Origin: a virus | UHGV virus genome: UHGV-0179803 | DNA: 64,000 nt | Strand: one strand, 5' to 3' | Part shown: one piece after another, positions 1 through 64,000 of the stretch | How positions within the stretch are numbered: position 1 is the stretch's first letter | How the letters are laid out: the number at the start of each line of letters is the position of its first letter | Made by a program: the position numbers and the translations under genes | The notes under the pieces: model-generated | The model's database searches: none | Told to the model about the DNA's origin: nothing | The model's input: only the letters and a program-made list of their open reading frames with translations

Positions 1-2
1 AA

Positions 3-2306
3 CACTTAACAGATAGTTTTGCAGTAGAAGGAAAATGCAATCGTGTTTCCCACTACCCATTAACAGATGACGGTATTCCACAACACGGTGGTTTTAAAGG
101 GGTAAACATCTCTTTCAGTGAAGGGAGAGCTAAAATACCCTCTGGCTCACCTACCTGGGGTGAGTATCTTGATATTGCAGTTATGGCTTACGATGGTGCT
201 TTAGGCCGTAATTCTATGAATTCTGATGTGTATGCAGGTACAGATGATGCCCCAAACTGGTATGCGTCTGGTACGAAGTATCCGGTTGATTGGTACATAG
301 CTTGGGATGGTAACCGTTACTGGGACAATGGTACTATCGCCGATACAGGACATGCTGCTTCTGAGTACGGCACTGTTCAGTTAGCCAGCACTTCGGTTAA
401 CGGCACACATAAATTAAACTATGCAGTACGTTTACCTGTTGCGCAGGGAGGTAAAGAGATTGAACGTTATGATCCGGTGATCACTTCTCCATGTAACGTG
501 ACAGCACCTGACCAGCCAAAGCCTGTTGACTCATTGGCGATGTGGTGTGATGCTTGCTATGCACTTTATTCAATCACTTATGAAAGCAAGTATTTTGAGG
601 CCTATAAGAAGGCCCACAGCGAGCTATTAGCGTACTGCAACCCAAATGCCTATGATATGATTTATAGACGCACCACGGCGATGAGAGCGCCTTTTACCGA
701 CGGTAATGTGACAATCACTGGCAACAGACCTACACTTACCCGCGATGCTGAAGGTTATATCAATGTTGGCATGGGTGCACGTAGACCGTGTGAAGTTATC
801 CAGCAAGGTCTGACTTACAAGGTTGACAGAGATTCTTCAACTGTGATTGAGTTCGGTGGTGAGAATGTTTTGTTCCAGCCGTATTTCACTATTGACGACG
901 GTTATGGTAAAAACATAGAGTACCGTGTCGGTGTCCCGTTTGGTGGGGCAGGTATGCAGGCTAATACTTTCGAGATCCGCGACTTTGTAAGGGTATCCCC
1001 AGAGTTTGGCGACCCCTACCTGCTGCCAAAAGAAGAGAGATTGACAGCCAGCGGTGGTGCTGTTCTGGGTATGGGCTACTCCAGCACTTTATTGGGCCAT
1101 AGTGATAACTACGCTTCACTGAACCTGTCAAGCGGTCAGGTTGTTTTTGATTTTGATGGTGTGAAAGCGCTACGTTCCATTACTTATCAATGCACAGCAG
1201 ATATTGTCAGGATTAATTTCCTTGATAAAGATGGCTGGTTATGGTATACTGATCTACATGGCACAGGTGCAAACTGGGTCACTGAAAATTTATCAATTGG
1301 TGATTTTCTGCTTGAATCTACGCAACCTAATCACTCCGCTGACGAAGTGAAACCCTTCTTTGCCAACCTGAAAGAAGTAACTCAAATTACTCTCAAACTG
1401 GCAACGACTAAGATTGGTGATGGCATTTTCAATCTATACTGTGTAAACAATTTACCAGAGTTCTTTAACTTTGTTGGTGACGTTTACATCGTAAGATTCT
1501 CAATGCATCTTTCATCCCGTGTGGCAGCAACTGCTAAACTCGGCGATTGCTATGTCACAAATTACAAATTTGACAGCTTGAACTATGCACCAGGGGCATG
1601 GCCTACAGGTAAGGTTGCCAATCCAGACAGATACCTGCTGGAAGAAAGACCTGCCTATCCGGTAGCTGGTGAACAGTACCCTGCTGTATTCTGTATGGGT
1701 GAAGAACCTACAGACCTTACAGAGCTTACGAACTGTGTTAAATTCTTGTTTGATGCTCAGCAGCAATACGCAGTCGTATTTGACACAGAAGGCCCTATCT
1801 ACACAGCCTACAACTGGCAGAAAGGTAGCCTGATTGGTGGGTTCATGATGTTGGACAATTCTAAAATGCAAAGCAGAGCATTTGTTGCTGGTTGCAGAGC
1901 ACTTTATGAATTGAAGAAAAATAGAAAACCTGTGGATGAACGTTTAGAGAAATATTGCCAGAAATGGATTGCTTTCCTGAATAGATTCCAGTCAGCGAAT
2001 AGTGGCAGATTACCCACAGATTTCAATACAACAGGTGGCTATTCCAATCAGGACAGAGGTGACAAACAATGGATCACTGCTGAATGGTTAGCTGGTTGTT
2101 GTTATGCAGGTCTTGCAGGTTACACATGGGCACAGATTGACCCGGTGATTGAAGCCTGTATGAATAACTTGCAGAAACATTATTTTGTTAACAGTACCAA
2201 TATTCTCAACGGTTGTTGGGCTAACTCGGATCCTGTAGGTTTCCACTCCGGTGAAATACTGAGAGGTCTGGGCCTTTACGCTCAATATCGCAACTTGTAT
2301 ATTTAA
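3..2306 (+). CDS. Virion structural protein, 5'-truncated at window edge (probable tail or baseplate component)
   Basis: Reading frame of the 183..2306 ORF stays open with no stop back to position 3, so the gene starts upstream of the window. Sits at the head of the structural operon. No recognisable catalytic motifs. Confidence 0.6.
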
Positions 2307-2341
2307 TCTGGAGGGCTTCGGCCCTCCTAACAGGAGAAACA

Positions 2342-5300
2342 ATGGCAGATGTGAAACTTGTCAGGATTGAGTCCTTGCCTGTAACCACAGAAGTCAACAA
2401 AGAAGAAGACTTTCTGATCGTTCAGCAACCAGACCTCACCCGCAGAACTTCAGTGAAAGATCTGATGGCAGGTGATCCGACTCTCTCCCACGTTGTTAAC
2501 TTCCATGACGGTGGCACCTTGAATGGTCCGATGGACTTCTGCTACTACGAGGAAGAAGATTTATACTTACGCTGGACAGGGGGATTCCCGCATACTGTAC
2601 CTTCATTATCAAGCCCATACGAAGATGGTGACATAACCGATGGTGCATGGGCAGTTTACACTGACCCGTCTTTACGTGACGAGTTAGGTTCCACAATCGG
2701 TGCTTCCCTGGTGTTGACTGAAGATGGTAGAACCATCCAGGATACTATGGATGAAGCTATTGATGCTGCTTTTGAAGCTGTACGTGTGCTGAATGGCCTG
2801 AGCTTTGAAAGAGTGACTGTTGTATCGGATGCTAACTACCTCGAAGGCTATGCAGGCCACATCGTAATGGATGAAAAAGCAACGGTTCATTTCCCTGACG
2901 TTGCAAGAGGTGAAGGCACCTTGAACGGTTTTGTATCGAAAGTTGTGGAAACAGACACTTCTAACGTGTACGAAGCTATTATGCAGGGTGGCACAACTGG
3001 GGCGATCTACACCATCCGTGTTTCTGAAGAAGAACACAAAGCGGTATGCCACAGACATGCATTGAAATCTGAATTGAGTCGTTATGACCAAACCAATCCG
3101 ACTCGCACAGTAATCAAAGCTGGCGATGATGCTAACGCATCCTACTTACAACTTGATGCAACTGGTCGTTGGGGTGTATGGAATCCTTCCATAACCAACT
3201 GGCAACCGTTAGCTATGGAACAAGGTGGTACAGGGGTTCGTGATGCTGCTACGTTCCGTCGTAACTTCGCAGTATTTCACAGATCTCATACTGCACTGGA
3301 AGCTGATTTCAATATCAATAACCTGAAAGGTAATGATGCTGGTGTTTACTATCAGCCTATGTCAGCTCTTGCTACTACTGCTAACGGTTATCCTTGCCAA
3401 CAGGCAGGTGTATTGATTGTATTACAGAACAATGCTAACGGAGGAGATGGTTGCCGTCAGGAATATCATCCGTTCAATACTGAGGATACCTACTATTCTC
3501 GCTGGTACAATGCGGGTGAAAAAACATGGCAAGCGTGGGTAACCTGGGCAAGACCCGTGAACACTAACAGCTTCCGTGAGCGGATAGGGATTGGTGCAGG
3601 TAACTCCCCTAGCTTTAGTAATCTGTATTTGAGAGCTGTAACAGACGACAAAGGTGCTTCTGGTATCCTGAATGGTACTAAATATAAAGCAGATGGTACG
3701 ACAGAAGAGCACGGTTTCCGTATTTACTCTGAAGTCCGCAAGGATAATAAAACTTGGTTAACCTTCCACCTGAAAACAGGTCCAGAAGGTAATCAACTTC
3801 ACAAATACCTCGGCTTAAGCGAAGATGGTAATTTTGAAGTTCCGAACAATATTGCTTGTAATACTTTCGCAGTACGTGATCTGAATACAACCCGTAATAC
3901 TTTACAGGTTAACAGATTTGTACAGGCAGGTTCTGAAACTGCCGTCAACAACCCAACAAACACTGCTAAACTGATCATCACAGAGGGTAAACTTTGGGGT
4001 GCTTACGATATTGCCAACAGTTCTTACATCCCGCTGGCAATAGGCCAGGGTGGTACAGGCGCAAGAGATGCAAATACAGCCTGGGCCAATCTAGGTGGTA
4101 AGGCTCTGGGTAAACTTGACAGCATTGCATTGACCGATAATAAGATCACTGGTGTGCTGCCTGTGTCTAAAGGTGGTACAGGTGCTACAAACGTTAACGG
4201 CATTAAGAGCAGCTTAGGTGTTAACCGTTTAGTCAACTCAAGTGCAGAACGCACCATTGTACAGTCTACGGATGTACAAGGTGACGGCTGCTATCTGCAA
4301 GTCGATAAAGGTGGTCAATGGGGCTGCTTCAACCCAGTAGCTGGTAACTGGCAGGCTTTATCTATTGCTCAAGGCGGTACTGGGGCCAAAGACGCAGCCA
4401 CTGCATGGACCAATTTAGGTGGTCGTGCACTAGGTAAAATGGATTCTATCGGCTTAACCGATGGTAAAATTACAGGTGTACTCCCAGTAAGCAAAGGTGG
4501 TACTGGTTGCGTATCTGATACGGAAGTTAAAGCATGGTTAGAACGCATAGGTATCTCCGGCGGCGGTGAAGGTGGTGGCAGTACAGGTACAGGCGGTTCT
4601 GCTGTAAACACGACACCTTTCGTAATTCAGAAACCTGATGGTGCGGAAGATGGTAAATATTACCCTGTCATTATTAATACATCTGAGGTAAACGCTTCAA
4701 TTGGTACAGACCTCCTTGTTAGTACCAGATCCTCGGTAGGCACTGATCCTATGAACTGTTCTACCTTGAGATGCTGGTATCGTACTGGCGGTTGGACAGA
4801 TAGAGGTGATTCTGCCTATGGTATGATCTCCTTCTACCAGAGTGAAGTGTCCATTTTAGGTTTGCTTGTTCCTACTCGTGGTCAGACAAACTATGCCGCT
4901 ATTTATGTGCATGAAAAAGCGTTCCCTATCTACGTTTATGCAAGTGCTGCGGTGACAGATGTTTGTGCCTATGCTGAAGACTTTGTAGCCAGTACTCCTA
5001 CAGATGGTCGAGATGGGGTTGTGTATAAAGCGGGTATTACAGATATCCACGAAGCAATTTTGGGTGATAATATAACCAACACTCGTCCACTTTTTGACTT
5101 TACTGGTGGTGTAAGCGGGTTCTACTGCAACCAATGGATGTACCGTGGCACCAAAGACAAATGGTTCTTGCAGAACAAAACAGAGATGGGTGAAACCGAA
5201 CTCTGGTATAATGGTCTGAAATACATCTGCCCAGGTAGCCAGACAGCCCGTAAAGCTCTGGAATCTAACGCAGGTTTCATGACGAAATCTGAGGGTACGG

Positions 5301-7012
5301 AAGATTTAATCAACGCCACGTTTACCTCTAAATGCGGTAACTTAGGTCAGGCTGAATTCCGTGCAACAAACAGTGCTGGTCAGATCATTGTTCGTGATAT
5401 GGCAGGTACTGCTCATAAATTCTGGAACTTTAATCCTGACGGCACTTTTAACTCACCTAGCGGTTTTGTTTGTCAGACAGGTGGTGACTGGAACAACCAG
5501 TTCGGGAACAATAACCCATGTAAAGTAATGGCTGGTAGCGCCAACGGGCCTGAAGGTTCGATGGTTGTCGGTGGGCTGTCTGTATCATTCTCTGGAAACT
5601 ATGCTTTCCAGATGGCTGGTCGCCTTGATCAGTTGTATACCAGATCCATTGAAGCTGGTAACCATAGAGCATGGAATAGGGTCTTAACTCACAAAGGTGT
5701 AGGACTTGACACTACAGACCTGGACGCTTATGATGGTACTCGTGAGGGTATTTACCACCAACAAAAAGATGCCGAATGTACATCTGGAAGGCATTACCCA
5801 GCACCATACGCTGGTACTCTAATTGTTTACCAGAACAATGCAAACAATACGAAAGGCTGCGTACAGGAGTACATCACACGTTTTGGTGACAGATATACTC
5901 GTGTTGGTAACATGGATAGAACTGGGTCCACTTTTATGTGGGAAGTTTGGCGGCATGATTCTGGTAAAGCTATCCAGCTACGCCCGAATCGTAATGTTGA
6001 TGAAACAGACAAAGAGTTGCTCATTCATGTTGGTGGTTCTGACAATCCCAGCAACAACACTAGCTTACCTGCTAATAACGCTAGACTGTTCTATTGGGGT
6101 AACGGTAATGATCGTAAGAACGTTCTGGAATTACAAATCGCAGGTACTGATGATGCCGAGCAGGGTATTTCTAATTGGGTATTCCATTGTGGTACTTTAG
6201 ATGATAACTTGCATAAATACTTCTCAGTAAACGGTAACATTAATGGTCAAACCATTACAGCAAGTAAGTTCATGACTACGGACGGTACTGACCTCGCTGC
6301 TGGAGCAGGTGTTCCAGTCGGTGTTCCGCTACCGTGGCCTACTGACACAGCACCTGACGGTTATGTTATCATGGCTGGGCAGGAATTTGATAAAGCTGCT
6401 TACCCCCAATTGGCTGCTGCGTATCCGAGTGGGGTTCTCCCTGACATGCGTGGTCAGACCATTAAAGGTAAACCAGCCACTGGTCGTACTGTTCTGTCAA
6501 CCGAAGCTGACGGTGTGAAATCCCACACCCACGGTGCAAGTTCCAACAGTGTGGATCTTGGTACTAAAACTACCTCTGGGTTTGACTATGGTAGTAAAGA
6601 CACCAGTGAGAGCGGTTGGCACGGTCACGGCCTCAGTGGTAGTGTTGCTTCTGGTGGTGCTCACCAACACGTAAGATCTGGTCCCCGCACGATAGGTAGT
6701 TTTGCTGACGATGTTTTTGCAGACGGGTATACTCTTGAAAGTGCAAACGCCTATGGTAAACTCACCCAGTATGGGTCAGGTACAGCTGCAACAAAAGTAG
6801 CCAAAACATCTAACGATGGTGCCCACAGTCACACCATGAGTGGTGCTTCTATCAGCGGAGCTGGGAATCACACCCACACAGTGGGTATTGGTTCACACAG
6901 CCATACGGTAGGTATTGGTGCTCACAGCCACACAATCACAGTTAATAGCACGGGTAACACGGAAAACACTGTTAAAAACGTGGCATTTAACTACATTGTG
7001 CGTTTAGCGTAA
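2342..7012 (+). CDS. Long tail fibre protein (1556 aa) with phage-fibre GGTG repeats and C-terminal His-x-His array
   Basis: RBS AGGAG upstream of ATG 2342. Repeated QGGTGA(R/K)DAxTAxxNLGG and KGGTG segments resemble the phage tail fibre repeat family. C-terminus carries [33 protein letters not shown], resembling the iron-coordinating HxH needle of T4 gp37-type fibres. Followed directly by a Tfa chaperone gene. Confidence 0.8.
4036..4520 (+). repeat. Internal tandem duplication within the long tail fibre gene (two ~55-aa units about 80% identical)
   Basis: Translated units [52 protein letters not shown] and [52 protein letters not shown]. Coordinates approximate. Confidence 0.6.
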
Positions 7013-7095
7013 CAGAAAGGAGAGGATTGCATGAGAACGTTAATCCTCTCTGCTGTTGCAGAGATTAACAAATGCTTCAATCATGAGGGTTAATT

Positions 7096-7551
7096 ATGGC
7101 TTTTGAAATGTCAGATGAAATGCAAGTTGTTCACGTTTACAATGTGACAAATGACACATTTGCCTTCGTGGACGAAGCAGATGTACAAATTCCACCACAC
7201 ACTGGGTTGCCTGCACTGTGCACAACAATTGCTCCACCAGATGTAATCCCTGAAGGCCAGATGGCAATCTTTGATTTTGAGTTGGAAGAGTGGACTCTGG
7301 TGGATTATTTTGATGAAGCAATGGAAGCTGCAATTATGCCTCTGTCTTTGGAAATGGAAGAACCGGAGATTGCAGAGCCAAGCGCAGAACAATTAATGAT
7401 TGCAGAGCAGGAAGCTAAGCTGATTGAAGCACAGAACAGGATTGCTGAGCTGGAAGAACAAGTGGCGAGTTTGCAACGTGTGAACGACCTTGAGAAAAAT
7501 CTTGAGGAGCTTACTCGTATGGTTGAAAAACTGCGTAACAAGGAAGAATAA
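7096..7551 (+). CDS. tfa: Tail fibre assembly chaperone (lambda Tfa family)
   Basis: N-terminus MAFEMSDEMQVVHVYNV..VQIPPHTGLPALCTTIAPPDVIPEG closely matches the conserved N-terminal domain of lambda Tfa (..YIPPHTGLPANSTDIAPPD..). C-terminal half is coiled-coil. Immediately downstream of the fibre gene. Confidence 0.8.
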   Translation: MAFEMSDEMQVVHVYNVTNDTFAFVDEADVQIPPHTGLPALCTTIAPPDVIPEGQMAIFDFELEEWTLVDYFDEAMEAAIMPLSLEMEEPEIAEPSAEQLMIAEQEAKLIEAQNRIAELEEQVASLQRVNDLEKNLEELTRMVEKLRNKEE

Positions 7552-7576
7552 AATTTAAGTTTCTCCTGATACATTA

Positions 7577-7598
7577 CCCCGCTTCGGCGGGGTTTTTT
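7577..7598 (+). terminator. Rho-independent terminator (CCCCGC-TTCG-GCGGGG hairpin + T6)
   Basis: GC hairpin with UUCG tetraloop followed by TTTTTT, directly after the tfa stop. Confidence 0.7.
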
Positions 7599-7608
7599 GT
7601 ATCTGTAA

Positions 7609-7637
7609 TTGACTATTTCGCTGTTTTTTGGTAAAAT
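7609..7637 (+). promoter_or_regulatory. Sigma70-type promoter (TTGACT, 17 bp spacer, TG-n-TAAAAT)
   Basis: -35 TTGACT at 7609-7614, -10 TAAAAT at 7632-7637 with TG at 7629-7630. Downstream gene starts at 7672. Confidence 0.6.
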
Positions 7638-7671
7638 AGGTCACAGAGGTTTCTCCCAACTGAGAGGAAAT

Positions 7672-9162
7672 ATGGCTAAATATGGTTTAACAGATGCTGG
7701 GTTTATATTGCCCACGCTCAACGACTTGATCGTTGAAACTAAGCAGAGCTTGATCAGGGCGTTTGGGGATGATTTCAACGTCCAGAGTAACTCGGTTGCT
7801 GACAAGCTCACCACAATTTTTAACGAACGTGAATACCAGTTAATCCTCATGATGGCTGCTGTATACGCCTCCCAGACACTGTATGGGGCAGAAGGCATCT
7901 ACCTTGATGAATTACTGGGCAGACAAGGTGTTTATCGTAGAGGGCGTACCAAGGCTTCTGGTCAGTGCCAGTTGACGATTAACAATACTGTCCCCTACAA
8001 CATGATTTACGACACAGAAACTTACAGCATTGATAGTGGTAACTTCAAACTTGCAAGTAATGTACAGGTAGCAGGCAACATAATTGCTCATAAGATAACA
8101 GCACCGGATCTCAGAATTGGTAAATACACATTCCAGATGACCAACCAGGTTGATGGCACTATCTTTACCAAAACCATGATTCTTACTGATAAGGCACTGG
8201 ATTCAACAGACCTTGTTAGTTTCTACGGCGAAATCAAGCAATTTATTGTTGACAACTCCACTCTTTTGAACGAAGATCTGATTCAGGTTGACATGACCAC
8301 AGGTACATTGTGGATCGGCTACGATGCTACCCTTGAGCGTGTGGGTCTGAACAGTAAAGTTGACTTTCGTGTATCTCCGATTGTGGGCGAACGCGCTGTA
8401 GTGATGGAAGTGATTGCTGCTGAAGCAGGTGCTCTGTCGCGTGAAGCAAATACGGTGACTACAATCTCCCCAACACCGAGTGGTTTCATCTCCCTCACTA
8501 ACAGAGAGATGTTTAACGAAGGTACTAATGTGGAGACTGATGCAGAGTATCGTCTAAGAGCTACAGGAACAAACGCTGTAACCTCTAAAGCTACTCGTCC
8601 GGCGATCCTGAGTGCAGTTCAAAATGTGGCAGGTGTAAGTAGGGTAAGGGTATTTGCCAACAATACAGACAAGACCAACAGCCTTGGCATCCCGCCCTAT
8701 AAATTCCAGGTGGTTGTATTTGGTGGTGCCACTGCTGACATTTGCCAGGCTCTGTATGATACGATTGCCTGTACGAACAGAACCTACGGCAACCTGTTCT
8801 ACGATATCAACACCTCAGATGGTCAGGTGGAGAGGATTTACTACTCCAAAGCAAGCACCTATCGTCTGGACATCAGGGTAACATATTCAGGGGCTGCACT
8901 TTCTGCTACTGAAAAAGAATCAATTATAAATGCCATGATGTCAGTTGTTAACGGTCTTGATATTGCAGACACTCTCTACAACATCCAGCTTGTAGGTGCT
9001 GCTTCTGCCGCTGTCAGTATTGGTCGTTTTAACAAACTGAACATTCATGTGAAACCGATTGGTGCTTCAGATGAGGCTTATACAGCTAATGACATTACAG
9101 CCGCTATGTCAGAGGTGTTTGACCTTGATGAAAACAACATCACATTCCAGCAAATCATTTAA
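7672..9162 (+). CDS. Baseplate J-like protein (P2 gpJ / T4 gp6 family)
   Basis: ATG 7672 preceded by GAGAGG. The ORF-track start at 7609 lies inside the promoter, so it was rejected. N-terminus MAKYGLTDAGFILPTLNDLIVE and internal DAEYRLRATG resemble P2 gpJ (..DYRLRI..). Confidence 0.6.
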   Translation: MAKYGLTDAGFILPTLNDLIVETKQSLIRAFGDDFNVQSNSVADKLTTIFNEREYQLILMMAAVYASQTLYGAEGIYLDELLGRQGVYRRGRTKASGQCQLTINNTVPYNMIYDTETYSIDSGNFKLASNVQVAGNIIAHKITAPDLRIGKYTFQMTNQVDGTIFTKTMILTDKALDSTDLVSFYGEIKQFIVDNSTLLNEDLIQVDMTTGTLWIGYDATLERVGLNSKVDFRVSPIVGERAVVMEVIAAEAGALSREANTVTTISPTPSGFISLTNREMFNEGTNVETDAEYRLRATGTNAVTSKATRPAILSAVQNVAGVSRVRVFANNTDKTNSLGIPPYKFQVVVFGGATADICQALYDTIACTNRTYGNLFYDINTSDGQVERIYYSKASTYRLDIRVTYSGAALSATEKESIINAMMSVVNGLDIADTLYNIQLVGAASAAVSIGRFNKLNIHVKPIGASDEAYTANDITAAMSEVFDLDENNITFQQII

Positions 9163-9171
9163 GGTGGAGTT

Positions 9172-9861
9172 ATGGCAGAGAAGAAAATAGATGTTAACCA
9201 CATTCACACTCTGCCAGATTTCGTTGAGGGGGGTCTTGATTACCTCCCCGGCGATTTTCTGAGAGAGAAAGAAGACCTGACAACATTCCTGTCTATCTAC
9301 CTTAAAAGGTTGCAGACTGTTGATGAGATGTTAGTTGCTCTTGCAGAAGGCCGTCTTCTTAACAATGCCAGCGGTAAATATCTTGATGAGATCGGTAATC
9401 AGCTTGGCATAAAAAGAAATGGCTTGCAAGATGCAGATTATCGTGCTACACTTATTATTCAGCAGGCATCTTTGTCCCGTGGTGGTACGCGTGAGGATGT
9501 AATTTCCACACTACAACAACTGTTGGGCAGAAACAATTTTGATACATGGGCTGGAGATAATTTCAGATTTGACATTAACGTCAGAAAAACCTGTTTCGAC
9601 ATTAGTCAGGCAATTGACCAGATCCTTGATATGCTACCACTGCCAACACATCTGAGATTGACAGAATCGCAGGGCAGGGCATTTGGTTTTGCCGGAGATG
9701 ATACTGCTGCGGGTTTCGGATCAATCTGGGACGATGCGCAGTTCGGAGTAGATGGTATTGCTACTCTGACTTATGTACCGGATGAACGACCTGATTGGGG
9801 TTCCACCACTGTTTGGTGTGAAAGTATTGTTGTTGACGCAACTATTGTTACGGAGGCTTAA
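9172..9861 (+). CDS. Baseplate/tail protein (P2 gpI-like position)
   Basis: Follows the baseplate J-like gene with tight spacing; RBS AAGGTGGAG. Function inferred from gene order only. Confidence 0.45.
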   Translation: MAEKKIDVNHIHTLPDFVEGGLDYLPGDFLREKEDLTTFLSIYLKRLQTVDEMLVALAEGRLLNNASGKYLDEIGNQLGIKRNGLQDADYRATLIIQQASLSRGGTREDVISTLQQLLGRNNFDTWAGDNFRFDINVRKTCFDISQAIDQILDMLPLPTHLRLTESQGRAFGFAGDDTAAGFGSIWDDAQFGVDGIATLTYVPDERPDWGSTTVWCESIVVDATIVTEA

Positions 9862-11939
9862 TGGCAACCGCTGTATTCAAAGCCTACAGGGATTACACCA
9901 CACTACAAGCAGAATTTATGTACAACACACTGGCAGATACAGCTGTGCCAGGGCGTGACTACACTCACGTCGAAGGTAAGGCGATCATTCCGGTGGATTC
10001 TGCCTCTATAGACATTCCTGTTGATATTGTGGATAAAAAACCTAACAGACTGCCTCGTAGCTTCTATATGCAGTTCCATACCCCCTCACAAGGGACGATG
10101 ATTGGGACCAAACAAGCAAAATGCACGATTACCTCCCAAGAAGATTTGAGCAGACTTGAATGGGGAACACAAGAAGAACGGATGTTCCACCCACGTTATT
10201 GGGTAACAAATTGCCAGCCGACTGAAAGTACGTCAATCAAGTCAGACAACTCCACTGTGATTGTCACGATGACTGCACGTACGATGGGGGGTATGTCTGG
10301 AGCAATCTGGGAAACAGTTGACACATACGACCACTTTGGTGTAGGATACGATGATCATTATGAAATGCGTAACACCAAACTGTGGTTCAGGGTCAAATTC
10401 ACCAATGCTCTTGACTTTACAACCCCAGGTCAGGCCACAATTACTGTCACACTTGTTGACGGTTCAATAATTTACGTCCGTATGTCAGACTATGCTTCTA
10501 ACATCTCGGATGATAAAACTACGGCAGATATTCATCTAAACTTTGAGGATTGTCTGGGTGTTGACCAGAATAACTATTTGATGGCAGTTGACCCCCGTCA
10601 GGTTCGTAAGATCCTGATCCCGTTAATGCCTAAGGACTATGTGGCTAACAGTACAGACGTTCGCACGACCAATGTTGACTGTGAACTTCGCATTGACATG
10701 TTGGAGCCGGACACTGGTTGGAAATATATGCAGCTTAATGATTTGACTGTTGAAGGTCACGATTTAAGAGCTTGCACTGCATATGATGATATGTGGAATG
10801 TTTCTCCGGCGCGTGTTCTTTATAACCTTCAGAAACTTGGCTACCGTGGTAGAATCAACCACTATTGCGGAATGAGCCATTATTATAATTACACATGGAG
10901 CAACGCAACCCATAAATGGGAGATCGATAAATCAGGGACTCTGAACAAAGCTGCCAAAGCGTGGCATGAGGATTTTGCTTATAATCTGACTCGCTACGGA
11001 TTCACAGATGCAATGTTCTCTATCAGCATGGAGCTTTACAGCGATGCCTGTCCTCTGGAATGGACCCAACGTGAATGGGACGATAGCTACGCTAAGACAG
11101 GGTATACACCTTGCAGCTACCTGTTATCACCTTGTATCGAAGAAGGTATGACATTCTTATTGAACGTCTTTAAAAACTTCGCTCAGATTTTAAAAACTCA
11201 AAGCCTGCCTGTTATTATGCAGATTGGCGAACCGTGGTGGTGGTACAATACAGACTCCCGCAGACCTTGTATCTATGACTACACCACAAAAGAGATGTTC
11301 TATGATGAAACAGGGGAGTATGCACTTGACATAGGCACTATCGACAACCCATTAACTGGTGGTGTTTATGACAGATACATCGCATTCTGTCGCGACAAAT
11401 TTGGTCAGAGAATTGCAACACTCGCTACTGGCATCAAGGCAGCATTCCCTGGTGCTCAAGTTACAGTTCTTGTCTTCTACCCCACCATTGTTGGTACACT
11501 GATGGAAGAACTTAACCTGCCAGACCAGTACAAGAAAGAGTCAGGAGTACTTGACTTCTTCTGTTCAGAATGCTATGATTGGGTTATGAATGGGGAAATA
11601 GAACATTCATTTGAAGCTATTGAGCACCCTCGCAAAACCTTAGGTTGGAACAGGAACGAAATCCATTACCTCGCAGGGTTTGTACCTGGTAAAGATTTAG
11701 CTCCAGTGTATGGCTATGACCCAGAGAAGAACTATCAGGAATTTTTGTGGAGAGTGATCTGCGGTAACATCTGTACTACTGAGTATCATTACCCAGAGGT
11801 ACAGCAGTACGTATGGGCTTATCCGCAACTTATGAATGATAGTATCACATTCAGTGCGAAAGAGTCAACTGTTGTTCACATGGGGCAGACAGCCCTTAAA
11901 AGCTACACAGAAGATGTGACACCACCAGACCTTTCATAA
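9861..11939 (+). CDS. Structural protein (692 aa), probable baseplate or fibre-proximal component
   Basis: Start overlaps the upstream stop (TAATG), indicating translational coupling within the structural operon. No diagnostic motifs. Confidence 0.55.
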   Translation: MATAVFKAYRDYTTLQAEFMYNTLADTAVPGRDYTHVEGKAIIPVDSASIDIPVDIVDKKPNRLPRSFYMQFHTPSQGTMIGTKQAKCTITSQEDLSRLEWGTQEERMFHPRYWVTNCQPTESTSIKSDNSTVIVTMTARTMGGMSGAIWETVDTYDHFGVGYDDHYEMRNTKLWFRVKFTNALDFTTPGQATITVTLVDGSIIYVRMSDYASNISDDKTTADIHLNFEDCLGVDQNNYLMAVDPRQVRKILIPLMPKDYVANSTDVRTTNVDCELRIDMLEPDTGWKYMQLNDLTVEGHDLRACTAYDDMWNVSPARVLYNLQKLGYRGRINHYCGMSHYYNYTWSNATHKWEIDKSGTLNKAAKAWHEDFAYNLTRYGFTDAMFSISMELYSDACPLEWTQREWDDSYAKTGYTPCSYLLSPCIEEGMTFLLNVFKNFAQILKTQSLPVIMQIGEPWWWYNTDSRRPCIYDYTTKEMFYDETGEYALDIGTIDNPLTGGVYDRYIAFCRDKFGQRIATLATGIKAAFPGAQVTVLVFYPTIVGTLMEELNLPDQYKKESGVLDFFCSECYDWVMNGEIEHSFEAIEHPRKTLGWNRNEIHYLAGFVPGKDLAPVYGYDPEKNYQEFLWRVICGNICTTEYHYPEVQQYVWAYPQLMNDSITFSAKESTVVHMGQTALKSYTEDVTPPDLS

Positions 11940-11952
11940 TCAGGAGAAATAA

Positions 11953-12993
11953 ATGGCTAAACCTAGTTTTCCTCTGGAGATATGGGCAGCGGAGGATCAA
12001 ATCCTCCCCAACTCCCATAAACAGAACAAGATGCGCCCCATTGACGACCTCTGGAGAAAAGGTTGGGATAAAGGGCAGAAACCATCGTGTGAAGAACTGA
12101 ACTATCTCCTGAACATGATGGCTACCTGGGCTAAATACATTTCTGAAGATCAGATCCCGTCTATGGAAGGACGTTATCTTATTAAGGACAACAACCTGAG
12201 TGATCTTCTGAATGTAGAGATTGCCCGTAAAAACCTTGGCATTGTTACCCAGGCTGAGACTGACGCTCGTTACGTTAAGATCACTGGTGACACAATGACA
12301 GGCCCTCTGGGGTTGCAACGTATTAATTTTGCGGCAGCGGAAACAGATGCGGCATGGATAGAAACCACAATCAGCCCAGATAAAACCTTGTTGGACTTCT
12401 GTCTGATGGATAACGTTGGTTCATTTGACGATGGTGGTACTTCCACAGTTGATGCTTTCCGTTGGAGATTCCAGCCTACACAACCAGATATCAACCCAGA
12501 GTTTACACTGATGCACCTGAATGCTATCTCTGTTAACCGTGCACTTCTCAAAGTCATCGGTAACATTGAAGCACAAGATAACGTGCGTTCCAACACAGTC
12601 ACCATCACTGGTACAGCTTCCTTCGGTAACGTCAGCGTATCGAGCCAGTTGACCACAGGTAGCTTCTATGCTAACGGTGGTTCCAACGTTGATAACATGA
12701 CAGTCCGTAGCCAGTATTGTGTGGTTGGTGGTCGCCATGTAGTTCGTTCAGTCAACGGTGTGAACGCAGATGGTAATGGTAACCTGACTATCAGTATCCC
12801 AGCTTCAGGCGTTCAGGATATTCGCTGCGGCGGTATGTTGATCGATGGGGTTTCTGATAACAGGGTACGTCCGGGTTATGTTATGAGAGGATGGGCTAAT
12901 GGTAATAAAAAAGAACTCCGTGGTGCAGGTTACTGGGCAGCTCCGCTACAGAAACTTGTTAACGGACAGTGGATTACCGTTCAGACATTATAA
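11953..12993 (+). CDS. Short tail fibre / receptor-binding protein, paralog A
   Basis: RBS AGGAG. N-terminus (MAKPSFPLEIWAAEDQ..) and C-terminus (..GGMLIDG..RGAGYWAAPLQKLVNGQWITVQTL) are nearly identical to the 14032..15096 paralog; the centre is divergent. Confidence 0.7.
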   Translation: MAKPSFPLEIWAAEDQILPNSHKQNKMRPIDDLWRKGWDKGQKPSCEELNYLLNMMATWAKYISEDQIPSMEGRYLIKDNNLSDLLNVEIARKNLGIVTQAETDARYVKITGDTMTGPLGLQRINFAAAETDAAWIETTISPDKTLLDFCLMDNVGSFDDGGTSTVDAFRWRFQPTQPDINPEFTLMHLNAISVNRALLKVIGNIEAQDNVRSNTVTITGTASFGNVSVSSQLTTGSFYANGGSNVDNMTVRSQYCVVGGRHVVRSVNGVNADGNGNLTISIPASGVQDIRCGGMLIDGVSDNRVRPGYVMRGWANGNKKELRGAGYWAAPLQKLVNGQWITVQTL

Positions 12994-13009
12994 TTGAGGG
13001 TTATAGATT

Positions 13010-13627
13010 ATGATTAAAATAGCTACAGGTTTTGAGTTGTATGATCCGCAAGAGCCTCGCCCAGAGGTGTTGGCTCTTGATGAAGATCAGCCACAAACCT
13101 TGGAATTAACAGAGCAGGAGATTGAAGATTACGCTCGCTATTCTGCTTACTTCCTTCGCAACGAGCACGGTGACTGGTATGCCCAGACCCGAGAATTACA
13201 GCAGATTGCCCAGGAATCTGGAGTAGAATACCTGTTTGCAGTCATAGAAGCTGATGGTTTACTGAAAATTGTAACCACGGACCCAACAGGTATTTTCCCC
13301 AGCAACGGTCTTCAAGTCCTGCATGGTAAACGAGAGGAGTTCCCGGAAGACATTGAAAACATGATCAATGCCTACCGCTGGAATGGTGAGAAATTTGTTG
13401 TTGATAACAAACCTTACATCGATGCTGCACAACAGGTTGTCGAAGAAGAGTTGCAATGGGCTACAGCAAGGCTTGGAGCTTTCAGCGACATGCTGGACTT
13501 GGATTATATACTCTCTCCTGCACAGGAGCAGTTTGTTAAGGAATTAAAACTTTACAGGATTCATCTACTGGAGATTGATATAAACAAAGCCCCCAACATA
13601 CATATCCCTGATCGCCCAGCCCTCTAA
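13010..13627 (+). CDS. Tail fibre assembly protein-like (Tfa C-terminal-domain-like)
   Basis: C-terminus ..VKELKLYRIHLLEIDINKAPNIHIPDRPAL resembles the conserved C-terminal Tfa motif (..W.KYR..LNRVDTSTAPDIEWP..). Lies right after fibre paralog A. Confidence 0.5.
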   Translation: MIKIATGFELYDPQEPRPEVLALDEDQPQTLELTEQEIEDYARYSAYFLRNEHGDWYAQTRELQQIAQESGVEYLFAVIEADGLLKIVTTDPTGIFPSNGLQVLHGKREEFPEDIENMINAYRWNGEKFVVDNKPYIDAAQQVVEEELQWATARLGAFSDMLDLDYILSPAQEQFVKELKLYRIHLLEIDINKAPNIHIPDRPAL

Positions 13628-13636
13628 GGAGGTAAT

Positions 13637-13951
13637 GTGGAACTGGACTTTGGTACGCTTTTTGAGATAATCATGAGCGCTATTGTCCCTATAGGTGTCT
13701 GGATTTTTGGTCAGTGGCACGTAAAATGGAAAGCCGTCTCTAAAAGATTGGATGATTTAGAGAAGGACCTTATTTTGGTGAAAAGCAATATGGTTACGAA
13801 AGACAGACTTGACGCGGTGCTAAATCAGCGTCTTAAAGATATTCAAGATAACCTTGACGAACTAAGGAAAGAGGTCAAAGGTGACGTTAATGGATTGCGT
13901 AGTGATATTCAACAAATTATCCAGATTCTTCTCAGTAACAAGGAGAAATAA
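13637..13951 (+). CDS. Small protein with N-terminal transmembrane helix and coiled-coil tail
   Basis: GTG start 5 nt after AGGAGG. Hydrophobic segment IIMSAIVPIGVWIFGQW followed by heptad-like charged repeats. Confidence 0.45.
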   Translation: MELDFGTLFEIIMSAIVPIGVWIFGQWHVKWKAVSKRLDDLEKDLILVKSNMVTKDRLDAVLNQRLKDIQDNLDELRKEVKGDVNGLRSDIQQIIQILLSNKEK

Positions 13952-14031
13952 CCTGCGGCAAGGAAGCCTCTGGTTGCATTTTGAGGAGTTTAGTGCTAAA
14001 ATAATGTCAAGAATTTTAGTCAGGAGAAAAC

Positions 14032-15096
14032 ATGCCAAAACCAACTTATCCGCTTGAGGTGTGGGCATATCAGGATGTGATGCTTGACACCACGCGAGAA
14101 TTAAATAAGGCCCAGCCTAGTAAGGAACAAAGGTTAGCTGGTTGGGACTTCAGTCAGAGAATCGCTGTTGAACATATGAATTTCGAGTTCAATATGATTA
14201 GTAACTGGCTGAAATACTTGAACGAAGAGGTTGTTCCTGGTTGGGATGATCGATTTTTAAAAGTTGCAAATAACCTAGCAGAAATACCGGATAAAGCTGC
14301 TGCAAGACAAAACTTAGGTTGCCTGACAATAGAGGAGATGGATGACCGTTATGTTCACCTAACAGGGGATACCTTGAAAGGTACTATGACTTTAGGGGTT
14401 ACAAGGATTAATTTTAAATCTGCTGATACAGACTCGTGTGCGATTTATTGTTCCACGATTGCAGATACCCCAGGGTATAAAGGTGGGGATAAAACCTATT
14501 TCGATTTTCGTATGGCAGACAACTACGGTACAGATGACATTGAGGCATCTTACTATACAGGCACAGAAGGATTCCGCTACAGATTCCACCCCGCAGGCGG
14601 TAGCTTGTTCACATTGATGAAATTGTGTGCTATCTCTCCAAACCGTGGGAGATTGTCCGTAGTAGGTGACATTATTGCTGCTGATAACTTACGTGCTGGT
14701 TCTATGAATGGTAACACTGTTGATATCTGGAGTACAGCTTCTGTATCAAGTCAGACACTGTGTGGTAACCTCTATACCAACAGTTTTAACTGCGATAGCC
14801 ACACAACCCGTAGTAATTACCATGTTGTAGGTGGAAGACATGTTTGCAGGTCAGTAAACGGTGCCACAGCGGATGGTAACGGCAACTTAACATTAACACT
14901 ACCTCAACCCGCTATCTCTGATGTTCGTTGTGGAGGTATGCTGATAGATGGCACAGGTGATAACCGCGTAAGGGCTGGCTACGTAATGCGTGGTTGGCAG
15001 AATGGTAATAAGAAACAATTGCGTGGCGCTGGCTATTGGGCAGCTCCACTCCAGAAACTGGTAAATGGTCAATGGATCACAGTACAGACATTGTAA
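14032..15096 (+). CDS. Short tail fibre / receptor-binding protein, paralog B
   Basis: RBS AGGAG. Shares conserved termini with paralog A (..RGAGYWAAPLQKLVNGQWITVQTL), with a divergent central region. Confidence 0.7.
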   Translation: MPKPTYPLEVWAYQDVMLDTTRELNKAQPSKEQRLAGWDFSQRIAVEHMNFEFNMISNWLKYLNEEVVPGWDDRFLKVANNLAEIPDKAAARQNLGCLTIEEMDDRYVHLTGDTLKGTMTLGVTRINFKSADTDSCAIYCSTIADTPGYKGGDKTYFDFRMADNYGTDDIEASYYTGTEGFRYRFHPAGGSLFTLMKLCAISPNRGRLSVVGDIIAADNLRAGSMNGNTVDIWSTASVSSQTLCGNLYTNSFNCDSHTTRSNYHVVGGRHVCRSVNGATADGNGNLTLTLPQPAISDVRCGGMLIDGTGDNRVRAGYVMRGWQNGNKKQLRGAGYWAAPLQKLVNGQWITVQTL

Positions 15097-15106
15097 AGAA
15101 GGGGTG

Positions 15107-15475
15107 ATGTTTAAGAAAACCAAAGCCTTTTTGTGGATGTTGGTCGCAGCACCAGACGATCCCGACAAGGTATCTCAGACCAAGTTGTGGTCCAATATAG
15201 GTATGCTAGCTATGACTATCGTTTTCCTGCACATGGGGTACACTAATACTTTGCAGGAATGGTATGCATGGATCTATGCTCCTTCAGTTGCTTGCCCACA
15301 ACTGATCAGCAAGTTTATTTCACTTCGTTGGGGCTGGAGAAGTCCTTCTTTTGGTGAACGCTACCCAGATGAGGAGTATCCTGGTAGCAGATACTCAGGA
15401 GATTGTAACTACAGGCATTCTGAATGTTCTGACTCCCCCATTGAACCAGAAGATTATAGAGATTCAAGGAGATAA
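15107..15475 (+). CDS. Small membrane protein (122 aa)
   Basis: ATG 15107 after AAGAAGGGG. Hydrophobic segment SNIGMLAMTIVFLHMGY. Ends 2 nt before the next gene. Confidence 0.4.
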   Translation: MFKKTKAFLWMLVAAPDDPDKVSQTKLWSNIGMLAMTIVFLHMGYTNTLQEWYAWIYAPSVACPQLISKFISLRWGWRSPSFGERYPDEEYPGSRYSGDCNYRHSECSDSPIEPEDYRDSRR

Positions 15476-15476
15476 C

Positions 15477-17231
15477 GTGGCTCAAGATATGACAAACTTT
15501 GAGGAGGCCGTGGATCAGGTCATAATTGATTCTGAGCGCCTCCATCTGGTTGTCAATGGTACTGCCGTGGATGAAGTTGTGGTAGAGGATGGGACAACCA
15601 TCCCTACCGTCCGTAAGGCACTACTTGATAACCTGTATTTTAAAACTCCACCAATCCCGTGGGTATATGGTTCTTCCACCACAGTATTTAACCAGATTTA
15701 TGAATACAAAGCGGATGGAAAAATCACATGGTGGTATGCTCCTGGAGCATCTAAATCCACACCAGTGCGCTTGCCAGCAGACCCTTTCACCTCTACCGCG
15801 TGGAGGTTGTATACTGATGCCAACGTGCTTGCTGAATTCTATGCTAAACTGAGTAGCCCACTCTTCCAGGGGGATCCGCGTGTTCCGACACCGCCGATGG
15901 ATGATAAATCTCTGTCCATTGCCAACACCACATTCGTTGTTGACTATGTAGACAGCATTTTTGAAGCTATGGCTGGTATGCAGGTCACAGTTGGTTCCCT
16001 AGTTGTTCGTGGCTTATCAGAATTAGCTAACACTATTATTGACGGTACTTTAACTGTACGTGGTCCTTTAAATGCTTCCGACTTTGCTGGGCGTTTCAAA
16101 GAGTTGACTTTAACAGGTAAAGATTCCGCTATCAATTTTAACTGGACAGACAGGAACCATCCTAACTGGACCTCCACAGCGCTGGATCCTTACAACATCG
16201 AGACTCACCTGTTGACCTCTGATGTGATCCACAATGGTGCTCCGGTAAGTGATAACACCACTGTTCACTTCGATGGTCGCGGTAACAACTTCTTTGACTA
16301 CGTTTATATTCGGGGGAATTCTCAGAAAGATGTTCAGGAACCCACCCTGACGGTTGACGGTGTAACTCAAGTCAAAGATCTGAAAGTAACAGGTAAAGTT
16401 GAAGGTATTGTTCACTCTGTAGATGGTCTGGATATTTACCCGAACTATCTGGAAACAACTAACGATGCCCGTGTCAACGGTGACTTGCAGGTTGGTGGAT
16501 CAGTGGTTATTCAGGGTAATGCAATGGTTCAGGATTTGTCTACCAACACATTCAGATCTAACCAGCAGGCTACTTTTGAGGGTAACGGTATTGTTGCCAA
16601 TAAAGCTGCGATTACGACTTTAACTGGTACAACTGCCACCATTGATACTGGTAACTTCACTAATTGTAATGTGAATCACAACTTGCAGGTAAATGGGGAT
16701 GTAAGCCTGAACGCAGAGGGTAATGGTACGACTTATGTTCATAACATCCAGGTCTCTGGCACACTGACAGGTTGGATGCCGGATTACACAGGTAAAACTC
16801 TCAACTGTGGCGGTGTGAACGCATCAGGTAACATCAGCATCAATGGCGACCTCAGCGTTGGTGGTAGCACTACAATTGGGAAGATCCGTACAACCAAACT
16901 GGAATTCGAATCTGAGGATATCGCTGGCGCTACGGGGACATGGACCCCATCAGGAAATGCTAACATGTACGTTGTTGAAGTTACTGGCGACCTGAACGTA
17001 GCAACATGGCCTGGCGTTACAGCAGCTTCAGAAGAGGATAAACCTTATCCGTTCTCAGTGGTGATTTATTTCCGTCAGGATGCTACAGGGCATCAGGTCA
17101 CATTCAGTGATAAGTATGCAATCTTGTCTGCAACTCCTGTAGTTAACAACAAAGCCAATAGCGTGACCCTTTGTCAACTAACCTACCCTGGCTTCGGCGA
17201 CATTGTGGACGTTATTATTGCACAACGTTAA
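15477..17231 (+). CDS. Structural protein (about 585 aa), probable tail spike or fibre-like
   Basis: GTG 15477 five nt after AGGAG. The ORF-track start at 15351 would overlap the preceding gene, so it was rejected. Thr/Asn/Gly-rich repetitive sequence typical of fibrous proteins. Confidence 0.55.
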   Translation: MAQDMTNFEEAVDQVIIDSERLHLVVNGTAVDEVVVEDGTTIPTVRKALLDNLYFKTPPIPWVYGSSTTVFNQIYEYKADGKITWWYAPGASKSTPVRLPADPFTSTAWRLYTDANVLAEFYAKLSSPLFQGDPRVPTPPMDDKSLSIANTTFVVDYVDSIFEAMAGMQVTVGSLVVRGLSELANTIIDGTLTVRGPLNASDFAGRFKELTLTGKDSAINFNWTDRNHPNWTSTALDPYNIETHLLTSDVIHNGAPVSDNTTVHFDGRGNNFFDYVYIRGNSQKDVQEPTLTVDGVTQVKDLKVTGKVEGIVHSVDGLDIYPNYLETTNDARVNGDLQVGGSVVIQGNAMVQDLSTNTFRSNQQATFEGNGIVANKAAITTLTGTTATIDTGNFTNCNVNHNLQVNGDVSLNAEGNGTTYVHNIQVSGTLTGWMPDYTGKTLNCGGVNASGNISINGDLSVGGSTTIGKIRTTKLEFESEDIAGATGTWTPSGNANMYVVEVTGDLNVATWPGVTAASEEDKPYPFSVVIYFRQDATGHQVTFSDKYAILSATPVVNNKANSVTLCQLTYPGFGDIVDVIIAQR

Positions 17232-17278
17232 TTAATTAGCCTCTCCTGCGGGAGAGGCTTTACTGTTTGGAGAACACA

Positions 17279-20200
17279 ATGCTTCCAATTCCTCTGTTAA
17301 AACTTGCTAATTTCCATCTGGACTCGAAGGATGGGATCAAGGAACTTGCTGTTCTGTCCTACCCAATAGATAAAAGTGATGGTACTAGCAGCACAGTATC
17401 TTATGTAAACAGTCTTGCAATTCTTTATGCAGATGGTTTGCTCGTTCTGACAGGCGCTAACAAGTATGGCGAATGTGGAACAGGTAATCGCAACGAATGC
17501 ATTTACCCGAACGAGTCGATCCGCAACATCGATCATGTCTGGAGAGCAGATCGTTCTTTCGTGGTTGAAACTTTTGATCATGAATTCTTTTACATCGGCT
17601 GCACAGCGGGTCTTATTGGCTCCACAGCGGCTGGTGGTAACGATGTTTGTGTAACCCAGTGGACTGCACTACCTTCACAAATTACGACCACTCTGGGGCT
17701 TGATAAGCACCCAGAACGCTTGCTTGAAGTTTGCGGTGGGATGAACAACACTTGCTGGGTAATTGGTGCACCTGAAGGTGAAGGTATCTGGGATATCTAC
17801 GGTTCAGGCAACAACACCTACGGTTCTTTGCATGTGGATAAAAACCAACATGCCAACCCTGTTAAAATTGCTGAAACTTCTCAGGATCCTGTAACAGGGC
17901 AGTGGAAAAACCCAGCACTAAATCTGGAGGTCCACGATAACTCTGTGATCTATGGTGGCCCAGATGGCTACTGGATTGCTGGTTACGATTTCCTGCGCAA
18001 TAATAGTGAGCTTAATCTGGTTTATCCACCAGAACACGGGACATGGGCAGCTTTGACAGGCAGCAGTGAAACCTACAAATGGTTCATGTGTGGTCCGAAT
18101 GGGGCTGTAGTTGCTACAGAGCGTAATCACACAGATGGTATACCTGTGTATGTATTCCGTGGACAGAATTCCTGGGGTGATAAAACCTGGCGCCCATTGA
18201 ACCTCACCTATACCCATGAAGTGATTATTGCACAAGGTCATGCTACTAACGGCATCTTCTTTAATAACGGTACAAAACAGTACAGAGGTTTCTCTCGTAA
18301 CCTGTGTAACGATATTGGCTGGTCGTCTGCTGAAGCCAACCCTCGTGCACAGTTCCAGCACAAGCAGGCAATTGCTACAGCTGCATACGTCGAACAACGT
18401 ACACCTGTTAGTTGGGCTGAGAACGTATACTTCCAGGGCATCAACCGGGAAGGTTACTTGGGCACACTAACTGTGGTAAACGGTAAACTTTGGTGGTCCG
18501 GTATTCCTCGTGGCAGCTTCCCAGGAAGCAACAACCTGTTTGGAGGCCAACTCAATTCTCAAGGTTTTACACAGGTAGACCCGAACTGGATTAAGAACGT
18601 TCCAGTATCCAGTTTTGAGGTTGAAGAAGTTATTAGAGTCAACGGTTGGGGGACTGAGCGCCCTGTCAGTAACATTTATATTGGGGATACTGTTCAGCTC
18701 AGAATTAAAGCTCTACCAAGAGGTGCTACATGGTTTGTAGACAAAGTTGAGATCACAAATGCAGCACAAACTGTTGTAAGCGATCCTCTGTATACTGCAA
18801 CCATTAACCACAACGTGTTTGGTGTATGGGATAGTATTGTTACCCAACAGAATAAAAACGTTGATCGTCGTGGACTGTACCATGTTAAAATCACCTACCA
18901 TGATAAAAATGGTACTCACACACATCTAACCAGAAACATCAACTGGAACACGATTGTACCTGTGATCCCTTCGGATAGTACATGGTACACTCAAGGTCTG
19001 AGCCGCTCTTTGTCTTTGGGCAGCACAACCTATTTGGGTCTGGATACTGCACAACCTGCAACTGAAAATGCTGACGCTTTTAAAATCAGATTACACAGGA
19101 AAGATGCAGGCTCTGTGACCTATGATGTGACACAAGAACTTTACAACCAACGCCGTGAAATGTATAACTTCCTGGTCACTCATCAGGCACTGTGGGAATA
19201 CAACCCGAACGGTGCTGGTGGTAAAATGTATCAGGCCAACGAACAGAACGGGACTTCTCTGAACATCCACTCAGATAAAAACCCGTGGGCTACGCCTGAA
19301 AGACCTCCTAGCTGGGCACGTACTCTGAAAGTTGTCAGCTACGACGCAGGTTTCTTTGGTTTGCGTTGGGAATCAACAATTGAATACTATGATGGTACTC
19401 ACCAGAACATCGGGTTAACCCTTGGTGGGGATTCTGCCAGCACTTCACGTAAGATTGTCCGTACGCCACGCGGTGTGGATATCTCTGTTGATCTTGTTAA
19501 GAACAGTTATGGGGATATTCAGGCGCATGTAACACCTGCTGAGGCTGCGAATAATATATCTTATAATATTGCGGCATTCAAAGAGGATCCTCGCGTTGTT
19601 GGTGCGCACGATGCCGACTGGTATTACACCATTACACCCACTGCTGATACTACCAACTTCATGTTAGGTATGAAACGTGACATGCAGAAAAAACTAGGTG
19701 TTACTGACCTGTGCTACGTTTGCATTAAAGATACCCGTGTTAAAGATACGGATCCTGAAGCAAAATGGTTTACCGTTGACCCGAATACCATACGTAGTGA
19801 TAAGTTTGTTAACGAATATATCCTGTGCGCTGGCGGTACTAACCTGAACTTGTTCTGGAGTGAAAACGCTGATAAATATTGTAGTTATGATTACTTACGT
19901 GATTATTGCTGTAACCAGTGGTTTACCAACGGCAACGGCTATGTGCCTCGCCAATGCCAGACACTGCCAGCCATCTTCACAGATAACCAGACATTTTTGC
20001 TGAAACAGGCTAATGAAGTTCAGGTTGATAAAAACGGGTATGATGGAACCAAATGGTTCTTTAACTGCTATGCTCAGTATTATTGGGGTCCTGGGGAGCT
20101 TCTCAGTGATGCAGGTTGCAATCTGATGGATAAAGAAATAGGCTCATGGACTCATATGAACCAAACCTGCAACTTTATTCCACAGAACGCAACATCTGAG

Positions 20201-23086
20201 GGGTCTTCAGTTCTGGATGCTTACATCAGGATTGAAAAAGTTCACGATCCACGCGGCGATCAACCTGCCACTACTATGGCAGTACCAATGACGGCGGGAT
20301 TCCAGCAAGTAAAACTGGTTGTTAGTTGTGATCAGATAGGTAAAAATGTACCTACAGGTAATGTTGAAGGCATCGCACCTTACGTTATTGATTGCTACTA
20401 CAATATTAATAGCTTGGGGTATAAAGAGGCTCAGAAAATCACCAGCACTGATACATCAAAATGCAGACGCATTCTGTTAGGTGCGGGTTGGTGGCTATAT
20501 GAGTTTGACTTCAGCACAGTTGCGGATTGGGCAACTGACAGTGGGAACACATTGAGCGGTATTCGTTTCGACTTTGGTCAAAATATGCTACCAGAGGCTA
20601 TTAACGGTGACTATGGTGACCCTGTTGTTCATGTCAAACAGGTAATGCTGGAGAAAACTGATCAATCAGAGGTTTATGGTAAGCAACTCCAATTGATCAA
20701 AGATTGGTATGAAGCTGAAACTTCCCGTATCTCTAAAACCCGAGGGGTAGTTCTGGATGCTGGCACAGAGGATATGTTGGTTAATACTGTGTGGCCTAAT
20801 CTGGATGATACTCCTCTTGAAAACGCTGCACGTTCTATTAACTGGTTCAACTTCCACAGAGCTATGTGGTCAGTTAACATCTTTATCTGGAAGCTGTTTA
20901 ATGACAGAACCGAATCCTTTGGTTCTGGTCTACGTGTGGCTCCGATCTGTTGGACCTCTTTGATGCGTTGCTATGACAACCAATGGGAGATTGGTGGTCG
21001 CGAGTGGCAGAATATGAGGACAAGGGTTTATTCTCAGTTTGCAGTTAAACCTGTAAACTCCTATAACTCTGGTACTTCTCGTATTCTGTTCCAGGAAGGT
21101 TCAGAGTCCTATAAAGTGGAAGGTTACAGTGGGTCAATGATTGAATGGGGTACTAAACTTCTTGCCCGTGAAACTCTTGCAAAAGAGATTTGTCAGGCAA
21201 TAGGCGGGGACCTTATTCAAAAACAGATTCCTCGTTGGTTCACCTTACCGTGCTGGAATAAAACCTCAGCTAACACGTATGTAAATACGAACGCAGATGG
21301 AGATTTGTTCCTGTACTTTGAAGATATGTCACAGTACACAAACTGGACACCTGGTAACATTCATTTACAGGTATGGAACAGCGAAGGTTCTCTGGTTTAC
21401 ACCACAACCAACACTGCAAATACCAACTTCTGTGCGATCCCGAAAGCAAGATTGGAACAATATTTCGGTACAGCACGCCCTGATCCGGTCACACTATCTA
21501 TGATGGTTTATGACCAAACTTCTGGTGCTTTTGGTCCAAGGGTTGCACAGGTATATCAGAACATTGAGTATATAAAACGGATCCAGCATATGGATGTTAG
21601 AACAGGATGTGAACTGTCTCCAGACAGTAATAAGAAATGGTGGGGTATGCCTAACACTAGTTGGATTGCGGATGAGTATATATTGATTTACCCGAAAAAA
21701 GCCCTGGATGGTGCAATAATTACTGCAAACTCTGCTTACAGCAACCTTGCTGAGTTTGTAGTAAGAAAAGACCTTGCATACACCTATCCGACACCGGGTG
21801 ATGGTACAATACCTGGCGCAGACGCTACACTTGGTGCATGGTGTGTCCCTGTCGAAGTTCACTGGACTGACGAGACAGGCCAGCAATCTGCGGGTACTGT
21901 CTTGACAGCTATAGTAGAGGCTTCTGATGAAACTGGTACTCTAAGAGATAACATGGTAGGCCCTTACACTAAAGGTGCCCTGGCAATATCCCCGAGGGTA
22001 ACGGCGAAAACAGGTGGCGTATCCATATATGGATTCAGCAACTCTGATAGTTGGGCTTTAATGGATAATAGACACACATGGGCCGCTGGTTCAAGCGTGA
22101 CCTATGAGTTCTTGCTGAAAGGCTTCTATTCACCGACGAATGCTTATCAGGAACGTGGTACTTATCCTTATACCCAGTCTGGTACGCAGAAAGGCTTCTA
22201 TGTTACGGACAACTATATACCTGGTGGTGCAGCAAGCCTGGATTTCGAGGTCACCTCAAGCGACCCGACAGTCTTCGTTGCTACGAAACTAACTGACCGT
22301 AAATTCGCTATCAATGCTGTGAAAAATGGTTCAGCGGTTATCACAATTACAGCTACAGTTTCTTACGGCGAAGGTTCTTATACCTTCAGTAAACTCTATA
22401 ACTGGAAATGCGGTTCCGGCACCGTGATTACAGGATTGAGCGATCTGCCTAACCCGTTCAATGGGATTGGTATCAAAGGCGGCGGTGGTGTTATGCGTAA
22501 ACCAACTCTGCAACCTAGCGGCGCAGTCCCTGCTTCAGAGTCCTGGTCAACGAATAACCCAGATGCCGTTACGATCACACCCGATACAGGTCAGGTTAAA
22601 TTTGTTGAGGTAGGTACAGCTGTTATCACATACTCCTGTACTGACATTTATGGTGCAGTCTTCACGAAGACGACCACAATTGCGGTTAAAGAGCTTCACC
22701 CGCAATACAGGGCATGGGTAGGTAACCCAACTGACGGAGCTTATCCACAACCTTATGGTACAAGCCTTATGGAGTCGTTCTCGACTCAACCGTGTAACTA
22801 TCAGACATTGGTAAGTTACCCTATGAGAGTTTTTGGTGGTATGTATATCCCAGAGCTTAAAGGTGTACCAGCAGGCCAGCTAACGATTTACACAGGTGAC
22901 CCAGCAAGATTAGCCAACTTCGGTTATTCTTCTCCTACGGTTGCATTGAGTGAGTCAGGTTGGTGTGGTTATGAACTCAATTGGGACCACATGGAAAACG
23001 GTAAAACTTATATGGAATTTGCTGTGGCTGTGCAGGGAATCTCCCAGAACGCTTGCCGTGCGGGATTTAATATCAGGGAAGCGTAA
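17279..23086 (+). CDS. Very large structural protein (about 1935 aa) with two C-terminal Big_2-type Ig-like domains
   Basis: ATG 17279 after GGAG. C-terminal segments ..VTSSDPTVFVATKLTDRKFAINAVKNGSAVITITATV.. and ..NNPDAVTITPDTGQVKFVEVGTAVITYSCTD.. fit the bacterial Ig-like group 2 pattern. Confidence 0.7.
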   Translation: MLPIPLLKLANFHLDSKDGIKELAVLSYPIDKSDGTSSTVSYVNSLAILYADGLLVLTGANKYGECGTGNRNECIYPNESIRNIDHVWRADRSFVVETFDHEFFYIGCTAGLIGSTAAGGNDVCVTQWTALPSQITTTLGLDKHPERLLEVCGGMNNTCWVIGAPEGEGIWDIYGSGNNTYGSLHVDKNQHANPVKIAETSQDPVTGQWKNPALNLEVHDNSVIYGGPDGYWIAGYDFLRNNSELNLVYPPEHGTWAALTGSSETYKWFMCGPNGAVVATERNHTDGIPVYVFRGQNSWGDKTWRPLNLTYTHEVIIAQGHATNGIFFNNGTKQYRGFSRNLCNDIGWSSAEANPRAQFQHKQAIATAAYVEQRTPVSWAENVYFQGINREGYLGTLTVVNGKLWWSGIPRGSFPGSNNLFGGQLNSQGFTQVDPNWIKNVPVSSFEVEEVIRVNGWGTERPVSNIYIGDTVQLRIKALPRGATWFVDKVEITNAAQTVVSDPLYTATINHNVFGVWDSIVTQQNKNVDRRGLYHVKITYHDKNGTHTHLTRNINWNTIVPVIPSDSTWYTQGLSRSLSLGSTTYLGLDTAQPATENADAFKIRLHRKDAGSVTYDVTQELYNQRREMYNFLVTHQALWEYNPNGAGGKMYQANEQNGTSLNIHSDKNPWATPERPPSWARTLKVVSYDAGFFGLRWESTIEYYDGTHQNIGLTLGGDSASTSRKIVRTPRGVDISVDLVKNSYGDIQAHVTPAEAANNISYNIAAFKEDPRVVGAHDADWYYTITPTADTTNFMLGMKRDMQKKLGVTDLCYVCIKDTRVKDTDPEAKWFTVDPNTIRSDKFVNEYILCAGGTNLNLFWSENADKYCSYDYLRDYCCNQWFTNGNGYVPRQCQTLPAIFTDNQTFLLKQANEVQVDKNGYDGTKWFFNCYAQYYWGPGELLSDAGCNLMDKEIGSWTHMNQTCNFIPQNATSEGSSVLDAYIRIEKVHDPRGDQPATTMAVPMTAGFQQVKLVVSCDQIGKNVPTGNVEGIAPYVIDCYYNINSLGYKEAQKITSTDTSKCRRILLGAGWWLYEFDFSTVADWATDSGNTLSGIRFDFGQNMLPEAINGDYGDPVVHVKQVMLEKTDQSEVYGKQLQLIKDWYEAETSRISKTRGVVLDAGTEDMLVNTVWPNLDDTPLENAARSINWFNFHRAMWSVNIFIWKLFNDRTESFGSGLRVAPICWTSLMRCYDNQWEIGGREWQNMRTRVYSQFAVKPVNSYNSGTSRILFQEGSESYKVEGYSGSMIEWGTKLLARETLAKEICQAIGGDLIQKQIPRWFTLPCWNKTSANTYVNTNADGDLFLYFEDMSQYTNWTPGNIHLQVWNSEGSLVYTTTNTANTNFCAIPKARLEQYFGTARPDPVTLSMMVYDQTSGAFGPRVAQVYQNIEYIKRIQHMDVRTGCELSPDSNKKWWGMPNTSWIADEYILIYPKKALDGAIITANSAYSNLAEFVVRKDLAYTYPTPGDGTIPGADATLGAWCVPVEVHWTDETGQQSAGTVLTAIVEASDETGTLRDNMVGPYTKGALAISPRVTAKTGGVSIYGFSNSDSWALMDNRHTWAAGSSVTYEFLLKGFYSPTNAYQERGTYPYTQSGTQKGFYVTDNYIPGGAASLDFEVTSSDPTVFVATKLTDRKFAINAVKNGSAVITITATVSYGEGSYTFSKLYNWKCGSGTVITGLSDLPNPFNGIGIKGGGGVMRKPTLQPSGAVPASESWSTNNPDAVTITPDTGQVKFVEVGTAVITYSCTDIYGAVFTKTTTIAVKELHPQYRAWVGNPTDGAYPQPYGTSLMESFSTQPCNYQTLVSYPMRVFGGMYIPELKGVPAGQLTIYTGDPARLANFGYSSPTVALSESGWCGYELNWDHMENGKTYMEFAVAVQGISQNACRAGFNIREA

Positions 23087-23111
23087 TAGCATAATAACAG
23101 AGGAAACAATT

Positions 23112-23140
23112 TGGGGGCCTTGGTGGCCCCCTTTTTTGTT
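23112..23140 (+). terminator. Rho-independent terminator (GGGGGCC-TTGGT-GGCCCCC + T-tract)
   Basis: Perfect 7-bp GC stem followed by TTTTTTGTTT, directly after the structural operon. Confidence 0.75.
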
Positions 23141-23164
23141 TGGGGAGAGGATTAAGAGGAAGGA

Positions 23165-23305
23165 TTATTTTTTACATGCATCCAGAATACCGTCAATCAC
23201 AACCACAATCATCAGCCAGAAAGCAAACCAGAGTGGTGGAGCATCCAGGAAGACCCCTGGGAGAAAACCTTGTAAAGCTAAGTCAGCCATGAAGTATAGG
23301 TCCAT
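23165..23305 (-). CDS. Small hydrophobic protein (46 aa)
   Basis: Hand-translated: MDLYFMADLALQGFLPGVFLDAPPLWFAFWLMIVVVIDGILDACKK. GAGG upstream. Below the ORF-track size cutoff. Confidence 0.3.
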   Translation of the reverse strand: MDLYFMADLALQGFLPGVFLDAPPLWFAFWLMIVVVIDGILDACKK

Positions 23306-23313
23306 ATTCAGCC

Positions 23314-23499
23314 TCAGTGTGTGATGTTGAAAATATCTGCCCGGAGCGTTATAATTTTAGCTTTTAACAGCTCCAGACACCCGATCTGCTGTTGAATGTC
23401 CAGATAGTCTGCTACAATTGCTGCAATGAGCACGAACATAACACACAGTGCAACAAGCGCGATGACATAAGGATCATCTGAAAGATAACGTTTACTCAT
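23314..23499 (-). CDS. Small membrane protein (61 aa)
   Basis: ATG with AGGAGAG RBS. Transmembrane segment VIALVALCVMFVLIAAIVA. Confidence 0.4.
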   Translation of the reverse strand: MSKRYLSDDPYVIALVALCVMFVLIAAIVADYLDIQQQIGCLELLKAKIITLRADIFNITH

Positions 23500-23686
23500 T
23501 TCTGCTCTCCTGTCTCTTTCTGATGGGTGTATTATACACAAAACAGGATTGCTGTCAATAACTTTTAATAAAGATTTTCATTGGTGGTTAAAACGCTCTA
23601 GGAAGCTCTCTGGAAGGATTTAGTACGAAGATGGGTGGTTGGAAGGGCTAGTAAGGTTTATCTTACTGTAGGCCACGTTTGTGGCC

Positions 23687-23953
23687 TTATTTTTGATTAT
23701 CTCTATTCTGCTCCACTTTAACCACTGTTGCATGGAGCCATTCACCAGGTTCTGTCAGCTGCATACTGTTTGCTTTGAAGCTGTTCATCTTTTCTGGAAT
23801 GCATTGCATGTTGTCGCCGACGTTAAGGCCAGAGACAATTTCACCATTGCGTGGCAGCATGTGATCAAGGTTCCACCGGATACCTGTTTCTCTCCTGCGG
23901 ATCCTGCACAAGCGTTTGATCTCTTTCTCTACAAACTTGTCCCACTCTGTCAT
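23687..23953 (-). CDS. Small HNH-type endonuclease-like protein
   Basis: RBS GAGGAGG before ATG (MTEWDKF..). Motif ..WNLDHMLPRNGEIVSG..NVGDNMQCIPEKMN fits the His-Me finger pattern (DH..P..G..N..C..N). Confidence 0.45.
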   Translation of the reverse strand: MTEWDKFVEKEIKRLCRIRRRETGIRWNLDHMLPRNGEIVSGLNVGDNMQCIPEKMNSFKANSMQLTEPGEWLHATVVKVEQNRDNQK

Positions 23954-23969
23954 GATGAACCTCCTCAGA

Positions 23970-23997
23970 TACAAGAAAGGCCACCCGAAGGTGGCCT
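23970..23997 (-). terminator. Terminator hairpin (GGCCACC-CGAA-GGTGGCC) with U-rich tail on the minus strand
   Basis: Lies just downstream of the 24013 stop of the minus-strand YadA-like gene. Confidence 0.5.
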
Positions 23998-24012
23998 GTG
24001 AGTTAGTCTGTC

Positions 24013-25584
24013 TTACCAGCCGATTGCAGCACCTGCACCCCAGACAACTTCTTCATTATTAGCAGCAACACTTGCTTTAACAGTTAAGTTGTCGTTGACA
24101 CGAGCACTTGCACCTACTGCGATAGCTTGCTGACCATCAAAACCACCAACACCAACACCTACACTGAAAGTTTGATGGCTGTTGACTTCAGGAATGTTAG
24201 CCATTGCAGCCACACCAGCGATACCCGCAGCAGCACGTTTGCGGTTAGCATCTACAGTGTTTTTCAGGTCACTGAAGTTTTTATTCAGTTTCTGAATTTC
24301 ATGGCTGTTACGGTTAATGGCCTGACGGTTAGCTTCGATGTTTTTACGGTTGTCGTAAATGCCAGCATATGCACCATCAATGCGTTCTTCGTTGCGTTGG
24401 ATGCGGATGCTGTTGTTAGCTACATCACGAGACACTACTTTCACATCGTTCTTAACATTGTTGACACCAGCTACTGCTTTATCTGCCGTGTTCTGTGCTT
24501 TATCAGCTTTAGCACTTGCAGTGTTTGCAGTATCCTGAGCATTCACCACAGCATTGTTTAGTGCGCCGTTTTGATTTTTCAGATCAGCAATGTCGTTTTT
24601 GTTTGTAGTGACTTGCTTGTTAGTATCTGCCAAATCTTCTTTCACAGCATCAATCTGGTTGCGATTTTCAATAGCTCCAGCTAATGCGCCATCTGCTTTG
24701 ATAGCCACATCTTCCAGAGCAGCTTTGTCAGCCTTATTTTCGTTCAGGTTGGTTAATTGTTCATCCTGTACAGCATTTTCACGTAGAGCTGTTTCTGCTG
24801 CGTTTAAAGCATTATTGGCTTTACTGTCAGTAACAGCAAGGTCAGTTTTATCTGCTTTTACCTGTTCTAACCGTCCAAGTTCTGCATCTTGTGCTACATT
24901 CTGGCTAAGAGCTTGATCTGCTTTTGCACCTGCATCAATGGCTAAATTTTTTGCCTGATCTGCATCTCGGATACCAGTTTCTGCTTTGCTGATGGCATCG
25001 TTAGCTTTTGCGTCAACAACTACTAAATCAGTTTTATCAGCCTTAGTGTTAACCAGTTGATCAACTTTAGCATTAGTTTTCTCAAGTTCTTCTTGCGTGT
25101 AGCTTACAGCCCCATGAAGAATTTGTTGTTCTACCTCGACCCTATTCAGGTGGTTACTGTTGTTGTTAATCTGATCCTGCATACCATCCATACGATCATT
25201 TTGTTTCTGTTGGTCTTTCAGGAAATCATTTTTGTCAACTTTATTGCCAACCCGATCTTTCAGTTCATCAACATCACGACCAATGTTGCTAACTTGCTGA
25301 TCTAGTCCGTTAATGTCAGCACTCAAATCGCCAATTTGTTGGTCATGCTTATTAAGGTGGTCATAGATACCAGAGGCATCAAAACTACTACCAGTCTGGA
25401 TTTGATCAATACGGTTATGCACATCAGAGAACTTGTCGTTCATATCGTGGCGCAGTTCATCCAACTGCCAGTTCTTTGTAGAAGCGTCAGGGTTCTCAGG
25501 ATTACCACTTGCAGCCAGGGCGGCACCAGAGAACAGAGCAGCGGCAATTGCAGTAGTGATGATAGCTTTATTCATATGTTTCAT
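24013..25584 (-). CDS. Trimeric autotransporter adhesin-like outer-membrane protein (signal peptide, long coiled-coil stalk, YadA-type C-terminal anchor)
   Basis: N-terminus MKHMNKAIITTAIAAALFSGAALAASG is a signal peptide. About 400 aa of Asn/Asp/Lys/Gln-rich heptad stalk. C-terminus ..AAAGIAGVAAMANIPEVNSHQTFSVGVGVGGFDGQQAIAVGASARVNDNLTVKASVAANNEEVVWGAGAAIGW matches the YadA anchor consensus, ending in Trp. Confidence 0.8.
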   Translation of the reverse strand: MKHMNKAIITTAIAAALFSGAALAASGNPENPDASTKNWQLDELRHDMNDKFSDVHNRIDQIQTGSSFDASGIYDHLNKHDQQIGDLSADINGLDQQVSNIGRDVDELKDRVGNKVDKNDFLKDQQKQNDRMDGMQDQINNNSNHLNRVEVEQQILHGAVSYTQEELEKTNAKVDQLVNTKADKTDLVVVDAKANDAISKAETGIRDADQAKNLAIDAGAKADQALSQNVAQDAELGRLEQVKADKTDLAVTDSKANNALNAAETALRENAVQDEQLTNLNENKADKAALEDVAIKADGALAGAIENRNQIDAVKEDLADTNKQVTTNKNDIADLKNQNGALNNAVVNAQDTANTASAKADKAQNTADKAVAGVNNVKNDVKVVSRDVANNSIRIQRNEERIDGAYAGIYDNRKNIEANRQAINRNSHEIQKLNKNFSDLKNTVDANRKRAAAGIAGVAAMANIPEVNSHQTFSVGVGVGGFDGQQAIAVGASARVNDNLTVKASVAANNEEVVWGAGAAIGW

Positions 25585-26079
25585 AGTTAAGCGCACCTCA
25601 GTCAGTTAATCTGCATCTCGTTTCGATGAAGTAAATATACCAAAATTGGAGCATCATGTCAACAACTATTTTATGGCGACATGCAAAAGACACCACAAAA
25701 TAGGGTGACACACACCACTATAGCCAGTATGACCAACCATACATCCAAAGGTTTCATAATCAGTAATCAGACCTCACTGGAAAGTTGAGATAATGCTTAA
25801 GAGCAGGATTAAGACACCACCGATCACAGTGTACAGGAAAAGCCCACCTGCGGCATCGACCAGTTCTTGTACAAAGTGGTTTTCAAATTGCTTATCACGC
25901 AACCGAAAGAACAAATCTATTAACTTTTTCATAGGCTTACATCAGAAATAAGAAAGTGTATAATAACATTTCCAACCCAGTGGCAGCATATACCATGAGC
26001 AATATAGCAATAGCTGCCATGAGAACATCATCTTTTGTCATAACAGGCATCCTCATTCTATGCACCTCTCTTGATAAAT

Positions 26080-26155
26080 TGGCGGCCCCTACTGGACTTG
26101 AACCAGCAACCAAGCGATTATGAGTCACCCGCTCTACCTGTTGAGCTAAAGGGCC
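26080..26155 (-). tRNA. tRNA with anticodon CAU (Met elongator/initiator, or Ile2 if lysidine-modified)
   Basis: Hand-folded cloverleaf: acceptor GGCCCUU/AGGGGCC, D-stem GCUC/GAGC, anticodon loop CUCAUAA, T-arm GGUUCAAGUCC, encoded CCA end. Confidence 0.7.
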
Positions 26156-26156
26156 G

Positions 26157-26232
26157 TGGTGCTGATGGAGGGACTCGAACCCACAACCTTTTGATTACAA
26201 ATCAATTGCACTACCGTTTGTGCTACATCAGC
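26157..26232 (-). tRNA. tRNA-Thr (anticodon UGU), tentative
   Basis: Acceptor GCUGAUG/CAUCAGC, discriminator A, encoded CCA, anticodon loop UUUGUAA, T-loop UUCGAGU. One mismatch each in the anticodon and T stems, so identity needs confirmation. Confidence 0.55.
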
Positions 26233-26248
26233 AAACTGCTTATGATAG

Positions 26249-26323
26249 TGGTATTCGGAGCGGGAGTCGAACCCGCATCTACAGCTTAGGAGGCCGCTAT
26301 TCTATCCGTTGAACTATCCGAAC
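26249..26323 (-). tRNA. tRNA-Arg (anticodon CCU, reads AGG)
   Basis: Acceptor GUUCGGA/UCCGAAU, anticodon loop CUCCUAA, perfect T-arm GCGGG-UUCGACU-CCCGC, encoded CCA. Confidence 0.65.
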
Positions 26324-26409
26324 GTTGTTCTCTTGTCTATGTGGTGTATTTTATACTCAAATTGACGTCCCTGTCAACAAAATTCTTACCTGTCTGATCT
26401 TTGTTTTTA

Positions 26410-26595
26410 TCAATGTAAGAAGTCTCTGTCTCCCAGGACGATTGCTTCGATATATTCATCATGGTGCTGAACAGAAGCCAGATGCAGATGGATATAAGCA
26501 TCGCCGTAGCCGAAGAAGCGACGATGAGCTTTAGCCCATGCACGTAAACCTTTCCACATCACGAAGTGGTAAAGTTGTCTGATTTTATTTTTCAT
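26410..26595 (-). CDS. Hypothetical small protein (61 aa)
   Basis: ATG preceded by GAGGAG with 7-nt spacing. Confidence 0.4.
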   Translation of the reverse strand: MKNKIRQLYHFVMWKGLRAWAKAHRRFFGYGDAYIHLHLASVQHHDEYIEAIVLGDRDFLH

Positions 26596-27076
26596 GTAAG
26601 TACTCCTCTGGTTCAGCTTCAGGTTCTGGATAGTCCTCTATAACGAGAGGCCAGTTATTCTCTTTCGCTTTACGTTTGTACATCACTTCATCCCTGGCGA
26701 ACTCCAGTTGATTCTTAGCCGGGATACCTGCTGGATTATCATCAATCCAGATATCTGGGAAGATGCCCATCGTAGCCATATAAGCTGCTTTCTGTATACC
26801 AGAAGTATAGAAGATATCCATACCCAGTTTTTCAGCCCACATCTGAATGTCACAGCTGTCCTGTTCAGGGAAACGGAATGTGACAAAGCAGCAATACCAA
26901 CCAGCCTTCTGCAATGCGCCCACAAAAGAGGCGAAGATAAAAGGCTCTGCATTGAACGTATTATCGAAGTCAAATGCAGCAACTTTCGTGCCATTACGTG
27001 TTTCAAACGGCAGAGAAGTGGTTAAGCTACTGTAATCAAAAATATCCCCACTAACGTCATCATAGCCTGAATCCAT
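26585..27076 (-). CDS. HAD-superfamily phosphatase (nucleotidase or polynucleotide 3'-phosphatase-like)
   Basis: RBS AAGGAG. HAD motif I VAAFDFDNTF (DxDxT) and motif IV WIDDNP. Confidence 0.6.
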   Translation of the reverse strand: MDSGYDDVSGDIFDYSSLTTSLPFETRNGTKVAAFDFDNTFNAEPFIFASFVGALQKAGWYCCFVTFRFPEQDSCDIQMWAEKLGMDIFYTSGIQKAAYMATMGIFPDIWIDDNPAGIPAKNQLEFARDEVMYKRKAKENNWPLVIEDYPEPEAEPEEYLHEK

Positions 27077-27086
27077 AGCCTACTCC

Positions 27087-27356
27087 TTATTTTTTCAAGA
27101 ATTTGTATGCAAAAGCATGTGTGTTTTCCGCAGCTTCAATGATACAACGAATCTTGCGATCCAGTTCTTCATTTTCTTTTACCAGCTGCGGGATCTCTTT
27201 GGCATGAACTGTGAACTCGGCAAAGTCCATATCCAAGATCTGGTTGATACGGGCATCATTAGCTTTGGCTTGCATATTCATACGATATGCAGCAGACAGA
27301 CCTTCCTGTACCATCGACAGGCCGTATTCAAGGTAGCGTAACTGTTCTTTAGTCAT
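27087..27356 (-). CDS. Hypothetical protein
   Basis: Start assigned to internal ATG (MTKEQLRYLEY..); the upstream region has no RBS. Confidence 0.4.
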   Translation of the reverse strand: MTKEQLRYLEYGLSMVQEGLSAAYRMNMQAKANDARINQILDMDFAEFTVHAKEIPQLVKENEELDRKIRCIIEAAENTHAFAYKFLKK

Positions 27357-27464
27357 CGTAGTGGTCCTTCGTTCTGTTGATGAGGTATTTATACCACAAC
27401 GTACGGGGTATGTCAACAGTTTTCTTTCAATAAATCAGTTGTGTAGGAAAAGACAAAAATAAAC

Positions 27465-27480
27465 CCCGCCGAAGCGGGGT
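27465..27480 (-). terminator. Terminator hairpin (CCCCGC-CGAA-GCGGGG) with U-tract on the minus strand
   Basis: Minus strand reads hairpin then TTTATTTTT. Lies downstream of the 27489 stop. Confidence 0.45.
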
Positions 27481-27488
27481 CTATGCGA

Positions 27489-27632
27489 TTAGAAGTTCAT
27501 CTGCATATATCCCATCGGATGTGCTCCTGCCATGCTTTCAGCTACTGCACCCCAATCCACGTCCATAGCATGAACCCCTAAAACTACCAAACCCATTGCA
27601 ACCAGTGCTAAAACTTCAATTCTCATTTTCAT
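27489..27632 (-). CDS. Small secreted or membrane protein (47 aa) with signal-peptide-like N-terminus
   Basis: MKMRIEVLALVAMGLVVLGVHA.. RBS GAGGGG. Confidence 0.35.
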   Translation of the reverse strand: MKMRIEVLALVAMGLVVLGVHAMDVDWGAVAESMAGAHPMGYMQMNF

Positions 27633-27642
27633 AACCCGCCCC

Positions 27643-27795
27643 TCATTTATCGAATGCACTAAGATTATCAATGCAGAAATCTTTTACTTCATTTTTGTCT
27701 GCACCTTGTACAAGGATTTCACCCGGACAAGCCTGATCCATAGAATCTGCAAAATCTTCTTTAAAGCAAGCTAAGTTGTCAATATCGTATTTCAT
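27643..27795 (-). CDS. Hypothetical small protein (50 aa)
   Basis: ATG (MKYDIDNLACF..) preceded by AAGGAG. Confidence 0.3.
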   Translation of the reverse strand: MKYDIDNLACFKEDFADSMDQACPGEILVQGADKNEVKDFCIDNLSAFDK

Positions 27796-27896
27796 GGCTG
27801 ACTCCTTATTTATCTGTTGTACTGTGCTTCTCTTCATTTGATGGAAGCATCTTAACACAACTGATCTTCCATGTCAAGAAATATTTCTACTTTCTT

Positions 27897-28509
27897 TTAG
27901 TCAAATTGTAATATCAGATCGACCAGTTTACTTGGTTCGTTGATATACTCATCTTTACCGTATGGCACAGGTCTCATTTCGTGGATAGGCTGTTCTTCTA
28001 CGTACGGTCTGATAAATTCTGCCAGCACCAGTTCCACAACCCCTGGCCCACAAGGTGATTCCAGCATTCTCCGGTGGAGTTTGGGATCTCTCAGTGCCAG
28101 AAGTGGACCGTAACCATCCATTCTGCCATACAATAGATACTCCGCAGAGTGGTGGATGAAAGCCTTCTCGTAGCGTCTGCGTTGGTTTAAGGTCGCTATG
28201 ATTATCTCTGCATAGGCATCCTGTAGAGCCTTCTTAGCGTGTTGGATGTTGTTATCCCCAGACTCCAGTAAGCCTTCCAGGATTCTTACACGACTCATGT
28301 GGACCTGATTCTCACTGACGTGGGCGATAATATTCCCTGTCTGATCGAAGTTTTCCATCAGCCTCCACACGATGTTGACACTGCCTGTCTGGGATAATGA
28401 CTTGGCGTACCAGCCTTGCTTGTGGAAGTACCAGTCAGCGTCCTCCATCAGGATTTTACTGAAGTCTGCTTTCAGTTGTTCTTTGCTGTGCGGATCATTC
28501 ATTGCCATC
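27897..28509 (-). CDS. Hypothetical protein
   Basis: Long ORF; start trimmed to MAMNDPH.. to avoid a large overlap with the upstream gene. Confidence 0.45.
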
Positions 28510-29088
28510 TCCCAACAATTGAAGCAGAAGGTTGATACCTTCGTTTGGGTCATCATCCTCACCGTAGTGTTTGGCAGACATTGCATAGCCTTCACCATCC
28601 ACATACTGTTTGATGTATTTGAACAGGCTCGAACGCAGCATATCCATCCCCATCGGATCTCGCAGTAAGCGATCCAACAGTTTTGGTGCACGTTTTTCCA
28701 TCACACAAGGGCCACCGTTATTGCCACAACCATTACGGTTAGTCAGGAGGTCAACTCCGAACTGTAGCAGCTCTTTCTTGTGCTTCTCGCGTTTTCTCCA
28801 GATCTTGACGTGCATTTCGCCATCAACATCGTGGACCATGTTGCGAAGATCACTTATGCTGGGGTGCTCATTGTTCTTCAAAGCCCTTATCATTACTTTA
28901 CACTTAGTAGTGTAAGTTTCTTCCCTGTAGTACCGTGGTACTGGGAAGATATACTTCTCGAATATCATCTTGAAGGCGTTGAAGCGAGAACTGGCAAAAT
29001 AATTATCCCAGTAGTCCTTCCACTCAAATTCAAGAAAAGTATCCAGATCCCTCTGGAGATTGTTAGTAAAAAATTCTACATTGCTCAT
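28495..29088 (-). CDS. Hypothetical protein (197 aa)
   Basis: ORF in the minus-strand operon. No diagnostic motifs. Confidence 0.5.
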   Translation of the reverse strand: MSNVEFFTNNLQRDLDTFLEFEWKDYWDNYFASSRFNAFKMIFEKYIFPVPRYYREETYTTKCKVMIRALKNNEHPSISDLRNMVHDVDGEMHVKIWRKREKHKKELLQFGVDLLTNRNGCGNNGGPCVMEKRAPKLLDRLLRDPMGMDMLRSSLFKYIKQYVDGEGYAMSAKHYGEDDDPNEGINLLLQLLGDGNE

Positions 29089-29327
29089 AGCTCTACCACC
29101 GTACCTTCCAGGTCTTCTTCAATCAGGTCATCCAGCTTAACCACCTTGATAAGGCCACGACGGATGTACAGATCCATCATCTCACGATAGTTTTTGAATG
29201 GATCGTCACTGTTACTGACTACAACAACTTTATGGTCTTGACGAGCTTCTTGCCATACCAGACGGCAACGCATCAGGTGCCCCAGTACATCTTTATCCAT
29301 TTCTGGCTTACGTGCAAACATTATCAA
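29085..29327 (-). CDS. Hypothetical protein (80 aa)
   Basis: Overlapping stop/start with neighbours (translational coupling). Confidence 0.45.
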   Translation of the reverse strand: MIMFARKPEMDKDVLGHLMRCRLVWQEARQDHKVVVVSNSDDPFKNYREMMDLYIRRGLIKVVKLDDLIEEDLEGTVVEL

Positions 29328-29758
29328 TCCCCCGTAAAATATTCTTTAAGTTTTTCTGTTAAAAAGTTTTGTAATTCCTGCTCGTCGAGCTTCTCGTCAA
29401 AGTCAGCAGCAGCTGCCTCAACACACATATGATAGATCGCAATTTCAAGGTCGTCAAGCCCCAACATCAATTCGACCATCATATTTTCATCATCTGTTGG
29501 GTGAGCCGGATCAGAGATCATATCCATTGGTACGATGACTTTCCAGTCTTCTTTAGTCCCCACAGGACCTTGAATTTTACGGCTAATCTCTATCAGATGC
29601 TTGGTGTAAAAGGCTTCGTACTGAACAATCTCGTAGTTATTACGGTAGTAAACGTAGTCGAGGTAAGTACCCAGCCGAAGCTGGCATACTTCAACCCCAA
29701 ACCACTCCTTCTTCCACTGTTTTTCGCCTGAAGATTGGCATTGGCGTTTAGTCAGCAT
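29324..29758 (-). CDS. Hypothetical protein (144 aa)
   Basis: ORF in operon. Confidence 0.5.
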   Translation of the reverse strand: MLTKRQCQSSGEKQWKKEWFGVEVCQLRLGTYLDYVYYRNNYEIVQYEAFYTKHLIEISRKIQGPVGTKEDWKVIVPMDMISDPAHPTDDENMMVELMLGLDDLEIAIYHMCVEAAAADFDEKLDEQELQNFLTEKLKEYFTGD

Positions 29759-29773
29759 GGCTGGGTTCTCCTG

Positions 29774-30052
29774 TTATTGACGAGCGTATCCGCAGAGGAC
29801 GATGGTTGCATTAATTTCTGTTGCAGATAAGTCCCCATCCATAATTTGTAAAGAGAAATCTTCCAGGTCTACAGTGTAGATGCCTCCGTCATAAGAGTTA
29901 TCCTCCATGATTAGCACGTTGCGTACTTCAGCAGCCACTATGATTTCTACAATCGTACCTGGTTTAAAATTTTTGAGAGGTTTGACTACAGGTTCAAGCT
30001 CTCTTAAAGATACAGATGTTGCCATAATGTGTCTCCTATTTAACGTTTTCAA
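29774..30052 (-). CDS. Hypothetical protein (about 85-92 aa)
   Basis: ORF in operon; start uncertain (MATSVSL.. is an alternative). Confidence 0.4.
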   Translation of the reverse strand: MKTLNRRHIMATSVSLRELEPVVKPLKNFKPGTIVEIIVAAEVRNVLIMEDNSYDGGIYTVDLEDFSLQIMDGDLSATEINATIVLCGYARQ

Positions 30053-31487
30053 TCAAATCTATAGTTCTGCCAAAAGATGGCGTATAGTCTTTGTTACCAC
30101 CTTCTGTCCTAATCCAGAGCGTATTATACTTATCCCAACCGTTGCTGTCAACCTCTTTTTCAAAACCTGATTCAAGAAACAGGTCAGTAAAGATAATAAC
30201 ATCCTGAACATCAGACAGATGTTTATCCAGATATTCAAACACACAACCTGCACGAGTACCGAACGTAGACTTGATCTGGTAGTCTGGCATCTGTGCAATA
30301 TTCTGGTGAGTGTATACCTGAACATCACCAACTTCTGTTGACCAACAGAACATCGTAACTTTAAACTCTTTATACAGGCTGCACAACCCGCTGATTTCTG
30401 AAGTGATACGTTTCAGAGTCCGTGGAGAGATAGAGCCTGATACGTCGAATGCCACCACTATATCAATCGTTTTCTCCTGGTTGCGACCTGGGAGAATAAC
30501 AGACTGGCGATTGTTGATAGCCCCTCTGCTACGCAATGTGTGAGTTAAAGCACCAGAGCGACGGGCCGGACGACGATAAGTCATATCAGCTTTCCGGTGT
30601 GACAACATACGTTGACGAATCACATCCAGATAGTTGATGATAGGCTTATTGCGATTCTTGATCCACTCACGCACCTGTGCCGGACCTTCACCACCTGCCG
30701 CTTTCATAGCAGCTTCCATCATGTCACCAGAGTCCTGCATTGCTGCATCTTTCTCTGCCTGAGTCATTGCTGGTTGGTTGCCTTTTTCGTAGCCCATAGC
30801 TTCACTGAGGTTGTCAGACTGGCCTTGTCCGTCCCCCATGTGAGTATCTGTGGCTCGTAGACCACCGCCACTAGCTTTACCTGGTTGTTGCTGTTGCTGT
30901 TGTTGTCTTTCCAGGTCTGCATAAACTTTTTCAGTTATCCACCCGTGGTATTTCTTATCACAATAACAATATTCAAGAAATGCAAACGGCTGGCCTTTTT
31001 TCAGCTGTGTGCGAATCCCGTGTGGGAACATTGCACATGGCGGTTCGGCTAAATCTACCATCAGACCAGTATTAATAACGTGGTCAGCGGCCTGATTAAA
31101 CAGGTTGTGATCAGAGAAGGCTTTACCACGGCTGAGGTGATCAGCAATGATGTGACCTATCTCATGGCACAGGAGAAAAGCAACCTCTTTAAGCGTTTTA
31201 GGTGCATAGAAAGCGTCCAGCTGTTCTTTCATCTTATCATCGCACTTAGGCAGAATGATAGCACGGCGTTCCTGGCAAACACCTATGATGAACTCTGGAT
31301 TGTAGTAAATCCGCTTATGGTCTGTGGCGATAGTGTCACACCATGTGTGGTTCTCAACAAATTGTAAGCCTGACAGGAGCACACCGTAGAAGCTCAATCT
31401 TTCCATGAGCCACATGCGAGCACCCTGAAGCATACGTAGAGCTTCTGGTTTCTGTGCTAAAATCAGTTCTGAACTTCTTGCGTCCAC
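30036..31487 (-). CDS. Two-domain protein: N-terminal HExxH zinc-metallopeptidase-like domain plus C-terminal von Willebrand factor A (VWA) domain
   Basis: GTG start 5 nt after GGAGGA. HEIGH motif (..FLLCHEIGHIIADHL..). VWA MIDAS motif DxSGS (..VVAFDVSGSISP..). Gln-rich linker (QQQQQQQ). Confidence 0.7.
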   Translation of the reverse strand: MDARSSELILAQKPEALRMLQGARMWLMERLSFYGVLLSGLQFVENHTWCDTIATDHKRIYYNPEFIIGVCQERRAIILPKCDDKMKEQLDAFYAPKTLKEVAFLLCHEIGHIIADHLSRGKAFSDHNLFNQAADHVINTGLMVDLAEPPCAMFPHGIRTQLKKGQPFAFLEYCYCDKKYHGWITEKVYADLERQQQQQQQPGKASGGGLRATDTHMGDGQGQSDNLSEAMGYEKGNQPAMTQAEKDAAMQDSGDMMEAAMKAAGGEGPAQVREWIKNRNKPIINYLDVIRQRMLSHRKADMTYRRPARRSGALTHTLRSRGAINNRQSVILPGRNQEKTIDIVVAFDVSGSISPRTLKRITSEISGLCSLYKEFKVTMFCWSTEVGDVQVYTHQNIAQMPDYQIKSTFGTRAGCVFEYLDKHLSDVQDVIIFTDLFLESGFEKEVDSNGWDKYNTLWIRTEGGNKDYTPSFGRTIDLIENVK

Positions 31488-31538
31488 TACGATCCTCCAA
31501 AGGGGGCAAAAGCCCCCTCGTTGTTATTTTCTGCTATC

Positions 31539-32573
31539 TTACACCTTTTTAAAGATGTTTGCAAGCTCTGCCATCGTCATGTTAGTCGTTTTCATGAGGT
31601 CAGTCATCGCCTTTTCCATCACAGGTGTAACTACCATGAAGTTGCCTTTGACAAAACCTTTATCGCGATCAGCCACCAGGATAGATTTAAGGCCGTCACC
31701 CAGACGTTCACCAGTCAGTGCACAACATTTTTTCTGGTACACTTGTTTGAACTGTCCGAATGTCAGATCTACTTTCATGCCTATATCATAGAAGACCTGA
31801 CAGTAGAAAGCGTAAGCCTGAGCAATAGCCACATCTGGTGGTAATGCCTGAGGTAGCGGTTTAGGCTCTTCAGGAGCGTCTGTACGGTCCTCAACAACTT
31901 CGGCTTGTACTTCTTCAACTTCAGCCGTTTCTTCAACCACAGGCTCACTCATGATGTTCCTGACATGTTTTTCAGCACGTTTGTCCATGAACTCACGTAA
32001 TTCCTGTGCAGGTGTCATAGGTTCTTCCTCCTTAGCTTCAATTTGTTGCAAAAGTGCTTCACCACCCAACAGGCCAAGTTCAGCTTTGTCATCTTCAGAG
32101 CCATATTGGCGCATGAAGTTTTCGAAAGAGTATTCTTCTTTCAAGGCCTCCATACTTTCTTCTGACAGGTGTAGCATCATCTGCTGAACAATTTTACGGT
32201 CAGTACGGTCTTTAATAAGGACCGCATTCTTCTTATCAACCAGCGAATCCTTGAGTTCATTACACCGTGTTCCGACCACACAGCAGTTATGCAGAGCATA
32301 CGCCCCGTCATCGTCGATACGCTCTAACGATGGGTAGAACGGGTTGCCTAAACCGTTCTCGTCAGTGTGCATATCAAAAGGAAGAAGAGTGTAGTCACAT
32401 ACACCGTCCCCAAGTAATTTCTTACCGAAGAACAGCCACTCTTCCCACGTCAACGTAAACATGATGCCCCTTTTCTTAGCATTACCTTGTTTACGTTTAT
32501 ACTTTTTATTCAGCTTCTCCAACTCCCACGGTTGATAGCAGCCCTCCAGATATTGAATGTGTGTCTTAGCCAT
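31539..32573 (-). CDS. Hypothetical protein (344 aa) with acidic central linker and duplicated terminal motif
   Basis: Segments ..KKRGIMFTLTWEEW..GKKLLGDGVCDYTLLPF.. and ..KKCCALTGERLGDGLKSILVADRDKGF..GNFMVVTP.. look like an internal repeat. Confidence 0.5.
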   Translation of the reverse strand: MAKTHIQYLEGCYQPWELEKLNKKYKRKQGNAKKRGIMFTLTWEEWLFFGKKLLGDGVCDYTLLPFDMHTDENGLGNPFYPSLERIDDDGAYALHNCCVVGTRCNELKDSLVDKKNAVLIKDRTDRKIVQQMMLHLSEESMEALKEEYSFENFMRQYGSEDDKAELGLLGGEALLQQIEAKEEEPMTPAQELREFMDKRAEKHVRNIMSEPVVEETAEVEEVQAEVVEDRTDAPEEPKPLPQALPPDVAIAQAYAFYCQVFYDIGMKVDLTFGQFKQVYQKKCCALTGERLGDGLKSILVADRDKGFVKGNFMVVTPVMEKAMTDLMKTTNMTMAELANIFKKV

Positions 32574-32710
32574 AGCAAATGTCCTTGCTTGTGTTTATGT
32601 AAGGCGAACATTAGCATGAAAATTAATTCTTGTCAACTGAAAAATGTTGTTGACTTTTGGTTCATCTTGATCTATTCTTCGCCAATAACAGAACGAGAGA
32701 GGAACCTTTC

Positions 32711-33607
32711 ATGTTTGAGCATCATATTACACCATTTGACCCTATGAGTCAAGCCCCAACAGATGTAGGAACAATACTTTCTTCTTTGTATGAGAGTATC
32801 CTGTACCGTCGCAGACTATTTACAGCTTGCCATCCATTCTACAACTTCATAGCAAACGCGATCAATACCACACTCAACAGTGCAGGCTTTGACGATTTCC
32901 ACTGGGTCTTCACTAAAGAAGACAAACCGGACAAGGTTTTTGTAGGCAGCTTCAGCATGGAGATCAATAAGGCTGTGTCATGGCAGCGTGCAGGTTGTGT
33001 CATGTTCCGTTTCCAACAAGGTTTTGCCTCTATAGCGGAGCATCCTTCTTTTATGAACGGCATTGAAGGTGGAGAGAAAGGTTTCTTCAAAATGCTTGCA
33101 AAAGTATTTGACATGCAGCCTTTTATGATATATGTTTATTATAGCCTGAATGGCAGGAGCGTATGCTACTCTTCAGATATCTCTATTGATCTGCTTGACT
33201 TGCCATACGTTTTCTGCTACGATGGAAAAATAACTAGCAGGATGACTGGTAATCAGAATGTAGCAGACTTCGCCCCGTTGCAGATTAAGTCACGGGAATA
33301 CACAGCTTTGGGTGGAGAACCTGTTATGTTGATCAACAAGTATCACACAACAGGGGAATTTCTGATGTTCCAGTACCGGAAGCGGGATAGCCGGATGGAG
33401 TATGCCCGTGTCAGCTCAGACACTCTGGAGTCATTTCAGGGTGAGGATGGTAGCTATACAGCTGAATCTCTTGAAGTTATGGAAGCGATGGGAATAAAAG
33501 ATCAATTATGGGTTGACAACCTGTTGGGTAATGAGTTAGAATTACTACGTCCTATGTTGAAGTGGGACGAAGAAACTAAAGCTAAATACGAAGGAGACTT
33601 CCAATGA
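32711..33607 (+). CDS. Hypothetical protein (298 aa), first gene of the plus-strand replication-region operon
   Basis: ATG 32711 after AGAGAGG. Divergent from the minus-strand operon. Confidence 0.5.
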   Translation: MFEHHITPFDPMSQAPTDVGTILSSLYESILYRRRLFTACHPFYNFIANAINTTLNSAGFDDFHWVFTKEDKPDKVFVGSFSMEINKAVSWQRAGCVMFRFQQGFASIAEHPSFMNGIEGGEKGFFKMLAKVFDMQPFMIYVYYSLNGRSVCYSSDISIDLLDLPYVFCYDGKITSRMTGNQNVADFAPLQIKSREYTALGGEPVMLINKYHTTGEFLMFQYRKRDSRMEYARVSSDTLESFQGEDGSYTAESLEVMEAMGIKDQLWVDNLLGNELELLRPMLKWDEETKAKYEGDFQ

Positions 33608-33882
33608 AAAAACACCAGATTTTTCACGTAGGTGAAGACGCACAGGCAGATGCTGTATGGTTCGCAATGCACCACACAACGGATGACGAACTGGCTATGG
33701 GCCATGCATTCGTTAACCCTGGTGATAAACTGCCGTATCCTGGTGATTATGTTGTGGCAGCAATGGACGGTTACACTTTGTGTTTGCGGGTAACTAAAAT
33801 CTTCCTGGATCCGCGCCACAATCATCGTCTGGTTCTGGCATTTGAAGAAGCTCCTGCATATGCTCTGGGGGATGGAGAATGA
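33604..33882 (+). CDS. Hypothetical protein (92 aa)
   Basis: Overlapping stop/start (ATGA). Confidence 0.45.
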   Translation: MKKHQIFHVGEDAQADAVWFAMHHTTDDELAMGHAFVNPGDKLPYPGDYVVAAMDGYTLCLRVTKIFLDPRHNHRLVLAFEEAPAYALGDGE

Positions 33883-34157
33883 AAGTAGTTGTATTACGCA
33901 ATCTTGAACCTGTGATGCTGGATCAAATTACACTTCTGAATAAAGGTGAGTGTTTAGCTGTCTGTATCCCTGAACAAGACATAGCCTACCTGATGGGATG
34001 CTTACCGGAGAATGTGGATAAAAAAATAGCTCATTTAAAGGAAAAAGGTATAGAAGATTTATTGAAGCACGGGTATGGTGATTCTATCTTTGCAGCCGAA
34101 GAGTTCATCAATCCGTCTGAATGTGTAGCAGAATTTGAAGTGGAGATCGAAGAATGA
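33879..34157 (+). CDS. Hypothetical protein (92 aa)
   Basis: Overlapping stop/start. Confidence 0.45.
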   Translation: MKVVVLRNLEPVMLDQITLLNKGECLAVCIPEQDIAYLMGCLPENVDKKIAHLKEKGIEDLLKHGYGDSIFAAEEFINPSECVAEFEVEIEE

Positions 34158-34420
34158 AAAAAGTTGTAAACGTTTATCTGAATGCAGAAGAAGTTAAAGT
34201 TGATGGTAGCCTTTTTGAAGTTGGCGATCTGATGATTATCCACTTCGTAAAAGAGGATAAAGGATACATCTCATTGAACCTGCTGGAGTATGTTCCTGAA
34301 GAGATGATGCCTACAGTGTGTCAGGCTTTGTATGCAGGTGGTGATTCTAAACCTCTGGCAGAGCTGAATATTGGCCCTAAAAATCTGGTCATCTCTACAA
34401 CAGTAGACGTGGGAGAATGA
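34154..34420 (+). CDS. Hypothetical protein (88 aa)
   Basis: Overlapping stop/start. Confidence 0.45.
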   Translation: MKKVVNVYLNAEEVKVDGSLFEVGDLMIIHFVKEDKGYISLNLLEYVPEEMMPTVCQALYAGGDSKPLAELNIGPKNLVISTTVDVGE

Positions 34421-34791
34421 CTATGGCACAGTGGAACAAGACGCTGGATTTATCTGACTGGTGGGCAGGACTACCACTTGGGGATGGTACAATCCAGGTA
34501 TGGACTGGCAATAATGTCCACAAGTTCGCCAAACGGATAGCCCGAAAAATAGCTGAACTCTACCCACGGCAATTAAACAAAGATTGCCCAGAGTATGATT
34601 GGGTTCTTGATGATGTGGTTGATCACTTCCTGGCAATTCTCCCACCAGAGGAGTTCAACAAACAGGTTCACGCCTACATCAACGAAGAAACTGATTTTCT
34701 GGTCACACCTATAGAAGATTTCAATTATGCTATGTCTGAGCTTTACGACTGGGCAGACAGGCACAATCTATGGGTGAAAACAACTTTCTAA
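34417..34791 (+). CDS. Hypothetical protein (124 aa)
   Basis: Overlapping stop/start. Confidence 0.45.
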   Translation: MTMAQWNKTLDLSDWWAGLPLGDGTIQVWTGNNVHKFAKRIARKIAELYPRQLNKDCPEYDWVLDDVVDHFLAILPPEEFNKQVHAYINEETDFLVTPIEDFNYAMSELYDWADRHNLWVKTTF

Positions 34792-34806
34792 CACGGAGGT
34801 TGATCT

Positions 34807-35058
34807 ATGTCAAACAAATACAGAGAATTAGACTTTGACAGGGACTACGAAAAGTATTATCATAGCGGCATGAGGGGTGGATCACGCAGGTGCACCCCTG
34901 CATACTTCTACGCTAATCGGGCAATTGACCCACAAGAAGTTGTAGCTTGCAGAATGGCTTATAATTTCGACATAGCGTATGGCATCCCTGTCTTCGATGT
35001 AATGACAGAACTTGAAAACTTTGAACATACTTACGAAGTAAGAGAGGAGCTTTACTAA
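34807..35058 (+). CDS. Hypothetical protein (83 aa)
   Basis: RBS GGAGG. Confidence 0.45.
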   Translation: MSNKYRELDFDRDYEKYYHSGMRGGSRRCTPAYFYANRAIDPQEVVACRMAYNFDIAYGIPVFDVMTELENFEHTYEVREELY

Positions 35059-36251
35059 TGTCAAGAAATATTTTCGAGAGTGGGCAGATTACGGTTCGTG
35101 AATTGCCCACTATGATCAAGTTTGCCAAGCGTCACGGCAAATCTTTATTTATACTGGGTTCTCCGGGCGTTGGTAAGAGCCAGGTCATCAAGCAAACTGC
35201 CGATAAACTGTTTGGAGAACGGGAAGATAACCTGATTGATATCCGTCTGTCGGATAAAGACCCAACAGACCTGTCTGGCCTGCCTGTTCCGGTGACAGAG
35301 GAAGATGGCACTACTCGCACTGTGTTTGCCACACCTAGCTTCTGGCCTACTGACCCAGACTGGGAAGGTATTATCCTGCTGGATGAAATGAACCATGCAG
35401 ATAATTTTCTCCAGAAAGTAGCCATGCAGATCATGTTGGACCACAAATGTGGTTGCTACAAATTCCCGAAAGGTGCGGTGTTTGTAGGTGCAGGTAACCG
35501 TTCTGGTGATGGTGCAGTGCTGTCTGTGTTGGAAGCACCTCTGGCAAACCGTTTAACGATTGTAGAAGTTATCCCAGATGCCAACGTCTTCCTGGAAGAC
35601 TATGCATTCTCACGAGGTGTACATTCTTCTGTGATCGGTTATCTGAAACGCCAGCCGTCATCGATTGAGAACTATGAAGCAATGGCAGACTGCAACTGTC
35701 CTGCATTCGCCACACCTCGTTCATGGGTGACTGCTTCGGATATTATGTGGGACCTTGATCGCCATCTGGTTTCAGAAGCTGAAGCCCGTGTCTTGTTACA
35801 AGGGACGATTGGTCACACGATGATGTTGGAGATTATGACTTACCACATGAAGAAACGCAATCTGCCGGAGATTGGGGATATCTTTGCTGGGGCTGTCAAA
35901 GAGTTCAAAGGTCAGAAATCTCCAGACCTCATCTGGATTCTGGGTTCAGAAGGTTGTATTGGTTTACGCAACATGATGGCTAACATTGAAGTTGATGATG
36001 ACGAAGTGGTTAGCAGTGCTGCAAACTTCCTGGACTACTTATGGAGTAACTTCCAGAACGACAACAGAGACTTCGTATTCTCTGTGTTCAAAGCAATGAT
36101 TAGCCCGAATGCACTTGGCAATGCTATTCTGGTGAACAAAGAGCATGGTCGTGAGAAAATCATGGCTAAACTGATTAAAGCGTACCCTAACCTGATGGCT
36201 ATCGTCAAACAGTTTGGGGAAGAGTTCCGTGACTTGTTAGCTAAGGCTTAA
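35058..36251 (+). CDS. AAA+ ATPase of the MoxR/CbbQ type (AAA_5-like)
   Basis: Walker A LGSPGVGKSQ, Walker B GIILLDEMNHA, and a single AAA core followed by a helical C-terminal region, as in MoxR-family chaperone ATPases. Confidence 0.75.
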   Translation: MSRNIFESGQITVRELPTMIKFAKRHGKSLFILGSPGVGKSQVIKQTADKLFGEREDNLIDIRLSDKDPTDLSGLPVPVTEEDGTTRTVFATPSFWPTDPDWEGIILLDEMNHADNFLQKVAMQIMLDHKCGCYKFPKGAVFVGAGNRSGDGAVLSVLEAPLANRLTIVEVIPDANVFLEDYAFSRGVHSSVIGYLKRQPSSIENYEAMADCNCPAFATPRSWVTASDIMWDLDRHLVSEAEARVLLQGTIGHTMMLEIMTYHMKKRNLPEIGDIFAGAVKEFKGQKSPDLIWILGSEGCIGLRNMMANIEVDDDEVVSSAANFLDYLWSNFQNDNRDFVFSVFKAMISPNALGNAILVNKEHGREKIMAKLIKAYPNLMAIVKQFGEEFRDLLAKA

Positions 36252-36261
36252 GGAGTGCACA

Positions 36262-36630
36262 ATGGCTGCATTAGGTAAGAAACGCCGTGGTAATTTCCTG
36301 GTGGTCTTGACAGACCATCCAGAGGAAGAGTATCATTGCAGATCAACACGGGTTATCCCAGTCCAGGATCGTGAAGGTGATGAAATCTGGGATGAATTAA
36401 TGTTGACTTGTTCTGACAGTGAATATTTCTTCATCTACGTTAAAGACAAAGCAGGTTTCTTTGAAAATGATGATCTGCTGCGTTATGATATTGCAGATAT
36501 GGTAAGAGCTTGCCACAAAGACAGTGCTGAACTCTTCGGTCTGCAACTTAAGGATAAAACTTTCTTCTATCAGGACGAATGCGTGGAGATTTACAGGGAA
36601 GTGGAAGATGAATTACTCCACGATAACTGA
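36262..36630 (+). CDS. Hypothetical protein (122 aa)
   Basis: RBS AGGAG. Confidence 0.45.
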   Translation: MAALGKKRRGNFLVVLTDHPEEEYHCRSTRVIPVQDREGDEIWDELMLTCSDSEYFFIYVKDKAGFFENDDLLRYDIADMVRACHKDSAELFGLQLKDKTFFYQDECVEIYREVEDELLHDN

Positions 36631-36689
36631 TACTAATCCACAACACTTTGCCCCTCTTACTGAGGGGCTAACTGCTATGGAGCTGACCA

Positions 36690-38705
36690 ATGATTATTAA
36701 AAGTGACCATAAAGAAGCAACCATTCTCGGTAAGAGTGAAGTTACCACAGGGACAATTGCGCTGAATGCTGAGACGTTTGGCCTGATTATCAAAGGTATT
36801 TACAAAGATCCTTTACTTGCTTCCTGCCGTGAGCCTATCTTTAATGCTGTGGATGCTCATGTTGAAGCGGGTCGTAAAGATGTGCCTATCAAGATCCATA
36901 CACCAACCGACCTTGAGCCTTACTTCTCTGTACAGGACGAAGGCCTCGGCATGTCTGAAGAGACTGTACGCACAATCTTTATGACATTGGGCGACTCCAC
37001 TAAGCGTCAGAGCAACGAATTGGTGGGTGCCAAAGGTATTGGTTCGAAAGCACCTCTGAGCAAGGTGGAAGCCTTTAACGTTATAAGCGTCTATAACGGC
37101 ACAAGAAGCGAATATCTTGTCTTTATGGACAAAGGTATACCGAAAGTCACTAAAACGCGTAGCGAGCCTTCTACGCAGCATAACGGCATCACAATCAGGT
37201 TCCCTGTGAACAAAAAAGATGTGTCTGCGTATCGCCATGCAATAGCTTCATGCCTGAACTATGCTAAGTTTCCGTTTGAGGTGTCGGATCCGATCACCAC
37301 ACGGATGCTGGAGCAATTTAAAAGCAACATTGACTACACATACAAAAAAGATGGGTGGACTCTGTACATCTACCACGGCAATACTTGCTCTCTGGAAAGT
37401 CGTGTTGTGATGGGGCACCAGCCTTATCGTTCAGAGTATCTTGAATCTATGATAGATTATCCGCGTCTGGTGGTAGAGATTCCGATTGGTGATTGCGATA
37501 TCAACCCTGGCCGTGAATGGACGATTGAAGGTGATGATGATGGTGGGTTCCTTGAACAACTGAAAGCCTTTGTGGACGAAGGTATCAGTAAACGTGGTGA
37601 AGAGATTGAAGTGCTGCTGAATAAAGCCACTTCTGCTATTGAAGCTCGCCGTATCATTAAAGAGTCTGGTGGCTTCTTCTCGCGTCTGGTAGGCTGGAAG
37701 TTTATGACTGCTAAATGGAAAGCCATAATGCAGGGGCATACTGTCCCAGTTATCAGTGAGTTGCCTGTGTTTGTAGGTGGTACTCGGATTGGCGCTAACT
37801 CTCTGAAACGAGATATGTACGGACCTTCTGAGTTTTCAGCAGGTCGTAAGCTGGTACTGAATGACGCAAATGGTAAATTCAACCGGATTAAATGTAACTA
37901 TCTGGCTAATGAGACTAGTCGCAACGTCTACTATGTAGAAGACCCATACCTGTCAGAAGAGTTGGCTAAGTATGTGGACGATCCATTCTACAGTGACGTG
38001 CTGTTCCTGTTGTCTGAGCTGCCTAAGCCACCAAAAGACCAACGTCAGGCGAGCAGTACGTATCAGCCGGGTTATTTTGTCAAAAAGCTGGATGAACACG
38101 GTTGGTTCTGCCGCGAACGCATAAGCAAGCAGGATTTTAAAGATATCAAGTATTGCATCCCGTATGATGGGGATATCCAAAGAGGCCGTAGTTGGTTGGG
38201 TGAGAACAATAACATCTACCAACAGGATCCGGTAGTCTTCCGTGAGGCCTTTGGTATCCCACAGGATGAAGATGTTTACATGGTTGCTGAAAGTCGCTTG
38301 ACATGGGTGGCAGAAGATTGTAAGATTATCACAGAGGTTGATGCAAAACCTGTTCTGGAACAGGACGCCTGGAACTGGCTCTTGATGAGAGCTGCAAACA
38401 CGACAGGTTACACAAAATACAAAATGCAACTGGGTAAACTGGGTGTGAAAATGTGCATTGACCCAGAAGTAAAAGAAAACGAGTATAAGGTTCGTATGTG
38501 GATGGGATGCTACTCGTGGAAGTACAGAGATCTGGCTGACAGAGCAGATCATCTTGTGAACCTTCATGTGAAGTGTGCTCGCCGCTACATGGATGGTGTA
38601 TACCAACGCTACCCGTTGCTGAAACGCATCCATGGGGATCACTGGGATAAACCGGAAGTTATTGAATATATTGAATTAATGAAAGCTAAGAAGGAGACTG
38701 AATAA
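36690..38705 (+). CDS. GHKL-type ATPase domain protein, rIIA-like
   Basis: Bergerat-fold motifs: N-box EPIFNAVDAH, G1 box QDEGLGMS, G2 box GAKGIGSKA, in the N-terminal third of a 671-aa protein. This is the layout of phage rIIA proteins. Confidence 0.5.
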   Translation: MIIKSDHKEATILGKSEVTTGTIALNAETFGLIIKGIYKDPLLASCREPIFNAVDAHVEAGRKDVPIKIHTPTDLEPYFSVQDEGLGMSEETVRTIFMTLGDSTKRQSNELVGAKGIGSKAPLSKVEAFNVISVYNGTRSEYLVFMDKGIPKVTKTRSEPSTQHNGITIRFPVNKKDVSAYRHAIASCLNYAKFPFEVSDPITTRMLEQFKSNIDYTYKKDGWTLYIYHGNTCSLESRVVMGHQPYRSEYLESMIDYPRLVVEIPIGDCDINPGREWTIEGDDDGGFLEQLKAFVDEGISKRGEEIEVLLNKATSAIEARRIIKESGGFFSRLVGWKFMTAKWKAIMQGHTVPVISELPVFVGGTRIGANSLKRDMYGPSEFSAGRKLVLNDANGKFNRIKCNYLANETSRNVYYVEDPYLSEELAKYVDDPFYSDVLFLLSELPKPPKDQRQASSTYQPGYFVKKLDEHGWFCRERISKQDFKDIKYCIPYDGDIQRGRSWLGENNNIYQQDPVVFREAFGIPQDEDVYMVAESRLTWVAEDCKIITEVDAKPVLEQDAWNWLLMRAANTTGYTKYKMQLGKLGVKMCIDPEVKENEYKVRMWMGCYSWKYRDLADRADHLVNLHVKCARRYMDGVYQRYPLLKRIHGDHWDKPEVIEYIELMKAKKETE

Positions 38706-39922
38706 TGTCAAACTGCTCAACCGTATCTGTATACGTGCGTACTTACAAAACTCGTAACGATGCTCGTGTAGCAAAAGCAAAATACGAAAGTCGCGGCTTT
38801 CCAGTAGGTAAACCATACCTTCTTGATGGTGAATGGTGGATAGACGTACATTCCCCAGTAAGTTGCGACATTGATAATGAATTTATGGAAGTGGAATACC
38901 ACTATGCAGAGTTCCCTTCTCGTGGGGAGGCTCGTAAGTTCAAAGAGAACTGCATGGAAGGTTCCACAATTATCGACCGTGGCCCTTATGCGACTGTACC
39001 GCGTTGGGTGGTCAAATACCCTGGCGATGTAGTAGGGGTATTACACTGGGAAAATGTAAGTCCTAAAACCCTTGTTTACACCCCAGCAGAAAACGCAGTG
39101 ACTTACGATGTTGGCACTTTGGTGCCAAATAATGACCCTGTGGTGGTTATCTTCGGTAGCATGATCCAGATTATCACTCGTGAAGATACCTACACTGTAG
39201 AGTCTGAGGACAACGAAGCACTCTACAAAGAGGTATTTGCAAGAGTTAGTGCTAACGACTTCGATAGTGCTATTCAACTCATTAAGGACGCTGAAAAAGA
39301 GAGTAGTGAAGGTTATGAAGTGCTGGATGAAGAGAATCATCTTATAATGCTTGATGGTGAACTCTTCTACTACGGTGTACATCTGACTTCTACTATCGCC
39401 AAACGTATTGAAAAGGATGCAGCAGAAGGTACTTTGGATGACCGCTATATTAAGTTCTTGGTCCGTCTGCTTCGTAACCCGTCTGCTAAGTCTGTAGAAA
39501 TGCTCTACGACTTTATGCAGGCAAATGATATTGACATTCTACCAGATGGTCGTATAGAATGTTTCCGTGGTGTCACCCAGCTACCTGACGGAAGTTGCGT
39601 AGACTACCATTCTGGTAAAGTCCCACAATACGAAGGTTGCTTTATCTCAATGCCTCGTAACTTTGTAGAGGATAACCCAGAGGTGGCTTGCTCTCACGGT
39701 CTGCACTGTGCAAGCGCTGAGTATGCCAAAGGTTATGGCGTGTTAACTAAAGTAGCTGTTGACCCAGCAGATGTGGTTAGCGTACCATATGACTACGATT
39801 TTGCTAAATGCCGTTGCTGCCGATTCGAAATACTCACGGCCCCTGCTAAACGTACAGAGGGTATCCCAGATGAGTATGTAGTTGACCGAGATGGCAACGT
39901 AATAGAAGAGATCTTCTTCTAA
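38705..39922 (+). CDS. Hypothetical protein (405 aa); rIIB-like by position only
   Basis: Translationally coupled (TAATG) to the rIIA-like gene. No motif evidence. Confidence 0.45.
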   Translation: MSNCSTVSVYVRTYKTRNDARVAKAKYESRGFPVGKPYLLDGEWWIDVHSPVSCDIDNEFMEVEYHYAEFPSRGEARKFKENCMEGSTIIDRGPYATVPRWVVKYPGDVVGVLHWENVSPKTLVYTPAENAVTYDVGTLVPNNDPVVVIFGSMIQIITREDTYTVESEDNEALYKEVFARVSANDFDSAIQLIKDAEKESSEGYEVLDEENHLIMLDGELFYYGVHLTSTIAKRIEKDAAEGTLDDRYIKFLVRLLRNPSAKSVEMLYDFMQANDIDILPDGRIECFRGVTQLPDGSCVDYHSGKVPQYEGCFISMPRNFVEDNPEVACSHGLHCASAEYAKGYGVLTKVAVDPADVVSVPYDYDFAKCRCCRFEILTAPAKRTEGIPDEYVVDRDGNVIEEIFF

Positions 39923-39931
39923 GGAGGAAGA

Positions 39932-41320
39932 GTGGGAGAACATACTTATGAGATTGGCACGGATGCCGCTCTCGCCGCTGTGTTATGTGGTGAAAACGTC
40001 TATATCAGCGGACCTGGCGGGACCGGGAAGACTCATCTTTTACAAGATATACAGTCTTTACTTGGCGAATCCTGTATGGTTGTTGCCCCAACAGGGGTAG
40101 CCGCGCTTAACGCGGGAGGTGTTACCGCACACAGAGCTTTTGACCTGTCAGCAGGTGTGACTGTCCCAGAAGACTTCACAGAGATTCGTTCTAAAACAGC
40201 AAAACCTCTCAAAAGTAAAGCGCTACGGACTTTAGTCATTGATGAAGTGTCTATGGTCCGTGCGGATAAGTTTGTGGAGATGGATAAGAAACTCCAGCAC
40301 CTCCGTAAAACCAGTGAACCTTTCGGAGGTTTACAGGTGATCATGTTTGGGGATTTCTACCAGGCACAACCTGTTATCTCTACGCAAGAAAGGGAGGACT
40401 ACTACAAATATTGGGATACTGACCTTTGTTTCTATACCCAATCGTGGAAAGATCTTAATCTGAAATGTGTTGCCCTTGTGGAGCAATTCAGGCAAGAGTC
40501 AATCCGGTTTGCCACAATGCTGAACTGCGTTCGTGAAGGTAGGAGAACAGGCGATGTGGTTAAAGAATTAAACTCTCGTTGTTACCACGGGGGGCAGGCC
40601 TCTGATGCTATCATCCTTTGCTCAACCAACAAAAGAGTGGAGGAGATAAACAGAGAGTTCTATGACCGTATTGATGGTGAGGAGAGGATGTATAAAGGGA
40701 CGCTGAAAGGTAAATTCCCTCCCAATCAGCTACCTGTGGAAGATTTGATGTGCCTTAAAGTGGGAATGAAAGTCATGATTGTTGCCAACGACCTTAATCC
40801 TAATCACAAAGTTCCTTGTTATGTTAACGGTTCTCGTGGCACAATATTAAAATTCTATGATGATAAGGTTGACATTGAACTAGATAATGGTACACTTGTG
40901 ACTGTACCTAAAAAGCTATGGGAAAGCTACGAATACAAACCGTCCCTGAAAATGGATTGGAAGGCTCGTAAACAGAAAAGAGTGATTGAGAGAATAACCA
41001 CAGGGTCATTTGAACAGTTGCCTTTGAAGTCTGGATACGCGTACACAATTCACAAAAGCCAGGGTCTTACGTTAGATGCCTATAACTTGGATCTTGGTAA
41101 GAGAGGCGCATTCGCAGCGGGAATGACTTATGTTGCTCTTAGTCGTGCTAAGAAAATTCAGAGCATTACCCTCTTGCGTCCTGTCAGAGAAAGTGATATT
41201 ATTGTAGACCCAAGAGTGGTACAGTTTTACGCTGATACGTTCCCGGGGTTGGATGAAAAAGTAAGAAAAGATCTTGAAGTCAAAGTTAAAAAGGAGGCCG
41301 AGAATGAGTCTACTGGCTAA
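39932..41320 (+). CDS. SF1B DNA helicase (Dda/RecD/Pif1-like)
   Basis: GTG start after AAGGAGG. Walker A ISGPGGTGKTH, Walker B LVIDEVSMV, C-terminal ..YAYTIHKSQGLTLD.. and ..VALSRAKK.. motifs. Confidence 0.8.
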   Translation: MGEHTYEIGTDAALAAVLCGENVYISGPGGTGKTHLLQDIQSLLGESCMVVAPTGVAALNAGGVTAHRAFDLSAGVTVPEDFTEIRSKTAKPLKSKALRTLVIDEVSMVRADKFVEMDKKLQHLRKTSEPFGGLQVIMFGDFYQAQPVISTQEREDYYKYWDTDLCFYTQSWKDLNLKCVALVEQFRQESIRFATMLNCVREGRRTGDVVKELNSRCYHGGQASDAIILCSTNKRVEEINREFYDRIDGEERMYKGTLKGKFPPNQLPVEDLMCLKVGMKVMIVANDLNPNHKVPCYVNGSRGTILKFYDDKVDIELDNGTLVTVPKKLWESYEYKPSLKMDWKARKQKRVIERITTGSFEQLPLKSGYAYTIHKSQGLTLDAYNLDLGKRGAFAAGMTYVALSRAKKIQSITLLRPVRESDIIVDPRVVQFYADTFPGLDEKVRKDLEVKVKKEAENESTG

Positions 41321-41627
41321 TGTGGTTAATTATGTCGCCGATATTGATACATCTGAACCACAAGATGTAACAGTGCACGACTTTACACAACGTCATAAAA
41401 ATCATGATCTTTTGTTGGTGGCAGACAGTGAGGATTATGATGTTTACCATGCTTTTGTGTTCTCTGATACTGTTTTTGAAGTAGGTCAATTCCTGACTGT
41501 TAACTTCGGAGAAGATACAGGTGTGGAAGATATTGTAACTTTCATTATCGAAGGTCTGGATTGTGTTGACGAAGACGGTACTGCGTTTGAATTGATTCTT
41601 CGTGTTGTAGAAGAGCTTGACATATAA
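41304..41627 (+). CDS. Small acidic protein
   Basis: ATG after AAAGGAGG. Highly Asp/Glu-rich. Confidence 0.45.
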   Translation: MSLLANVVNYVADIDTSEPQDVTVHDFTQRHKNHDLLLVADSEDYDVYHAFVFSDTVFEVGQFLTVNFGEDTGVEDIVTFIIEGLDCVDEDGTAFELILRVVEELDI

Positions 41628-41693
41628 TCCCAACTTTGGTAACATCAGAAGCATGAAGGGGAGTAGGTGCTCCCCACTACTAAGGAGACAGTC

Positions 41694-41984
41694 ATGGCTA
41701 ACAAATTACACAGTTTCTATCTAGATTTCACACACGAAGAGTATGTATGTGAATGCCTATGCCGAGTCCAATTGCCAGATTACAATGAACGGGCATCGGA
41801 CATTGATTACTACGGCTTCCGCGAAATCGCAGAGATTGAAGTCTACAAAGATGGTAACAAATTACCGTTCTTACCTAAAGGTTTACGTAATAAAATCAAC
41901 TTTGCAGCACACAAAGCTCTGGAAGAACACTTGCACTCTGCTGATGTGCTCTCTTCGTTTGCTGAAGAAACAGGTGGCTTTTGA
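41694..41984 (+). CDS. Hypothetical protein
   Basis: ATG after AAGGAG (MANKLHSFYLDF..). Confidence 0.45.
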   Translation: MANKLHSFYLDFTHEEYVCECLCRVQLPDYNERASDIDYYGFREIAEIEVYKDGNKLPFLPKGLRNKINFAAHKALEEHLHSADVLSSFAEETGGF

Positions 41985-42178
41985 TGGATGTTAAAATTCT
42001 GAGCTTCAACTTAAGTGTCAGTTATGAGTGTGCTGAACAACAGTTGGCTAGTTACCTAAGACTTGGCTACAAGATCAAAGGTCAATCTCATAACGACAAA
42101 TACCTTATTTATACTTTAGTTGAAGATTCTCCAACACTCGAAGATAAAGAACGAAAACAATGTATGGGAGGCTTCTGA
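41981..42178 (+). CDS. Hypothetical small protein (65 aa)
   Basis: Overlapping stop/start. Confidence 0.4.
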   Translation: MMDVKILSFNLSVSYECAEQQLASYLRLGYKIKGQSHNDKYLIYTLVEDSPTLEDKERKQCMGGF

Positions 42179-42459
42179 TGGCTGCTGATGTAAAAATTAT
42201 CGGGGTCCCGTGTATCGATAGTTGCCTTAATTCTCTGGAAGAGGATTTAAGCAAATATGTTGACGAAGGTTATGCTATCACAGGCCAATGCATAACACCT
42301 CAGGGCAATATCATCTATACACTGGTTAAAAACGTAGACGAAGCTAAGGTTGTTCCTACGCCAACACCAGTGCTTGAAGAGATCGATATTGATTTTGTTC
42401 TGGAAACACTGGAAGCAGACTGGATCAAAAACAAAAGTAGGAGGGTAGCTAAAAAATGA
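42178..42459 (+). CDS. Hypothetical small protein, paralogous to the preceding gene
   Basis: ATG after GGGAGG. Both proteins share the pattern ..KI(L/I)..(V/N)(S/D)..L...L..Y(L/V)..GY.I.GQ....(K/N)..IYTLV... Confidence 0.4.
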   Translation: MAADVKIIGVPCIDSCLNSLEEDLSKYVDEGYAITGQCITPQGNIIYTLVKNVDEAKVVPTPTPVLEEIDIDFVLETLEADWIKNKSRRVAKK

Positions 42460-42929
42460 TTTACGAAAGTGACTATATCTGGAAGATTGGCCCTGCTGCA
42501 CAAGATCTGATTGAAGTGCCACGGGAAACGCTACAAAAAGCTGCTTTTAAGTTCCGTGATCTTGCAGTGATTGGTAACAGGATCCTGAAATATCTTAAAA
42601 ACAAACGTTATGTTGAAGAGAAGTTCTTCGGATTGATCAAAAAAGAAACTACAGTATGGGAACACTACTTGAAAGAGTCTCAGAGCTTCTATGCTGGGCT
42701 GGGCGTAGCTCAGATGGTGATGCATGACGGTTACATCAACCCAACTGAAATGCGTTGCCTACGCTACGCTATAAGCGATTACCCTGGGTTCCTGAAGTAT
42801 CATTTAACTGGCACAGCCTCTGAAAAGATTTATCTGACAGAGGAACATTTCGAACAACTGAATAAAATTTTAAACATAGACTTGACATTAGTCTCAACAG
42901 AGTATACAATTGGGATTCGTGTCGAGTAA
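42456..42929 (+). CDS. Hypothetical protein (157 aa)
   Basis: ORF in operon. Confidence 0.5.
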   Translation: MIYESDYIWKIGPAAQDLIEVPRETLQKAAFKFRDLAVIGNRILKYLKNKRYVEEKFFGLIKKETTVWEHYLKESQSFYAGLGVAQMVMHDGYINPTEMRCLRYAISDYPGFLKYHLTGTASEKIYLTEEHFEQLNKILNIDLTLVSTEYTIGIRVE

Positions 42930-42934
42930 TAACA

Positions 42935-42965
42935 GCCCTGCCCGAAAGGGCGGGGTTTTTGTGTT
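42935..42965 (+). terminator. Rho-independent terminator (CCCTGCCC-GAAA-GGGCGGGG + T-tract)
   Basis: GNRA-loop hairpin followed by TTTTTGTGTTT. Confidence 0.65.
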
Positions 42966-42981
42966 TGGAGGGCTAAATAGT

Positions 42982-43716
42982 ATGAAGCAAGGTGTAGTGT
43001 GGGCTTTATTCAATGGCTCCGATATTGCTGTCAAACCCTGGGCTGATGCAGGGTATTTGTGCTTCTGCTTCAATGCAGAAGGGGCAGATCACGGGAGCTA
43101 TGCAGAGGTAGTAGAAGAACATCCCAACATTAAGTACATAGATTACTGGATTGACCCGTGGTTCCCACAAGAAACCTTGGGGATGTATCCTGCACCAGAT
43201 TTCATCCTGTCGTTTCCACCATGTACCCACTTAGCGGTATCTGGAGCAGCACATTTCAAGAAAAAATTACAAAAAGATCCGTTGATTCAGGTCAATGCTG
43301 TAAAAGATGCACGTATTGCAGAAACATTGGGTAACATGTATAATTGTCCGTGGCATGTGGAGAACCCTGTTGGGGTTATGTCTAATATGTGGCGTAAACC
43401 AGACTACAAGTTCCATCCGTCTGAGTATGGTGGCTATCTGCCGGAAGATGACCAGAACCCGTGGTTCCCTGACCTGATTAAGCCCAGAGATGCTTATCCG
43501 AAGCTAACCTGTGGATGGTTTGGGAATGGTTTTGTTGTCCCTGAGAAACGACCTGTGCCGCAGATTTGTGATGTAAATGGGTATTCTTTCCAACATACCA
43601 AACTGGGAGGAAAATCTCCTCGTACCAAAATGATCAGAAGCCTGACACCTCGTGGTTGGGCATTAGCCGTGTTTGAAGCCAACGAACCCGTTGTAAGGAG
43701 CAAACTCAATGGTTGA
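42982..43716 (+). CDS. Possible DNA (cytosine-5) methyltransferase-like protein; assignment tentative
   Basis: Ordered motif-like segments: LFNGSD (cf. motif I FxGxG), SFPPCTHLAVSG (cf. motif IV PC), WHVENPVG (cf. motif VI ENV). Short for a C5-MTase (244 aa). Confidence 0.3.
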   Translation: MKQGVVWALFNGSDIAVKPWADAGYLCFCFNAEGADHGSYAEVVEEHPNIKYIDYWIDPWFPQETLGMYPAPDFILSFPPCTHLAVSGAAHFKKKLQKDPLIQVNAVKDARIAETLGNMYNCPWHVENPVGVMSNMWRKPDYKFHPSEYGGYLPEDDQNPWFPDLIKPRDAYPKLTCGWFGNGFVVPEKRPVPQICDVNGYSFQHTKLGGKSPRTKMIRSLTPRGWALAVFEANEPVVRSKLNG

Positions 43717-44380
43717 CTGGAGCAAATATTTCACCTACAGTGACGGTAAACTGTTCTGGGCGTATACCGCAAAAGCCGGAAGAGGCAGGGTTATACATCA
43801 CGCAGGCGAGGAGGCCACAGGTACAGACACAGATGGCTATAGGGTGATAAGTGTGTCAGGTGTTGGACGTGTTAGTAGGCATAGAATAATTTGGGAGATG
43901 CATTACGGGGAGATACCTGAAGGCCTTGTTGTGCGGCACAAGAACGACATAGCAGGCGATGATAGGATAGAGAACTTAGTCCTAGGAACACAGGGAGATA
44001 ATGTACGAGACATGATCTACAGTGACAAATTGAACATTAACAATACCTCAGGGTGTCGAGGTGTATGCTACCATAGGGGTGTAAAAAGATGGATTGCATC
44101 TGCTGGAGACATATATTTAGGATGTTTTAAGACAAAAGAGGATGCAATTACATGCAGAAAGTTATGGGAGGAGGGAAAATTCGTCCCGCAAGAATTAGAT
44201 GTTAGAAATACCAGCGGTGTAACAGGGGTGTTCTATGTGCCAAGCTCTGGAAGGTGGAGAGTTAGAGTACAAAGTGGCAAAAAGAGAAAGAGCTATGGTA
44301 GTTACAACACTTTAGAAGAAGCAAGAGCTGTAAGGGACAGAGTGATGAAAGAGATTGAGGAGTCTAAAGATGGGGAATAA
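43709..44380 (+). CDS. Freestanding HNH homing endonuclease with AP2 DNA-binding repeats
   Basis: HNH_3-like core ..RHRIIWEMHYGEIPEGLVVRHKNDIAGDDRIENLVLGTQGDN.. plus AP2-like repeats ..SGCRGVCYHRGVKRWIASAGDIYLGCFKTKEDA.. and ..SGVTGVFYVPSSGRWRVRV..YGSYNTLEEA.. Confidence 0.7.
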   Translation: MVDWSKYFTYSDGKLFWAYTAKAGRGRVIHHAGEEATGTDTDGYRVISVSGVGRVSRHRIIWEMHYGEIPEGLVVRHKNDIAGDDRIENLVLGTQGDNVRDMIYSDKLNINNTSGCRGVCYHRGVKRWIASAGDIYLGCFKTKEDAITCRKLWEEGKFVPQELDVRNTSGVTGVFYVPSSGRWRVRVQSGKKRKSYGSYNTLEEARAVRDRVMKEIEESKDGE

Positions 44381-47300
44381 GTTTATACCCTCTGCGTATA
44401 GTCGTTATGGGGAACCGAACCCAGTTGCAACAAGATACAAAAGCGGAGGCAGTATGGCACGAGACTATCGTGATGAAAAAGAGGTTGAAACTGTAGAGAC
44501 TGTTTTAGAAAATACTAAAATTGTCCCTGTTCCACAACAAAATATCGGACTGACGGCTGCACAATATTTCGGTGTGCGATCAGCATTGTCCCAAGAAGAT
44601 GGTGTGACAGTCGTTGCAACATATTTCCCATATTACAACCGCTACGGCAATCTATCTGGCTTTAAAAAGCGTGATTGGTCTAAGCCAAAAGAGCAGAAAG
44701 GGCACTGGTCTGTAGTAGGCATTGTTAAGGCCAACAGCCAGTTCTTCGGTCAGAAAATGGTTGGTGAAGGCTCAGACCATCGTAAAATCATTGTCTGCGA
44801 AGGTGAAGGCGATGTTATTGCTGCGTGGCAGACTGAATGGATGATGGTCAGGAAAATAGCTACAGACCCGTCATCAAATAAGAAAGCTAAAGCGTGGGCA
44901 CAAAGCGTTCTTGACGGTATTAAAGCCGTGCAGGATGGTGGTTCTGCTAAAGGTTTTCCCACAATTAACGTGGTAGGGCTTAATTGTGGTTGTGCGAATG
45001 CCGTAGACGCTTTTGCCAACAACGAGAAGTTTATTCGTGGCTTTGATGAGATTGTCCTGGCCTTCGATAATGACGCTGCAAATGATGTTGAGAAGCTAAA
45101 ACATGTCACCAAAGGTGTTGAAGCCACTCACAATGTTGCAGCTTTCCTGATGGCTGACAACGTTTTCCATGTGCAGTATCCGAGCGAGGTAAATGATCCA
45201 GAGGGTTACAAAGATATCCGTGATTTGTTCCAGGCTAAAAAGTATGATCAAATTCACGATATGTTCAAAAACCCGATCAAATACGTGCCAGACGCTGTAG
45301 CAGGCCTGAATGATTTCTCAATTGAAGATTTACGTAAAAAATCCACCAATGGTGTTGACATTGGGGCAGAGTTCCCTAAACTCCAGAAAATGTTGAAAGG
45401 TTTGCATAAAGGCACACTGGTCATGTTGACTGGCCCTTCCGGCGGTGGTAAGACTACGGTAGCTAAGAAGATTGAGCACCAGATAGCTAAATACCTGATG
45501 GATCCTACGGTGGCTAAAGCTGATGACTACGACCCCGAAGACAGGTTGTGTATGATTCACCTGGAAGAGGACCCAGAAGAAGCCATCAACTCGCTGTATG
45601 CTAACCAGCTGGGGTATGATATCAAGAATTTCATGGAGGACCCAAGCAAGTATCTGACCGAGCAGGAACACTTTGAAATCCACAAAGCCTGGGTTGATGC
45701 TGATAAAATCAGAGTATTCCGGCACTTCGGTTCAATACCTGTAAACGACCTGATCACCAAGCTGAAACAGATGGTGTGCTTGTATCATTGTCGTTACATC
45801 GTACTGGATCATCTGTCAATGGTTATTTCTGGTTTGAATGTAAAAGATGAGCGTAAAGAGCTGGACCTTGCAATGACGCAGCTTGCAGCATTCTGTAAGC
45901 AATTCAATGTGTTCATTTTGGTGATTGCACACTTACGTCGTACAGAGATTATCCCACCGAAGGATAAAGAAGGTAGGGCTTTACCGTTCTGGTATCCTGT
46001 CCGTAAAGAAAACCTTCGTGGTTGTGTTTCTGCGGACACAGAGTTTTTAACCCCGCAGGGGTGGAAACGCATAGATAACTATGCAGAAGGGGATTTGGTT
46101 GCGCAGCACGATGAAAATGGCGTAATGACTTTCGTAACCCCGAAAGCCTACATCAATCTTCCTTGCGAAGAAATGTGGCATGTTTCCAACACTCACGTTG
46201 TAGACATGTTGTTGAGCGATGAACATCGTGTTGTATATGTGAATGACAGAACGCCAGATGTTTTCCGTACGAAAACCATGTTGGAAGTTGTCTATGACCA
46301 CAACAACAAGCCTTCAGGTATGCGTGGGAAAATACCTGCTACGTTCCTCACAGGGTGCAATGGGACGCTGGGGTTGACTGATGACCAATTACGCCTACAG
46401 GTTGCTGTAAATGCTGATGGGACAGTTCTTACTGAGTCAACAGGAAGAGTGGCTGTGAGAATCAAAAAAGATCGGAAAAAACAACGTCTCGAGATGCTGC
46501 TGGAGAAAACAAACACCACTTATAGGCGTCTTGATTTGCACGGGGTGCACGAAGGACGCACAGAGTACCAATTTAAAGCACCGTGTGGGTATAAAGGTGT
46601 GACTGGGGAATGGTTTAATCTCAAACAACACGAGTTGGAGATTATCTGTGATGAGGTTATGTATTGGGACGGAGATTCTGTGAACAAAAACAGGGTGTCC
46701 ACCATTAACAAACTTGAAGCGGACTTCTTACAGTTTGCCTACAGCGCCTGTGGACATAGAACATCTTTATCCATGAAGGAGAACAACAGTGGCTTTGGCG
46801 GTAGTTACAACTGTAAACCTTTGTACGAGGTAAATGTTTGCAATACTAAGTACATGCATATACGCAAAGGTAGTAATAACAAACCCTCTATTGAACGTGT
46901 ACCTTCCCCAGATGGACGTAAGTATTGCTTTACGTTACCGTCGGGTATGTGGGTGGCGCGCCGCAATGGGCATATTTTTATCACAGGAAATTCGGGGAGT
47001 ATGGAACAACTCAGTTGGGTTGTCATAGGGGTAGAAGCAGAAGAGATGCCTGACAGGTCCCGTGGGCGTGTCCGTTTAGTTAGCCTAAAAAACAGGCCAG
47101 CTAAAACCTTGGGTATCGCTGATGTGCTGATTATGAACCCTGAGACTGGTAAATTCTCCGATGCCAGTGACTGGGTGTGGGATAAAGAGACAGGTTTCTT
47201 CCTGAACAAAGATGGGGATATTGTCTGGAGGCCACAAGATATGTTCGACAATGAAGAACATGTTGTTGTGGAAACTCCTGAAGGTAAGGTTACCGCCGAT

Positions 47301-47411
47301 GTGAAACCTCAACCAAAATCTGTTGACGCAGAAGGGGAAGAAGATGATGGAGTGGATGATCAGAGTGTAATCCAACAGGAGTTCCCTGAGGATGAAGATT
47401 GTCCGTTCTGA
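44370..47411 (+). CDS. Bifunctional DNA primase (TOPRIM) / DnaB-family replicative helicase, intein-containing precursor
   Basis: ATG 44370 eight nt after GAGGAG. TOPRIM motifs IIVCEGEGD and LAFDNDAAND. Helicase Walker A LTGPSGGGKTT and Walker B YIVLDHLSM. Motif H4 is interrupted: ..ENLRG[intein]SGSMEQLSWVV.., cf. DnaB ..LRESGSIEQDADL.. Confidence 0.8.
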   Translation: MGNKFIPSAYSRYGEPNPVATRYKSGGSMARDYRDEKEVETVETVLENTKIVPVPQQNIGLTAAQYFGVRSALSQEDGVTVVATYFPYYNRYGNLSGFKKRDWSKPKEQKGHWSVVGIVKANSQFFGQKMVGEGSDHRKIIVCEGEGDVIAAWQTEWMMVRKIATDPSSNKKAKAWAQSVLDGIKAVQDGGSAKGFPTINVVGLNCGCANAVDAFANNEKFIRGFDEIVLAFDNDAANDVEKLKHVTKGVEATHNVAAFLMADNVFHVQYPSEVNDPEGYKDIRDLFQAKKYDQIHDMFKNPIKYVPDAVAGLNDFSIEDLRKKSTNGVDIGAEFPKLQKMLKGLHKGTLVMLTGPSGGGKTTVAKKIEHQIAKYLMDPTVAKADDYDPEDRLCMIHLEEDPEEAINSLYANQLGYDIKNFMEDPSKYLTEQEHFEIHKAWVDADKIRVFRHFGSIPVNDLITKLKQMVCLYHCRYIVLDHLSMVISGLNVKDERKELDLAMTQLAAFCKQFNVFILVIAHLRRTEIIPPKDKEGRALPFWYPVRKENLRGCVSADTEFLTPQGWKRIDNYAEGDLVAQHDENGVMTFVTPKAYINLPCEEMWHVSNTHVVDMLLSDEHRVVYVNDRTPDVFRTKTMLEVVYDHNNKPSGMRGKIPATFLTGCNGTLGLTDDQLRLQVAVNADGTVLTESTGRVAVRIKKDRKKQRLEMLLEKTNTTYRRLDLHGVHEGRTEYQFKAPCGYKGVTGEWFNLKQHELEIICDEVMYWDGDSVNKNRVSTINKLEADFLQFAYSACGHRTSLSMKENNSGFGGSYNCKPLYEVNVCNTKYMHIRKGSNNKPSIERVPSPDGRKYCFTLPSGMWVARRNGHIFITGNSGSMEQLSWVVIGVEAEEMPDRSRGRVRLVSLKNRPAKTLGIADVLIMNPETGKFSDASDWVWDKETGFFLNKDGDIVWRPQDMFDNEEHVVVETPEGKVTADVKPQPKSVDAEGEEDDGVDDQSVIQQEFPEDEDCPF
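46023..46991 (+). mobile_element. Intein (323 aa) inserted in helicase motif H4 of the primase-helicase
   Basis: In frame. Starts with Cys (CVSADTEF..), ends ..VARRNGHIFITGN followed by Ser. Removing it restores LRG-SGSMEQ, which matches the DnaB consensus. Size suggests an embedded endonuclease domain. Confidence 0.6.
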
Positions 47412-47475
47412 TGCTTAACTGAGAGTGGGGAGAGCAGTACAGCCAACTCCCCCTTACATGTAAGGTATTAATAAT

Positions 47476-50262
47476 ATGGCGCTTTTTTGTTATGACTTTG
47501 AGGCCTCAGGCTTGCTCGATGAGCCTGAACTGTACTACCATTGTGGACTGTTTAAACAGCACCACAAAAACAATTTCATGCTATTCCTGCCGCTAAACGA
47601 CAGGACCCATTACACAGAGGAAGATGTAGAAACAGCAAAACAATTTGCTCTCAATAAGCAGACAATTTACAAAAACTGTCAGGTGCGGGTTGCCGACTTC
47701 GGGTATCTGGAAGAGTGGTTGACAGGACATTCTGATTGGTCACCAACAGCTCTTGCCTGCCACAACTGCTTTGATTATGACCAGATTTTGATGGAAAAAC
47801 TGTCAGGCATTCATTTCGACCTGTTCGAAGATAAAGATTGCATGGGAACCATCAACGGTCACAGGGTTAACCTGTTCGATACTCTGCCGATGAGTCGTAT
47901 ACTGTGGCCTGATCGCCCGTTACCGAAGGGTTGCCCAGAATCAGTATTCAACCCGGTAACGAAGAAAAGTCAAGCTGTAGGTCCACACGGGTTGATGGCC
48001 TGGGGCTATGCACTTGGCAACCAGAAAGTTAAGATTGATGACTGGCGCAATCTTCCACTCTGGAAATACGTAGACCGTGTGTGGGAAGACGTTATCATCC
48101 AGGAATTGCTCTGGGACGAACTGATCGCCGAGTCCAAAGGGACATTCTACGGTAAATCTGACATGCAAAACTTTATGTATGATCCAGACAAAGAGAAACC
48201 TGGTGGATTCAAACAGATCACTTGGAAGTATGCTCTGCGTCGTGGGATGCTTCAGCACTTCCTGATGGGCTTACAGGCAAGACAAGGTGTTTATTTTGAT
48301 ATTGATGGGGCGATAGCTTTACGTCAGAAGTGTGACGACATGATGAAAGAGATCGCTGATCGTGTGGAACCGCAGCTGCCACTGAAAGAAATTTCAGAGG
48401 CCCAGAAGCCTAAGTTCCCACAGAAACCGTTTAATACGGATGGTAGTATCTCTTCTCACGGCTACAGCTGGTTGAAGAACAAACTGGGGTATCCAGTTAA
48501 TGAAGCAGCTTTCGACTTCAAACCTGCACCTAAACGGGCTTTCAACAAAGATGGTAGTGTTAGTGCCACAGGTGCTAAATGGTGTGTAGAAAGAGGTTGC
48601 ACCGATCCTGAAAAACAGGCAGACTTCCTGAGGGCAGCACGGTCAGAGGAAGCACCTAAACCTCTGCCGGATGACCTGATGCAACAGGCAATTAAGGATT
48701 TGCAGGATAAGAAAATGCCTGATTGCATGGTGCCTATGAGAATGAATAACCAGATGGATATCAAGCGTTATCTAATCTCTGTAGGCTGGCAACCAACAAT
48801 GTGGAGAACGAAAGATTTAACCCGTGATTACCACAAAAAACAGTTGCCGGATGCTGAAGTTGATGCTAAAGTAAGGGAGTATATGGATGAACTGGAAACA
48901 TCTGAGTATCGTGCCCTGATCATCCGTGAACTGAACAAGGATGCACGATTCAAAATTTCAGAAGCGAAGTTTCTGAGTCGTAAGAACTCCCCGAGGGTTG
49001 AGCAGGAGGTGTTCGCTAAGTTCCGGCGTAAAGCCAGAGGACTACCAACATCCCCGCAGCTGAAAGATAGCTTCGGGCATTTGTGTCCTAACCTGGCAAG
49101 ACTGCAAGGAGAGATGGCAAAAGATATTGTGTTCTGGCTGTCATTGCGTAACCGTAGGTCAGTACTTGACCCAATCAAGGAAGATAAAGTTGATACCGGA
49201 TTGTTGAATCATCCGAGATTGCAGATCGATCACCGCTTACCCGCAGAAAGCTCTGGTTTGACTGCTACCGGACGACAGAAGCATAAAATATGTGCCAACC
49301 AGCCTAAACCTTCACCAAAAGTTGTATTGGGTAAGGAGATGCGTAGCCTCTGGAAACCTGCTCCTGGTAAGTATCAGTTGGGGGTGGATGGTTCCAACCT
49401 TGAACAGCTGATAGGTGCATGGGGTGCTTACGATTTCGACAACGGGGCGTATTACAGGATTATAAGCGAAGGGGACGCACATGCTTTGAACGCCAAAGCC
49501 TACTCTAAAGTTGTGGGCAGGGAAGTTTCCCGTGGTGATGGTAAACCAATCACCTATGGTGTGATGTATGGCGCTCAAAAGGATAAAGTAGCGGATATGC
49601 TCGACGTTGTGCCGGAGGTTGGTCAGCAGGTAATTGATGCATTCTGGGATACCAACTTCGGCCTGAAAGGTCGTAAAGAGGCACTTGAGAAATTCTGGGA
49701 GGCAACAGGTAAGAAATTTATCTATGCTTTCGATGGTCATGCCATCTGGACACGCTCTAAACACTCCTTGCTGAATGCATATCAGCAGAATGGTGGCGCT
49801 TCATTGTGTGACTTGGTAGGCTTACTGGTTCATCGCAACCTAGTGACCTTGAAAATAGATAATAAAACTTGGTATGACCTAGGTGTCAGAAGAATAATTT
49901 ATTACCATGACGAATTTCAGTATGAAATTCCAGATAATGGCTTATTTAAAACAGTTTATGAGTTTGATACTCTGGAAGAACTGGAAAAATTCAAAGCAGA
50001 GGAGGAAGCAAAAGGTCGTATCTTTACTGGCAACAAATACAAAAAAGCCCGTAAAGATGAAAATGGTGAAGAAGTAGTTGACAGCAACGGTAAAACCGTG
50101 TATGATCCAATCATAAACGAAAACGGCAAATGCCAGTTGATTCATTGCAAGGTTGGTGAAATGGTTGTTAAATGCTTCCACCAGGCATCTCGCATCATGA
50201 AAGTACCTTTCCAGATCACAGGTGAAGGTCTTGTGGGATACTCGTGGGGCGAATGCCACTGA
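47476..50262 (+). CDS. Family A DNA polymerase with N-terminal 3'-5' exonuclease domain
   Basis: Exo I motif CYDFEASGL. Pol A motif A LGVDGSNLEQ, motif B ..RGDGKPITYGVMYGAQ.., motif C ..IYYHDEFQYE.. Confidence 0.85.
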   Translation: MALFCYDFEASGLLDEPELYYHCGLFKQHHKNNFMLFLPLNDRTHYTEEDVETAKQFALNKQTIYKNCQVRVADFGYLEEWLTGHSDWSPTALACHNCFDYDQILMEKLSGIHFDLFEDKDCMGTINGHRVNLFDTLPMSRILWPDRPLPKGCPESVFNPVTKKSQAVGPHGLMAWGYALGNQKVKIDDWRNLPLWKYVDRVWEDVIIQELLWDELIAESKGTFYGKSDMQNFMYDPDKEKPGGFKQITWKYALRRGMLQHFLMGLQARQGVYFDIDGAIALRQKCDDMMKEIADRVEPQLPLKEISEAQKPKFPQKPFNTDGSISSHGYSWLKNKLGYPVNEAAFDFKPAPKRAFNKDGSVSATGAKWCVERGCTDPEKQADFLRAARSEEAPKPLPDDLMQQAIKDLQDKKMPDCMVPMRMNNQMDIKRYLISVGWQPTMWRTKDLTRDYHKKQLPDAEVDAKVREYMDELETSEYRALIIRELNKDARFKISEAKFLSRKNSPRVEQEVFAKFRRKARGLPTSPQLKDSFGHLCPNLARLQGEMAKDIVFWLSLRNRRSVLDPIKEDKVDTGLLNHPRLQIDHRLPAESSGLTATGRQKHKICANQPKPSPKVVLGKEMRSLWKPAPGKYQLGVDGSNLEQLIGAWGAYDFDNGAYYRIISEGDAHALNAKAYSKVVGREVSRGDGKPITYGVMYGAQKDKVADMLDVVPEVGQQVIDAFWDTNFGLKGRKEALEKFWEATGKKFIYAFDGHAIWTRSKHSLLNAYQQNGGASLCDLVGLLVHRNLVTLKIDNKTWYDLGVRRIIYYHDEFQYEIPDNGLFKTVYEFDTLEELEKFKAEEEAKGRIFTGNKYKKARKDENGEEVVDSNGKTVYDPIINENGKCQLIHCKVGEMVVKCFHQASRIMKVPFQITGEGLVGYSWGECH

Positions 50263-50328
50263 TAAATCAATAACTTACGTAACATACTGGAGGGGAATAC
50301 TTCCCCTCCCCAATCAGGAGAGTTAGCC

Positions 50329-50580
50329 ATGACAGAACGTGAAGTAATCCCAGTAGTATGTGTTTACGCAGCAGGTGAAGATGACGGTTATCCACACCTG
50401 GAAGGTTTATTTGTTGAAGGCCATGAGTACGTACTCGTCCGGTCAGAGGAAGAAGACGAAGAAGGGATCTACCTGGTTAAAGACGAAAGAGTACCGTTTG
50501 AATGGTCAGCAATAGAACAGGAAGATGGTGTGTGGACTGTCGAAGGTCTGGAGCTGATTGCAGAATTCGAAGAACTTTAA
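50329..50580 (+). CDS. Small highly acidic protein (83 aa)
   Basis: RBS AGGAG. About 30% Asp+Glu. Confidence 0.5.
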   Translation: MTEREVIPVVCVYAAGEDDGYPHLEGLFVEGHEYVLVRSEEEDEEGIYLVKDERVPFEWSAIEQEDGVWTVEGLELIAEFEEL

Positions 50581-50591
50581 GGGGCACCACA

Positions 50592-50813
50592 ATGGAAGAC
50601 TGTATCTTAGTAAAAGCTAAATTCGTCAATCCTAGAGCATTTTGGTTTACAGAAGGTGGTACTTACGTACTCCAGAAGTCTCCTCAAATAGCTGGCAATT
50701 TAATAGTCATTGACGACGATGGTGAATCATGGTTCACAACTCCACAGTTTGACGGTACGTGGGAAGTAGTGGGCACTTACACTCACGCTGTATTCGAGGA
50801 GATAGAGGAATGA
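50592..50813 (+). CDS. Hypothetical small protein (73 aa)
   Basis: ATG 50592 after AAGGGG. Confidence 0.45.
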   Translation: MEDCILVKAKFVNPRAFWFTEGGTYVLQKSPQIAGNLIVIDDDGESWFTTPQFDGTWEVVGTYTHAVFEEIEE

Positions 50814-51187
50814 AAGTTAAAGGCACAGAACACATAGAACGCGCTGTGGAGGTTGAACTGGATGCCCGTGAAGTGGGCGAACTCATCGACAACACAGCAG
50901 AAGAAGTGCTCCTGCATTCGATTCAGTGCCGTGCAATGCAACGTTTCTATGAACGGGTTGCAGGTTTTGAAGGCTCTTTTTGTGTGCGGCAGCGGCAGGG
51001 AGATAATGGTATACTTGTGTACCAACTGTGGAAAATTGATGCTGACTGGGACTACCACAATGATGTTGGCATCGATGAAAAAATAAAAGACTTGACAACA
51101 GAGGAGGTTGTGGAGTATATTTACCTCCGTGGTTGGGTAGAGAACGCAATATTCCAGTTAAGAATTCCAGTTGGAGAAGCCAAATGA
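50810..51187 (+). CDS. Hypothetical protein (125 aa)
   Basis: ATG overlaps the upstream stop (ATGA); RBS GAGGAGATAGAGG. Confidence 0.45.
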   Translation: MKVKGTEHIERAVEVELDAREVGELIDNTAEEVLLHSIQCRAMQRFYERVAGFEGSFCVRQRQGDNGILVYQLWKIDADWDYHNDVGIDEKIKDLTTEEVVEYIYLRGWVENAIFQLRIPVGEAK

Positions 51188-51441
51188 AAATTATTATCAA
51201 AGAAGACAAACTGATTTCTGATGAAACTTTCCGTGATTGCACTGCTGGTGCAGTCTATGAAGCGAAAATGTGTGAAAATCCGCTAATTGCACTCTGCGAA
51301 CAACTCGGTATCCACCTTGACGAAGAAGATATTCGTTACGCCGAAGAAGGTCTGCAATGTCTCCTCTTCCACGACGATAAAGGAGAGGCTGTGTATTGCA
51401 CTTTCAAAGACGTGGTTATTGTAAAACCTGAACATTATTGA
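51184..51441 (+). CDS. Hypothetical small protein (85 aa)
   Basis: ATG overlaps the upstream stop; RBS GGAG. Confidence 0.45.
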   Translation: MKIIIKEDKLISDETFRDCTAGAVYEAKMCENPLIALCEQLGIHLDEEDIRYAEEGLQCLLFHDDKGEAVYCTFKDVVIVKPEHY

Positions 51442-51450
51442 TATTAACTA

Positions 51451-51479
51451 TTGACAAGCGTGGCGGGGTTATGTATAAT
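51451..51479 (+). promoter_or_regulatory. Consensus sigma70 promoter (TTGACA, 17 bp spacer, TATAAT)
   Basis: Exact -35 TTGACA (51451-51456) and -10 TATAAT (51474-51479); RBS AAGAGGAG and ATG at 51508 downstream. Confidence 0.7.
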
Positions 51480-51507
51480 AGCCCCGTTAACAAAGAGGAG
51501 AGCCAGA

Positions 51508-51765
51508 ATGAAAGCACAACGTGTCAAAGCTAAAGTAAAACGTTTCTGCCTTGAAGAAGACTGCGCATTTTGTGATTGTGAACTAGGTGTCATCTATGAT
51601 GCTATCATCAATCTGGATGACGAAGATGATCCTCAACTGGGCAAAGAATGTGTCCTGATCGACGGGCATGGTGATGATGTTTACTGCACAACAGCAGAGC
51701 TGGAAATCGTAGAAGAAGGTGAAGTCTACGAAACTACTTACACAGAACTTTTCCGTAGCTTTTAA
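51508..51765 (+). CDS. Small acidic Cys-containing protein (85 aa)
   Basis: RBS AAGAGGAG. Motif CLEEDCAFCDC and an acidic C-terminal half. Confidence 0.5.
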   Translation: MKAQRVKAKVKRFCLEEDCAFCDCELGVIYDAIINLDDEDDPQLGKECVLIDGHGDDVYCTTAELEIVEEGEVYETTYTELFRSF

Positions 51766-51777
51766 AGGTGCCACAAG

Positions 51778-52176
51778 ATGAAAAAACTTTGGGATTTAGA
51801 CCTCTTCGATCTTACTGGGTTTGACGATTCATTCGGTGTTATCACAGTCCGTGATGGTGTGGCTGTGCTTAACTTGAATGGTCAGCAATTCCTGCTTGAA
51901 GATATGGCTTTGGTACGTGCAGATGACAATCCAAAAGCTGATCTGTTTGACCGTTTACAGCCGTTCAATTTCCGTAAAGGTACAAAAGCAGACCTTGATT
52001 GTAAGGTCAACGTGATGGTCACACAACAAGGTCCGTACCTGGTAATCTGCGCAGTAAAGAAAATGTGCAGCCTGAATGATCACGACCCACGGGCTAAAAA
52101 CGATGTTATCATCCTCAAAGTGGGTGATGCGATGGAAGATTTGATGAATGCAACTGGAGGTACTGGTGAGGACTGA
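51778..52176 (+). CDS. Hypothetical protein (132 aa)
   Basis: RBS AAAGGTG. Confidence 0.45.
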   Translation: MKKLWDLDLFDLTGFDDSFGVITVRDGVAVLNLNGQQFLLEDMALVRADDNPKADLFDRLQPFNFRKGTKADLDCKVNVMVTQQGPYLVICAVKKMCSLNDHDPRAKNDVIILKVGDAMEDLMNATGGTGED

Positions 52177-52468
52177 TTACGAAAATATGGATCCTGAAGA
52201 CTTCCTGAAGATCTTACGCCGCGTAATGAACTCACAAAACGAGATCACTTTGGAAGATGAGTTACTTGCCTCTTACCTCGAAGAGGCTGGCGATGAGCTT
52301 CCAATCTATGCGGGTCCGGGGGGCATGTATGCTTTGTGGCGCAAGATAGACATTCTTGAAACAGGGAAAGATATGATTATCTGGCACCTGATCAACAATG
52401 TTGGGGTCCCTGCATTTGACAAAGCGGTTGCAGAATTTTATCAACTTGACGAAGGCTACCCAGTATGA
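52166..52468 (+). CDS. Hypothetical protein (start uncertain: GTG 52166 or ATG 52187)
   Basis: ORF in operon; GTG is 5 nt after GGAGG. Confidence 0.35.
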   Translation: MRTDYENMDPEDFLKILRRVMNSQNEITLEDELLASYLEEAGDELPIYAGPGGMYALWRKIDILETGKDMIIWHLINNVGVPAFDKAVAEFYQLDEGYPV

Positions 52469-52725
52469 AACGCTTAACAGACCATGTATTCAAAGAAGGT
52501 GACAAAATCGTATTCGATGAGTTAGGTCCTGGCGCTGAAGCATGTGAAAACCTGACAGTAGGTAAAGAGTATGAAGTTGTAACTCCTACTTACAAACACA
52601 CACAGCTGTTCGGTATTGATGCTGAAATCTTACTACCAGGTATGTTTGAAATCCGTGATGATGCAGGTGATCTGATCGTAGGCGTACTTGGTGACGGCCT
52701 GTGGGGTGTTGCACGCCCAGTGTGA
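52465..52725 (+). CDS. Hypothetical small protein (86 aa)
   Basis: Overlapping stop/start. Confidence 0.45.
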   Translation: MKRLTDHVFKEGDKIVFDELGPGAEACENLTVGKEYEVVTPTYKHTQLFGIDAEILLPGMFEIRDDAGDLIVGVLGDGLWGVARPV

Positions 52726-52745
52726 TACTGTATAAACAATCAGTA

Positions 52746-52774
52746 TTGTTATTCCTGTAGGGAAGTGCTATAAT
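52746..52774 (+). promoter_or_regulatory. Sigma70-like promoter (TTGTTA, 17 bp spacer, TATAAT), with -10 inside an inverted repeat
   Basis: The TATAAT sits in the loop of GGGAAGTGC-TATAATGG-TACTTCCC. Confidence 0.45.
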
Positions 52775-52821
52775 GGTACTTCCCTTTAATACGTTGTTCA
52801 ACTAATCGGAGATTTCCTATA

Positions 52822-53217
52822 ATGGAACAAATGAACGATCAAGAAACGGTGGCAATGAACGTGCCAAACGAAGAACAACCTCAAGAAGCTGTATTCTTAG
52901 GGTTATCACGAGATCAGGTAGCTTTGCTGGCTGTTCTCTCTTCCTTCTTCTCCAACCTTACCGAAGTCATGAAGCAACAAGATGCTGATCGACTCTTCCA
53001 GGCACTGGTTGAAGAACCAAATTACAGACGCTTAGATTATGCTTTAGGTTGGGTAGCTCGCAACCGGGATGATATCCTTGCTTTGGTGGGAACCTGCAAC
53101 TTTGCACTGGGCCTACTGGCTAAAGTACAGGATACCTTAATCAAAGTCGGCTTCCAGGCTGGTGATCAGCAACAAGAAGCAGAGCAACCACAACAAACTG
53201 AAGGAGACAAACAATGA
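52822..53217 (+). CDS. Hypothetical protein (131 aa), Gln/Glu-rich termini
   Basis: ORF downstream of the promoter. Confidence 0.45.
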   Translation: MEQMNDQETVAMNVPNEEQPQEAVFLGLSRDQVALLAVLSSFFSNLTEVMKQQDADRLFQALVEEPNYRRLDYALGWVARNRDDILALVGTCNFALGLLAKVQDTLIKVGFQAGDQQQEAEQPQQTEGDKQ

Positions 53218-54467
53218 GTGTTGTACAAGAATTCAAAAACCCAATGAATCCCCGTGAAACTATTCTCATGGCTCACGGTATCATCAAACGGGTAAGTATT
53301 AAACCTATCAAAGGGGCTGATCCTGAAACAGGCATCAAAACTACTGTGTGGCAAGGTAAGAAAATAGAATCCTCACACACTATTGCTCTTCTAATCGCTG
53401 AAGTGGATGAGAACGACAAACTGCTCCAGGGCGGTGAAGAGATGTGGGTTAGCATGGGCGATAAACTCCTGAAACCTGGTCATCAGGATTCTGTTAGCGT
53501 TAAGATTAATGACAAATGGGAAACTGTAGTACCTGGCTGGATTGTTAACATCCCGCTTAAATCCAACGAGTACAACGGTAAAACCTATTACAAAGGATCT
53601 CTGGCTAAAATTGTTGTGTTAGGGGCTGGTGAAGTACCTGCAAGTGCTCCTAAAGCGCAGCAGAAAGGCCAACAACAGCCTAAACATGGTCAGGGTAAGC
53701 AACCACAAGGCAACCAACAAAAACCTGCTCAGAAAGGGGCTAATGACGTTTTACGCATTTATGGTACTATCACCGCCATTGATGGTAAATCCGTAACCGT
53801 TGATGATCAGAAGATTGGTGTTGGTGTGATGGTTGTCAACAACCCAAATCAGTTGAAAGAGCTGGTTGTAGGTGGTCGTGTTGCAGCTGTATGCGATACA
53901 GCGGGTAATGTCCTGAGTGGTTTTAAAGCATATCCACCACTGGAAAACAAAACACCTCGTAAGTCAACCTACGACCCTATTGGTGTGAGCACTGGTCATG
54001 CTCTTAATGCAATGCAAATTCTTCTGGATCGTGGATTGAATCCGGGGAGTACGACAGATTTAGGTATCGCAATGCAACTCCACACCTTGACAATTGACCT
54101 TAAAATGGAGTATGCTAAGGCAACAGGGAATGAAGAGGATGCTGTTGGGGCAACTGTAGGTAATGCTGTACTTAATGCATGTCGCCGTGTTAACATCGAC
54201 AACCTACAGAATCTTGATTGTCTGTTCAAAGATATCAAAGCTGAAGCCAATAACGTTCTGGTAAATCTGGCTGAACCTTTGTATCAGTGGATCAAAACTG
54301 GCAGCACAACCGCTGTTTCTAAACAGGGAACCAAACAGGAACCTGTGCCGGAACAGAAGCCAGAACCGCAACCGGAGCCTCAGCAGAATACTGTAGATGC
54401 TCCACCAGTAGAAGAGGAGGAACCTGATCCTACAGAGTGGGCCTTTGATGAAGACATACCCTTCTGA
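53214..54467 (+). CDS. ssb: Single-stranded DNA-binding protein (SSB-like) with long Gln/Pro-rich linker and acidic tip
   Basis: C-terminus ..EWAFDEDIPF matches the conserved SSB tail (..DDDIPF). Low-complexity linker QQKGQQQPKHGQGKQPQGNQQKP. The N-terminal region is compatible with an OB fold but was not verified. Confidence 0.6.
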   Translation: MSVVQEFKNPMNPRETILMAHGIIKRVSIKPIKGADPETGIKTTVWQGKKIESSHTIALLIAEVDENDKLLQGGEEMWVSMGDKLLKPGHQDSVSVKINDKWETVVPGWIVNIPLKSNEYNGKTYYKGSLAKIVVLGAGEVPASAPKAQQKGQQQPKHGQGKQPQGNQQKPAQKGANDVLRIYGTITAIDGKSVTVDDQKIGVGVMVVNNPNQLKELVVGGRVAAVCDTAGNVLSGFKAYPPLENKTPRKSTYDPIGVSTGHALNAMQILLDRGLNPGSTTDLGIAMQLHTLTIDLKMEYAKATGNEEDAVGATVGNAVLNACRRVNIDNLQNLDCLFKDIKAEANNVLVNLAEPLYQWIKTGSTTAVSKQGTKQEPVPEQKPEPQPEPQQNTVDAPPVEEEEPDPTEWAFDEDIPF

Positions 54468-54531
54468 TAAGTCATTGATTTATAGAGGATTTTAGCCATG
54501 TTCAACGAAGAAAACTGGGATGTGTAACGAT

Positions 54532-54558
54532 AAGGCCACCTTCGGGTGGCCTTTTTTA
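54532..54558 (+). terminator. Rho-independent terminator (AAGGCCACC-TTCG-GGTGGCCTT + T6)
   Basis: Perfect stem with UUCG loop and TTTTTT, right after ssb. Confidence 0.75.
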
Positions 54559-54587
54559 TTGACAAGAGAAAAATTTTAGGCTATAAT
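54559..54587 (+). promoter_or_regulatory. Consensus sigma70 promoter (TTGACA, 17 bp spacer, TATAAT)
   Basis: Exact consensus hexamers, directly abutting the upstream terminator. Confidence 0.7.
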
Positions 54588-54889
54588 GCGACCACTAAGA
54601 GAAAGATAAGGACTACCACTAGGATTAAGCAAGACATTATCAAAGCACGCAAACAGTTGACAGCGGAAGAAGCTCTTGATCGGGGTTATCGTTTTGCACA
54701 GACTTATAAAGCTATTCGTGAAGCACTGACTGATATGGTCAATGGGCAGCGGGAAGTGATGAAAAACAATATCAGCATTAAAATTTCTGAGTACACAATT
54801 TGCAGGTTAGAAAGTTTAGGCATCACTGTTCGTGATTTTGCTTTCAAAGTCTTGTTCCGTTTGGAACGTTTGTGAGAGGGAGGTATTCC

Positions 54890-55528
54890 ATGAAAAAGTT
54901 TATTGGCAAGGTAGTGGCTGTAGATGTGGACCTTACTTTTGTTGATTCTGGTCGTGCATGGTTAGACTGGTGTCAGAAAAGGACTGGTCTACCTATTAAC
55001 GTTTTTCTGCCGCCACAGAATCCACAGATGCGTTTCTATTATGACCTGACAAAATACTTCCCTGAATGCTACAAGAAAGATTTGAGGCTTTTCTGGAAGT
55101 TGGGTGGCATCTATGACAACCTTGAGCCGTTGCCTGGTGCTGTTGACACTATCAAGTGGTTGCATGATGAAGGAGCCATCATCTGGTTTTTAACTGGGTC
55201 TTTAAGCCACAAACAACATGTTAATAAATTCGATTTCATTAACAAGTGGTGTCCTTTCCTGGAGATAAAATGGGGAGGCCACGGAAACAGGAACGAAAAC
55301 GAACTGATCCGTGTGAAAGATATGTACGAGAAGGTAAATTTCGAGTGGGACGTGCTCATAGATGATCGCATAGAGGCATTTCCTCCTCGGAAAGATTCTC
55401 ACGCCGGAAGCACGATTCTGATGGATACTCCTTACGATCAGAGTTGTACGGATTGGACACGTGTTGACGCTGTTGTTAACGGTTGGGGTGATAAAATGAA
55501 AGAGCACCTTGAATGGGCTTTAGCTTGA
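54890..55528 (+). CDS. HAD-superfamily hydrolase, probable 5'(3')-deoxyribonucleotidase
   Basis: RBS GAGGGAGG. HAD motif I VAVDVDLTF (DxDxT) and motif IV VLIDDRIE. Confidence 0.55.
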   Translation: MKKFIGKVVAVDVDLTFVDSGRAWLDWCQKRTGLPINVFLPPQNPQMRFYYDLTKYFPECYKKDLRLFWKLGGIYDNLEPLPGAVDTIKWLHDEGAIIWFLTGSLSHKQHVNKFDFINKWCPFLEIKWGGHGNRNENELIRVKDMYEKVNFEWDVLIDDRIEAFPPRKDSHAGSTILMDTPYDQSCTDWTRVDAVVNGWGDKMKEHLEWALA

Positions 55529-55557
55529 TGCCTTCCCACAAAGCAGAGGTACACCAC

Positions 55558-55986
55558 ATGTGCAAATGTAAATCTTACAATAAGAAAGTGAAGGGCGCTA
55601 AACACCCAAATGTTATTCTGGAAGTTCCTAAACGTCTTCGTACAAAACGGTTAGATGGGACGGAACAACGCACTATTGCAGTTGATAAATGCATGGCTAA
55701 ACGGCTGGTTAGTTTGTGGGCAGCAGGTTTGCAGACTATGAACTGTTGCTGTGGTCACAACAAGTTTATGCCTACAATAATCATTCCAGAAGATGCTTGT
55801 CTGGAAGATTATTTCAAGATTCTTGATCGCTATGAGCAAACTTGTGTTGCACAGTGGCGTAAGTTCAAAGGTGAGTTTAGTCTGTTCTACTACATTAAGG
55901 TGGGTTCAGCTATACTTTGTATCAGTGAGCCTCCAAAAGTTCATGGCCCAGATTTTTATATAGCCACCAAAGTGTTCAATCAATAA
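55558..55986 (+). CDS. Cys-rich hypothetical protein (142 aa)
   Basis: ATG after AGAGGT. MCKCKSYNKK.. and NCCCGHNKF.. Cys clusters suggest metal binding. Confidence 0.45.
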   Translation: MCKCKSYNKKVKGAKHPNVILEVPKRLRTKRLDGTEQRTIAVDKCMAKRLVSLWAAGLQTMNCCCGHNKFMPTIIIPEDACLEDYFKILDRYEQTCVAQWRKFKGEFSLFYYIKVGSAILCISEPPKVHGPDFYIATKVFNQ

Positions 55987-56003
55987 GTTAAGATATTAAG
56001 TTC

Positions 56004-56261
56004 ATGAAAAGAAAACTAATTAAGCGCAATAAGGCATTTTTAAGTAAGTGTATTAAGGACGCTAAGGGCTGGCCTCTATACCTCTTCCTTTATGACAGGT
56101 ATTCTAAAATGTCGGTTATGGAAATGCGGTACTACAAGAAGCTCAGAAAGGAATCATATACGAAACAGGGCCGCATTAACGGACTTTACCTGATGTGGTA
56201 CGGTAAAGAACCGTCCAGAATCTGTGTTGGGTTAAAGGGGCGTATACGGAACAAAAATTAA
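56004..56261 (+). CDS. Hypothetical basic protein (85 aa)
   Basis: Lys/Arg-rich ORF. Confidence 0.45.
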   Translation: MKRKLIKRNKAFLSKCIKDAKGWPLYLFLYDRYSKMSVMEMRYYKKLRKESYTKQGRINGLYLMWYGKEPSRICVGLKGRIRNKN

Positions 56262-56280
56262 TATTTTGCAACTTTACCTC

Positions 56281-56309
56281 TTGACAACACCAACAAAAAA
56301 GAGTACATT
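56281..56309 (+). promoter_or_regulatory. Sigma70-like promoter (TTGACA, 17 bp spacer, TACATT) overlapping a terminator hairpin
   Basis: -35 exact. The hairpin GGCCAACA-AAGAT-TGTTGGCC + T-tract at 56313-56343 begins right after the -10. Confidence 0.5.
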
Positions 56310-56357
56310 AAAGGCCAACAAAGATTGTTGGCCTTTTTATTTTCGGAGAGACATATC

Positions 56358-56861
56358 ATGGCACTTAGTCTGAAACACGAATTTGGCGGTCTTGTTAACA
56401 GAGAACTTTTCGGTATTGACTGGTGTGTAGAGAAGTTTACTGGTTATCAAGACAAGGAAGAGGCTTACGTTACGCTGTCTGTACAAATTTACACTACAAG
56501 AATCACTATCCACCAGGGTGATGGAAATGTAACTCTTGACGAAATGTATGCCAAATACGATCTTATCCGTGATATGATCGAGCGCTGGATGTTTGCTCTG
56601 GATAACAACATCAAATGTAGTGATCGTATCTGGTTAGACAACTCTCACGCCAAAGGGCACATGCACGGGAATTGCACTTTCGAGGTCTGTGTTGACGGCG
56701 ACAGTAGTGATGACACTTTCACTTTAGCTGATTGTCAAAAACGGCTGTATTTTTCTCCTTACCAAATAGACCAAGTAAAATTACTGCATAAAGAACTTTG
56801 CAACCTTCTTAAAGCAATCAAGTATTGCAAAACTCATGACGTTTATGGGGGTGCATTATGA
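56358..56861 (+). CDS. Hypothetical protein (167 aa)
   Basis: ATG after GGAGAG. Confidence 0.5.
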   Translation: MALSLKHEFGGLVNRELFGIDWCVEKFTGYQDKEEAYVTLSVQIYTTRITIHQGDGNVTLDEMYAKYDLIRDMIERWMFALDNNIKCSDRIWLDNSHAKGHMHGNCTFEVCVDGDSSDDTFTLADCQKRLYFSPYQIDQVKLLHKELCNLLKAIKYCKTHDVYGGAL

Positions 56862-57313
56862 TTTTTGGTAGTGACGGTGGCAAATGGTACGGTGATGACT
56901 ACTACGGAATCAGCTACCACATAGAACTGAACAAAAAGCTGCCTTGTGTGTTTGAACTGTGCATTAAAAAGGCAGAACGTGTTGTTCGCCTGCACAATGA
57001 TCATTTTGCAGACTTCCTGATAAAAATCGAAAGACTGCAAGACTGTTTGTGTGATTTTTTACAAGCAGTAGATAACGGTGAGAAAAGTTACGGCAGGGTT
57101 GATCTCGACAGCAGTGATGAATTTTTCAAAATGCTGGCGCGTTGTTGCTGGCATGTCGGGATGGAAGGGGCTTGCTATCCAGAGTTTTGTATCTCTGATT
57201 GCTACCGCATCAATCATTTTACTTCTATCGAGTTTTTAAAAGACCTCGAAAACGAGTTAAAGGTTGTGTTAGACTACCTGCACAAACACGCAGCAGAGTA
57301 CGGAGATCGTTAA
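56858..57313 (+). CDS. Hypothetical protein (151 aa)
   Basis: Overlapping stop/start. Confidence 0.45.
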   Translation: MIFGSDGGKWYGDDYYGISYHIELNKKLPCVFELCIKKAERVVRLHNDHFADFLIKIERLQDCLCDFLQAVDNGEKSYGRVDLDSSDEFFKMLARCCWHVGMEGACYPEFCISDCYRINHFTSIEFLKDLENELKVVLDYLHKHAAEYGDR

Positions 57314-57334
57314 GCTAAGTAGAAGAGGGGCACT

Positions 57335-57796
57335 ATGATTATCGGTACTGTAAATGGGGATTTAATCTCTATCTTTAAAAGCGGGGCTGGTCACCTGATC
57401 CACGGTTGCAACTGCTTCCACACAATGGGTGCAGGCATAGCAAGGCAGATTGCCAAAGAGTTTCCTCAAGCGTTGGAGACTGATAGGATGACTGCTTACG
57501 GTGATCCAGACAAGTTGGGCACGCTCTCTTGTTGGGAGCATTTTGCCAAGAACAGGATTGTATACGGGATTAACATGTATACTCAATTCCGACCAGGGCC
57601 TAATGCTGATTACTCTTCAATCATGAATGGTTTTGAGCAAGTCAATGAGGTATTCGAAGGTATGTCGTTACCGTTCTACATCCCTAAGATTGGGTGCGGT
57701 ATAGGAGGTCTTATGTGGGAGCATGTAGAGAATATCATCAACCTCACGACTCCTGATATAAAAGTGATCGTAGTGGAATACTGCAAAAAAGGTTGA
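57335..57796 (+). CDS. Macro-domain protein (ADP-ribose binding or hydrolase-like)
   Basis: RBS GAAGAGGGG. Segments ..GAGHLIHGCNCFHTMGAGIARQIAKEF.. and ..IPKIGCGIGGLMWE.. follow the macro-domain layout (N-x-N/A-N followed by a Gly-rich loop, later a second Gly-rich loop). Confidence 0.55.
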   Translation: MIIGTVNGDLISIFKSGAGHLIHGCNCFHTMGAGIARQIAKEFPQALETDRMTAYGDPDKLGTLSCWEHFAKNRIVYGINMYTQFRPGPNADYSSIMNGFEQVNEVFEGMSLPFYIPKIGCGIGGLMWEHVENIINLTTPDIKVIVVEYCKKG

Positions 57797-57820
57797 CACC
57801 GGAAAATTATGGTGTATAAT
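57793..57820 (+). promoter_or_regulatory. Sigma70 promoter (TTGACA, 16 bp spacer, TATAAT)
   Basis: Exact hexamers; -35 overlaps the stop codon of the macro-domain gene. Confidence 0.6.
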
Positions 57821-57853
57821 GCAAACACATAAACCAACAGAGAGCGACATGTT

Positions 57854-58045
57854 ATGGTAATTTTTAATCGAGATGGTATTATTGTCCAACAGCACCCGTT
57901 CCTCGAATACTATCAGGTTGAGCAATGGAGCTACGGTGATTGCAGCCACACTTACGGTCAAGGCTGGGGGTATCATGTAGTTTTTGAATCAACTGACCTT
58001 AATGAAGTAAAACAGAAAGTTTTAGAACTCCTTAACAGCAAGTAA
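57854..58045 (+). CDS. Hypothetical small protein (63 aa)
   Basis: ORF after the promoter. Confidence 0.4.
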   Translation: MVIFNRDGIIVQQHPFLEYYQVEQWSYGDCSHTYGQGWGYHVVFESTDLNEVKQKVLELLNSK

Positions 58046-58071
58046 GTATTACCGCACCAGTTAAAAATTGG

Positions 58072-58100
58072 TTGACAACAGGTGTGGAATCTGGTACAGT
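58072..58100 (+). promoter_or_regulatory. Sigma70 promoter (TTGACA, 17 bp spacer, TACAGT)
   Basis: Exact -35 and a reasonable -10; AAGGAG RBS and ATG at 58133 downstream. Confidence 0.55.
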
Positions 58101-58132
58101 ACATCCTATACAAAAGAGAAGGAGCACACACT

Positions 58133-58360
58133 ATGTTGTATCGAGTTAAAGTTGCAGCGGATGTTCAGGGTCCGTGGGCTGAGTGGGCAGGCTGGTATTT
58201 ACTTGCTCCAATGGAGGGTTGTACTGATATTAAGTACAATGCTTGCCTCTACAACGAAGAGGAACTTGAAGAGGAACTCTTCATTGCAGATGGTATAGAG
58301 CACGGCCTGTTTGAAGTAGAGCCAGCTTTCGACTCTATACCGGGTTATTATTCTTATTGA
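58133..58360 (+). CDS. Hypothetical small acidic protein (75 aa)
   Basis: ATG after AAGGAG. Confidence 0.45.
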   Translation: MLYRVKVAADVQGPWAEWAGWYLLAPMEGCTDIKYNACLYNEEELEEELFIADGIEHGLFEVEPAFDSIPGYYSY

Positions 58361-58371
58361 GGGGACGAAAA

Positions 58372-58590
58372 ATGAGCATTCAAGAACATGCAGCACATAT
58401 GTGCCATATGATCACAACTCAGTACCCTCAGCAAATGGCATCAGACTTACGTCTGATCGAGATCCATAGCCGCTTTGCCAATATTGTAGAGGATCCTGTT
58501 TATTACTCTGGTGTACACGGTGAACGTGCATTTGATGCCGCTTGCAACGATTTTGTAGACTGGGAAGATGCACTTTGCTACCAGAGTTAA
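58372..58590 (+). CDS. Hypothetical small protein (72 aa)
   Basis: ATG after GAGGGG. Confidence 0.45.
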   Translation: MSIQEHAAHMCHMITTQYPQQMASDLRLIEIHSRFANIVEDPVYYSGVHGERAFDAACNDFVDWEDALCYQS

Positions 58591-58611
58591 GATGGTTGAG
58601 GAGGTTCTCCG

Positions 58612-58770
58612 ATGGAAGTTTTAGGTTTATCAGTAATGCTCTGTGTTTTTGTGGTATTTTGTATTAGCTTTATGCCACTATCAACAGCTAACAAGGCGTT
58701 CTTCATCACGCTGATTCTGCTATTTATTATCGGCGGCACTATGTATGAAGCTGGAATTATCTTTCACTAG
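58612..58770 (+). CDS. Small two-helix membrane protein (52 aa)
   Basis: Hand-translated: MEVLGLSVMLCVFVVFCISFMPLSTANKAFFITLILLFIIGGTMYEAGIIFH. RBS GAGGAGG. Confidence 0.4.
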   Translation: MEVLGLSVMLCVFVVFCISFMPLSTANKAFFITLILLFIIGGTMYEAGIIFH

Positions 58771-58781
58771 GAGGACGTACA

Positions 58782-58976
58782 ATGGGTGATTTACAGAAAA
58801 TCTTATTTACTGTCCTGCTCCTTGTCGGTATGTTTGCGGCAGTAGGCTTTGTGGCTATTAGTGCTGCACACTACGCAGACTTTCCTGCATGGGTACGTGC
58901 TTCGTATTCAGCTATTATGTTGGGGGGTTTGTGCGGTTTCTTAAAATATATAGGACGTGAGGTGCCTGAAAAATGA
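58782..58976 (+). CDS. Small membrane protein (64 aa)
   Basis: RBS AGGAGG. Two hydrophobic segments (ILFTVLLLVGMFAAVGFVAI and AIMLGGLCGFL). Confidence 0.45.
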   Translation: MGDLQKILFTVLLLVGMFAAVGFVAISAAHYADFPAWVRASYSAIMLGGLCGFLKYIGREVPEK

Positions 58977-59401
58977 TCTACCCTGTACCTAAACTAATTC
59001 CGGTATATGACAACGATTCTCGCTTTCAGGTAATGATTGCAGGTATCCTTGTCACTGGTAAAATCGATAGCTATGTGTTCAATGGTGAACGTTTTAAAGA
59101 ATACTCTATTGAATGGGATGGCTATGACTATAACGTCTACTTCGATGAAAACGGGGAGATGTACTTCGAAGAAGTAGAAATGTTGTTAGGTGTTGCAGGT
59201 ATCATCAAACCTAAGGATGTAGAATTTGCTGAAGGGGAATGCGATGACTGCGGTGACTATTGCGTCTGCGATATCCACTTACCTTCAGGGGAAACTATCT
59301 ATTTTGAAACGCATTTCGGTGAAACGAACTTCCCTAATGATTGGGAAGAGTTTTTCGAGATTGTGGAAAAAGAAAGGGAAGTGTTAAGAAGCCGTCGATA
59401 A
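58973..59401 (+). CDS. Hypothetical acidic protein (142 aa)
   Basis: Overlapping stop/start. Confidence 0.45.
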   Translation: MIYPVPKLIPVYDNDSRFQVMIAGILVTGKIDSYVFNGERFKEYSIEWDGYDYNVYFDENGEMYFEEVEMLLGVAGIIKPKDVEFAEGECDDCGDYCVCDIHLPSGETIYFETHFGETNFPNDWEEFFEIVEKEREVLRSRR

Positions 59402-59432
59402 ACCCAGTGTAATAATTTTCACTTATTTGCTA

Positions 59433-59461
59433 TTGACAACTGTGTGGGAGAGTGTTATACT
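59433..59461 (+). promoter_or_regulatory. Sigma70 promoter (TTGACA, 17 bp spacer, TATACT)
   Basis: Exact -35, near-consensus -10; RBS AAGGAGAG and ATG at 59491 downstream. Confidence 0.6.
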
Positions 59462-59490
59462 CTCCCCATCTTAAAAAGAAGGAGAGAGTT

Positions 59491-59685
59491 ATGGCAACAG
59501 TACATCTTATGGCTATCAAACGTCACAATACTTTGTATGGCCCGATTTATGAAACTGTTCTCGGCAATCTGTATATCATCAATGGGACTAGCTTCAGCAA
59601 AATTGACATTCACCACATCGAAGCGTTTCGTGTAGCAGAGCCAGAGTTAGGTTGCTGGTTCCTTCCTGTAGAATGCAATTTATGA
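59491..59685 (+). CDS. Hypothetical small protein (64 aa)
   Basis: ATG after AAGGAGAG. Confidence 0.45.
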   Translation: MATVHLMAIKRHNTLYGPIYETVLGNLYIINGTSFSKIDIHHIEAFRVAEPELGCWFLPVECNL

Positions 59686-59693
59686 GGTGCAGC

Positions 59694-59906
59694 ATGGCTA
59701 CTGCAACATGTGTATCTACGCAGCATGACAAATGGGAACTCTTCGAAGAGTATGAGGTCATCGGTGAGCCAAATGAATTTACTATACTGGTAAAAGCCTG
59801 TGATGGTGAAACATGGTGGTTCCATAAGAGCTGTGATTACCCTGGTTACCATTTTGCACGTACTTCAACTGGCAAATACATTTACTTACTGGTGAACGAG
59901 GACTGA
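59694..59906 (+). CDS. Hypothetical small protein (70 aa)
   Basis: ATG after GAGGTG. Confidence 0.4.
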   Translation: MATATCVSTQHDKWELFEEYEVIGEPNEFTILVKACDGETWWFHKSCDYPGYHFARTSTGKYIYLLVNED

Positions 59907-59907
59907 T

Positions 59908-60252
59908 ATGAAAAACCGTACACATCCGCTCTATCTTCGAGAACGTAATAGTATTGCTATGGTACTGTGCGATATCTTCAATGTTTCAGATCCGTACGAT
60001 ACTCACAATATGTGGGAGACAGCACGCATCCTGTTCCCAACACCAGTGATTGTAGCCATCTCAAAGAATGGCTTGGTGAAAAGAGCATGGGATAAGTTTG
60101 GGCAGTCTTACGTCTGGGCTGATCAACTGGGGTGCTGGTTTGAAGAAAGAAACCCTGTTAGCCTGAACAATGAACGTATGCGGGGAATTGATATCATCAC
60201 GGGCAAAAACATTCGCCTGAAAGGCGAGATTGTTTTCTGGCTTCCACAATAA
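59908..60252 (+). CDS. Hypothetical protein (114 aa)
   Basis: ORF in operon. Confidence 0.45.
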   Translation: MKNRTHPLYLRERNSIAMVLCDIFNVSDPYDTHNMWETARILFPTPVIVAISKNGLVKRAWDKFGQSYVWADQLGCWFEERNPVSLNNERMRGIDIITGKNIRLKGEIVFWLPQ

Positions 60253-60264
60253 CAGGAGAGATCA

Positions 60265-60606
60265 ATGAAGAATCAAACAGTAACAATGCAATGGGTAGAT
60301 GTTGATGGCGTGGAGAACATGCCAATCGGTGTATATTTCGTATGTATGCGGGACTGTAATGGTCTGCAACAATATGGTGTATGCGAAGTTGTTATGGCTG
60401 GGCAGGGCAAATATGCACATAAAGTTGGCGTGATCAGTGGTCAATTTTATTTTGAATTCCCACCAATCGTAGCATACATGGTTATCCCAGACTATGTGCC
60501 GATTCAGGACGGAAAACGCCGTTGCCCACACTGTGGTAGCACTGATATCGGTATGGCGCGGGACGATTTATTCTGCTTCTGCTGCCGCCGTTTCCTGGTG
60601 GAATAA
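60265..60606 (+). CDS. Hypothetical protein with C-terminal zinc-ribbon-like Cys cluster
   Basis: ..RRCPHCGSTDIGMARDDLFCFCCRRF.. (CxxC ... CxxC). Confidence 0.45.
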   Translation: MKNQTVTMQWVDVDGVENMPIGVYFVCMRDCNGLQQYGVCEVVMAGQGKYAHKVGVISGQFYFEFPPIVAYMVIPDYVPIQDGKRRCPHCGSTDIGMARDDLFCFCCRRFLVE

Positions 60607-60616
60607 GGAGTGTACT

Positions 60617-60811
60617 ATGTTCGAGCTTAAATCTTGCACAATCGTAGCACCAGGGGATCGTATCCGTATCCCAGGCCGTCACGAAATCCTACAGGTTAAA
60701 AGCATCGAGTCTGTAGGTAACCGTGTTCTCCTGTTCAAATTTGAAAATGGACACCAGGTGTACATGAGAATGAGAAGCAAAGTGTACATTGACAGGGGTG
60801 CTAAAGAATGA
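60617..60811 (+). CDS. Hypothetical small protein (64 aa)
   Basis: ATG after AAGGAG. Confidence 0.45.
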   Translation: MFELKSCTIVAPGDRIRIPGRHEILQVKSIESVGNRVLLFKFENGHQVYMRMRSKVYIDRGAKE

Positions 60812-61134
60812 ATGAAGTATGGGAAATCTGTGTAGACGTAGCAGGAATCACGCTTATAGGTGCTCTGGTTATTGCTCTGGCGCTGGTAGGATACAAGATG
60901 GCACTTCTGCCTTTCCTGGAAGCATTCAGCCTGTGTCATTGCTGGCGTAGAGCATATGGACCACAACCTGTAAAAGACTGGTTCACTTTGTACCGTATTG
61001 CACTATCTTACACGTTTGATCATTCACGCTTAAACTGCATTGAAAGCTATCATGCTGATGGTTGGTGGTGGGTAGGATTATTCAGATGGGAGGTGACAGA
61101 GGTAACTCCGAAACGAATGCTTAAGAAAAATTGA
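60808..61134 (+). CDS. Small membrane protein (108 aa)
   Basis: Hydrophobic N-terminus VAGITLIGALVIALALVGY. Confidence 0.45.
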   Translation: MNEVWEICVDVAGITLIGALVIALALVGYKMALLPFLEAFSLCHCWRRAYGPQPVKDWFTLYRIALSYTFDHSRLNCIESYHADGWWWVGLFRWEVTEVTPKRMLKKN

Positions 61135-61715
61135 TTTTAGAATTATAAAAGTTTTAGATGACAAGGGGAAATCTGTAATAGATTTTCCCTTATTTATCAG
61201 ATATTTGCAGATATTTGAAAATCATTAGAAACTTAGGTAATTAGGAGCGTACGAAAATGGATTTTTTAAAAGCATAAGCAATCATTTAGCAAATTAGCCA
61301 AATAGATTTTAGCCTATTGCTATTGTGTATGCATGTATTTGCATATGCCTTGCACATATCCCCACACACCTCTTCCCACATTCCCACACAGTTCTCGGTT
61401 GACCCGCCAATCTCCCCTCCACAACTCTCCCAGTAATTTCCTTAAGTACTCGATCTGTTTTTCAAAATCGAAATCGGATTCTGAAAATCTCGACAGCTTT
61501 TCTCCTCGGTTCTCGATAGGTTTTTTATTTTCGATTTTGGATTCTGGATCTCGGTCTGGTTCTGGCTAGGCCTGCGCCTGAGGAACGAAAGCACTTTTTT
61601 ATTTTTGAAAGTGGATTTTGAATTTCTATATAGAAAAAATTTACCCCCTACCATTTTTGGTAGATAGTCACGGTACGTAATTAGCCTGCTAACTAAATTT
61701 TAGATAGTTTCATGA

Positions 61716-61908
61716 GTGATTATCACCGTTACTATAAATTGCCGTAACTATAAATCACCGTGCGTTACTATTTTAATTTCACCATGCAACTATAAATCAC
61801 GGGCCGTTATTATTTATATAGAAAACTATTACTAACCGTGCGTTATTACCTCAATTTGCTTAGGTTACTATTAATCACCGTAAGTAACTATTTTTTAAAT
61901 GATAATCA
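61716..61908. repeat. AT-rich iteron block: ACTATAAAT and TCACCGT(G/A)(C/A)GTTACTATT repeats, flanked by TGATTATCA ... TGATAATCA
   Basis: ACTATAAAT at 61731, 61747, 61789. TCACCGT at 61723, 61755, 61875. AACCGTGCGTTA at 61835. Mutually reverse-complementary 9-mers at 61716-61724 and 61900-61908. Confidence 0.6.
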
Positions 61909-61926
61909 TTCTCAAAATATATTGCG

Positions 61927-62215
61927 TGCATCCCCGGTGATTGTCTCCCGGCCCCTGGTGCCCCGGCTTGATTATATAATAACAGATCCGGCCCCCATGT
62001 CAACAGCTTTTTTAGAAAAATATTAGTTACAACATCCTGGCGCCACCTGGCAGGGCCATCATGACCATGATCCGGTCCGGCGCTTGCGCCCTGGTCCATC
62101 CTCCGCACATTAGTTACAGCATTCCAACGACCGATCCCCGATAGTCTGCAACCTGGCGGGGCCGCCTGGTCCACTGGACCGCCTCCCCTGGTCCGGTGGG
62201 GAGTCCGGCTTGCAA
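61927..62215. repeat. GC-rich island with clustered CCTGG-containing hairpin-like repeats
   Basis: CCTGG occurs about 7 times in one orientation within about 290 bp. Repeated ATTAGTTACA(A/G)CAT at about 62022 and 62110. Near-palindromes such as GGTCCACTGGACC. GC content far above the window average. Confidence 0.55.
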
Positions 62216-62351
62216 TTCAAAATGTGATCTGTGTCAACCTTTCACCATGTAGCTATTGATCAGGTTACGGCCTAGTGTATTCTATAGGTGAAGGGAAACA
62301 AAGGGGAAACGGAAAGCAAAACACCAGGCCGCAAGGCAGGAGGAAAATAAA

Positions 62352-62528
62352 ATGAAAGGCATGGTTAACAACAACAACGTAAAAGAGAGGGAAATTATTG
62401 TTAATGGTCGTGAGATTGACAATAAACGCCGGAAAGCTATGCGTGATGCCCTGGTCAACTGGTTGGATTATGAAAAAATGATGGTAATGGCAGCGGGTGC
62501 CGCAGCTGGTGAATTTAACCACAGATAA
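62352..62528 (+). CDS. Hypothetical small protein (58 aa)
   Basis: Hand-translated: MKGMVNNNNVKEREIIVNGREIDNKRRKAMRDALVNWLDYEKMMVMAAGAAAGEFNHR. RBS AGGAGG 7 nt upstream. Confidence 0.4.
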   Translation: MKGMVNNNNVKEREIIVNGREIDNKRRKAMRDALVNWLDYEKMMVMAAGAAAGEFNHR

Positions 62529-62747
62529 CCACAGGGGGGCAAAGGTGTTAGCTTATAATCTTCCAGGCCGTCGCCGTACGGTTGCCGACCAGGTAACGGC
62601 AAAGGCAGACGTAACAATCAACAACGGGCAGGGCCTTTACAAGTTTAAACGGGGGAACAGCTATACGATCCAGTTTCTTAACCGTTGTGCTTTAACACCT
62701 GGTCAGATCAACCATTGGTTTAAAGCTAAAAAATTTTAAAAAATTAG

Positions 62748-62776
62748 TTGACACCAGAAAGAAATAAAGTATTATA
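62748..62776 (+). promoter_or_regulatory. Sigma70-like promoter (TTGACA, 16-17 bp spacer, TATTAT/ATTATA)
   Basis: Exact -35, AT-rich -10; RBS AAGGAG and ATG at 62825 downstream. Confidence 0.45.
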
Positions 62777-62824
62777 GATAGTGAAAGCAGTACACAAGGT
62801 TAACAAAATATAAGGAGTAACATC

Positions 62825-63226
62825 ATGAGCGCTTTTAACACTGATTTCGATTTCTCTGGTCTGGAAGAAGTTCGCGATCTTCGTAACTGCCGCCGCGAAA
62901 ACGGTTTTTATAAATCTCTGGACCTGGTGGCACTGGACCACAAAATGGACCTGGAAGAAGTAGCAACGATTCGTTTCTACCAGTCACCGCGCGGTAACAC
63001 TGTTTACTGTGTAGTATGGGTACATGAAGCAGGGCACGAATTTTATGCCACTGCTGGCGGGAAAGCTGGTGGCTATGGTTACGATAAAGAGGAGGCCGCA
63101 TTACGGGAAGCTATCGAGGCGATGGGTGTAAAAGCTGGCGATTATGCTCACCCTGAAAAATTTTTAATCCAGCTTGCTCGCTACTTCGGATATGAAAAAG
63201 CTAAAGTGATTGAAGCACACGCATAA
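62825..63226 (+). CDS. Hypothetical protein (133 aa)
   Basis: RBS AAGGAG; ORF after the promoter. Confidence 0.5.
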   Translation: MSAFNTDFDFSGLEEVRDLRNCRRENGFYKSLDLVALDHKMDLEEVATIRFYQSPRGNTVYCVVWVHEAGHEFYATAGGKAGGYGYDKEEAALREAIEAMGVKAGDYAHPEKFLIQLARYFGYEKAKVIEAHA

Positions 63227-63303
63227 GCTGCCTTTTAGATGGCCCCCTGGTGGGGCCATTGATAAAGGTAACTTGGGGCAACAATAACCGAGAGAAAGAA
63301 AAT

Positions 63304-63738
63304 ATGAAACGTTTACCACGCTGGATCCGCTTTATTAATAAACTTGCCGCAGATGAAAAAATCCAGGCTATGCATAAAGATAACCGCGAACGCCGTGCTG
63401 CCTTACGAGATTATCGCCGCATGTTGGCAAAGTTAGCCAATAAAAATGGCGTTCTTAAACCGTTCCGCAAAGTGATCCACCTGGTCGCTATGGGAGCGCC
63501 TAAGGTGGCAAACGTTCCAAACGTCCATAAGATTGATGACCGCGACGTTGTAAGAGATATTGATAAAGATTTTTCTCCGAAGGCCATCAATCAGCGGATC
63601 AACAGCTGCAAAAATAAGAAAGATCTTGATAATTTGTTAGATAGCCTCGACGCTTTAGGGTGTGATTATGATTTCTTAGATGACAAGATTAATAAAAAAT
63701 ACCGCGAATTGGCTGGTTATCGCGTCAACCGGATTTAA
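63304..63738 (+). CDS. Hypothetical basic protein (144 aa)
   Basis: ATG 63304 after GAGAGAAAG. Lys/Arg-rich. Confidence 0.45.
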   Translation: MKRLPRWIRFINKLAADEKIQAMHKDNRERRAALRDYRRMLAKLANKNGVLKPFRKVIHLVAMGAPKVANVPNVHKIDDRDVVRDIDKDFSPKAINQRINSCKNKKDLDNLLDSLDALGCDYDFLDDKINKKYRELAGYRVNRI

Positions 63739-64000
63739 CATATCAGAATAGTTGGCCCTGGTGGATCCGATCCGTGCACGGTCCAGGGTATGCCCGAAAA
63801 CCTCCCCCATTACGCCGCTACGCCTGTTTTGAAGGTGTGGCGGTGTAGTTGCACCTCTTTGCAAAACACCTCGCCATAATACTTATTTGATGCCTTATTT
63901 TCGATACGCTCAAATAATGACCAATCAATCGCCCCCACCATGATTTTTTTCTTGCAATCCCCCAATGTATGAATACAATAACAATTGAAGGCAGTATTAA

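Follow-up and report, generated by a model that had tools for sequence, protein, structure and literature searches.

A MoxR-class AAA+ ATPase and a zinc metallopeptidase-VWA fusion protein, encoded 3.57 kb apart on opposite strands, are read here with a modest preference as the two components of a single conserved phage machine that neutralises host immunity. The window, meaning the whole 64,000-nucleotide stretch of DNA that was analysed, comes from a phage of ~139.5 kb belonging to the Vequintavirus/Seunavirus-like lineage. Both open reading frames were found where the initial annotation had placed them, on opposite strands and within the 4 kb that it gave:

35058..36251, plus strand: MoxR-class (CbbQ/NorQ-like) AAA+ ATPase, 397 aa, ortholog of bas54_0063, family of N4 gp24
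30036..31487, minus strand: zinc metallopeptidase-VWA fusion, 483 aa, GTG start, ortholog of bas54_0055, family of N4 gp25

The plus-strand product is a MoxR-class AAA+ ATPase, because AAA_3/AAA_5 domains are present in its homologs (E 1e-44 to 1e-36), its family profile matched the AAA domains of midasin in a search against the PDB (E=7e-20), and its AF2 model (pLDDT 91) is nearest to CbbQ2 (6l1q) and NorQ (9qh4/9qh8), the top solved-structure matches in Foldseek. NorQ-NorD VWA complexes were also among the structure matches. The protein therefore groups with midasin and MoxR, in keeping with the MoxR/CbbQ type that the initial annotation had proposed. It matched PHROG 1297 (E=4e-101) and is 72.3% identical to bas54_0063 over its full length. 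Pfam searches with the protein itself returned only sub-threshold matches (AAA_14, and bpMoxR with 16 bits where 27 are required). The residues expected of an active AAA+ enzyme, along with predicted structural elements, are as follows:

35157..35180, plus strand: Walker A GSPGVGKS, checked in translation (K40 in 116/117 homologs)
35370..35387, plus strand: Walker B IILLDE (D109 in 117/117 and E110 in 116/117 homologs)
35496..35720, plus strand: stretch containing N147, R165 and R221
35496..35498, plus strand: sensor-1 N147 (117/117 homologs), role assigned from AAA+ fold position
35550..35552, plus strand: arginine finger R165 (117/117 homologs), role assigned from AAA+ fold position
35718..35720, plus strand: sensor-2 R221 (116/117 homologs), role assigned from AAA+ fold position
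35280..35330, plus strand: beta-hairpin predicted as an insert following helix 2 (aa 75-91; AF2 secondary structure)
35442..35471, plus strand: predicted hairpin, aa 129-138 (AF2 secondary structure)
35910..36248, plus strand: predicted C-terminal helical extension, aa 285-397, outside the ~255-267-residue CbbQ/NorQ core

The beta-hairpin insert that follows helix 2 and the second hairpin are marks of the MoxR/dynein/midasin clade in the established classification of AAA+ proteins. The C-terminal extension is modelled as helices at residues 289-396, and it could be aligned in ~75% or more of the ATPase homologs. Foldseek alignments to CbbQ and NorQ span only ~280 columns.

The minus-strand product joins a zinc-peptidase domain (DUF2201_N, with an HExxH motif) to a VWA domain in which the MIDAS metal site is complete. 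DUF2201_N and DUF2201 both scored above the Pfam cut-off, and the protein matched PHROG 1314 (E=2e-109), is 60.7% identical to bas54_0055 and was modelled by AF2 at pLDDT 82. Among 105 homologs with a median identity of 30% to the window protein, the HExxH and MIDAS residues were conserved in 104-105, which upholds the original call of a metallopeptidase fused to a MIDAS-containing VWA domain. Its features are:

31137..31166, minus strand: zincin active-site motif HEIGHIIADH (H108, E109, H112 and H117, all four in 105/105 homologs)
31071..31097, minus strand: second invariant peptidase-domain motif NQAADHVIN (N131, D135, N139; 105/105 homologs)
30768..30905, minus strand: poly-Q/Gly-rich disordered insertion in the peptidase domain, aa 195-240
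30039..30470, minus strand: minimal VWA domain with complete MIDAS
30432..30446, minus strand: MIDAS D348-x-S350-x-S352
30255..30257, minus strand: MIDAS T411
30183..30185, minus strand: MIDAS D435

The N131/D135/N139 motif probably binds metal or substrate. The insertion varies in length among homologs and includes two segments (residues 201-208 and 218-224) with pLDDT below 50. The invariant HExxH peptidase domain is foreign to any chelatase, which argues against an auxiliary metabolic function in which the pair would be an ATP-driven, chelatase-like metal-insertion chaperone of the CobS/CobT type. NorQD, CobST and BchID are MoxR-like/VWA metal-insertion systems, and there was a weak match to a PHROG annotated as "cobalamin biosynthesis protein" (E=6e-5, 79 residues), but no target enzyme gene lies nearby and searches of NCBIfam and Pfam gave no chelatase match. 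We disfavour this function as very improbable.

The two genes belong to divergent operons, as initially described, which start from a common intergenic region:

32574..32710, no strand: divergent intergenic region, 137 bp, start of both operons, with an RBS before the ATG at 32711
32650..32678, no strand: promoter-like site (consensus match only)
31539..32573, minus strand: Srd-like "anti-sigma factor" gene (PHROG 3118 and 1400; 64% identity to bas54_0056)
31501..31518, no strand: G+C-rich hairpin between the anti-sigma gene and the peptidase-VWA RBS
34807..35058, plus strand: 83-aa gene, its stop codon overlapping the start codon of the ATPase gene (TAATG); PHROG 13164, ortholog of bas54_0062
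36262..36630, plus strand: 122-aa gene directly 3' of the ATPase (PHROG 12370, E=3.5e-40; ortholog of bas54_0064, 57% identity)

The Srd-like gene is the first in the minus-strand operon, and every lineage with the split layout has it directly 5' of the peptidase-VWA gene; loci L010, L012 and L021 share this order. A terminator is annotated in Murica at the place equivalent to the hairpin. The small genes flanking the pair, first described as unannotatable, matched only phage families of unknown function. Genes for rIIA, rIIB and a Dda/Pif1 helicase follow directly downstream. The gene context is thus of the early/replication type, and these neighbours suggest that the pair is expressed early.

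The association of the two genes extends far beyond this genome. The ATPase was encoded within 10 kb in 38 of 39 IMG/VR viral loci found via the VWA protein, and conversely the peptidase-VWA gene was present in 55 of the 57 loci found via the ATPase that had at least 4 kb of downstream sequence. Co-occurrence is near-obligate in these two independent viral contig samples, in keeping with the suggestion that a MoxR ATPase and a VWA protein act here as partners. In each of the 55 loci the peptidase-VWA gene followed the ATPase gene on the same strand, in most cases at a distance below 650 nt. Both genes were kept together across the split clade, even at identities as low as 38-43%. Certrevirus loci share no other genes with the neighbourhood in the window, so the pair travels as a unit. 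Their families comprise 813 and 516 phage records, with 19,379 cluster representatives at E<=1e-3, and they occur in N4-like, V5-like and jumbo phages that infect many different hosts. Only Vequintavirus/Seunavirus-like phages show the split divergent layout, which is a derived state: a lineage-specific rearrangement of what in other phages is a tight ATPase-then-VWA operon, and not a special design.

Functional evidence comes from Escherichia phage Bas54 (MaxBurger, MZ501093), in which the positional orthologs are annotated as "MoxR ATPase" (bas54_0063, 72% identity) and "putative metallopeptidase" (bas54_0055, 61% identity). Gene order in the window follows Bas54 genes 0047-0071 one for one, and the layout is split in the same way, with the anti-sigma gene followed by the peptidase-VWA gene on one strand, and small genes, the ATPase, rIIA, rIIB and the helicase on the other. 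A cell-wall hydrolase and an N6-methyltransferase are encoded in this block of Bas54 but not in that of the window phage. No megablast match was found for the window phage, which is a distinct species-level lineage from Bas54.

In a transposon-sequencing study of Bas54 (2025 preprint, 10.1101/2025.11.20.689424), both orthologs were non-essential on K-12, with 60/64 and 81/86 TA sites hit. When K-12 was compared with CFE311, log2 fold changes were -7.23 (q=0) for bas54_0063 and -2.20 (q=0.009) for bas54_0055, a depletion on the DS-28-carrying host of ~150-fold for the ATPase and ~4.6-fold for the peptidase-VWA protein (10.1101/2025.11.20.689424). A bas54_0063 knockout was sensitive to DS-28, reportedly specifically so, and the ATPase was required to overcome this system (10.1101/2025.11.20.689424), which consists of two genes encoding a hypothetical protein and a HEPN-family nuclease (PMC13092281). 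The counter-defence role suggested for the pair at the outset is therefore supported by experiment on the positional ortholog; this evidence is from a preprint and concerns the 72%-identical protein of Bas54, not the window phage. DS-28 cannot be the only target of the family, since the family is conserved far beyond the hosts likely to carry it.

These data also bear on whether the pair is instead a virion-assembly chaperone that processes structural proteins proteolytically. Such a role was proposed for the jumbo-phage pair (Iyer et al. 2021, PMC7824862), which was likened to the MoxR-VWA system for tail development in Acidianus two-tailed virus, and the pair does occur in phages with complex virions. 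However, neither Bas54 ortholog is needed for plaques while Bas54 structural genes score as essential, and the neighbours of the pair in the window, Bas54 and Murica are early/replication genes and not those of the structural module. We regard virion assembly as improbable.

The effect on DS-28 could also be indirect if the pair were a general chaperone/protease for host takeover or proteostasis, and not a dedicated inhibitor, with loss of the ATPase exposing or creating the DS-28 trigger. The known MoxR-VWA systems NorQD, CbbQO and RavA-ViaA are maturation chaperones for specific complexes, an Srd-like host-takeover gene adjoins the peptidase-VWA gene, and the breadth of the family suits a housekeeping-type role better than inhibition of a single system. 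Against this, the Bas54 orthologs tolerate insertions at ~94% of TA sites without a fitness call on K-12, so that no essential complex depends on them, and the knockout was reported to be specifically sensitive to DS-28. We therefore consider an indirect effect rather unlikely, though worth weighing.

Given the very unequal depletion on CFE311, the ATPase may largely do without its peptidase-VWA partner against DS-28. Follow-up against DS-28 in Bas54 was confined to the ATPase and bas54_0140, a small gene unrelated to it (10.1101/2025.11.20.689424). The latter is a second anti-DS-28 gene and has no homolog inside the window. Taken further, the two proteins could be uncoupled in the split lineage, with the ATPase countering DS-28 alone or with another partner (the 83-aa gene or bas54_0140) and the peptidase-VWA protein acting otherwise with the anti-sigma-like gene. 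The two separately regulated operons fit this, as do the fixed anti-sigma-then-VWA order and locus L010, which retains the peptidase-VWA gene with no ATPase within 10 kb. We give full uncoupling little credence, as both genes are co-retained throughout the split clade, all catalytic residues are intact in both proteins, and both Bas54 orthologs were significantly depleted on the same host.

For the favoured reading, a two-part counter-defence machine, we propose the following mechanism. The ATPase would most likely form a hexameric ring, to which the 483-aa protein would bind as its VWA adaptor, with the MIDAS engaging an acidic residue of the target protein or of the ring. Remodelling of the adaptor or target by the ATPase may then allow the N-terminal zinc peptidase to cut the target, putatively a defence component. 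Such a machine would be made early in infection, dispensable on a defence-poor laboratory host, and would serve to neutralise host immunity. Ancestrally the ATPase gene preceded the peptidase-VWA gene in one operon, and a rearrangement in the Vequintavirus/Seunavirus-like lineage placed the latter behind the Srd-like anti-sigma gene on the opposite strand.

Several known systems resemble this pair. The VMAP, FtsH and beta-propeller ternary systems likewise have a MoxR-vWA core acting in conflict, with the vWA protein sometimes fused to a peptidase, but they are host-side systems of multicellular bacteria and are defined by an additional component, namely VMAP, FtsH or a beta-propeller (Kaur et al. 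2020, PMC7159879). That component is absent from the window pair and the bpMoxR match is below threshold, so the initial allusion to MoxR-VWA conflict modules does not extend to a VMAP/beta-propeller ternary system. NorQ-NorD and CbbQ-CbbO are bacterial maturation chaperones that, like the phage pair, consist of two components, an AAA+ ring and a MIDAS-VWA protein. The NorD VWA was among the structure matches of the phage VWA domain, and engagement of a VWA partner by a MoxR ring is structurally established for NorQ-NorD (PMC13036017). Identity to these systems is only 13-19%. The phage ATPase has an extra C-terminal helical domain of ~110 residues, and its partner combines a minimal VWA domain with a zinc peptidase where NorD and CbbO carry their own N-domain. 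A "finger" of NorD enters the NorQ pore (PMC13036017); the AF2 secondary structure of the minimal phage VWA has no obvious counterpart, so its docking mode may differ. Unlike both bacterial systems, the phage pair has no metalloenzyme client.

The closest relatives are in other phages, where the pair was already recognised, so its novelty is lower than first implied. Coliphage N4 gp24 (AAA ATPase) and gp25 (vWFA), which belong to the core gene set of N4-like phages, represent the same two protein families, with function given as "unknown" (PMC2784036). In N4-like genomes the pair is found at 22-32% identity with the ATPase gene preceding the VWA gene, near-adjacent and co-directional on one strand, whereas in the window it is split. 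RaK2-like and other jumbo phages were also among the matches, and the same architecture, a MoxR ATPase with a vWA protein bearing an N-terminal metallopeptidase, was described in 2021 for group 2.2 jumbo phages (Iyer et al. 2021, PMC7824862). That study proposed a role for the pair in virion assembly, whereas the Bas54 data and the window context point to a dispensable, conditionally required counter-defence function.

The initial annotation described a MoxR-type AAA+ ATPase and a protein joining a metallopeptidase-like domain to a VWA domain (here peptidase-VWA), encoded in two divergent operons among small genes that could not be annotated. Both genes are present in the open reading frame list as it had placed them, 3.57 kb apart on opposite strands, and the small genes on either side have matches solely among phage families of unknown function.

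30036..31487, minus strand: peptidase-VWA gene, 483 aa, GTG start (open reading frame list)
31539..32573, minus strand: Srd-like 'anti-sigma' gene, 344 aa, heading the minus-strand operon, with the peptidase-VWA gene next
32574..32710: intergenic region of 137 bp from which the two operons diverge
32711..33607, plus strand: first gene of the plus-strand operon, PHROG 12338 (unknown function)
35058..36251, plus strand: ATPase gene, 397 aa (open reading frame list)

The plus-strand operon consists of six small genes followed by the ATPase gene, a 122-aa gene, rIIA, rIIB, and a gene for a Dda/Pif1-type helicase. Its first gene (32711..33607, +) probably starts at the ATG at 32711, which has the ribosome binding site GAGAGGAA, and the listed TTG at 32657 is probably wrong. 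The product has no Pfam match and is 28% identical to a 'putative 1-3 fucosyltransferase' of Escherichia phage MaxBurger (Bas54, MZ501093). The 344-aa anti-sigma-like protein (31539..32573, -) matches PHROG 3118, labelled 'HNH endonuclease', as well as Srd anti-sigma and sigma-70 decoy families, and its middle part is acidic and of low complexity. GC skew over the window (1..64000) reverses twice, near 24 kb and near 32.6 kb, which fits a block of minus-strand genes (24-32.6 kb) between plus-strand blocks.

The AAA+ catalytic set of the ATPase is complete, with a Walker A motif (GSPGVGKS), a Walker B motif (IILLDE), N147, R165, and R221, the last three assigned by position as sensor 1, arginine finger, and sensor 2, respectively. 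K40, D109, E110, N147, R165, and R221 are kept in 116-117 of 117 homologs. The Pfam matches of the protein are limited to AAA_14 (17.1 bits) and bpMoxR (16.1 bits), both under the cut-off of 27, with no above-threshold score for AAA_5, AAA_3, or CbbQ_C, and a single-sequence search of PDB sequences returned matches at the P-loop level only. AAA_3/AAA_5 domains (PF07726/PF07728) are nevertheless found in its remoter homologs (E 1e-44 to 1e-36), one of them being named a MoxR family ATPase, and a profile built from 70 family members matched midasin AAA domains in the PDB at E=7e-20, so that the ATPase belongs to a divergent MoxR subfamily rather than lying outside the class. Its AlphaFold2 model (pLDDT 91) gave CbbQ2 (6l1q) and NorQ (9qh4, 9qh8) as the best Foldseek matches, at E of about 5e-8, the NorQ matches including chains from NorQ-NorD VWA complexes. 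Beta-hairpins are predicted at aa 75-91 (helix-2 insert) and 129-138 (pre-sensor-1), and two such inserts are typical of the MoxR-type AAA+ clade. The domains of the homologs, the profile, the modelled fold, and the predicted hairpins thus place the protein in the MoxR class as a CbbQ/NorQ-like member. At its C-terminus about 110 further residues form a helical extension, which CbbQ and NorQ lack. In PADLOC it has a partial match of 15 bits only and so is not a known defence-system protein, and an NCBIfam search returned nothing for either member of the pair.

The presumed partner contains DUF2201_N ('putative metallopeptidase'; E=1.7e-30, 107 bits against a Pfam cut-off of 23.2) and DUF2201 ('VWA-like'; E=6e-11, 42.9 bits against 26.4), with a VWA fold and a complete MIDAS (DxSxS, T, D). 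Its motifs, read from the translation, are as follows.

31137..31166, minus strand: zincin motif HEIGHIIADH
30432..30446, minus strand: MIDAS motif DVSGS, plus T411 and D435

H108, E109, H112, H117, N131, D135, N139, D348, S350, S352, and T411 are invariant in 105 unique homologous sequences with a median identity of 30% to the window protein, and D435 is present in 104 of them. Foldseek recovered no solved zincin structure for the N-domain, so the peptidase domain is assigned from its Pfam profile together with the motif; PDB sequences likewise gave nothing, by single sequence or by profile. Residues 195-240 are rich in poly-Q and Gly and predicted to be disordered, and the minimal VWA domain is without an obvious NorD-like pore 'finger'.

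The claim that these two proteins form a MoxR-VWA pair held across phages in two independent samples of viral contigs. When loci were found via peptidase-VWA, the ATPase gene lay within 10 kb in 38 of 39. A search via the ATPase gave 80 loci, none of them more than 35% identical to the query (range 28-35%), and the peptidase-VWA gene was present in 71. Sequence extended 4 kb or more beyond the ATPase gene in 57 of the loci, and 55 of these had the partner. Throughout the 80 loci, wherever the partner occurs it follows the ATPase gene on its strand, usually less than 650 nt away. The initial annotation could have failed in three ways, namely by the ATPase grouping with midasin-unrelated virion or packaging ATPases, by the genes not co-occurring in related genomes, or by HExxH or MIDAS residues varying among homologs; the MoxR/midasin grouping of the ATPase, the co-occurrence in both samples, and the conserved residues rule out all three.

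The family is large: a library of 1.84 billion contains 19,379 of its cluster representatives at E<=1e-3. Among GenBank phage records the ATPase was found in 813 and peptidase-VWA in 516, including V5-like, Seunavirus, Certrevirus, N4-like, RaK2-like, and phiKZ-like phages. A degenerate-pattern scan of 185,579 species genomes, with patterns taken from close relatives and thus no census, yielded no more than 14 loci, each on a MAG contig. Among GenBank phage records the 8-kb region had no megablast match, so that relatedness to known phages is at the protein level only. An identical ATPase sequence, with the same gene order, is present on a metagenomic contig (ENA ERZ1034815 NODE_8). In GenBank, members of the pair are routinely misnamed 'HNH endonuclease', and peptidase-VWA proteins (PHROG 1314) also appear as 'anti-sigma factor', 'DNA repair ATPase', or 'homing endonuclease'. 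Such propagated annotation errors extend to an ATPase homolog entered as 'ribosomal protein uS19' and to the 83-aa gene upstream, which is labelled 'ATPase'.

The divergent layout is common to Vequintavirus (Murica, Bas54), Seunavirus-like loci, and others down to 38-43% identity, and in every such lineage the gene immediately preceding peptidase-VWA is an anti-sigma gene. In Certrevirus (CR9) and every lineage further removed, the ATPase and peptidase-VWA genes lie side by side on one strand. Certrevirus shares only these two genes with the window's neighbourhood, and the anti-sigma gene is absent near its pair. The pair is thus ancestrally an operon, inherited and moved together, and the split arose by rearrangement within one clade, whose members kept both genes. 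Nature has in this way set up a test of the continuing mutual dependence of the two proteins; that they have become functionally uncoupled in this lineage is improbable in our estimate. One V5-like contig (L010; IMGVR_UViG_3300045988_163358, 7970..11512) carries the anti-sigma gene and then peptidase-VWA (44% identity) with no ATPase, rIIA, rIIB, or helicase gene within 10 kb, its ATPase gene having been either relocated or lost.

The window is colinear with Bas54 genes 0047-0071 and shares 20 genes in this block. The ATPase is 72.3% identical to bas54_0063 over its full length and peptidase-VWA is 60.7% identical to bas54_0055, with 64% identity for the anti-sigma gene, 53% for rIIA, 49% for rIIB, and 64% for the helicase. 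Unlike Bas54, the window lacks a cell-wall hydrolase between the 122-aa gene and rIIA (bas54_0065; window 36631..36689), an N6-adenine methyltransferase (bas54_0070; region after 41320), and counterparts of genes 0052, 0053, and 0059.

Bas54 was studied by HIDEN-SEQ, a phage transposon-insertion sequencing method described in a November 2025 preprint (10.1101/2025.11.20.689424). On E. coli K-12, 60 of 64 TA sites were hit in bas54_0063 and 81 of 86 in bas54_0055, and both genes were called 'non-essential' (10.1101/2025.11.20.689424). Iyer et al. (PMC7824862) proposed a virion-assembly role for the MoxR/metallopeptidase-vWA pair of jumbo phages, but the dispensability of the orthologs and the gene context disfavour such a role, which seems quite unlikely. 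According to the same preprint, overcoming defence system DS-28 of E. coli CFE311 'specifically' requires bas54_0063 and the small unrelated bas54_0140, as confirmed with knockouts (10.1101/2025.11.20.689424). DS-28 consists of a hypothetical protein and a HEPN-family nuclease and comes from the DefensePredictor study (PMC13092281). In the K-12 versus CFE311 resampling, depletion was much weaker for the peptidase-VWA ortholog bas54_0055 (log2FC -2.20, p=0.0009, q=0.009) than for the ATPase ortholog bas54_0063 (log2FC -7.23, q=0) (10.1101/2025.11.20.689424). The counter-defence role suggested by the initial annotation is therefore supported via orthology, by a preprint result on an ortholog in another phage. 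An indirect chaperone or host-takeover role, with the DS-28 sensitivity of the ortholog being secondary, is rather doubtful.

The helicase ortholog bas54_0068 (window 39932..41320, +; 64% identity) was also depleted on clinical strain CFE311 (log2FC -6.32, q=0), nearly as strongly as the MoxR ATPase, and is not discussed in the available part of the preprint text (10.1101/2025.11.20.689424). The Dda/Pif1-type helicase gene may be another one that is needed only under certain conditions or that acts against host defence. In Extended Data Table 8 of the preprint (10.1101/2025.11.20.689424), sheet S6, labelled K-12 vs CFE303, is identical to S7 and carries the CFE311 console line and numbers, so the Bas54 CFE303 results appear to be missing from the stored file.

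A scan for sigma-70 promoters gave 36 sites against 35 expected, which is background frequency, and we therefore list sites without making promoter claims. A perfect consensus (TTGACA-17 nt-TATAAT, 12/12) at 30123..30151 (-), within the 3' end of the peptidase-VWA gene, points toward downstream small genes (29774..30052 and beyond) and is a lead only, given this background density. A G+C-rich hairpin (AGGGGGC-TTTT-GCCCCCT, 31501..31518) with merely two T past the stem lies between the anti-sigma-like gene and the GGAGGA ribosome binding site of peptidase-VWA, and Murica has a terminator annotated at the equivalent position. The hairpin could attenuate or stabilise the transcript, setting a lower dose of the VWA partner.

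The best-supported interpretation is that a MoxR ring and a VWA adaptor with an active zinc peptidase form one machine, a probably early, accessory function that counters host immunity; the two proteins would then form a physical complex. If NorQ-NorD (PMC13036017) is taken as the model, what the ring acts on would be the VWA protein itself or a target held at the MIDAS site. The pair may, tentatively, be an energy-dependent anti-immunity protease, in which the MoxR ring would unfold or present defence proteins captured at the MIDAS and the zinc peptidase would destroy them. Candidate targets would include the DS-28 HEPN nuclease or its partner protein. Strict catalytic sites, laboratory dispensability, and the need for one member against a HEPN-nuclease defence make this ATP-powered protease hypothesis testable. 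If it holds, this proteolytic counter-defence would be broadly conserved and possibly multi-target, since the pair belongs to the core genes of N4-like, V5-like, and many jumbo phages. To our knowledge, no class of phage proteolytic counter-defence machine has been mechanistically described.

Several known systems were compared with the pair. A ternary VMAP/beta-propeller/FtsH conflict system was ruled out, as none of these components was found in neighbouring genes with Pfam, PHROGs, or PADLOC and bpMoxR is sub-threshold. A cobaltochelatase of the CobS/CobT type was rejected because the only such match (PHROG 5298, E=6e-5) covers 79 residues and is not full-length; chelatase families in Pfam and NCBIfam gave no match for the pair, and a chelatase-like metabolic role is highly improbable. 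Literature searches on MoxR with anti-defence found no further study of the gene pair, and those on MoxR in rV5 and on CRISPRi-ART in phage N4 found nothing. The same pair is present in phage N4 as gp24 (AAA ATPase) and gp25 (vWFA), listed as N4-like core genes of 'unknown function' (PMC2784036), and across N4-like, V5-like, and jumbo phages it is among the most widely conserved modules of lytic phages without an assigned function. The pair described here is a divergent new member of this already recognised module, and its novelty is modest; its value is confirmatory, adding a divergent ortholog and a split layout that represents a clade-level rearrangement of the ancestral operon.

Follow-up and report, generated by a model that had tools for sequence, protein, structure and literature searches.

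A gene within the 64,000-nucleotide stretch of viral DNA analysed here (UHGV virus genome UHGV-0179803; hereafter the window) very probably encodes an active, orphan, AdoMet-dependent DNA C5-cytosine methyltransferase, which belongs to a compact phage family; the gene itself is part of the replication module that this rV5-like myovirus carries. We base this reading on the family membership of the encoded protein, on a confidently predicted fold and on a characterised homologue, all of which lend support to the first-pass annotation of the region (made from the sequence alone), where the gene had been described as possibly C5-methyltransferase-like. Since members of the family carry annotations in rV5-like phages and in many further phages of enterobacteria, and the family is partly characterised, the gene constitutes one more of its members and matters little when considered alone.

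Gene structure and genomic setting

The reading frame extends on the + strand from an ATG at 42982 to a TGA at 43714-43716 and specifies 244 aa; its extent, as originally annotated, is confirmed by the ATG, by the ribosome-binding site that precedes it (Table 1) and by the homologues, which start at the position of this ATG (an alternative TTG start at 42910 gives a longer ORF that crosses a conserved hairpin). The promoter-like site upstream is a near base-for-base match with rV5 and EmilHeitz, and its rV5 counterpart is annotated as promoter P231. The terminator-like hairpin is likewise nearly the same, base for base, in both phages, and the ribosome-binding site, like the promoter, is conserved with respect to the rV5 P231 region. 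Equipped with its own ribosome-binding site and a conserved sigma-70-type promoter, the ORF is a real gene. Furthermore, its comparison with the rV5 orthologue yielded a pN of 0.13 against a pS of 0.79 (synonymous sites being saturated), which indicates strong purifying selection on the gene.

Table 1. Coordinates of the methyltransferase gene, its expression signals, its motifs and the CCTGG cluster within the window.
Feature	Position	Strand	Basis
Sigma-70-type promoter-like site (TTGACA-17-TACAAT), within the end of the preceding ORF	42882..42910	+	consensus scan, 11/12
GC-rich hairpin with T-run (terminator-like), between promoter and ribosome-binding site	42934..42967	+	terminator scan
Ribosome-binding site GGAGG, 10 nt 5' of the ATG	42967..42971	+	direct sequence reading
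CDS, predicted compact C5-cytosine DNA methyltransferase (244 aa + stop)	42982..43716	+	ORF list, PHROG 757, homologues, fold
Motif I-like AdoMet loop F10-N-G-S-D14 (family consensus F-D-x-S/T-G)	43009..43023	+	alignments A1 and A3
Motif IV P79-P80-C81, with the predicted catalytic cysteine	43216..43224	+	C81 in 68/68 relatives
Motif VI E127-N128-P129, ENV-type (ENP for ENV)	43360..43368	+	E127 and P129 invariant, N128 in 65/68
Variable loop, residues about 186-207 (PEKRPVPQICDVNGYSFQHTKL), candidate target-recognition element	43537..43602	+	pairwise/multiple alignments
CCTGG cluster, 7 sites all in + orientation, GC-rich non-coding; may be a substrate, but only on the assumption of CCWGG specificity	61954..62191	+	shuffles

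The DNA surrounding the gene gave Megablast matches to Vequintavirus genomes (80-88% over parts of the region), and the window derives from an rV5-like myovirus of the Vequintavirinae type. The gene order corresponds to that of rV5 and EmilHeitz, running from rIIA/rIIB-sized ORFs (so identified on size and position alone) through a Dda/PIF1-like helicase, small ORFs, the methyltransferase and a primase/helicase to a DNA polymerase (assigned by position). The orthologue in this lineage is rV5 ORF231, or the corresponding enzyme of the BASEL Vequintavirus phages (e.g. EmilHeitz bas49_0074), with 79-80% identity; like the window gene, rV5 ORF231 lies upstream of the primase/helicase and is preceded by the same promoter and hairpin. 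In comparison to these orthologues, the window protein is 9 aa shorter at its N-terminus and reads FNGSD instead of FDGSG in motif I. A further difference concerns an N6-adenine methyltransferase gene, which is located four genes upstream of the orthologue in rV5 and EmilHeitz but has no counterpart within this window. Proteins 96-99% identical to the methyltransferase are present in public assemblies.

Family membership, predicted fold and catalytic motifs

The profile of PHROG 757 ('DNA methyltransferase', from a phage-specific library) matched residues 1-242 of the protein with an E-value of 1.8e-81. Searches with the single protein returned no Pfam match at E<=10 (PF00145 included), and no significant match in NCBIfam or among PDB sequences. 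When 68 relatives were scanned against Pfam, 1 of them touched PF00145, and did so weakly (E 0.0067); we attribute the failure of PF00145 to capture the compact phage family to the divergence of the family from that model. As Pfam and NCBIfam miss the whole family, automated annotation will often label its members 'hypothetical'. Profile searches against the PDB yielded matches that remained sub-significant: the close alignment (A1) retrieved C5-methyltransferases at E ~0.5 with motifs I-IV in register, and the broader alignment (A3) retrieved unrelated Rossmann proteins.

A tblastn search recovered relatives in 1500 phage records (Drexlerviridae among them), the best being rV5-like genes (~80% identity) that are annotated as 'Dcm-like C5 cytosine methyltransferase' (BASEL phages) or 'DNA cytosine methyltransferase'. 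When 1.84 billion representatives were searched exhaustively with HMMER, relatives turned up in 1009 clusters (E<=1e-3), with lengths of 210-260 aa in almost every case, and the 270 relatives that were fetched have a median length of 231 aa. The 'short and divergent' character noted for the protein in the first-pass annotation is therefore confirmed, both by the median length of the family and by the empty PF00145 result. The 244-aa protein possesses no large target-recognition domain, as is typical of the compact phage family (~210-260 aa), and on sequence grounds we regard it as a member of this family (PHROG 757; K42/KarlJaspers Dcm type).

The AlphaFold2 model of the window protein (built on 36 homologues; mean pLDDT 88.5, pTM 0.88) is predicted to adopt a class I AdoMet-dependent methyltransferase fold with C5-methyltransferase topology, so that the fold prediction earlier proposed as a check did produce a C5-methyltransferase fold. 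In a Foldseek comparison against the PDB, the best 50 of 62 matches (E<=1e-3) were all DNMT3-family methyltransferase domains (E down to 1e-5), and the matches in BFVD, a library of viral structures, were phage/viral cytosine methylases. The catalytic domains of DNMT3A and DNMT3B are the closest solved structures, albeit at an identity of only 10-16% and a TM-score of about 0.45-0.5 to the model. Both are eukaryotic, CpG-specific enzymes that are regulated by partner domains, and DNMT3 enzymes, nearest in fold, also have small recognition regions. The placement of the protein in the C5-methyltransferase superfamily is supported by this predicted fold together with one homologue.

Segments resembling motifs I, IV and VI had previously been noticed in the right order; they correspond to F10-D14, P79-C81 and E127-P129, and the strength of the PHROG 757 match (E 1.8e-81), the 1009 clusters of relatives and the invariance of C81, E127, P129 and R219 place their resemblance far beyond chance. 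The profile search puts the F10-D14 segment on motif I of DNMT3B and M.HaeIII. The putative catalytic residue C81 aligns with C82 of the K42/KarlJaspers Dcm, with the PC motif of E. coli Dcm (hhalign) and with those of DNMT3B and M.HaeIII. The counterpart of E127 in K42 Dcm is E128, motif VI lying where a predicted strand ends. Within the 68 diverse relatives, eight residues are invariant (C81, E127, P129, P146, Y172, W179, P187 and R219) and four nearly so (K174, T176, N128 and G225). The acidic residue of motif II is Asp in 63/68 relatives and Asn31 in the window protein, the active K42 enzyme also having Asn.

The K42 homologue and the CCTGG cluster

The homologue that bears most directly on function is the Dcm of phage KarlJaspers (Bas06, Drexlerviridae), which is collinear with the window protein over its full length (52% identity, BLASTP E 1e-84, 236 columns, 4 gaps). 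In a preprint on phage K42 (bioRxiv 10.1101/2023.08.16.553469; according to a reference list, published as Wang et al., Cell Rep 2024;43:114857), whose Dcm is almost the same protein as that of KarlJaspers, the genome of this phage is given as 95.4% identical to Bas06, and four independent escapers of retron Ec86 are described whose mutations either remove or truncate the 711-bp K42 dcm or fall a short way upstream of it. The preprint also reports that expression of K42 Dcm was toxic only in the presence of retron Ec86, that msDNA from cells expressing it contained high 5mC (LC-MS), that the quadruple mutant C82A/E128A/K175A/K176A left the msDNA without this 5mC, and that mutating the CCTGG in the msDNA stem abolished defence (bioRxiv 10.1101/2023.08.16.553469). 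The experiments were run in dcm+ MG1655, and host Dcm goes unmentioned in the preprint sections examined (bioRxiv 10.1101/2023.08.16.553469). By alignment, the window protein has C81, E127 and K174 where K42 Dcm has C82, E128 and K175, and Leu175 where K42 Dcm has K176. The two proteins (236 aa in K42/KarlJaspers vs 244 aa here) have in common the PPC and ENP motifs, a K-x-T strand and a C-terminal RSLTPRG motif; they differ in the variable loop (DNPGWAKT vs YSFQHTKL here), in the replacement of K176 by Leu and of G14 by Asp, and in the phage family that carries them.

The K42 enzyme is presumed to act at CCTGG (CCWGG) from its 'Dcm' name and from the msDNA CCTGG mutation. In the literature on the family and on rV5-like phages, we found no direct determination of specificity (methylome or in vitro) for any member. 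As the most likely target of the window enzyme, we tentatively put forward CCWGG or a related short motif, a proposal derived from the K42 homologue only and with nearly as good a chance of holding as of failing. With E. coli Dcm and M.EcoRII, which methylate the inner cytosine of CCWGG, the window enzyme would share its chemistry, and its target motif may coincide with theirs; E. coli Dcm is, in contrast, a protein of 472 aa that has an extensive recognition domain and is accompanied by a vsr gene. A true relationship to E. coli Dcm / M.EcoRII was considered and rejected, as the hhalign comparison of the family profile with E. coli Dcm was non-significant (probability 0.3%, the 25 aligned columns being confined to the surroundings of the PC motif) and tblastn with E. 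coli Dcm gave no match on the gene or elsewhere in the window; 'Dcm-like' thus applies in name only. A tblastn search with Vsr also found no homologue in the window (best E 2.6).

The cluster of CCTGG sites, to which the first-pass annotation had conceivably linked the gene, is real: 7 sites were observed where local dinucleotide shuffles predict 1.28 +/- 1.06, and 0/2000 shuffles reached 7. Nowhere else in the window are CCWGG sites so dense, and the cluster falls within a 281-bp non-coding stretch (GC 0.59). The 13-mer ACCTGGCRGGGCC is repeated at 62045 and 62151 and contains 2/7 of the clustered sites, which implies that the reuse of a longer motif accounts for the cluster in part at least; the equivalent region of rV5 is CCWGG-rich too, and carries ACCTGGCRGGGCC twice exactly and twice nearly. 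Direct repeats with a spacing of 36-42 bp (iteron-like) were observed immediately upstream of the cluster, with a Fur-box-like site nearby. The possibility that the CCTGG stretch forms a structured RNA was rejected, since no Rfam match was found for it and the predicted folding of either strand is poorer than that of shuffled sequences (z +1.4 and +1.5). Over the whole window, CCWGG occurs 125 times (108 +/- 11 in dinucleotide shuffles), with 118 sites spread outside the cluster; the motif has thus been neither purged from the window nor accumulated in it. Its observed/expected ratio under a maximal-order Markov model (0.68) is comparable to that of other short palindromes (0.68-0.81), and its window-wide frequency is consequently uninformative as to the target. 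A link between the enzyme and the cluster is plausible but speculative, and hinges wholly on the target motif of the enzyme.

Proposed function and its alternatives

Following the established chemistry of C5-methyltransferases, the target cytosine would be flipped out of the helix, Cys81 (motif IV, PPC) would attack its C6, Glu127 (motif VI, ENP) would protonate N3, and the methyl group of AdoMet would be transferred to C5, with beta-elimination freeing the enzyme. Given that transcription of the gene can start from a sigma-70-type promoter of its own, and that the genes for primase/helicase and DNA polymerase follow shortly downstream, the enzyme would modify the phage DNA during replication. 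Methylation at a short motif would then mask it from 5mC-sensitive host restriction enzymes, while for many 6-bp sites the phage would use site avoidance instead of methylation. Nine 6-bp palindromes (CTGCAG, AAGCTT, GGTACC, TCCGGA, TGGCCA, GCATGC, CGATCG, GAGCTC and ACCGGT) are absent from the 64 kb, which indicates a strong avoidance of restriction sites. Frequent short motifs are not removable by avoidance, and methylation is the usual alternative for them; the absence of these palindromes alongside the 125 remaining CCWGG sites agrees with a phage that avoids some sites and protects others by methylation. In the BASEL phenotyping, Vequintavirinae were exceptionally sensitive to the six restriction-modification systems tested (PMC8594841), from which it follows that any protection conferred by the enzyme must be narrow; the finding accords with a motif-specific effect better than with global modification. 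If it behaves like its K42 homologue, the enzyme could carry a predictable cost, as it could trigger retron-Eco1 (Ec86), which senses msDNA methylation. We infer both the anti-restriction role and the retron triggering for the window protein, and as members of the family trigger retron-Eco1, presence of the gene would predict narrow restriction protection together with sensitivity to this retron.

A different role, which we consider unlikely, would be a mainly regulatory one, in which the enzyme marks the CCTGG-dense region, as the first-pass annotation had speculated, and thereby controls an origin, a promoter or a packaging signal instead of guarding against restriction. Such a role would accord with the statistical strength of the cluster (7 vs 1.28 +/- 1.06), with its non-coding location and single site orientation, with the CCWGG richness of the equivalent rV5 region, with the direct repeats that adjoin it upstream (36-42 bp spacing), and with the action at CCTGG presumed for the studied K42 homologue. 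On the other hand, 2/7 of the sites belong to the longer ACCTGGCRGGGCC and not to CCTGG as such, the other 118 CCWGG sites are scattered across the window, and the gene lies 18 kb away from the cluster; moreover, the host enzyme would already methylate CCWGG in dcm+ hosts, and the methyltransferase family is also found in unrelated phages (Drexlerviridae and others) that do not have the cluster region.

Two further alternatives would place the protein outside active DNA cytosine methylation. According to the first of them, which we hold to be improbable, the change of glycine to aspartate at position 14 impairs catalysis in this clade and the protein is kept for DNA binding or for interference with defence. 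The window protein has Asp14 in place of the second motif I glycine (E14 in P0006), where 32/37 close and 49/68 distant relatives have Gly, and Asn in place of Asp at position 11; binding of AdoMet by this clade is not guaranteed because of the loss of the motif I glycine. However, position 14 is variable in the family (Asp in 3/68, with T, A and P also found), and the residue of DNMT3B aligned with it in the profile alignment is Ala, DNMT3B being an active enzyme; all catalytic and invariant residues are retained, and the purifying selection is strong over the whole gene (pN 0.13 vs pS 0.79). Very improbable, in our view, is that a C5-methyltransferase fold here serves another function, be it carboxymethyl transfer from Cx-SAM (CmoX-like) or the modification of an RNA target (DNMT2-like). 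The phage C5-carboxymethyltransferase CmoX (PDB 8yf3) is a 333-aa protein (vs 244 aa here), and needs Cx-SAM, usually being encoded beside a phage CmoA (PMC12783734); in enzymes of this type, an active-site Arg contacts the carboxyl group of Cx-SAM. The window lacks a CmoA gene (best E 0.73 when E. coli CmoA was the tblastn query), and the K42 homologue makes 5mC; against an RNA target, DNA enzymes outscore RNA enzymes in the structure comparison. An active DNA C5-cytosine methyltransferase thus remains our preferred reading.

As regards the recognition of DNA by such an enzyme, one may speculate, with little confidence, that the ~230-aa family consists of minimal C5-methyltransferases which recognise their targets by means of two loops (residues 145-175 and 186-207), that variants of these loops differ in specificity, and that the enzyme of rV5-like phages might, in addition, place methyl groups at high density on the conserved CCTGG-rich control region, which would constitute an epigenetic switch besides a means of restriction evasion. 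Residues 186-207 form the most variable segment of the family and coincide with the blocks of lowest pLDDT (70-78), and this loop may contact DNA or set the recognition. It occurs in at least two forms, the YSxQH type (that of the window protein) and the NPGW type (that of K42/KarlJaspers), whose specificities may differ if the loop contacts DNA; among the 270 fetched relatives, 90 have the former and 47 the latter.

The methyltransferase family and its gene neighbourhood

The compact cytosine-5 methyltransferase family (PHROG 757) is invisible to the Pfam model PF00145, which matched a single one of 68 members, and that with an E-value of 0.0067. The family was viewed through a close (A1) and a broader (A3) alignment and through 270 fetched relatives. 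Of these relatives, 90 carry a YSxQH-type and 47 an NPGW-type version of the most variable loop of the enzyme, while the remaining 133 have other versions; the loop thus exists in two forms or more, and these may correspond to different specificities.

Upstream of the gene (42882-42967) a promoter-like site, annotated as P231 in phage rV5, is succeeded by a terminator-like hairpin with a T-run and then by the ribosome-binding site of the methyltransferase gene. This arrangement is unusual, yet conserved; as the hairpin lies downstream of the promoter-like site, a transcript would meet it in the 5' leader. On the other side, a homing-endonuclease gene is inserted between the methyltransferase, whose stop it overlaps by 8 nt, and the primase/helicase. 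EmilHeitz, HeinrichReichert and phages 203/206 carry this gene too, whereas rV5 is devoid of it and its methyltransferase gene abuts the primase/helicase. Furthermore, rV5 and EmilHeitz carry an N6-adenine methyltransferase gene four genes upstream of the C5 enzyme, which is missing from the window at 41274-42929 (where only small ORFs of unknown function were found); a tblastn search with the EmilHeitz protein as query gave no match to it anywhere in the 64 kb.

Features of the window (sequence tokens give the repeat type or the site)
Feature	Position	Strand	Remarks
tRNA cluster	26080-26323	-	three genes: Met-CAT, Thr-TGT, Arg-CCT
Homing-endonuclease gene	43709-44380	+	HNH_3 and AP2
Probable intein	46023-46991	+	within primase/helicase ORF 44355-47411
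Iteron-like direct repeats	61728-61894		4-5 copies, ~31 nt, GTAACTATAAATCACCGTGCGTTACTATTTT type
Fur-box-like sequence	61898-61913		AATGATAATCATTCTC; between repeats and GC-rich stretch
GC-rich non-coding stretch with CCTGG cluster	61930-62210		GC 0.59

An insertion in the primase/helicase

In comparison to EmilHeitz, the primase/helicase contains an insertion of 323 aa, placed after the conserved ...ENLRG, which opens with a Cys (CVSADTEFL) and ends in ...FITGN, followed by Ser. The inserted part matches pieces of unrelated PHROGs (PhoH-like, RNR), a behaviour typical of inteins. Pfam intein models gave no match in the primase/helicase at E<=0.001. We consider that the insertion is probably an intein.

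Avoidance of 6-bp palindromes

Palindromes of 6 bp are strongly avoided across the whole window: CTGCAG (25 copies expected), AAGCTT (24.5), GGTACC (14.4) and TCCGGA (13.3), as well as TGGCCA, GCATGC, CGATCG, GAGCTC and ACCGGT, have zero copies in the 64 kb, and CCATGG has one.

Repeats, a Fur-box-like site and the CCTGG-rich stretch

The iteron-like repeats, spaced 36-42 bp apart, occupy AT-rich DNA that directly precedes the CCTGG-rich region; they are a possible sign of an origin or of a regulatory array. DNA-level conservation with rV5 is here limited to 61893-61984. The Fur-box consensus is GATAATGATAATCATTATC; the equivalent region of rV5 (L005, in its own coordinates) holds GATAATGATAATCGTTCTC at 2639-2657, which fits this consensus at 17 of 19 positions.

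A structured RNA in the GC-rich stretch was ruled out by Rfam and by the folding z-score. Where the local expectation is 1.3 copies of CCTGG, the stretch harbors seven, all of them in + orientation. The 13-mer ACCTGGCRGGGCC occurs in it twice (at 62045 and 62151), and the same 13-mer, in exact or near-exact form, is present in the equivalent region of rV5 (L005 2737, 2802, 2816 and 3040).

What the first reader, a model, noticed from the sequence alone, without database searches (positions are those of the whole stretch)
46023..46991. Intein in helicase motif H4 of the primase-helicase
The primase-helicase ORF carries a 323-aa in-frame insertion that begins with Cys and ends with Asn followed by Ser. 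Removing it joins ..ENLRG to SGSMEQLSWVV.., recreating the DnaB H4 motif (LRESGSIEQDADL). The penultimate residue is Gly rather than the usual His, so this may be a non-canonical intein. The size suggests an embedded homing endonuclease. A replication-essential gene that depends on protein splicing is notable in a lytic phage.
Basis: partly seen in the sequence, partly recalled or inferred. Interest (0 to 1): 0.6.

Follow-up and report, generated by a model that had tools for sequence, protein, structure and literature searches.

The report
Homing intein in phage primase-helicase
The phage's replicative primase-helicase gene is interrupted by a 323-residue self-splicing, mobile protein element (an intein with a LAGLIDADG homing endonuclease); it is real, but it is an ordinary member of a large, already studied group of phage inteins.

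Summary
Window 46023-46991 encodes a 323-aa in-frame insert (Cys1 ... Gly-Asn | Ser+1) in a T7 gp4-like primase-helicase (44370-47411). Removing it gives ...VRKENLRG|SGSMEQLSWVV..., which aligns without a gap to T7 gp4 motif H4 (R487-G488|S489) and to intein-less rV5-like orthologues.

The intein reading is supported:
- Full-length homologues sit in at least ten unrelated host proteins, in 3,348 representative clusters.
- Among 156 copies, Cys1 is kept in 155, terminal Gly-Asn in 147 and a +1 Ser/Cys/Thr in 155.
- An AlphaFold model (pLDDT 91.6) best matches VMA inteins, PI-SceI, PI-PfuI and I-DmoI.
- The same allele in an IMG/VR phage is 89% identical, while its exteins are about 54% identical. 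That indicates lateral transfer.

The penultimate Gly is the family norm, not an oddity. The family also has Cys at block F:4 and Thr at G:5. Two distant relatives ending in Thr-Gly-Asn splice in experiments: the Bethlehem RDF intein, and the AceL NrdHF class 3 split intein, which also shares Ser65/His68/Arg69.

Inteins in helicase motif H4 and in phage replication genes are well known. This is a new member of a known kind, of low to moderate interest. The open point is whether Cys1 or Cys302 makes the first attack.

The parts
44370..47411 (+). Primase-helicase precursor gene (1013 aa plus stop); T7 gp4-like, with TOPRIM primase and DnaB-family helicase domains
   Evidence: ORF. ATG with GAGGAG SD. 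Pfam DnaB_C, AAA_25 and Toprim. T7 gp4 structures at E 1e-18. 75-78% aa identity to rV5-like primase/helicases.
44370..46022 (+). N-extein (551 aa), ending ...VRKENLRG. Contains Walker A GPSGGGKTT (45432-45458) and Walker B IVLDHLS (45798-45818)
46023..46991 (+). Intein, 323 aa: Cys1 ... Thr321-Gly322-Asn323
46023..46064 (+). Block A (CVSADTEFLTPQGW). In 157 aligned sequences: Cys1 156, Thr6 155, Glu7 153, Trp14 156
46209..46238 (+). Block B (LLSDEHRVVY): Ser65 (B:7), His68 (B:10), Arg69 (B:11), Val70 (B:12)
   Evidence: Same residues and numbering as Ser65/His68/Arg69 of the AceL NrdHF intein (PMC7891396; profile match at E 3e-6).
46350..46877 (+). LAGLIDADG homing-endonuclease domain inserted in the HINT fold (about residues 110-285; boundaries approximate)
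   Evidence: Secondary structure of the model. Foldseek matches to I-DmoI, PI-SceI and PI-PfuI. Pfam LAGLIDADG_3 hits in 7 of 23 family members.
46389..46421 (+). First LAGLIDADG-like helix, LRLQVAVNADG (Asp132 in 155/157, Gly133 in 149/157)
46635..46673 (+). Second LAGLIDADG-like helix, LEIICDEVMYWDG (Trp215 in 157/157, Asp216 in 156/157, Gly217 in 150/157)
46920..46964 (+). Block F (KYCFTLPSGMWVARR): Cys302 at F:4 (154/157), Arg313 (156/157)
46974..46994 (+). Block G (IFITGN|S): Thr321 (G:5), Gly322 (G:6), Asn323 (G:7), Ser+1
46992..47408 (+). C-extein (139 aa), starting SGSMEQLSWVV. It completes motif H4 and the rest of the helicase domain

Best explanation
The segment is a full-length, probably active intein. 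It is a HINT-fold protein-splicing domain with a double-motif LAGLIDADG homing endonuclease nested inside it. It is inserted between Gly551 and Ser875 of the precursor, inside DNA-binding motif H4 of a T7 gp4-like primase-helicase.

Inferred mechanism (not shown here):
1. The precursor is translated as one 1013-aa chain, and the helicase is inactive until the insert is removed.
2. Cys1 makes the N-S acyl shift at Gly-1, with Ser65 and His68 (the S-x-x-H block B) straining the scissile bond.
3. The N-extein is passed to Ser+1.
4. Asn323 cyclises to release the intein. This step works without the usual penultimate His: Gly322 leaves room for Arg69 (B:11) and perhaps the near-invariant Arg313 to polarise the C-terminal scissile bond, as shown for Arg69 in the related AceL NrdHF intein.
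5. An O-N shift yields the 690-aa helicase with an intact LRGSGSMEQ motif.

Cys302 (F:4) and Thr321 (G:5) form the same Cys-His-Thr arrangement with His68 that class 3 inteins use. Cys302 may therefore assist or relay the acyl transfer.

At the DNA level, the endonuclease (Asp132 and Asp216) would cut intein-less alleles at the LRG|S codons during co-infection, and the element would be copied in by repair (homing).
For: Shown here:
- Exact junctions and an open frame.
- An intein-less orthologue that is contiguous at exactly this point, and a second Vequintavirinae phage (TH18) with a 32%-identical intein at the same point.
- Excision restores the DnaB_C profile match and the alignment to T7 gp4 H4.
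- Full-length homologues of the insert lie inside PhoH-like, RtcB, RecD-like, TOPRIM-primase (annotated 'intein-containing'), RNR alpha, DNA polymerase, terminase and phosphoesterase genes.
- 3,348 representative clusters match at E<=1e-3, and all of the best 150 except P0002 (a 330-aa stand-alone degenerate copy) are embedded in larger proteins.
- Across 156 copies: Cys1 155, terminal GN 147, +1 S/C/T 155. Across 157 aligned sequences: His68 156, Cys302 154, Arg313 156, Asp132 155, Asp216 156.
- AF2 model with pLDDT 91.6 and pTM 0.90.
- Best Foldseek PDB matches: TliVMA/PhoVMA inteins (E 1e-12), PI-SceI, PI-PfuI, I-DmoI, and the AceL NrdHF intein for the HINT part (TM 0.72).
- The family profile matches the AceL NrdHF sequence at E 3e-6.
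- The same allele in IMG/VR contig L011 is 88.9% aa / 81.8% nt identical, while the exteins are about 54% aa and the flanks 58-65% nt identical.

From the literature:
- The Bethlehem RDF intein (C1, Cys at F:4, TGN end; aligns end to end with this one) splices efficiently, has an active LAGLIDADG endonuclease, and G316H slows it (PMC5050341).
- In AceL NrdHF, G145H abolishes splicing and Arg69 assists Asn cyclisation (PMC7891396).
Against: - No splicing or cleavage experiment exists for this protein.
- Pfam and NCBIfam do not recognise the insert. The only hit is Hint_2 at E 0.13, below threshold, so the HINT assignment rests on the predicted fold and on family context.
- Arg69 is not conserved across the family (R 65, N 40, T 22 of 157). 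Its proposed role is specific to part of the family.
- I could not read coordinates from the model, so active-site distances were not checked.
- The composition of the insert (GC 45.0%) does not differ from the exteins (44.6% and 47.5%), so there is no compositional sign of recent arrival.
Confidence: 0.9

Rival explanations
1. The object is the same, an intein, but it splices by the class 3 route. [quoted passage not shown] That intermediate is then passed to Ser+1, as in the AceL NrdHF and Bethlehem DnaB inteins. A relay through both cysteines is also possible.
For: - Cys302 is as conserved as Cys1 (154/157 against 156/157), and Thr321 at G:5 is kept in 144/157.
- The closest solved structure by sequence (E 3e-6), and the best HINT-only fold match, is a proven class 3 intein. 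It shares Ser65/His68/Arg69, Cys at F:4 and a Thr-Gly-Asn|Ser end (PMC7891396).
- The +1 residue here is Ser, which is favoured in class 3 inteins (PMC2807308).
Against: - The defining class 3 feature, no nucleophile at position 1, is not met. Cys1 is nearly invariant, which argues that it is used.
- Trp at B:12 is absent (Val70).
- The Cys1-bearing Bethlehem RDF relative was treated as class 1 (PMC5050341).
- Cys is the second most common residue at F:4 among inteins overall (PMC4031507), and class 1 inteins with Cys at F:4 are known and polyphyletic (PMC3196547).
Confidence: 0.2
2. The insert is a decayed intein, or a domesticated insertion domain, that no longer splices. The helicase then either works with the 323-aa insert in place or is a pseudogene.
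For: - No direct splicing data exist.
- The penultimate His is missing.
- Degenerate relatives exist, for example P0002, which lacks Cys1 and the terminal Asn.
Against: - Every catalytic position of the family is intact in this copy (Cys1, Ser65, His68, Cys302, Thr321, Asn323, Ser+1), and so are both endonuclease aspartates.
- The insert splits motif H4 between the equivalents of T7 gp4 R487-G488 and S489. Mutations at R487 and G488 disable that helicase (PMC1616965).
- The gene is the only primase-helicase seen in this replication module.
- Relatives ending in Thr-Gly-Asn splice well (PMC5050341, PMC7891396).
Confidence: 0.04
3. The insert is removed at the RNA level. It would be a group I or group II intron with an in-frame endonuclease ORF, rather than an element removed at the protein level.
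For: - Related phages have split replication genes annotated as joins, for example the EmilHeitz DNA polymerase and the KIL4 primase/helicase.
- LAGLIDADG endonucleases also occur in introns.
Against: - No Rfam family matches 43500-50500, even at E<=1.
- The insert is in frame from its first to its last codon.
- It begins and ends with splice-junction residues that are conserved across hundreds of homologues.
- Its two ends fold together into a HINT domain.
Confidence: 0.01

Closest known systems
Mycobacteriophage Bethlehem RDF (phosphoesterase) intein, class 1 with penultimate Gly (Kelley et al. 2016, PMC5050341)
   Same: - Cys1, S/T-x-x-H block B, nested double-motif LAGLIDADG endonuclease, Cys at F:4, Thr-Gly-Asn end.
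- Similar size (317 against 323 aa).
- End-to-end pairwise alignment.
- Experimentally splicing-competent with an active endonuclease.
   Different: - Only 20% identical (pairwise E 2e-4).
- Different host protein and insertion site.
- Actinobacteriophage rather than coliphage-like.
AceL NrdHF naturally split class 3 intein (PDB 6zgq; Hoffmann et al. 2020, PMC7891396)
   Same: - Ser65 / His68 / Arg69 in block B at the same positions.
- Cys at F:4, Thr-Gly-Asn|Ser end, no F:13 His and no G:6 His.
- Best sequence-profile hit in the PDB and best HINT-only fold hit.
- Phage-derived.
   Different: - AceL starts with Ala1, which obliges the class 3 route.
- It is split into two genes with a free-standing GIY-YIG endonuclease between them.
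- It has no nested LAGLIDADG domain and sits in an RNR beta subunit.
DnaB-a (motif H4) inteins: Ssp DnaB, Mtu DnaB, Msm DnaBi2 (PMC6195587; PDB 6frh)
   Same: - Class 1-type inteins interrupting motif H4, the DNA-binding loop of a DnaB-family replicative helicase.
- Ser at +1.
- Mtu DnaB and Msm DnaBi2 carry a homing endonuclease.
   Different: - Different intein lineage: canonical Asp at F:4 and His-Asn end, for example ...FDLTVPGPHNFVANDIIVHN in Ssp DnaB (query sequence; the solved chains carry C1A and N-to-A changes).
- Insertion point is LRESG|SIEQD, two residues downstream of LRG|SGSMEQ here.
- The host is bacterial DnaB, not a phage gp4-like primase-helicase.
Inteins at the same site in other gp4-like primase-helicases: Escherichia phage vB_EcoM_TH18, 19-1-2, 18-1-2 and 24-2-1; IMG/VR contig L011; representatives P0003, P0005, P0007-P0009, P0015
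   Same: - Identical insertion point (..LRG|C...GN|S[AG]..EQ) and the same family.
- L011 is 88.9% identical and P0003 is 82% identical.
   Different: - The TH18 allele is only 32% identical and 308 aa long.
- The public records annotate these genes simply as 'DNA primase/helicase', without noting an intein.

Membership tests
Intein (HINT protein-splicing domain), class 1 | Cys, Ser or Thr nucleophile at intein position 1 | tested here: met
   Cys1 (TGT at 46023); Cys in 155 of 156 family copies
Intein (HINT protein-splicing domain), class 1 | Block B T-x-x-H (B:7 and B:10) | tested here: met
   Ser65-x-x-His68. His in 156/157; S, T or C at B:7 in all. Ser at B:7 is functional in AceL NrdHF (PMC7891396).
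Intein (HINT protein-splicing domain), class 1 | C-terminal Asn (G:7) followed by a Cys, Ser or Thr at +1 | tested here: met
   Asn323 | Ser+1. In the family: Asn 156/157 and +1 S/C/T in 155/156.
Intein (HINT protein-splicing domain), class 1 | Penultimate His (G:6), and Asp at F:4 (common but not obligatory) | tested here: not met
   Gly322 and Cys302. Both variants are documented in splicing-competent inteins (PMC5050341, PMC4031507, PMC7891396).
Intein (HINT protein-splicing domain), class 1 | HINT fold formed by the N- and C-terminal segments | tested here: met
   AF2 model with pLDDT 91.6. Foldseek top hits are solved inteins at E 1e-12 to 1e-8, plus 6zgq with target TM 0.72. At sequence level Pfam gives only Hint_2 at E 0.13.
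Intein (HINT protein-splicing domain), class 1 | Orthologues without the insert exist, and the insert occurs in unrelated host proteins | tested here: met
   EmilHeitz and more than 500 other records are contiguous at the site. Homologues occur in PhoH, RtcB, RNR, polymerase, TOPRIM, terminase and others.
Intein (HINT protein-splicing domain), class 1 | Protein splicing demonstrated | not testable with these tools
   Needs expression and SDS-PAGE or mass spectrometry
Class 3 intein | No nucleophile at position 1 | tested here: not met
   Cys1, nearly invariant in the family
Class 3 intein | WCT triplet: Trp at B:12, Cys at F:4, Thr at G:5 | tested here: inconclusive
   Val70 at B:12 (not met). 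Cys302 and Thr321 present (met). The proven class 3 AceL NrdHF intein also lacks the Trp; it has Met (PMC7891396).
LAGLIDADG homing endonuclease (double-motif, intein-nested) | Two LAGLIDADG helices, each ending in a catalytic acidic residue | tested here: met
   LRLQVAVNADG (Asp132) and LEIICDEVMYWDG (Asp216), conserved in 155 and 156 of 157
LAGLIDADG homing endonuclease (double-motif, intein-nested) | LAGLIDADG alpha/beta fold | tested here: met
   Foldseek matches to I-DmoI (E 3e-6, target TM about 0.6), PI-SceI and PI-PfuI. Pfam LAGLIDADG_3 hits 7 of 23 family members, but not the window copy.
LAGLIDADG homing endonuclease (double-motif, intein-nested) | Site-specific cleavage of the intein-less allele | not testable with these tools
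   Indirect support only: intein 89% against exteins 54% identical between two phage lineages
DnaB-a (motif H4) intein insertion site | Insertion at LRESG|SIEQD of DnaB | tested here: not met
   Same motif, but two residues upstream: LRG|SGSMEQ against LRESG|SIEQD

The most novel reading that the evidence does not exclude
This very large phage-borne family (Cys1 + Cys at F:4 + Thr at G:5 + Gly at G:6, invisible to Pfam) keeps both possible N-terminal nucleophiles almost invariant. It may splice by a relay: a Cys1 thioester, then a Cys302 branched thioester, then the Ser+1 ester. That would be a mechanistic intermediate between class 1 and class 3, and the ancestral state from which AceL-type class 3 inteins arose by simple loss of Cys1. 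If so, the window's intein would be a natural test case: C1A should leave residual, class 3-type splicing, and C302A should slow or block it.
Probability: 0.2. Interest if true: 0.5.

Novelty: new member of a known kind. Interest (0 to 1): 0.28.

Why it matters
- For annotation: the gene product should be described as a 690-aa primase-helicase plus a 323-aa intein. Public records of related phages (TH18, 19-1-2, AM24, the Bacillus RtcB genes and others) miss this, partly because Pfam and NCBIfam models do not detect the family.
- For phage biology: helicase activity, and so replication, has to wait for splicing. The element and the neighbouring HNH-AP2 endonuclease gene mark this replication module as a hotspot for selfish mobile DNA.
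- For intein research: the copy is a clean, full-length example of the Cys1/Cys-F:4/Thr-Gly-Asn type. It has a close second allele (89% identical) in a host gene that is 54% identical. That pair is useful for mapping the homing site and for testing which cysteine starts splicing.
- None of this changes current understanding.

Tried and rejected
- Pfam and NCBIfam scans of the insert gave only a sub-threshold Hint_2 hit and nothing else. A single-sequence PDB search gave only a spurious ETR1 hit.
- The search for homologous proteins, which relies on a word index, returned only two hits. The exhaustive representative search was needed.
- A PDB search with the 43-residue C-terminal peptide, meant to align blocks F and G with 6zgq, returned only designer Kelch-repeat proteins by chance (NGHIY..GG). 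It was discarded.
- The Rfam scan for introns found nothing.
- Composition analysis showed no GC or GC3 anomaly in the insert.
- A tblastn of the intein against the whole window found no second copy.
- Tori & Perler 2011 (PMC3133030) is not held in the library. Its conclusions are cited only as reported in PMC3196547 and PMC4031507.
- The reading of a conserved helicase domain was rejected because orthologues lack the insert.
- A bacterial intein-like (BIL) domain was rejected because the terminal Asn and the +1 Ser are present.
Full report
**1. The observation**

The ORF list and the raw sequence show one uninterrupted reading frame on the + strand that ends at 47411.
- The tool lists the ORF from TTG 44355. 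The real start is ATG 44370: a GAGGAG Shine-Dalgarno lies 8 nt upstream, and the product begins MGNKF like the annotated orthologue in phage EmilHeitz.
- Codon 46023-46025 is TGT (Cys). Codons 46986-46991 are GGA AAT (Gly-Asn). The next codon is TCG (Ser).
- The segment 46023-46991 is 969 nt = 323 aa.

**2. Is it an insertion?**

- The spliced sequence (690 aa) aligns by tblastn as a single piece to the primase/helicase genes of rV5-like phages (Vequintavirus) at 74-78% identity. In all, 549 records are covered over at least 80% of the query.
- In a direct alignment, phage EmilHeitz reads ...FWYPVRKENLRG|SAGLEQLSWVVIGVE..., with nothing between G and S.
- Against solved structures, the spliced helicase domain matches T7 gp4 (E about 1e-18). 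...VRKENLRGSGSMEQLSWVVIGVE aligns without a gap to ...[23 protein letters not shown]. On the 566-residue chain, the junction falls between the equivalents of G488 and S489.
- T7 motif H4 is residues 480-500, and R487 and G488 are residues whose mutation disables the helicase (PMC1616965).
- The Pfam DnaB_C match stops at profile position 181 in the precursor (43.5 bits). It extends to position 239 of 255 (51.2 bits) once the insert is removed.
- The statement that excision recreates motif H4 is therefore correct.
- The classical DnaB-a inteins split the homologous motif two residues later. PDB 6frh shows the Ssp DnaB intein between LRESG and SIEQD, against LRG|SGSMEQ here.

**3. Is it an intein?**

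Curated sequence libraries do not say so. Pfam gives only Hint_2 at E 0.13 over residues 1-31, and NCBIfam gives nothing. Four independent lines of evidence do.

(a) Distribution
- tblastn of the insert against 50,697 phage records finds 441 records, 289 of them covering at least 80% of the 323 residues.
- The hits lie inside genes annotated as primase/helicase, PhoH-like, RtcB, RecD-like, exonuclease V, AAA ATPase, TOPRIM primase (one record says 'intein-containing'), RNR alpha, DNA polymerase, Ser/Thr phosphatase and terminase.
- An exhaustive search of 1.84 billion representative proteins finds 3,348 clusters at E<=1e-3 and 563 at E<=1e-30. All of the best 150 except P0002 (a 330-aa stand-alone degenerate copy) are embedded in larger proteins, and all but one cover query residues 1-323.

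(b) Junction residues
- In 156 full-length copies, the first residue is Cys in 155, the last two are Gly-Asn in 147, the next residue is Ser/Cys/Thr in 155, and the preceding residue is Gly in 130.
- 119 copies sit in P-loops (G|C...GN|[STC]GK[ST]). About eight sit at the LRG|S..EQ site of gp4-like helicases. Others sit in TOPRIM, Walker B, RtcB and MetK-like motifs.

(c) Conserved blocks (counts out of 157 aligned sequences)
- Block A: CV(D/S)xDTEF...GW.
- Block B: S65-x-x-H68.
- Two LAGLIDADG-like helices ending in A-D132-G and W-D216-G.
- Block F: Y-C302-F.
- An almost invariant R313.
- Block G: T321-G322-N323.

(d) Fold
- With a 23-sequence alignment, AlphaFold2 gives a model with pLDDT 91.6 and pTM 0.90.
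- Its best Foldseek matches in the PDB are the TliVMA and PhoVMA inteins (E about 1e-12), PI-SceI and PI-PfuI.
- For the middle domain the best match is I-DmoI. For the HINT part alone it is the AceL NrdHF intein (target TM 0.72).

An RNA intron is unlikely. Nothing in Rfam matches 43500-50500 even at E<=1.

**4. Mobility**

- Most rV5-like phages lack the element.
- Phage TH18 and three relatives carry a 308-aa, 32%-identical intein at exactly the same point.
- An IMG/VR contig of 136 kb (L011) carries the same allele at the same point. Its intein is 88.9% aa and 81.8% nt identical, whereas the N- and C-exteins are 54.8% and 53.4% aa identical and the 300-nt flanks 65% and 58% nt identical.
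- Representative P0003 gives the same picture: 82% against 54%.
- An element much better conserved than the gene it sits in indicates lateral transfer. Both endonuclease aspartates are intact, so homing is the likely route. This is inferred, not shown.
- There is no compositional anomaly and no second copy in the window.

**5. The 'non-canonical' end**

The penultimate Gly is the family norm. The literature covers two distant relatives that end in Thr-Gly-Asn and splice.
- The mycobacteriophage Bethlehem RDF intein has Cys1...VWCLRV... in block F and a ...LTGN end. It aligns end to end with the window intein at 20% identity. It splices efficiently, carries an active LAGLIDADG endonuclease, and is slowed by G316H. 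Penultimate Gly, Lys or Ser is common in class 1 inteins of mycobacteriophages (PMC5050341).
- The AceL NrdHF split intein has Ser65 (B:7), His68 (B:10), Arg69 (B:11), Met70 (B:12), Cys124 (F:4) and Thr144-Gly145-Asn146|Ser. G145H abolishes activity through a clash with Arg69, and Arg69 helps Asn cyclisation (PMC7891396).
- The window intein has Ser65, His68, Arg69, Val70, Cys302 and Thr321-Gly322-Asn323|Ser. The family profile matches AceL NrdHF at E 3e-6.
- The likely reason for the Gly is therefore steric. It leaves room for a block-B (or other) basic residue to take over the role of the missing His. Arg69 itself is present in only 65 of 157 family members, so this detail may not hold for the whole family. 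Arg313, present in 156 of 157, is another candidate.

**6. Which splicing class?**

- The intein meets the class 1 requirements: Cys1, S-x-x-H, terminal Asn and Ser+1.
- It also has two of the three class 3 signature residues (Cys at F:4, Thr at G:5) and its nearest solved relative is a proven class 3 intein.
- Class 3 is defined by the absence of a position-1 nucleophile. That feature is not met, so I do not file it as class 3.
- Cys is the second most common residue at F:4 (PMC4031507), and class 1 inteins with Cys at F:4 are known (PMC3196547).
- I rate the plain class 1 route most likely, at about 0.7 of the probability that it splices at all. A class 3 or relay route through Cys302 gets about 0.2. 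Only mutagenesis can decide.

**7. Comparison and novelty**

- Inteins in motif H4 and in the P-loop of replicative helicases are classical (PMC6195587).
- Inteins in phage replication genes, with LAGLIDADG endonucleases and without the penultimate His, have been described and tested (PMC5050341).
- This copy is a new, unannotated member of that kind, in a phage related to but distinct from known Vequintavirinae. Only short stretches reach 80-90% nt identity.
- What remains mildly interesting is the size of this family, its invisibility to Pfam, and its dual-cysteine active site.

**8. Verdict**

This is a new member of a known kind, with interest about 0.28.

Noticed in passing
window 43709-44380 (+): A free-standing homing-endonuclease gene (Pfam HNH_3 at E 2e-17 plus an AP2 DNA-binding domain) lies between the Dcm-like methyltransferase ORF (42910-43716) and the primase-helicase, and overlaps its start. 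EmilHeitz, HeinrichReichert and phages 203/206 have it; most rV5-like phages do not. The primase-helicase locus therefore carries two different selfish elements.
   Followed up: partly
window 44355-44372: The mechanical ORF call starts at TTG 44355. The likely real start is ATG 44370, with GAGGAG 8 nt upstream, matching the annotated MGNKF start of EmilHeitz.
   Followed up: yes
L011 (IMGVR_UViG_3300045988_163358) 1345-4320: A 136-kb uncultivated phage contig has the same intein allele at the same site (88.9% aa) in a primase-helicase whose exteins are only about 54% identical to the window's. This is a ready-made pair for mapping the homing site.
   Followed up: yes
P0002 (330 aa, 2.4-kb contig): A stand-alone protein that is 29% identical to the intein over its full length, but starts with Gly instead of Cys1 and ends ...AKGL instead of TGN. 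It is probably a decayed intein or an endonuclease freed from splicing.
   Followed up: no
P0004, P0006 (and P0013, P0019, P0020): Single proteins carry two copies of this intein family. In the primase-helicases P0004 and P0006, one copy is in the TOPRIM motif (..EGE|CD..) and one in the P-loop.
   Followed up: no
L002 (Pseudomonas phage KIL4) 1430-4231: The primase/helicase CDS is annotated as a two-piece join although the frame is open throughout. It holds a 40%-identical intein in the P-loop (GSASG|C...TGN|TGKST). The annotators may have treated the intein as an intron.
   Followed up: partly
L008 (Escherichia phage NHEP1) and window 47476-50262: The DNA polymerase of the Vequintavirus NHEP1 carries a 24.6%-identical member of the same intein family. 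The EmilHeitz polymerase is annotated as a two-piece join. The window's polymerase ORF (928 aa) has no copy of this intein family.
   Followed up: partly
window 46992-47003: The first C-extein residues here are SGSM, while intein-less and other intein-bearing relatives have SAGL, SAAL or SAAI. This may be local adaptation of the extein to the intein, or a co-conversion scar.
   Followed up: no

Follow-up and report, generated by a model that had tools for sequence, protein, structure and literature searches.

Composition, conservation and predicted folds of a block of small acidic genes beside the DNA polymerase gene of an rV5-like phage

Small, strongly acidic proteins encoded beside the replication genes of a phage raise the question of whether they imitate DNA, as the anti-restriction proteins Ocr (T7 gp0.3) and ArdA do, or whether their charge serves another function. 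This question was addressed for a gene cluster in the virus genome UHGV-0179803, of which one stretch of 64,000 nucleotides (the window) was analysed. A first-pass annotation had listed the products as candidate DNA mimics or other early host-takeover proteins. The explanation that we favour, with a probability of about 0.55, is a conserved nine-gene accessory block of an rV5-like myophage, built largely from tandem-paralogous small beta-barrels that would act as protein-binding modulators.

Layout, composition and conservation of the block

After refinement of the gene calls, nine consecutive small acidic genes (g1 to g9, pI 4.05–4.73) were found on the + strand between positions 50329 and 53217. 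They lie beside the replication genes, as had been proposed, directly downstream of a family-A DNA polymerase gene (47476–50262, + strand, 928 aa) and upstream of g10 (53214–54467, + strand, 417 aa), the product of which carries an SSB-like tail. The polymerase is 74% identical to those of the Vequintavirus phages slur12 and SophiaRose.

The coordinates and composition of the cluster were confirmed. The g1 product (50329–50580, 83 aa) contains 30.1% Asp plus Glu (D+E) and 4.8% Lys plus Arg, with a net charge of −21 and a pI of 4.05, and that of g5 (51508–51765, 85 aa) contains 25.9% D+E, with a net charge of −14. Also acidic are g2 (50592–50813, 73 aa, net −9), g3 (50810–51187, 125 aa), whose start overlaps the g2 stop (ATGA), g4 (51184–51441, 85 aa, net −10), g6 (51778–52176, 132 aa), g7 (52166–52468, about 100 aa), g8 (52465–52725, 86 aa) and the strongly conserved g9 (52822–53217, 131 aa), whose stop overlaps the g10 start. 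Gene g7 is likely to begin at the GTG at 52166, which follows a GGAGG, the ATG at 52148 being the alternative start; its product was called as 100 aa in the metagenomic locus L003. A separate acidic ORF (41304–41627, + strand, 107 aa, net −22) shares with g1 and g5 a pI of about 4.05–4.1. The D+E content is 23.4% in the 41304 ORF and 17–20% overall in g6–g8 (51778–52725), with some locally richer stretches.

Mean D+E over the window was 13.5% (sd 4.6%, 82 crude ORF calls), so that g1 and g5 lie ~3.6 and ~2.7 sd above the mean, respectively. A run of seven acidic genes, as obtained with a crude gene caller, had a permutation p of 0.013, and the curated run of nine a p of about 0.0015.

In rV5-like (Vequintavirinae-type) phages the nine genes are conserved in the same order and evolve under purifying selection, the synteny of the block being seen in slur12 and in the metagenomic loci L003 and L015. 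Values of dN/dS were 0.03–0.53 across all cluster genes and 0.03–0.07 for g5, g7 and g9, and ribosome-binding sites and ATGA overlaps were seen among them. Orthologues of g2–g9 are present in Vequintavirinae. No g1 orthologue was found in Vequintavirinae phages, and a tblastn search with g1 of 50,697 deposited phage genomes was empty, to which low-complexity masking may have contributed.

Scans of g1–g10, the 41304 ORF and their neighbours against Pfam, NCBIfam and PHROG returned only PHROGs of unknown function, together with a weak DUF7238 match for g7 (22.8 bits, below the cut-off of 27). Gene g3 matched phrog_6273 (E 4e-28), with 44% identity to the slur12 orthologue, 86% to that of L003 and dN/dS of 0.09–0.20; g6 matched phrog_8284 (E 7e-22; 39% identity to slur12), g7 phrog_1451 (dN/dS 0.03) and g9 phrog_7310 (E 2e-33; 66% identity to slur12, dN/dS 0.05). 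The 41304 ORF belongs to phrog_11869 and has a slur12 orthologue at the same site after recD2, with 40% identity and a net charge of −11. A PHROG match of this ORF labelled 'DNA ligase' (E 5e-7) was set aside, the name of the family being judged unreliable for a profile of 107 aa. PDB sequence searches with g6, g10, the 41304 ORF and the profiles of the two paralogous families described below gave nothing meaningful, the matches to fatty-acid-binding proteins (E about 0.02) being judged a chance beta-hairpin likeness; g10 and the 41304 ORF lacked Pfam matches as well. Searches of the Vequintavirinae literature, directed at transcriptomes and at triggers and inhibitors of defence, yielded nothing about these genes.

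Promoters and other signals

The acidic genes had been placed directly behind strong promoters, and for g4, g5 and g9 this was borne out by conserved sites. Directly 5′ of g5 lies a perfect consensus sigma-70 promoter (TTGACA-17-TATAAT, 51451–51479, + strand), which matches 12/12 positions here and also at the orthologous position in L003 and slur12. A sigma-70-like promoter inside g3, placed to drive g4 (51092–51121, + strand), matches 11/12 positions, with 12/12 at the orthologous site in L003 and 11/12 in slur12, and a TG-extended −10 promoter (TTGTTA-17-TATAAT with TG, 52746–52774, + strand) precedes g9 and g10. As the last also has an equivalent site in L003 and slur12, all three promoters are kept in the three genomes. 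From these promoters, the cluster would be expected to be expressed early.

The claim failed for g1 and for the 41304 ORF. Directly before g1 no consensus promoter was found, only a GC-rich 9-bp hairpin in the gap after the polymerase gene (50289–50309, + strand; GGAGGGGAA-TAC-TTCCCCTCC) with no T-run behind it; the surrounding region (50263–50335) folds with −18.5 kcal/mol (z = −2.67). The 41304 ORF is also without a consensus promoter and begins before the preceding gene, for a RecD-like helicase, has ended. The block is closed by an intrinsic terminator (54532–54553, + strand) with a 9-bp stem, including six GC pairs, followed by TTTTTATT. An Rfam scan of 49800–54700 gave a single sub-threshold match, to a Phe leader, located at this terminator.

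Two paralogous families and their predicted folds

The products of g1 and g2 are paralogues (blastp, 36% identity over 56 aa, E 6e-4), and their family alignment contains invariant F, G, Y, D, W, G, A and F residues. Gene g2 matches phrog_12623 and has an orthologue in slur12, where three copies of this type occupy the site, versus two here. The g1 model (pLDDT 83.6) is an all-beta, six-stranded barrel with a prominent beta1-beta2 loop of 18 residues, in a protein within the ~65–85 aa typical of the fold of Gp54 from Escherichia phage Bas11 (JohannLBurckhardt; PDB 9AXB). Gp54, which is non-essential for its phage, binds directly to CapRelSJ46 and has a fold reported to be very rare (Zhang et al., Nature 2024, PMC11578894).

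When the g1/g2 family was aligned with the Gp54 family by hhalign, 62 columns fell in register over the full length (E 1e-4, probability 57%), pairing G31, W59 and W69 of g1 with G24, W43 and W53 of Gp54; against the single Gp54 sequence the match was weaker (E 0.0016, probability 16%). Sequence identity is only 16% and the kinship is invisible to HMM-to-sequence comparison, in which scores were just 7–9 bits. When HMMER was run exhaustively with the g1/g2 family, no member of the Gp54 family was recovered, and the sole additions were repeat proteins whose relevance is uncertain. The genomic settings differ too, Gp54 belonging to a 50-kb siphovirus of the Drexlerviridae and g1 and g2 to tandem paralogues of an about 140-kb rV5-like myovirus. 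Taken together, the predicted structure and the weak profile match suggest that g1, and with it the g1/g2 superfamily, adopts a Gp54-like barrel. Gene g8 is possibly a third, more diverged member, since its family aligned tentatively with the g1/g2 superfamily over 55 columns in register (hhalign, probability 46%, E 2e-4).

A second family is formed by g4 and g5 (blastp, 32% identity over 81 aa), which align coherently around invariant core residues, g4 matching phrog_12544 (E 1e-25). The g5 model (pLDDT 90.5) is mainly beta, a small barrel of five to six strands superimposable on SH3 domains such as that of Sho1 (PDB 2VKN), and a BFVD fold search with it returned solely uncharacterised phage proteins. 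Fusion of both families into one was rejected (hhalign probability 0.3%), as was membership of g8 in the g4/g5 family (6%).

The two families differ in how their charge is conserved. Only 2 of the 25 acidic positions of g1 are kept across its superfamily, in which net charges range from −21 to +4; g1 itself has −21, its orthologues −9 to −12 and Gp54 −2 to −4. The negative charge is located mainly in loops and termini, and the hyper-acidity of g1 is a recent, lineage-specific gain. In the g4/g5 family, 8 of 22 acidic positions are kept, with a median net charge of −11. The T1-like phage Bas11 encodes no small protein with at least 23% D+E.

Possible functions of the acidic proteins

As the charge of g1 is lineage-specific, its function is more likely to adjust partner binding or solubility than to mimic the phosphate backbone of DNA. 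In the model that we prefer, the block consists largely of diverged tandem paralogues of very small beta-barrels: g1, g2 and possibly g8 share the predicted fold known first from Gp54, a rare barrel of six strands with a long beta1-beta2 loop, and g4 and g5 form the SH3-like family. These barrels would serve as stoichiometric protein-binding modules that attach to host or phage proteins through a barrel face and variable loops, and in this way would modulate, in the early phase of infection, proteins of the host or those associated with replication. The binding mechanism is modelled on Gp54, for which direct binding of CapRelSJ46 is the one activity demonstrated, and the analogy yields a mode of action, protein binding, and not a role. 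Activation of CapRelSJ46 is itself an unreliable family trait, given that the Gp54 homologues of SECphi27, Bas5, Bas8 and Bas10 do not activate it, that of Bas10 differing at just three positions (PMC11578894). Because one family has its fold in common with a phage protein that interacts with defence, a host- or defence-interaction role is plausible. What is borne out of the earlier reading is that these are real, conserved accessory genes driven by host-type promoters beside the replication genes, whereas the specific likeness to Ocr and ArdA is not supported.

Among the alternatives, the one that fares best, though improbable, is that the small acidic proteins are replisome or recombination accessory factors which bind the phage polymerase, the helicases or g10 and tune replication, not defence; the 41304 protein would then bind the RecD-like helicase to which its gene is coupled. 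The syntenic place of the block between polymerase and g10, which is the same in every relative examined, and the very strong purifying selection that acts on g5, g7 and g9 would fit such a role equally well; it would also agree with the overlap of g9 and g10 and their common conserved promoter, and with the overlap of the 41304 ORF and the helicase stop codon, which is also found for the slur12 orthologue. However, g5 homologues were detectable solely in rV5-like records (116 phage records), and the family searches yielded for the most part contigs no longer than about 145 kb, SSE121-like and ICP1-like phages being absent among the matches despite polymerases that are 42–56% identical. The small proteins are also only 34–49% identical to those of slur12 (66% for g9), compared with 74% for the polymerase, the copy number of the g1/g2 family varies, and no known replication domain was detected.

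It is unlikely that one or more of g1, g5 and the 41304 protein present a DNA-like array of carboxylates that, in the manner of Ocr and ArdA, sequesters a DNA-binding enzyme of the host, for instance a type I restriction enzyme. Their D+E content of 23–30% (g1 30%, g5 26%, 41304 ORF 23%) and low pI are within the range of known DNA mimics and make them outliers within this genome, and small DNA mimics of 55–90 aa exist (Ugi, p56, AcrIIA4). The likeness to Ocr and ArdA extends to small size and host-type promoters. In contrast, the all-helical fold of Ocr and its dimer mimicking bent B-DNA are absent, g1 being modelled as all-beta and g5 as mainly beta, and so are sequence similarity to ArdA and its elongated three-domain fold of about 166 aa. 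For g1–g9 and the 41304 ORF, Pfam and NCBIfam gave no match at E up to 0.1 to any anti-restriction family, Ocr, ArdA and ArdB/KlcA included, and PHROG annotation did not point to one either. Structure prediction, which had been suggested as a check, gave beta-rich small barrels for g1 and g5, and known DNA mimics were absent from the top 60 PDB fold matches. The poor conservation of acidic positions in the g1 superfamily and the lower charge of its orthologues and of Gp54 also argue against mimicry. Indirect evidence comes from Vequintavirinae of the BASEL collection, which carry orthologues of g2–g9 but not of g1 and which proved in experiments to be 'exceptionally susceptible' to RM systems (PMC8594841). 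Composition is all that speaks for DNA mimicry, which is least improbable for the g4/g5 family, where the conserved acidic positions would fit nucleic-acid mimicry too.

More doubtful still is a variant in which g1 would be a recently neo-functionalised Gp54-like barrel whose acidic loops serve as a nucleic-acid-mimicking decoy against a host DNA- or RNA-binding defence protein. If this were true, the Gp54 fold would be a new structural class of anti-defence mimic, the evolution of bacterial sensors such as CapRel towards this fold would be explained, and the tandem barrel paralogues of rV5-like phages would together form an evolving array against host defence. Finally, that these short ORFs, which are without an annotated function in any library, are non-coding by-products of base composition is refuted by the orthologues of every gene in the same order in several genomes and by dN/dS well below 1, and is equally at odds with the confident models (pLDDT 84 for g1 and 90 for g5), the ribosome-binding sites and the ATGA overlaps.

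Returning to the barrel modules favoured here, Gp54 has so far been known just as a trigger of CapRelSJ46, and the presence of its predicted fold as a tandem, fast-diverging family in the very common rV5-like coliphages suggests a widespread class of phage proteins rather than an oddity of a few T1-like phages. The cluster supplies additional, very differently charged members of the fold with which function and defence sensing could be probed. For annotation, it warns that a high Asp/Glu content does not by itself mark DNA mimics, the charge being here a variable decoration on conserved beta-barrel scaffolds. Should the genes prove to confer no phenotype, the cluster would count as an ordinary set of small accessory genes of a phage.

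Two minor likenesses were also observed. The repeat proteins recovered with the g1/g2 profile carry 3–8 copies of a 'G..Y.V ... DD.G' mini-domain, a motif also contained in that profile. The matches are short and multi-stretch, in proteins of 200–3900 aa whose Pfam assignments (DUF6501/DUF7244) are weak or cover a single repeat, and the resemblance may be just a common beta-hairpin motif. The g10 product, a member of phrog_4477 (unknown function), has at its C-terminus ...FDEDIPF, a sequence like the C-terminal tip of bacterial SSB, and its terminal D-x-IPF is retained in four relatives.

The gene block behind the polymerase

The protein encoded at 47476-50262 was identified as a family-A DNA polymerase of 928 aa, 74% identical to those of the Vequintavirus (rV5-like) coliphages slur12 and SophiaRose, 56% to that of Salmonella phage SSE121 and 42% to that of Vibrio phage ICP1. 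At the DNA level, deposited phages matched over a single stretch only, of ~850 bp and 73.6% identity. Given these polymerase identities and this one short match, the source phage is, judged by its sequence, a new relative of the rV5 group.

Gene calls from start codons, ribosome-binding sites and ATGA overlaps placed the following genes behind the polymerase, all on the + strand: g1 (50329-50580, 83 aa), g2 (50592-50813, 73 aa), g3 (50810-51187, 125 aa), g4 (51184-51441, 85 aa), g5 (51508-51765, 85 aa), g6 (51778-52176, 132 aa), g7 (52166 or 52148-52468, about 100 aa), g8 (52465-52725, 86 aa), g9 (52822-53217, 131 aa) and g10 (53214-54467, 417 aa), with an intrinsic terminator at 54532-54553 marking the 3' end of the block. 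This gene order was common to slur12 and to several metagenomic contigs (L003, L015 and others), which reach about 140 kb. Pairwise dN/dS lay between 0.03 and 0.53 over all genes: g7, g9 and g5 had the lowest values (0.03-0.07), and the highest were those of g1 (0.36-0.53) and g4 (0.23-0.48). On these comparisons, the genes of the block are real and conserved. Compared with slur12, the small proteins (34-49% identity) are far more diverged than the polymerase (74%), with g9 and g10 at 63-66%. No counterpart of g1 was found among the deposited phage genomes searched; its family comprises ~14 metagenomic sequences, in the same position in every case.

The Asp/Glu richness claimed by the first-pass annotation was borne out when composition was recomputed: 30.1% for g1 (net charge -21, pI 4.05), 25.9% for g5 (-14, pI 4.12) and 23.4% for the separate ORF 41304-41627 (-22, pI 4.05), with 16-22% and pI 4.16-4.73 for g2-g4 and g6-g9. 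As the window mean is 13.5% (sd 4.6%, 82 crude gene calls), g1 and g5 are real outliers. By permutation, the run of nine acidic genes in the curated calls is unlikely to be due to chance (p of about 0.0015), and the crude caller gave an acidic run of 7 genes (p = 0.013). No small protein with at least 23% Asp/Glu was found in a T1-like phage genome put through the same analysis. Further strongly acidic proteins are encoded in the window at 7096-7551 (tail-fibre-assembly-like, 24% D/E, net -28) and at 36262-36630, 58133-58360 and 58973-59401 (function-unassigned, net -12 to -20), and therefore acidity is not peculiar to the g1-g9 block.

Paralogous families and the Gp54 fold

Two paralogous pairs were found within the block, g1 with g2 (36% identity over 56 aa) and g4 with g5 (32% over 81 aa); treating them as one family was rejected, as they were unrelated in profile comparison. 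An alignment of g1, g2 and three small proteins from the equivalent slur12 site showed invariant F, G, Y, D, W, G, A and F, and copy number therefore differs among relatives (two here, three in slur12). The g4/g5 family conserves K7, K11, D18, F21, D23, C24, Y30, D52, G55, V58, C60 and T61. Large-database searches returned 113 clusters for g1/g2 and 57 for g4/g5, none of them with a functional name, and many members lay on contigs of a size usual for rV5-like phages, about 120-145 kb. Profile comparison tentatively adds g8 to the g1/g2 family as a more remote third member (probability 46%, E 2e-4). The ORF at 59652-59906 has the motif F.E..YEV...ILV...DGE.WWF and matches the g1/g2 profile weakly (E 0.026 within the window); it could represent another diverged paralogue. 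Three proteins of 270-571 aa (P0171, P0172 and P0179) consist of tandem repeats of a ~50-60-aa mini-domain, with weak DUF6501/DUF7244 matches; their repeat motif 'G..Y.V ... DD.G' also occurs in g1, g2, g4, g5 and g8, which may point to a much broader class of small beta-barrel repeats.

AlphaFold2 models built on the family alignments were confident for both g1 and g5, each predicted as a compact beta-barrel. The g1 model matched Gp54 of phage Bas11, a protein with a rare six-stranded barrel fold (PDB 9AXB; PMC11578894), and as neither templates nor Gp54 sequences had been used, this match is independent of the Gp54 family. A Gp54 family was assembled by adding six homologues taken from genomes of T1-like phages and Kagunavirus. 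In profile-profile comparison it aligned with the g1/g2 family in register over the whole length (E 1e-4, probability 57%), pairing G31, W59 and W69 of g1 with G24, W43 and W53 of Gp54; plain HMM-to-sequence scores were insignificant. On the g1 model and this alignment, we take g1 and g2 to be structural counterparts of Gp54 and probably its remote homologues. No earlier report of this link between the g1/g2 family of rV5-like phages and the rare Gp54 fold was found in the literature searched; together with the hyper-acidic variant g1 and the tandem paralogy, it is the useful outcome of the analysis.

Gp54, of 66 aa and dispensable for Bas11 in the laboratory, directly binds and activates the defence protein CapRelSJ46 via its antitoxin domain; on binding, Gp54 partly unfolds and its beta1-beta2 loop becomes a strand, and homologues with as few as three residue changes do not activate CapRelSJ46 (PMC11578894). 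Its authors speculated that it could inhibit another defence system (PMC11578894); no assigned function was found in the later literature searched.

Promoters and expression

Strong promoters had been claimed directly before the acidic ORFs. This held before g5 (a perfect TTGACA-17-TATAAT immediately upstream), inside g3 (a near-perfect promoter upstream of g4) and before g9 (a TG-extended -10 promoter), but no comparable promoter was found in the window directly upstream of g1 or 41304. Two relatives carry all three at the orthologous sites, an argument for their being functional, and from such host-type promoters we infer early expression of the block. The polymerase-g1 gap holds only a stable 9-bp GC hairpin at 50289-50309 (GGAGGGGAA-TAC-TTCCCCTCC) with no T-run after it; this hairpin may act in RNA processing or stability, or serve as a weak attenuator.

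An inverted repeat, CGGGG...CCCCG (51459-51486), flanks the -10 hexamer of the g5 promoter and may serve as an operator or, in the RNA, as a 5' hairpin. The slur12 promoter (11277-11305 of its locus) overlaps the annotated CDS of the g5 orthologue (11289-11609), and the called start of the L015 orthologue (6131-6430) likewise falls within the conserved perfect promoter; these N-terminal extensions are probably mis-annotations, the real start being the downstream ATG. A second perfect TTGACA-17-TATAAT (54559-54587) directly follows the terminator and lies within a mechanically called GTG ORF, 54546-54875 (basic protein, pI of about 10), whose true start is therefore probably further downstream.

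Possible roles of the small acidic proteins

The best explanation overall, to which we assign a probability of about 0.55, is that the block forms an array of small accessory genes, a large part of which arose as two tiny beta-barrel scaffolds were duplicated in tandem and diverged, and that it is transcribed from host-type promoters within the replication module. The small proteins would bind host or phage proteins stoichiometrically and so modulate them, with charge tuning partner specificity, a proposal made because direct protein binding is the only known biochemical activity of the fold. The anatomy of the block is well supported, and the mechanism is what we infer. That g1 and g4 evolve rapidly and that copy number varies is compatible with host-interaction genes. 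Replisome-associated roles would fit the tight constraint and fixed position of g5, g7 and g9; for the small acidic proteins generally we regard such roles as unlikely, and the block may be functionally mixed.

The first-pass annotation had likened these proteins to the DNA-mimic anti-restriction proteins Ocr and ArdA. The cluster itself is real, but none of the membership tests run upheld this kinship, and DNA mimicry is considered improbable. Composition and pI are compatible with it, the genes lie 3' of host-type promoters, and acidity is retained in the g4/g5 family (eight conserved acidic positions, median net charge -11). However, no sequence match to Ocr, ArdA or another named family was found, and the top 60 PDB fold matches of each barrel model, g1 and g5, included no DNA mimic. 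Net charge across the g1/g2 superfamily spans -21 to +4 (median -7), and g1 orthologues carry -9 to -12, except for one near-identical copy. Only two of the 25 acidic residues of g1, D52 and E53 in a beta-turn motif, are conserved superfamily-wide, its surplus charge lying for the most part in loops, among them an inserted EEEDEE loop that joins strands 2 and 3, and at the C-terminus. Moreover, Vequintavirinae and relatives were described in the BASEL study as 'exceptionally susceptible' to RM, apparently without 'any effective protection' (PMC8594841), and yet they have g2-g9 orthologues, such as that of g5 in HeinrichReichert and others. As those phages lack g1, this argument does not apply to g1, and the proteins may still mimic DNA towards some other target.

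ORF 41304-41627 (107 aa) matched a PHROG annotated as unknown function and had no Pfam or PDB match. Its slur12 orthologue, 40% identical with a net charge of -11, occupies the same place after recD2. The start of 41304 lies within the last codons of the RecD-like helicase gene, an overlap that, by position, may point to a helicase-linked role. The g10 protein, also in a PHROG annotated as unknown function and without a Pfam or PDB match, ends in ...EWAFDEDIPF, and a terminal D-x-IPF is conserved in four relatives (FDDSIPF in slur12, CDDIPF in HMD-6, DESIPF in L003). Bacterial SSB recruits its interaction partners through a similar C-terminal tip (DDDIPF), and g10 may itself be the phage's single-strand-binding protein or may hijack the SSB interactome.

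Elsewhere in the window, a tRNA cluster was found on the - strand at 26080-26323 (Met CAT, Thr TGT, Arg CCT). Situated between the genes of a DNA methyltransferase-like protein (42910-43716) and a DnaB-like primase/helicase (44355-47411) is one for an HNH endonuclease of homing-endonuclease type (43709-44380), which carries an AP2 DNA-binding domain at its C-terminus. The primase/helicase has 1018 aa, compared with 692 aa in slur12, and its insertion of ~320 aa (residues about 557-879, starting with CVSADTEF after ...LRG and ending in ...FITGN before SGS) matches PhoH/RNR-type PHROG profiles and looks like an intein. The long form also occurs in L015 (1015 aa), and L003 has a short helicase but a polymerase of 1259 aa.
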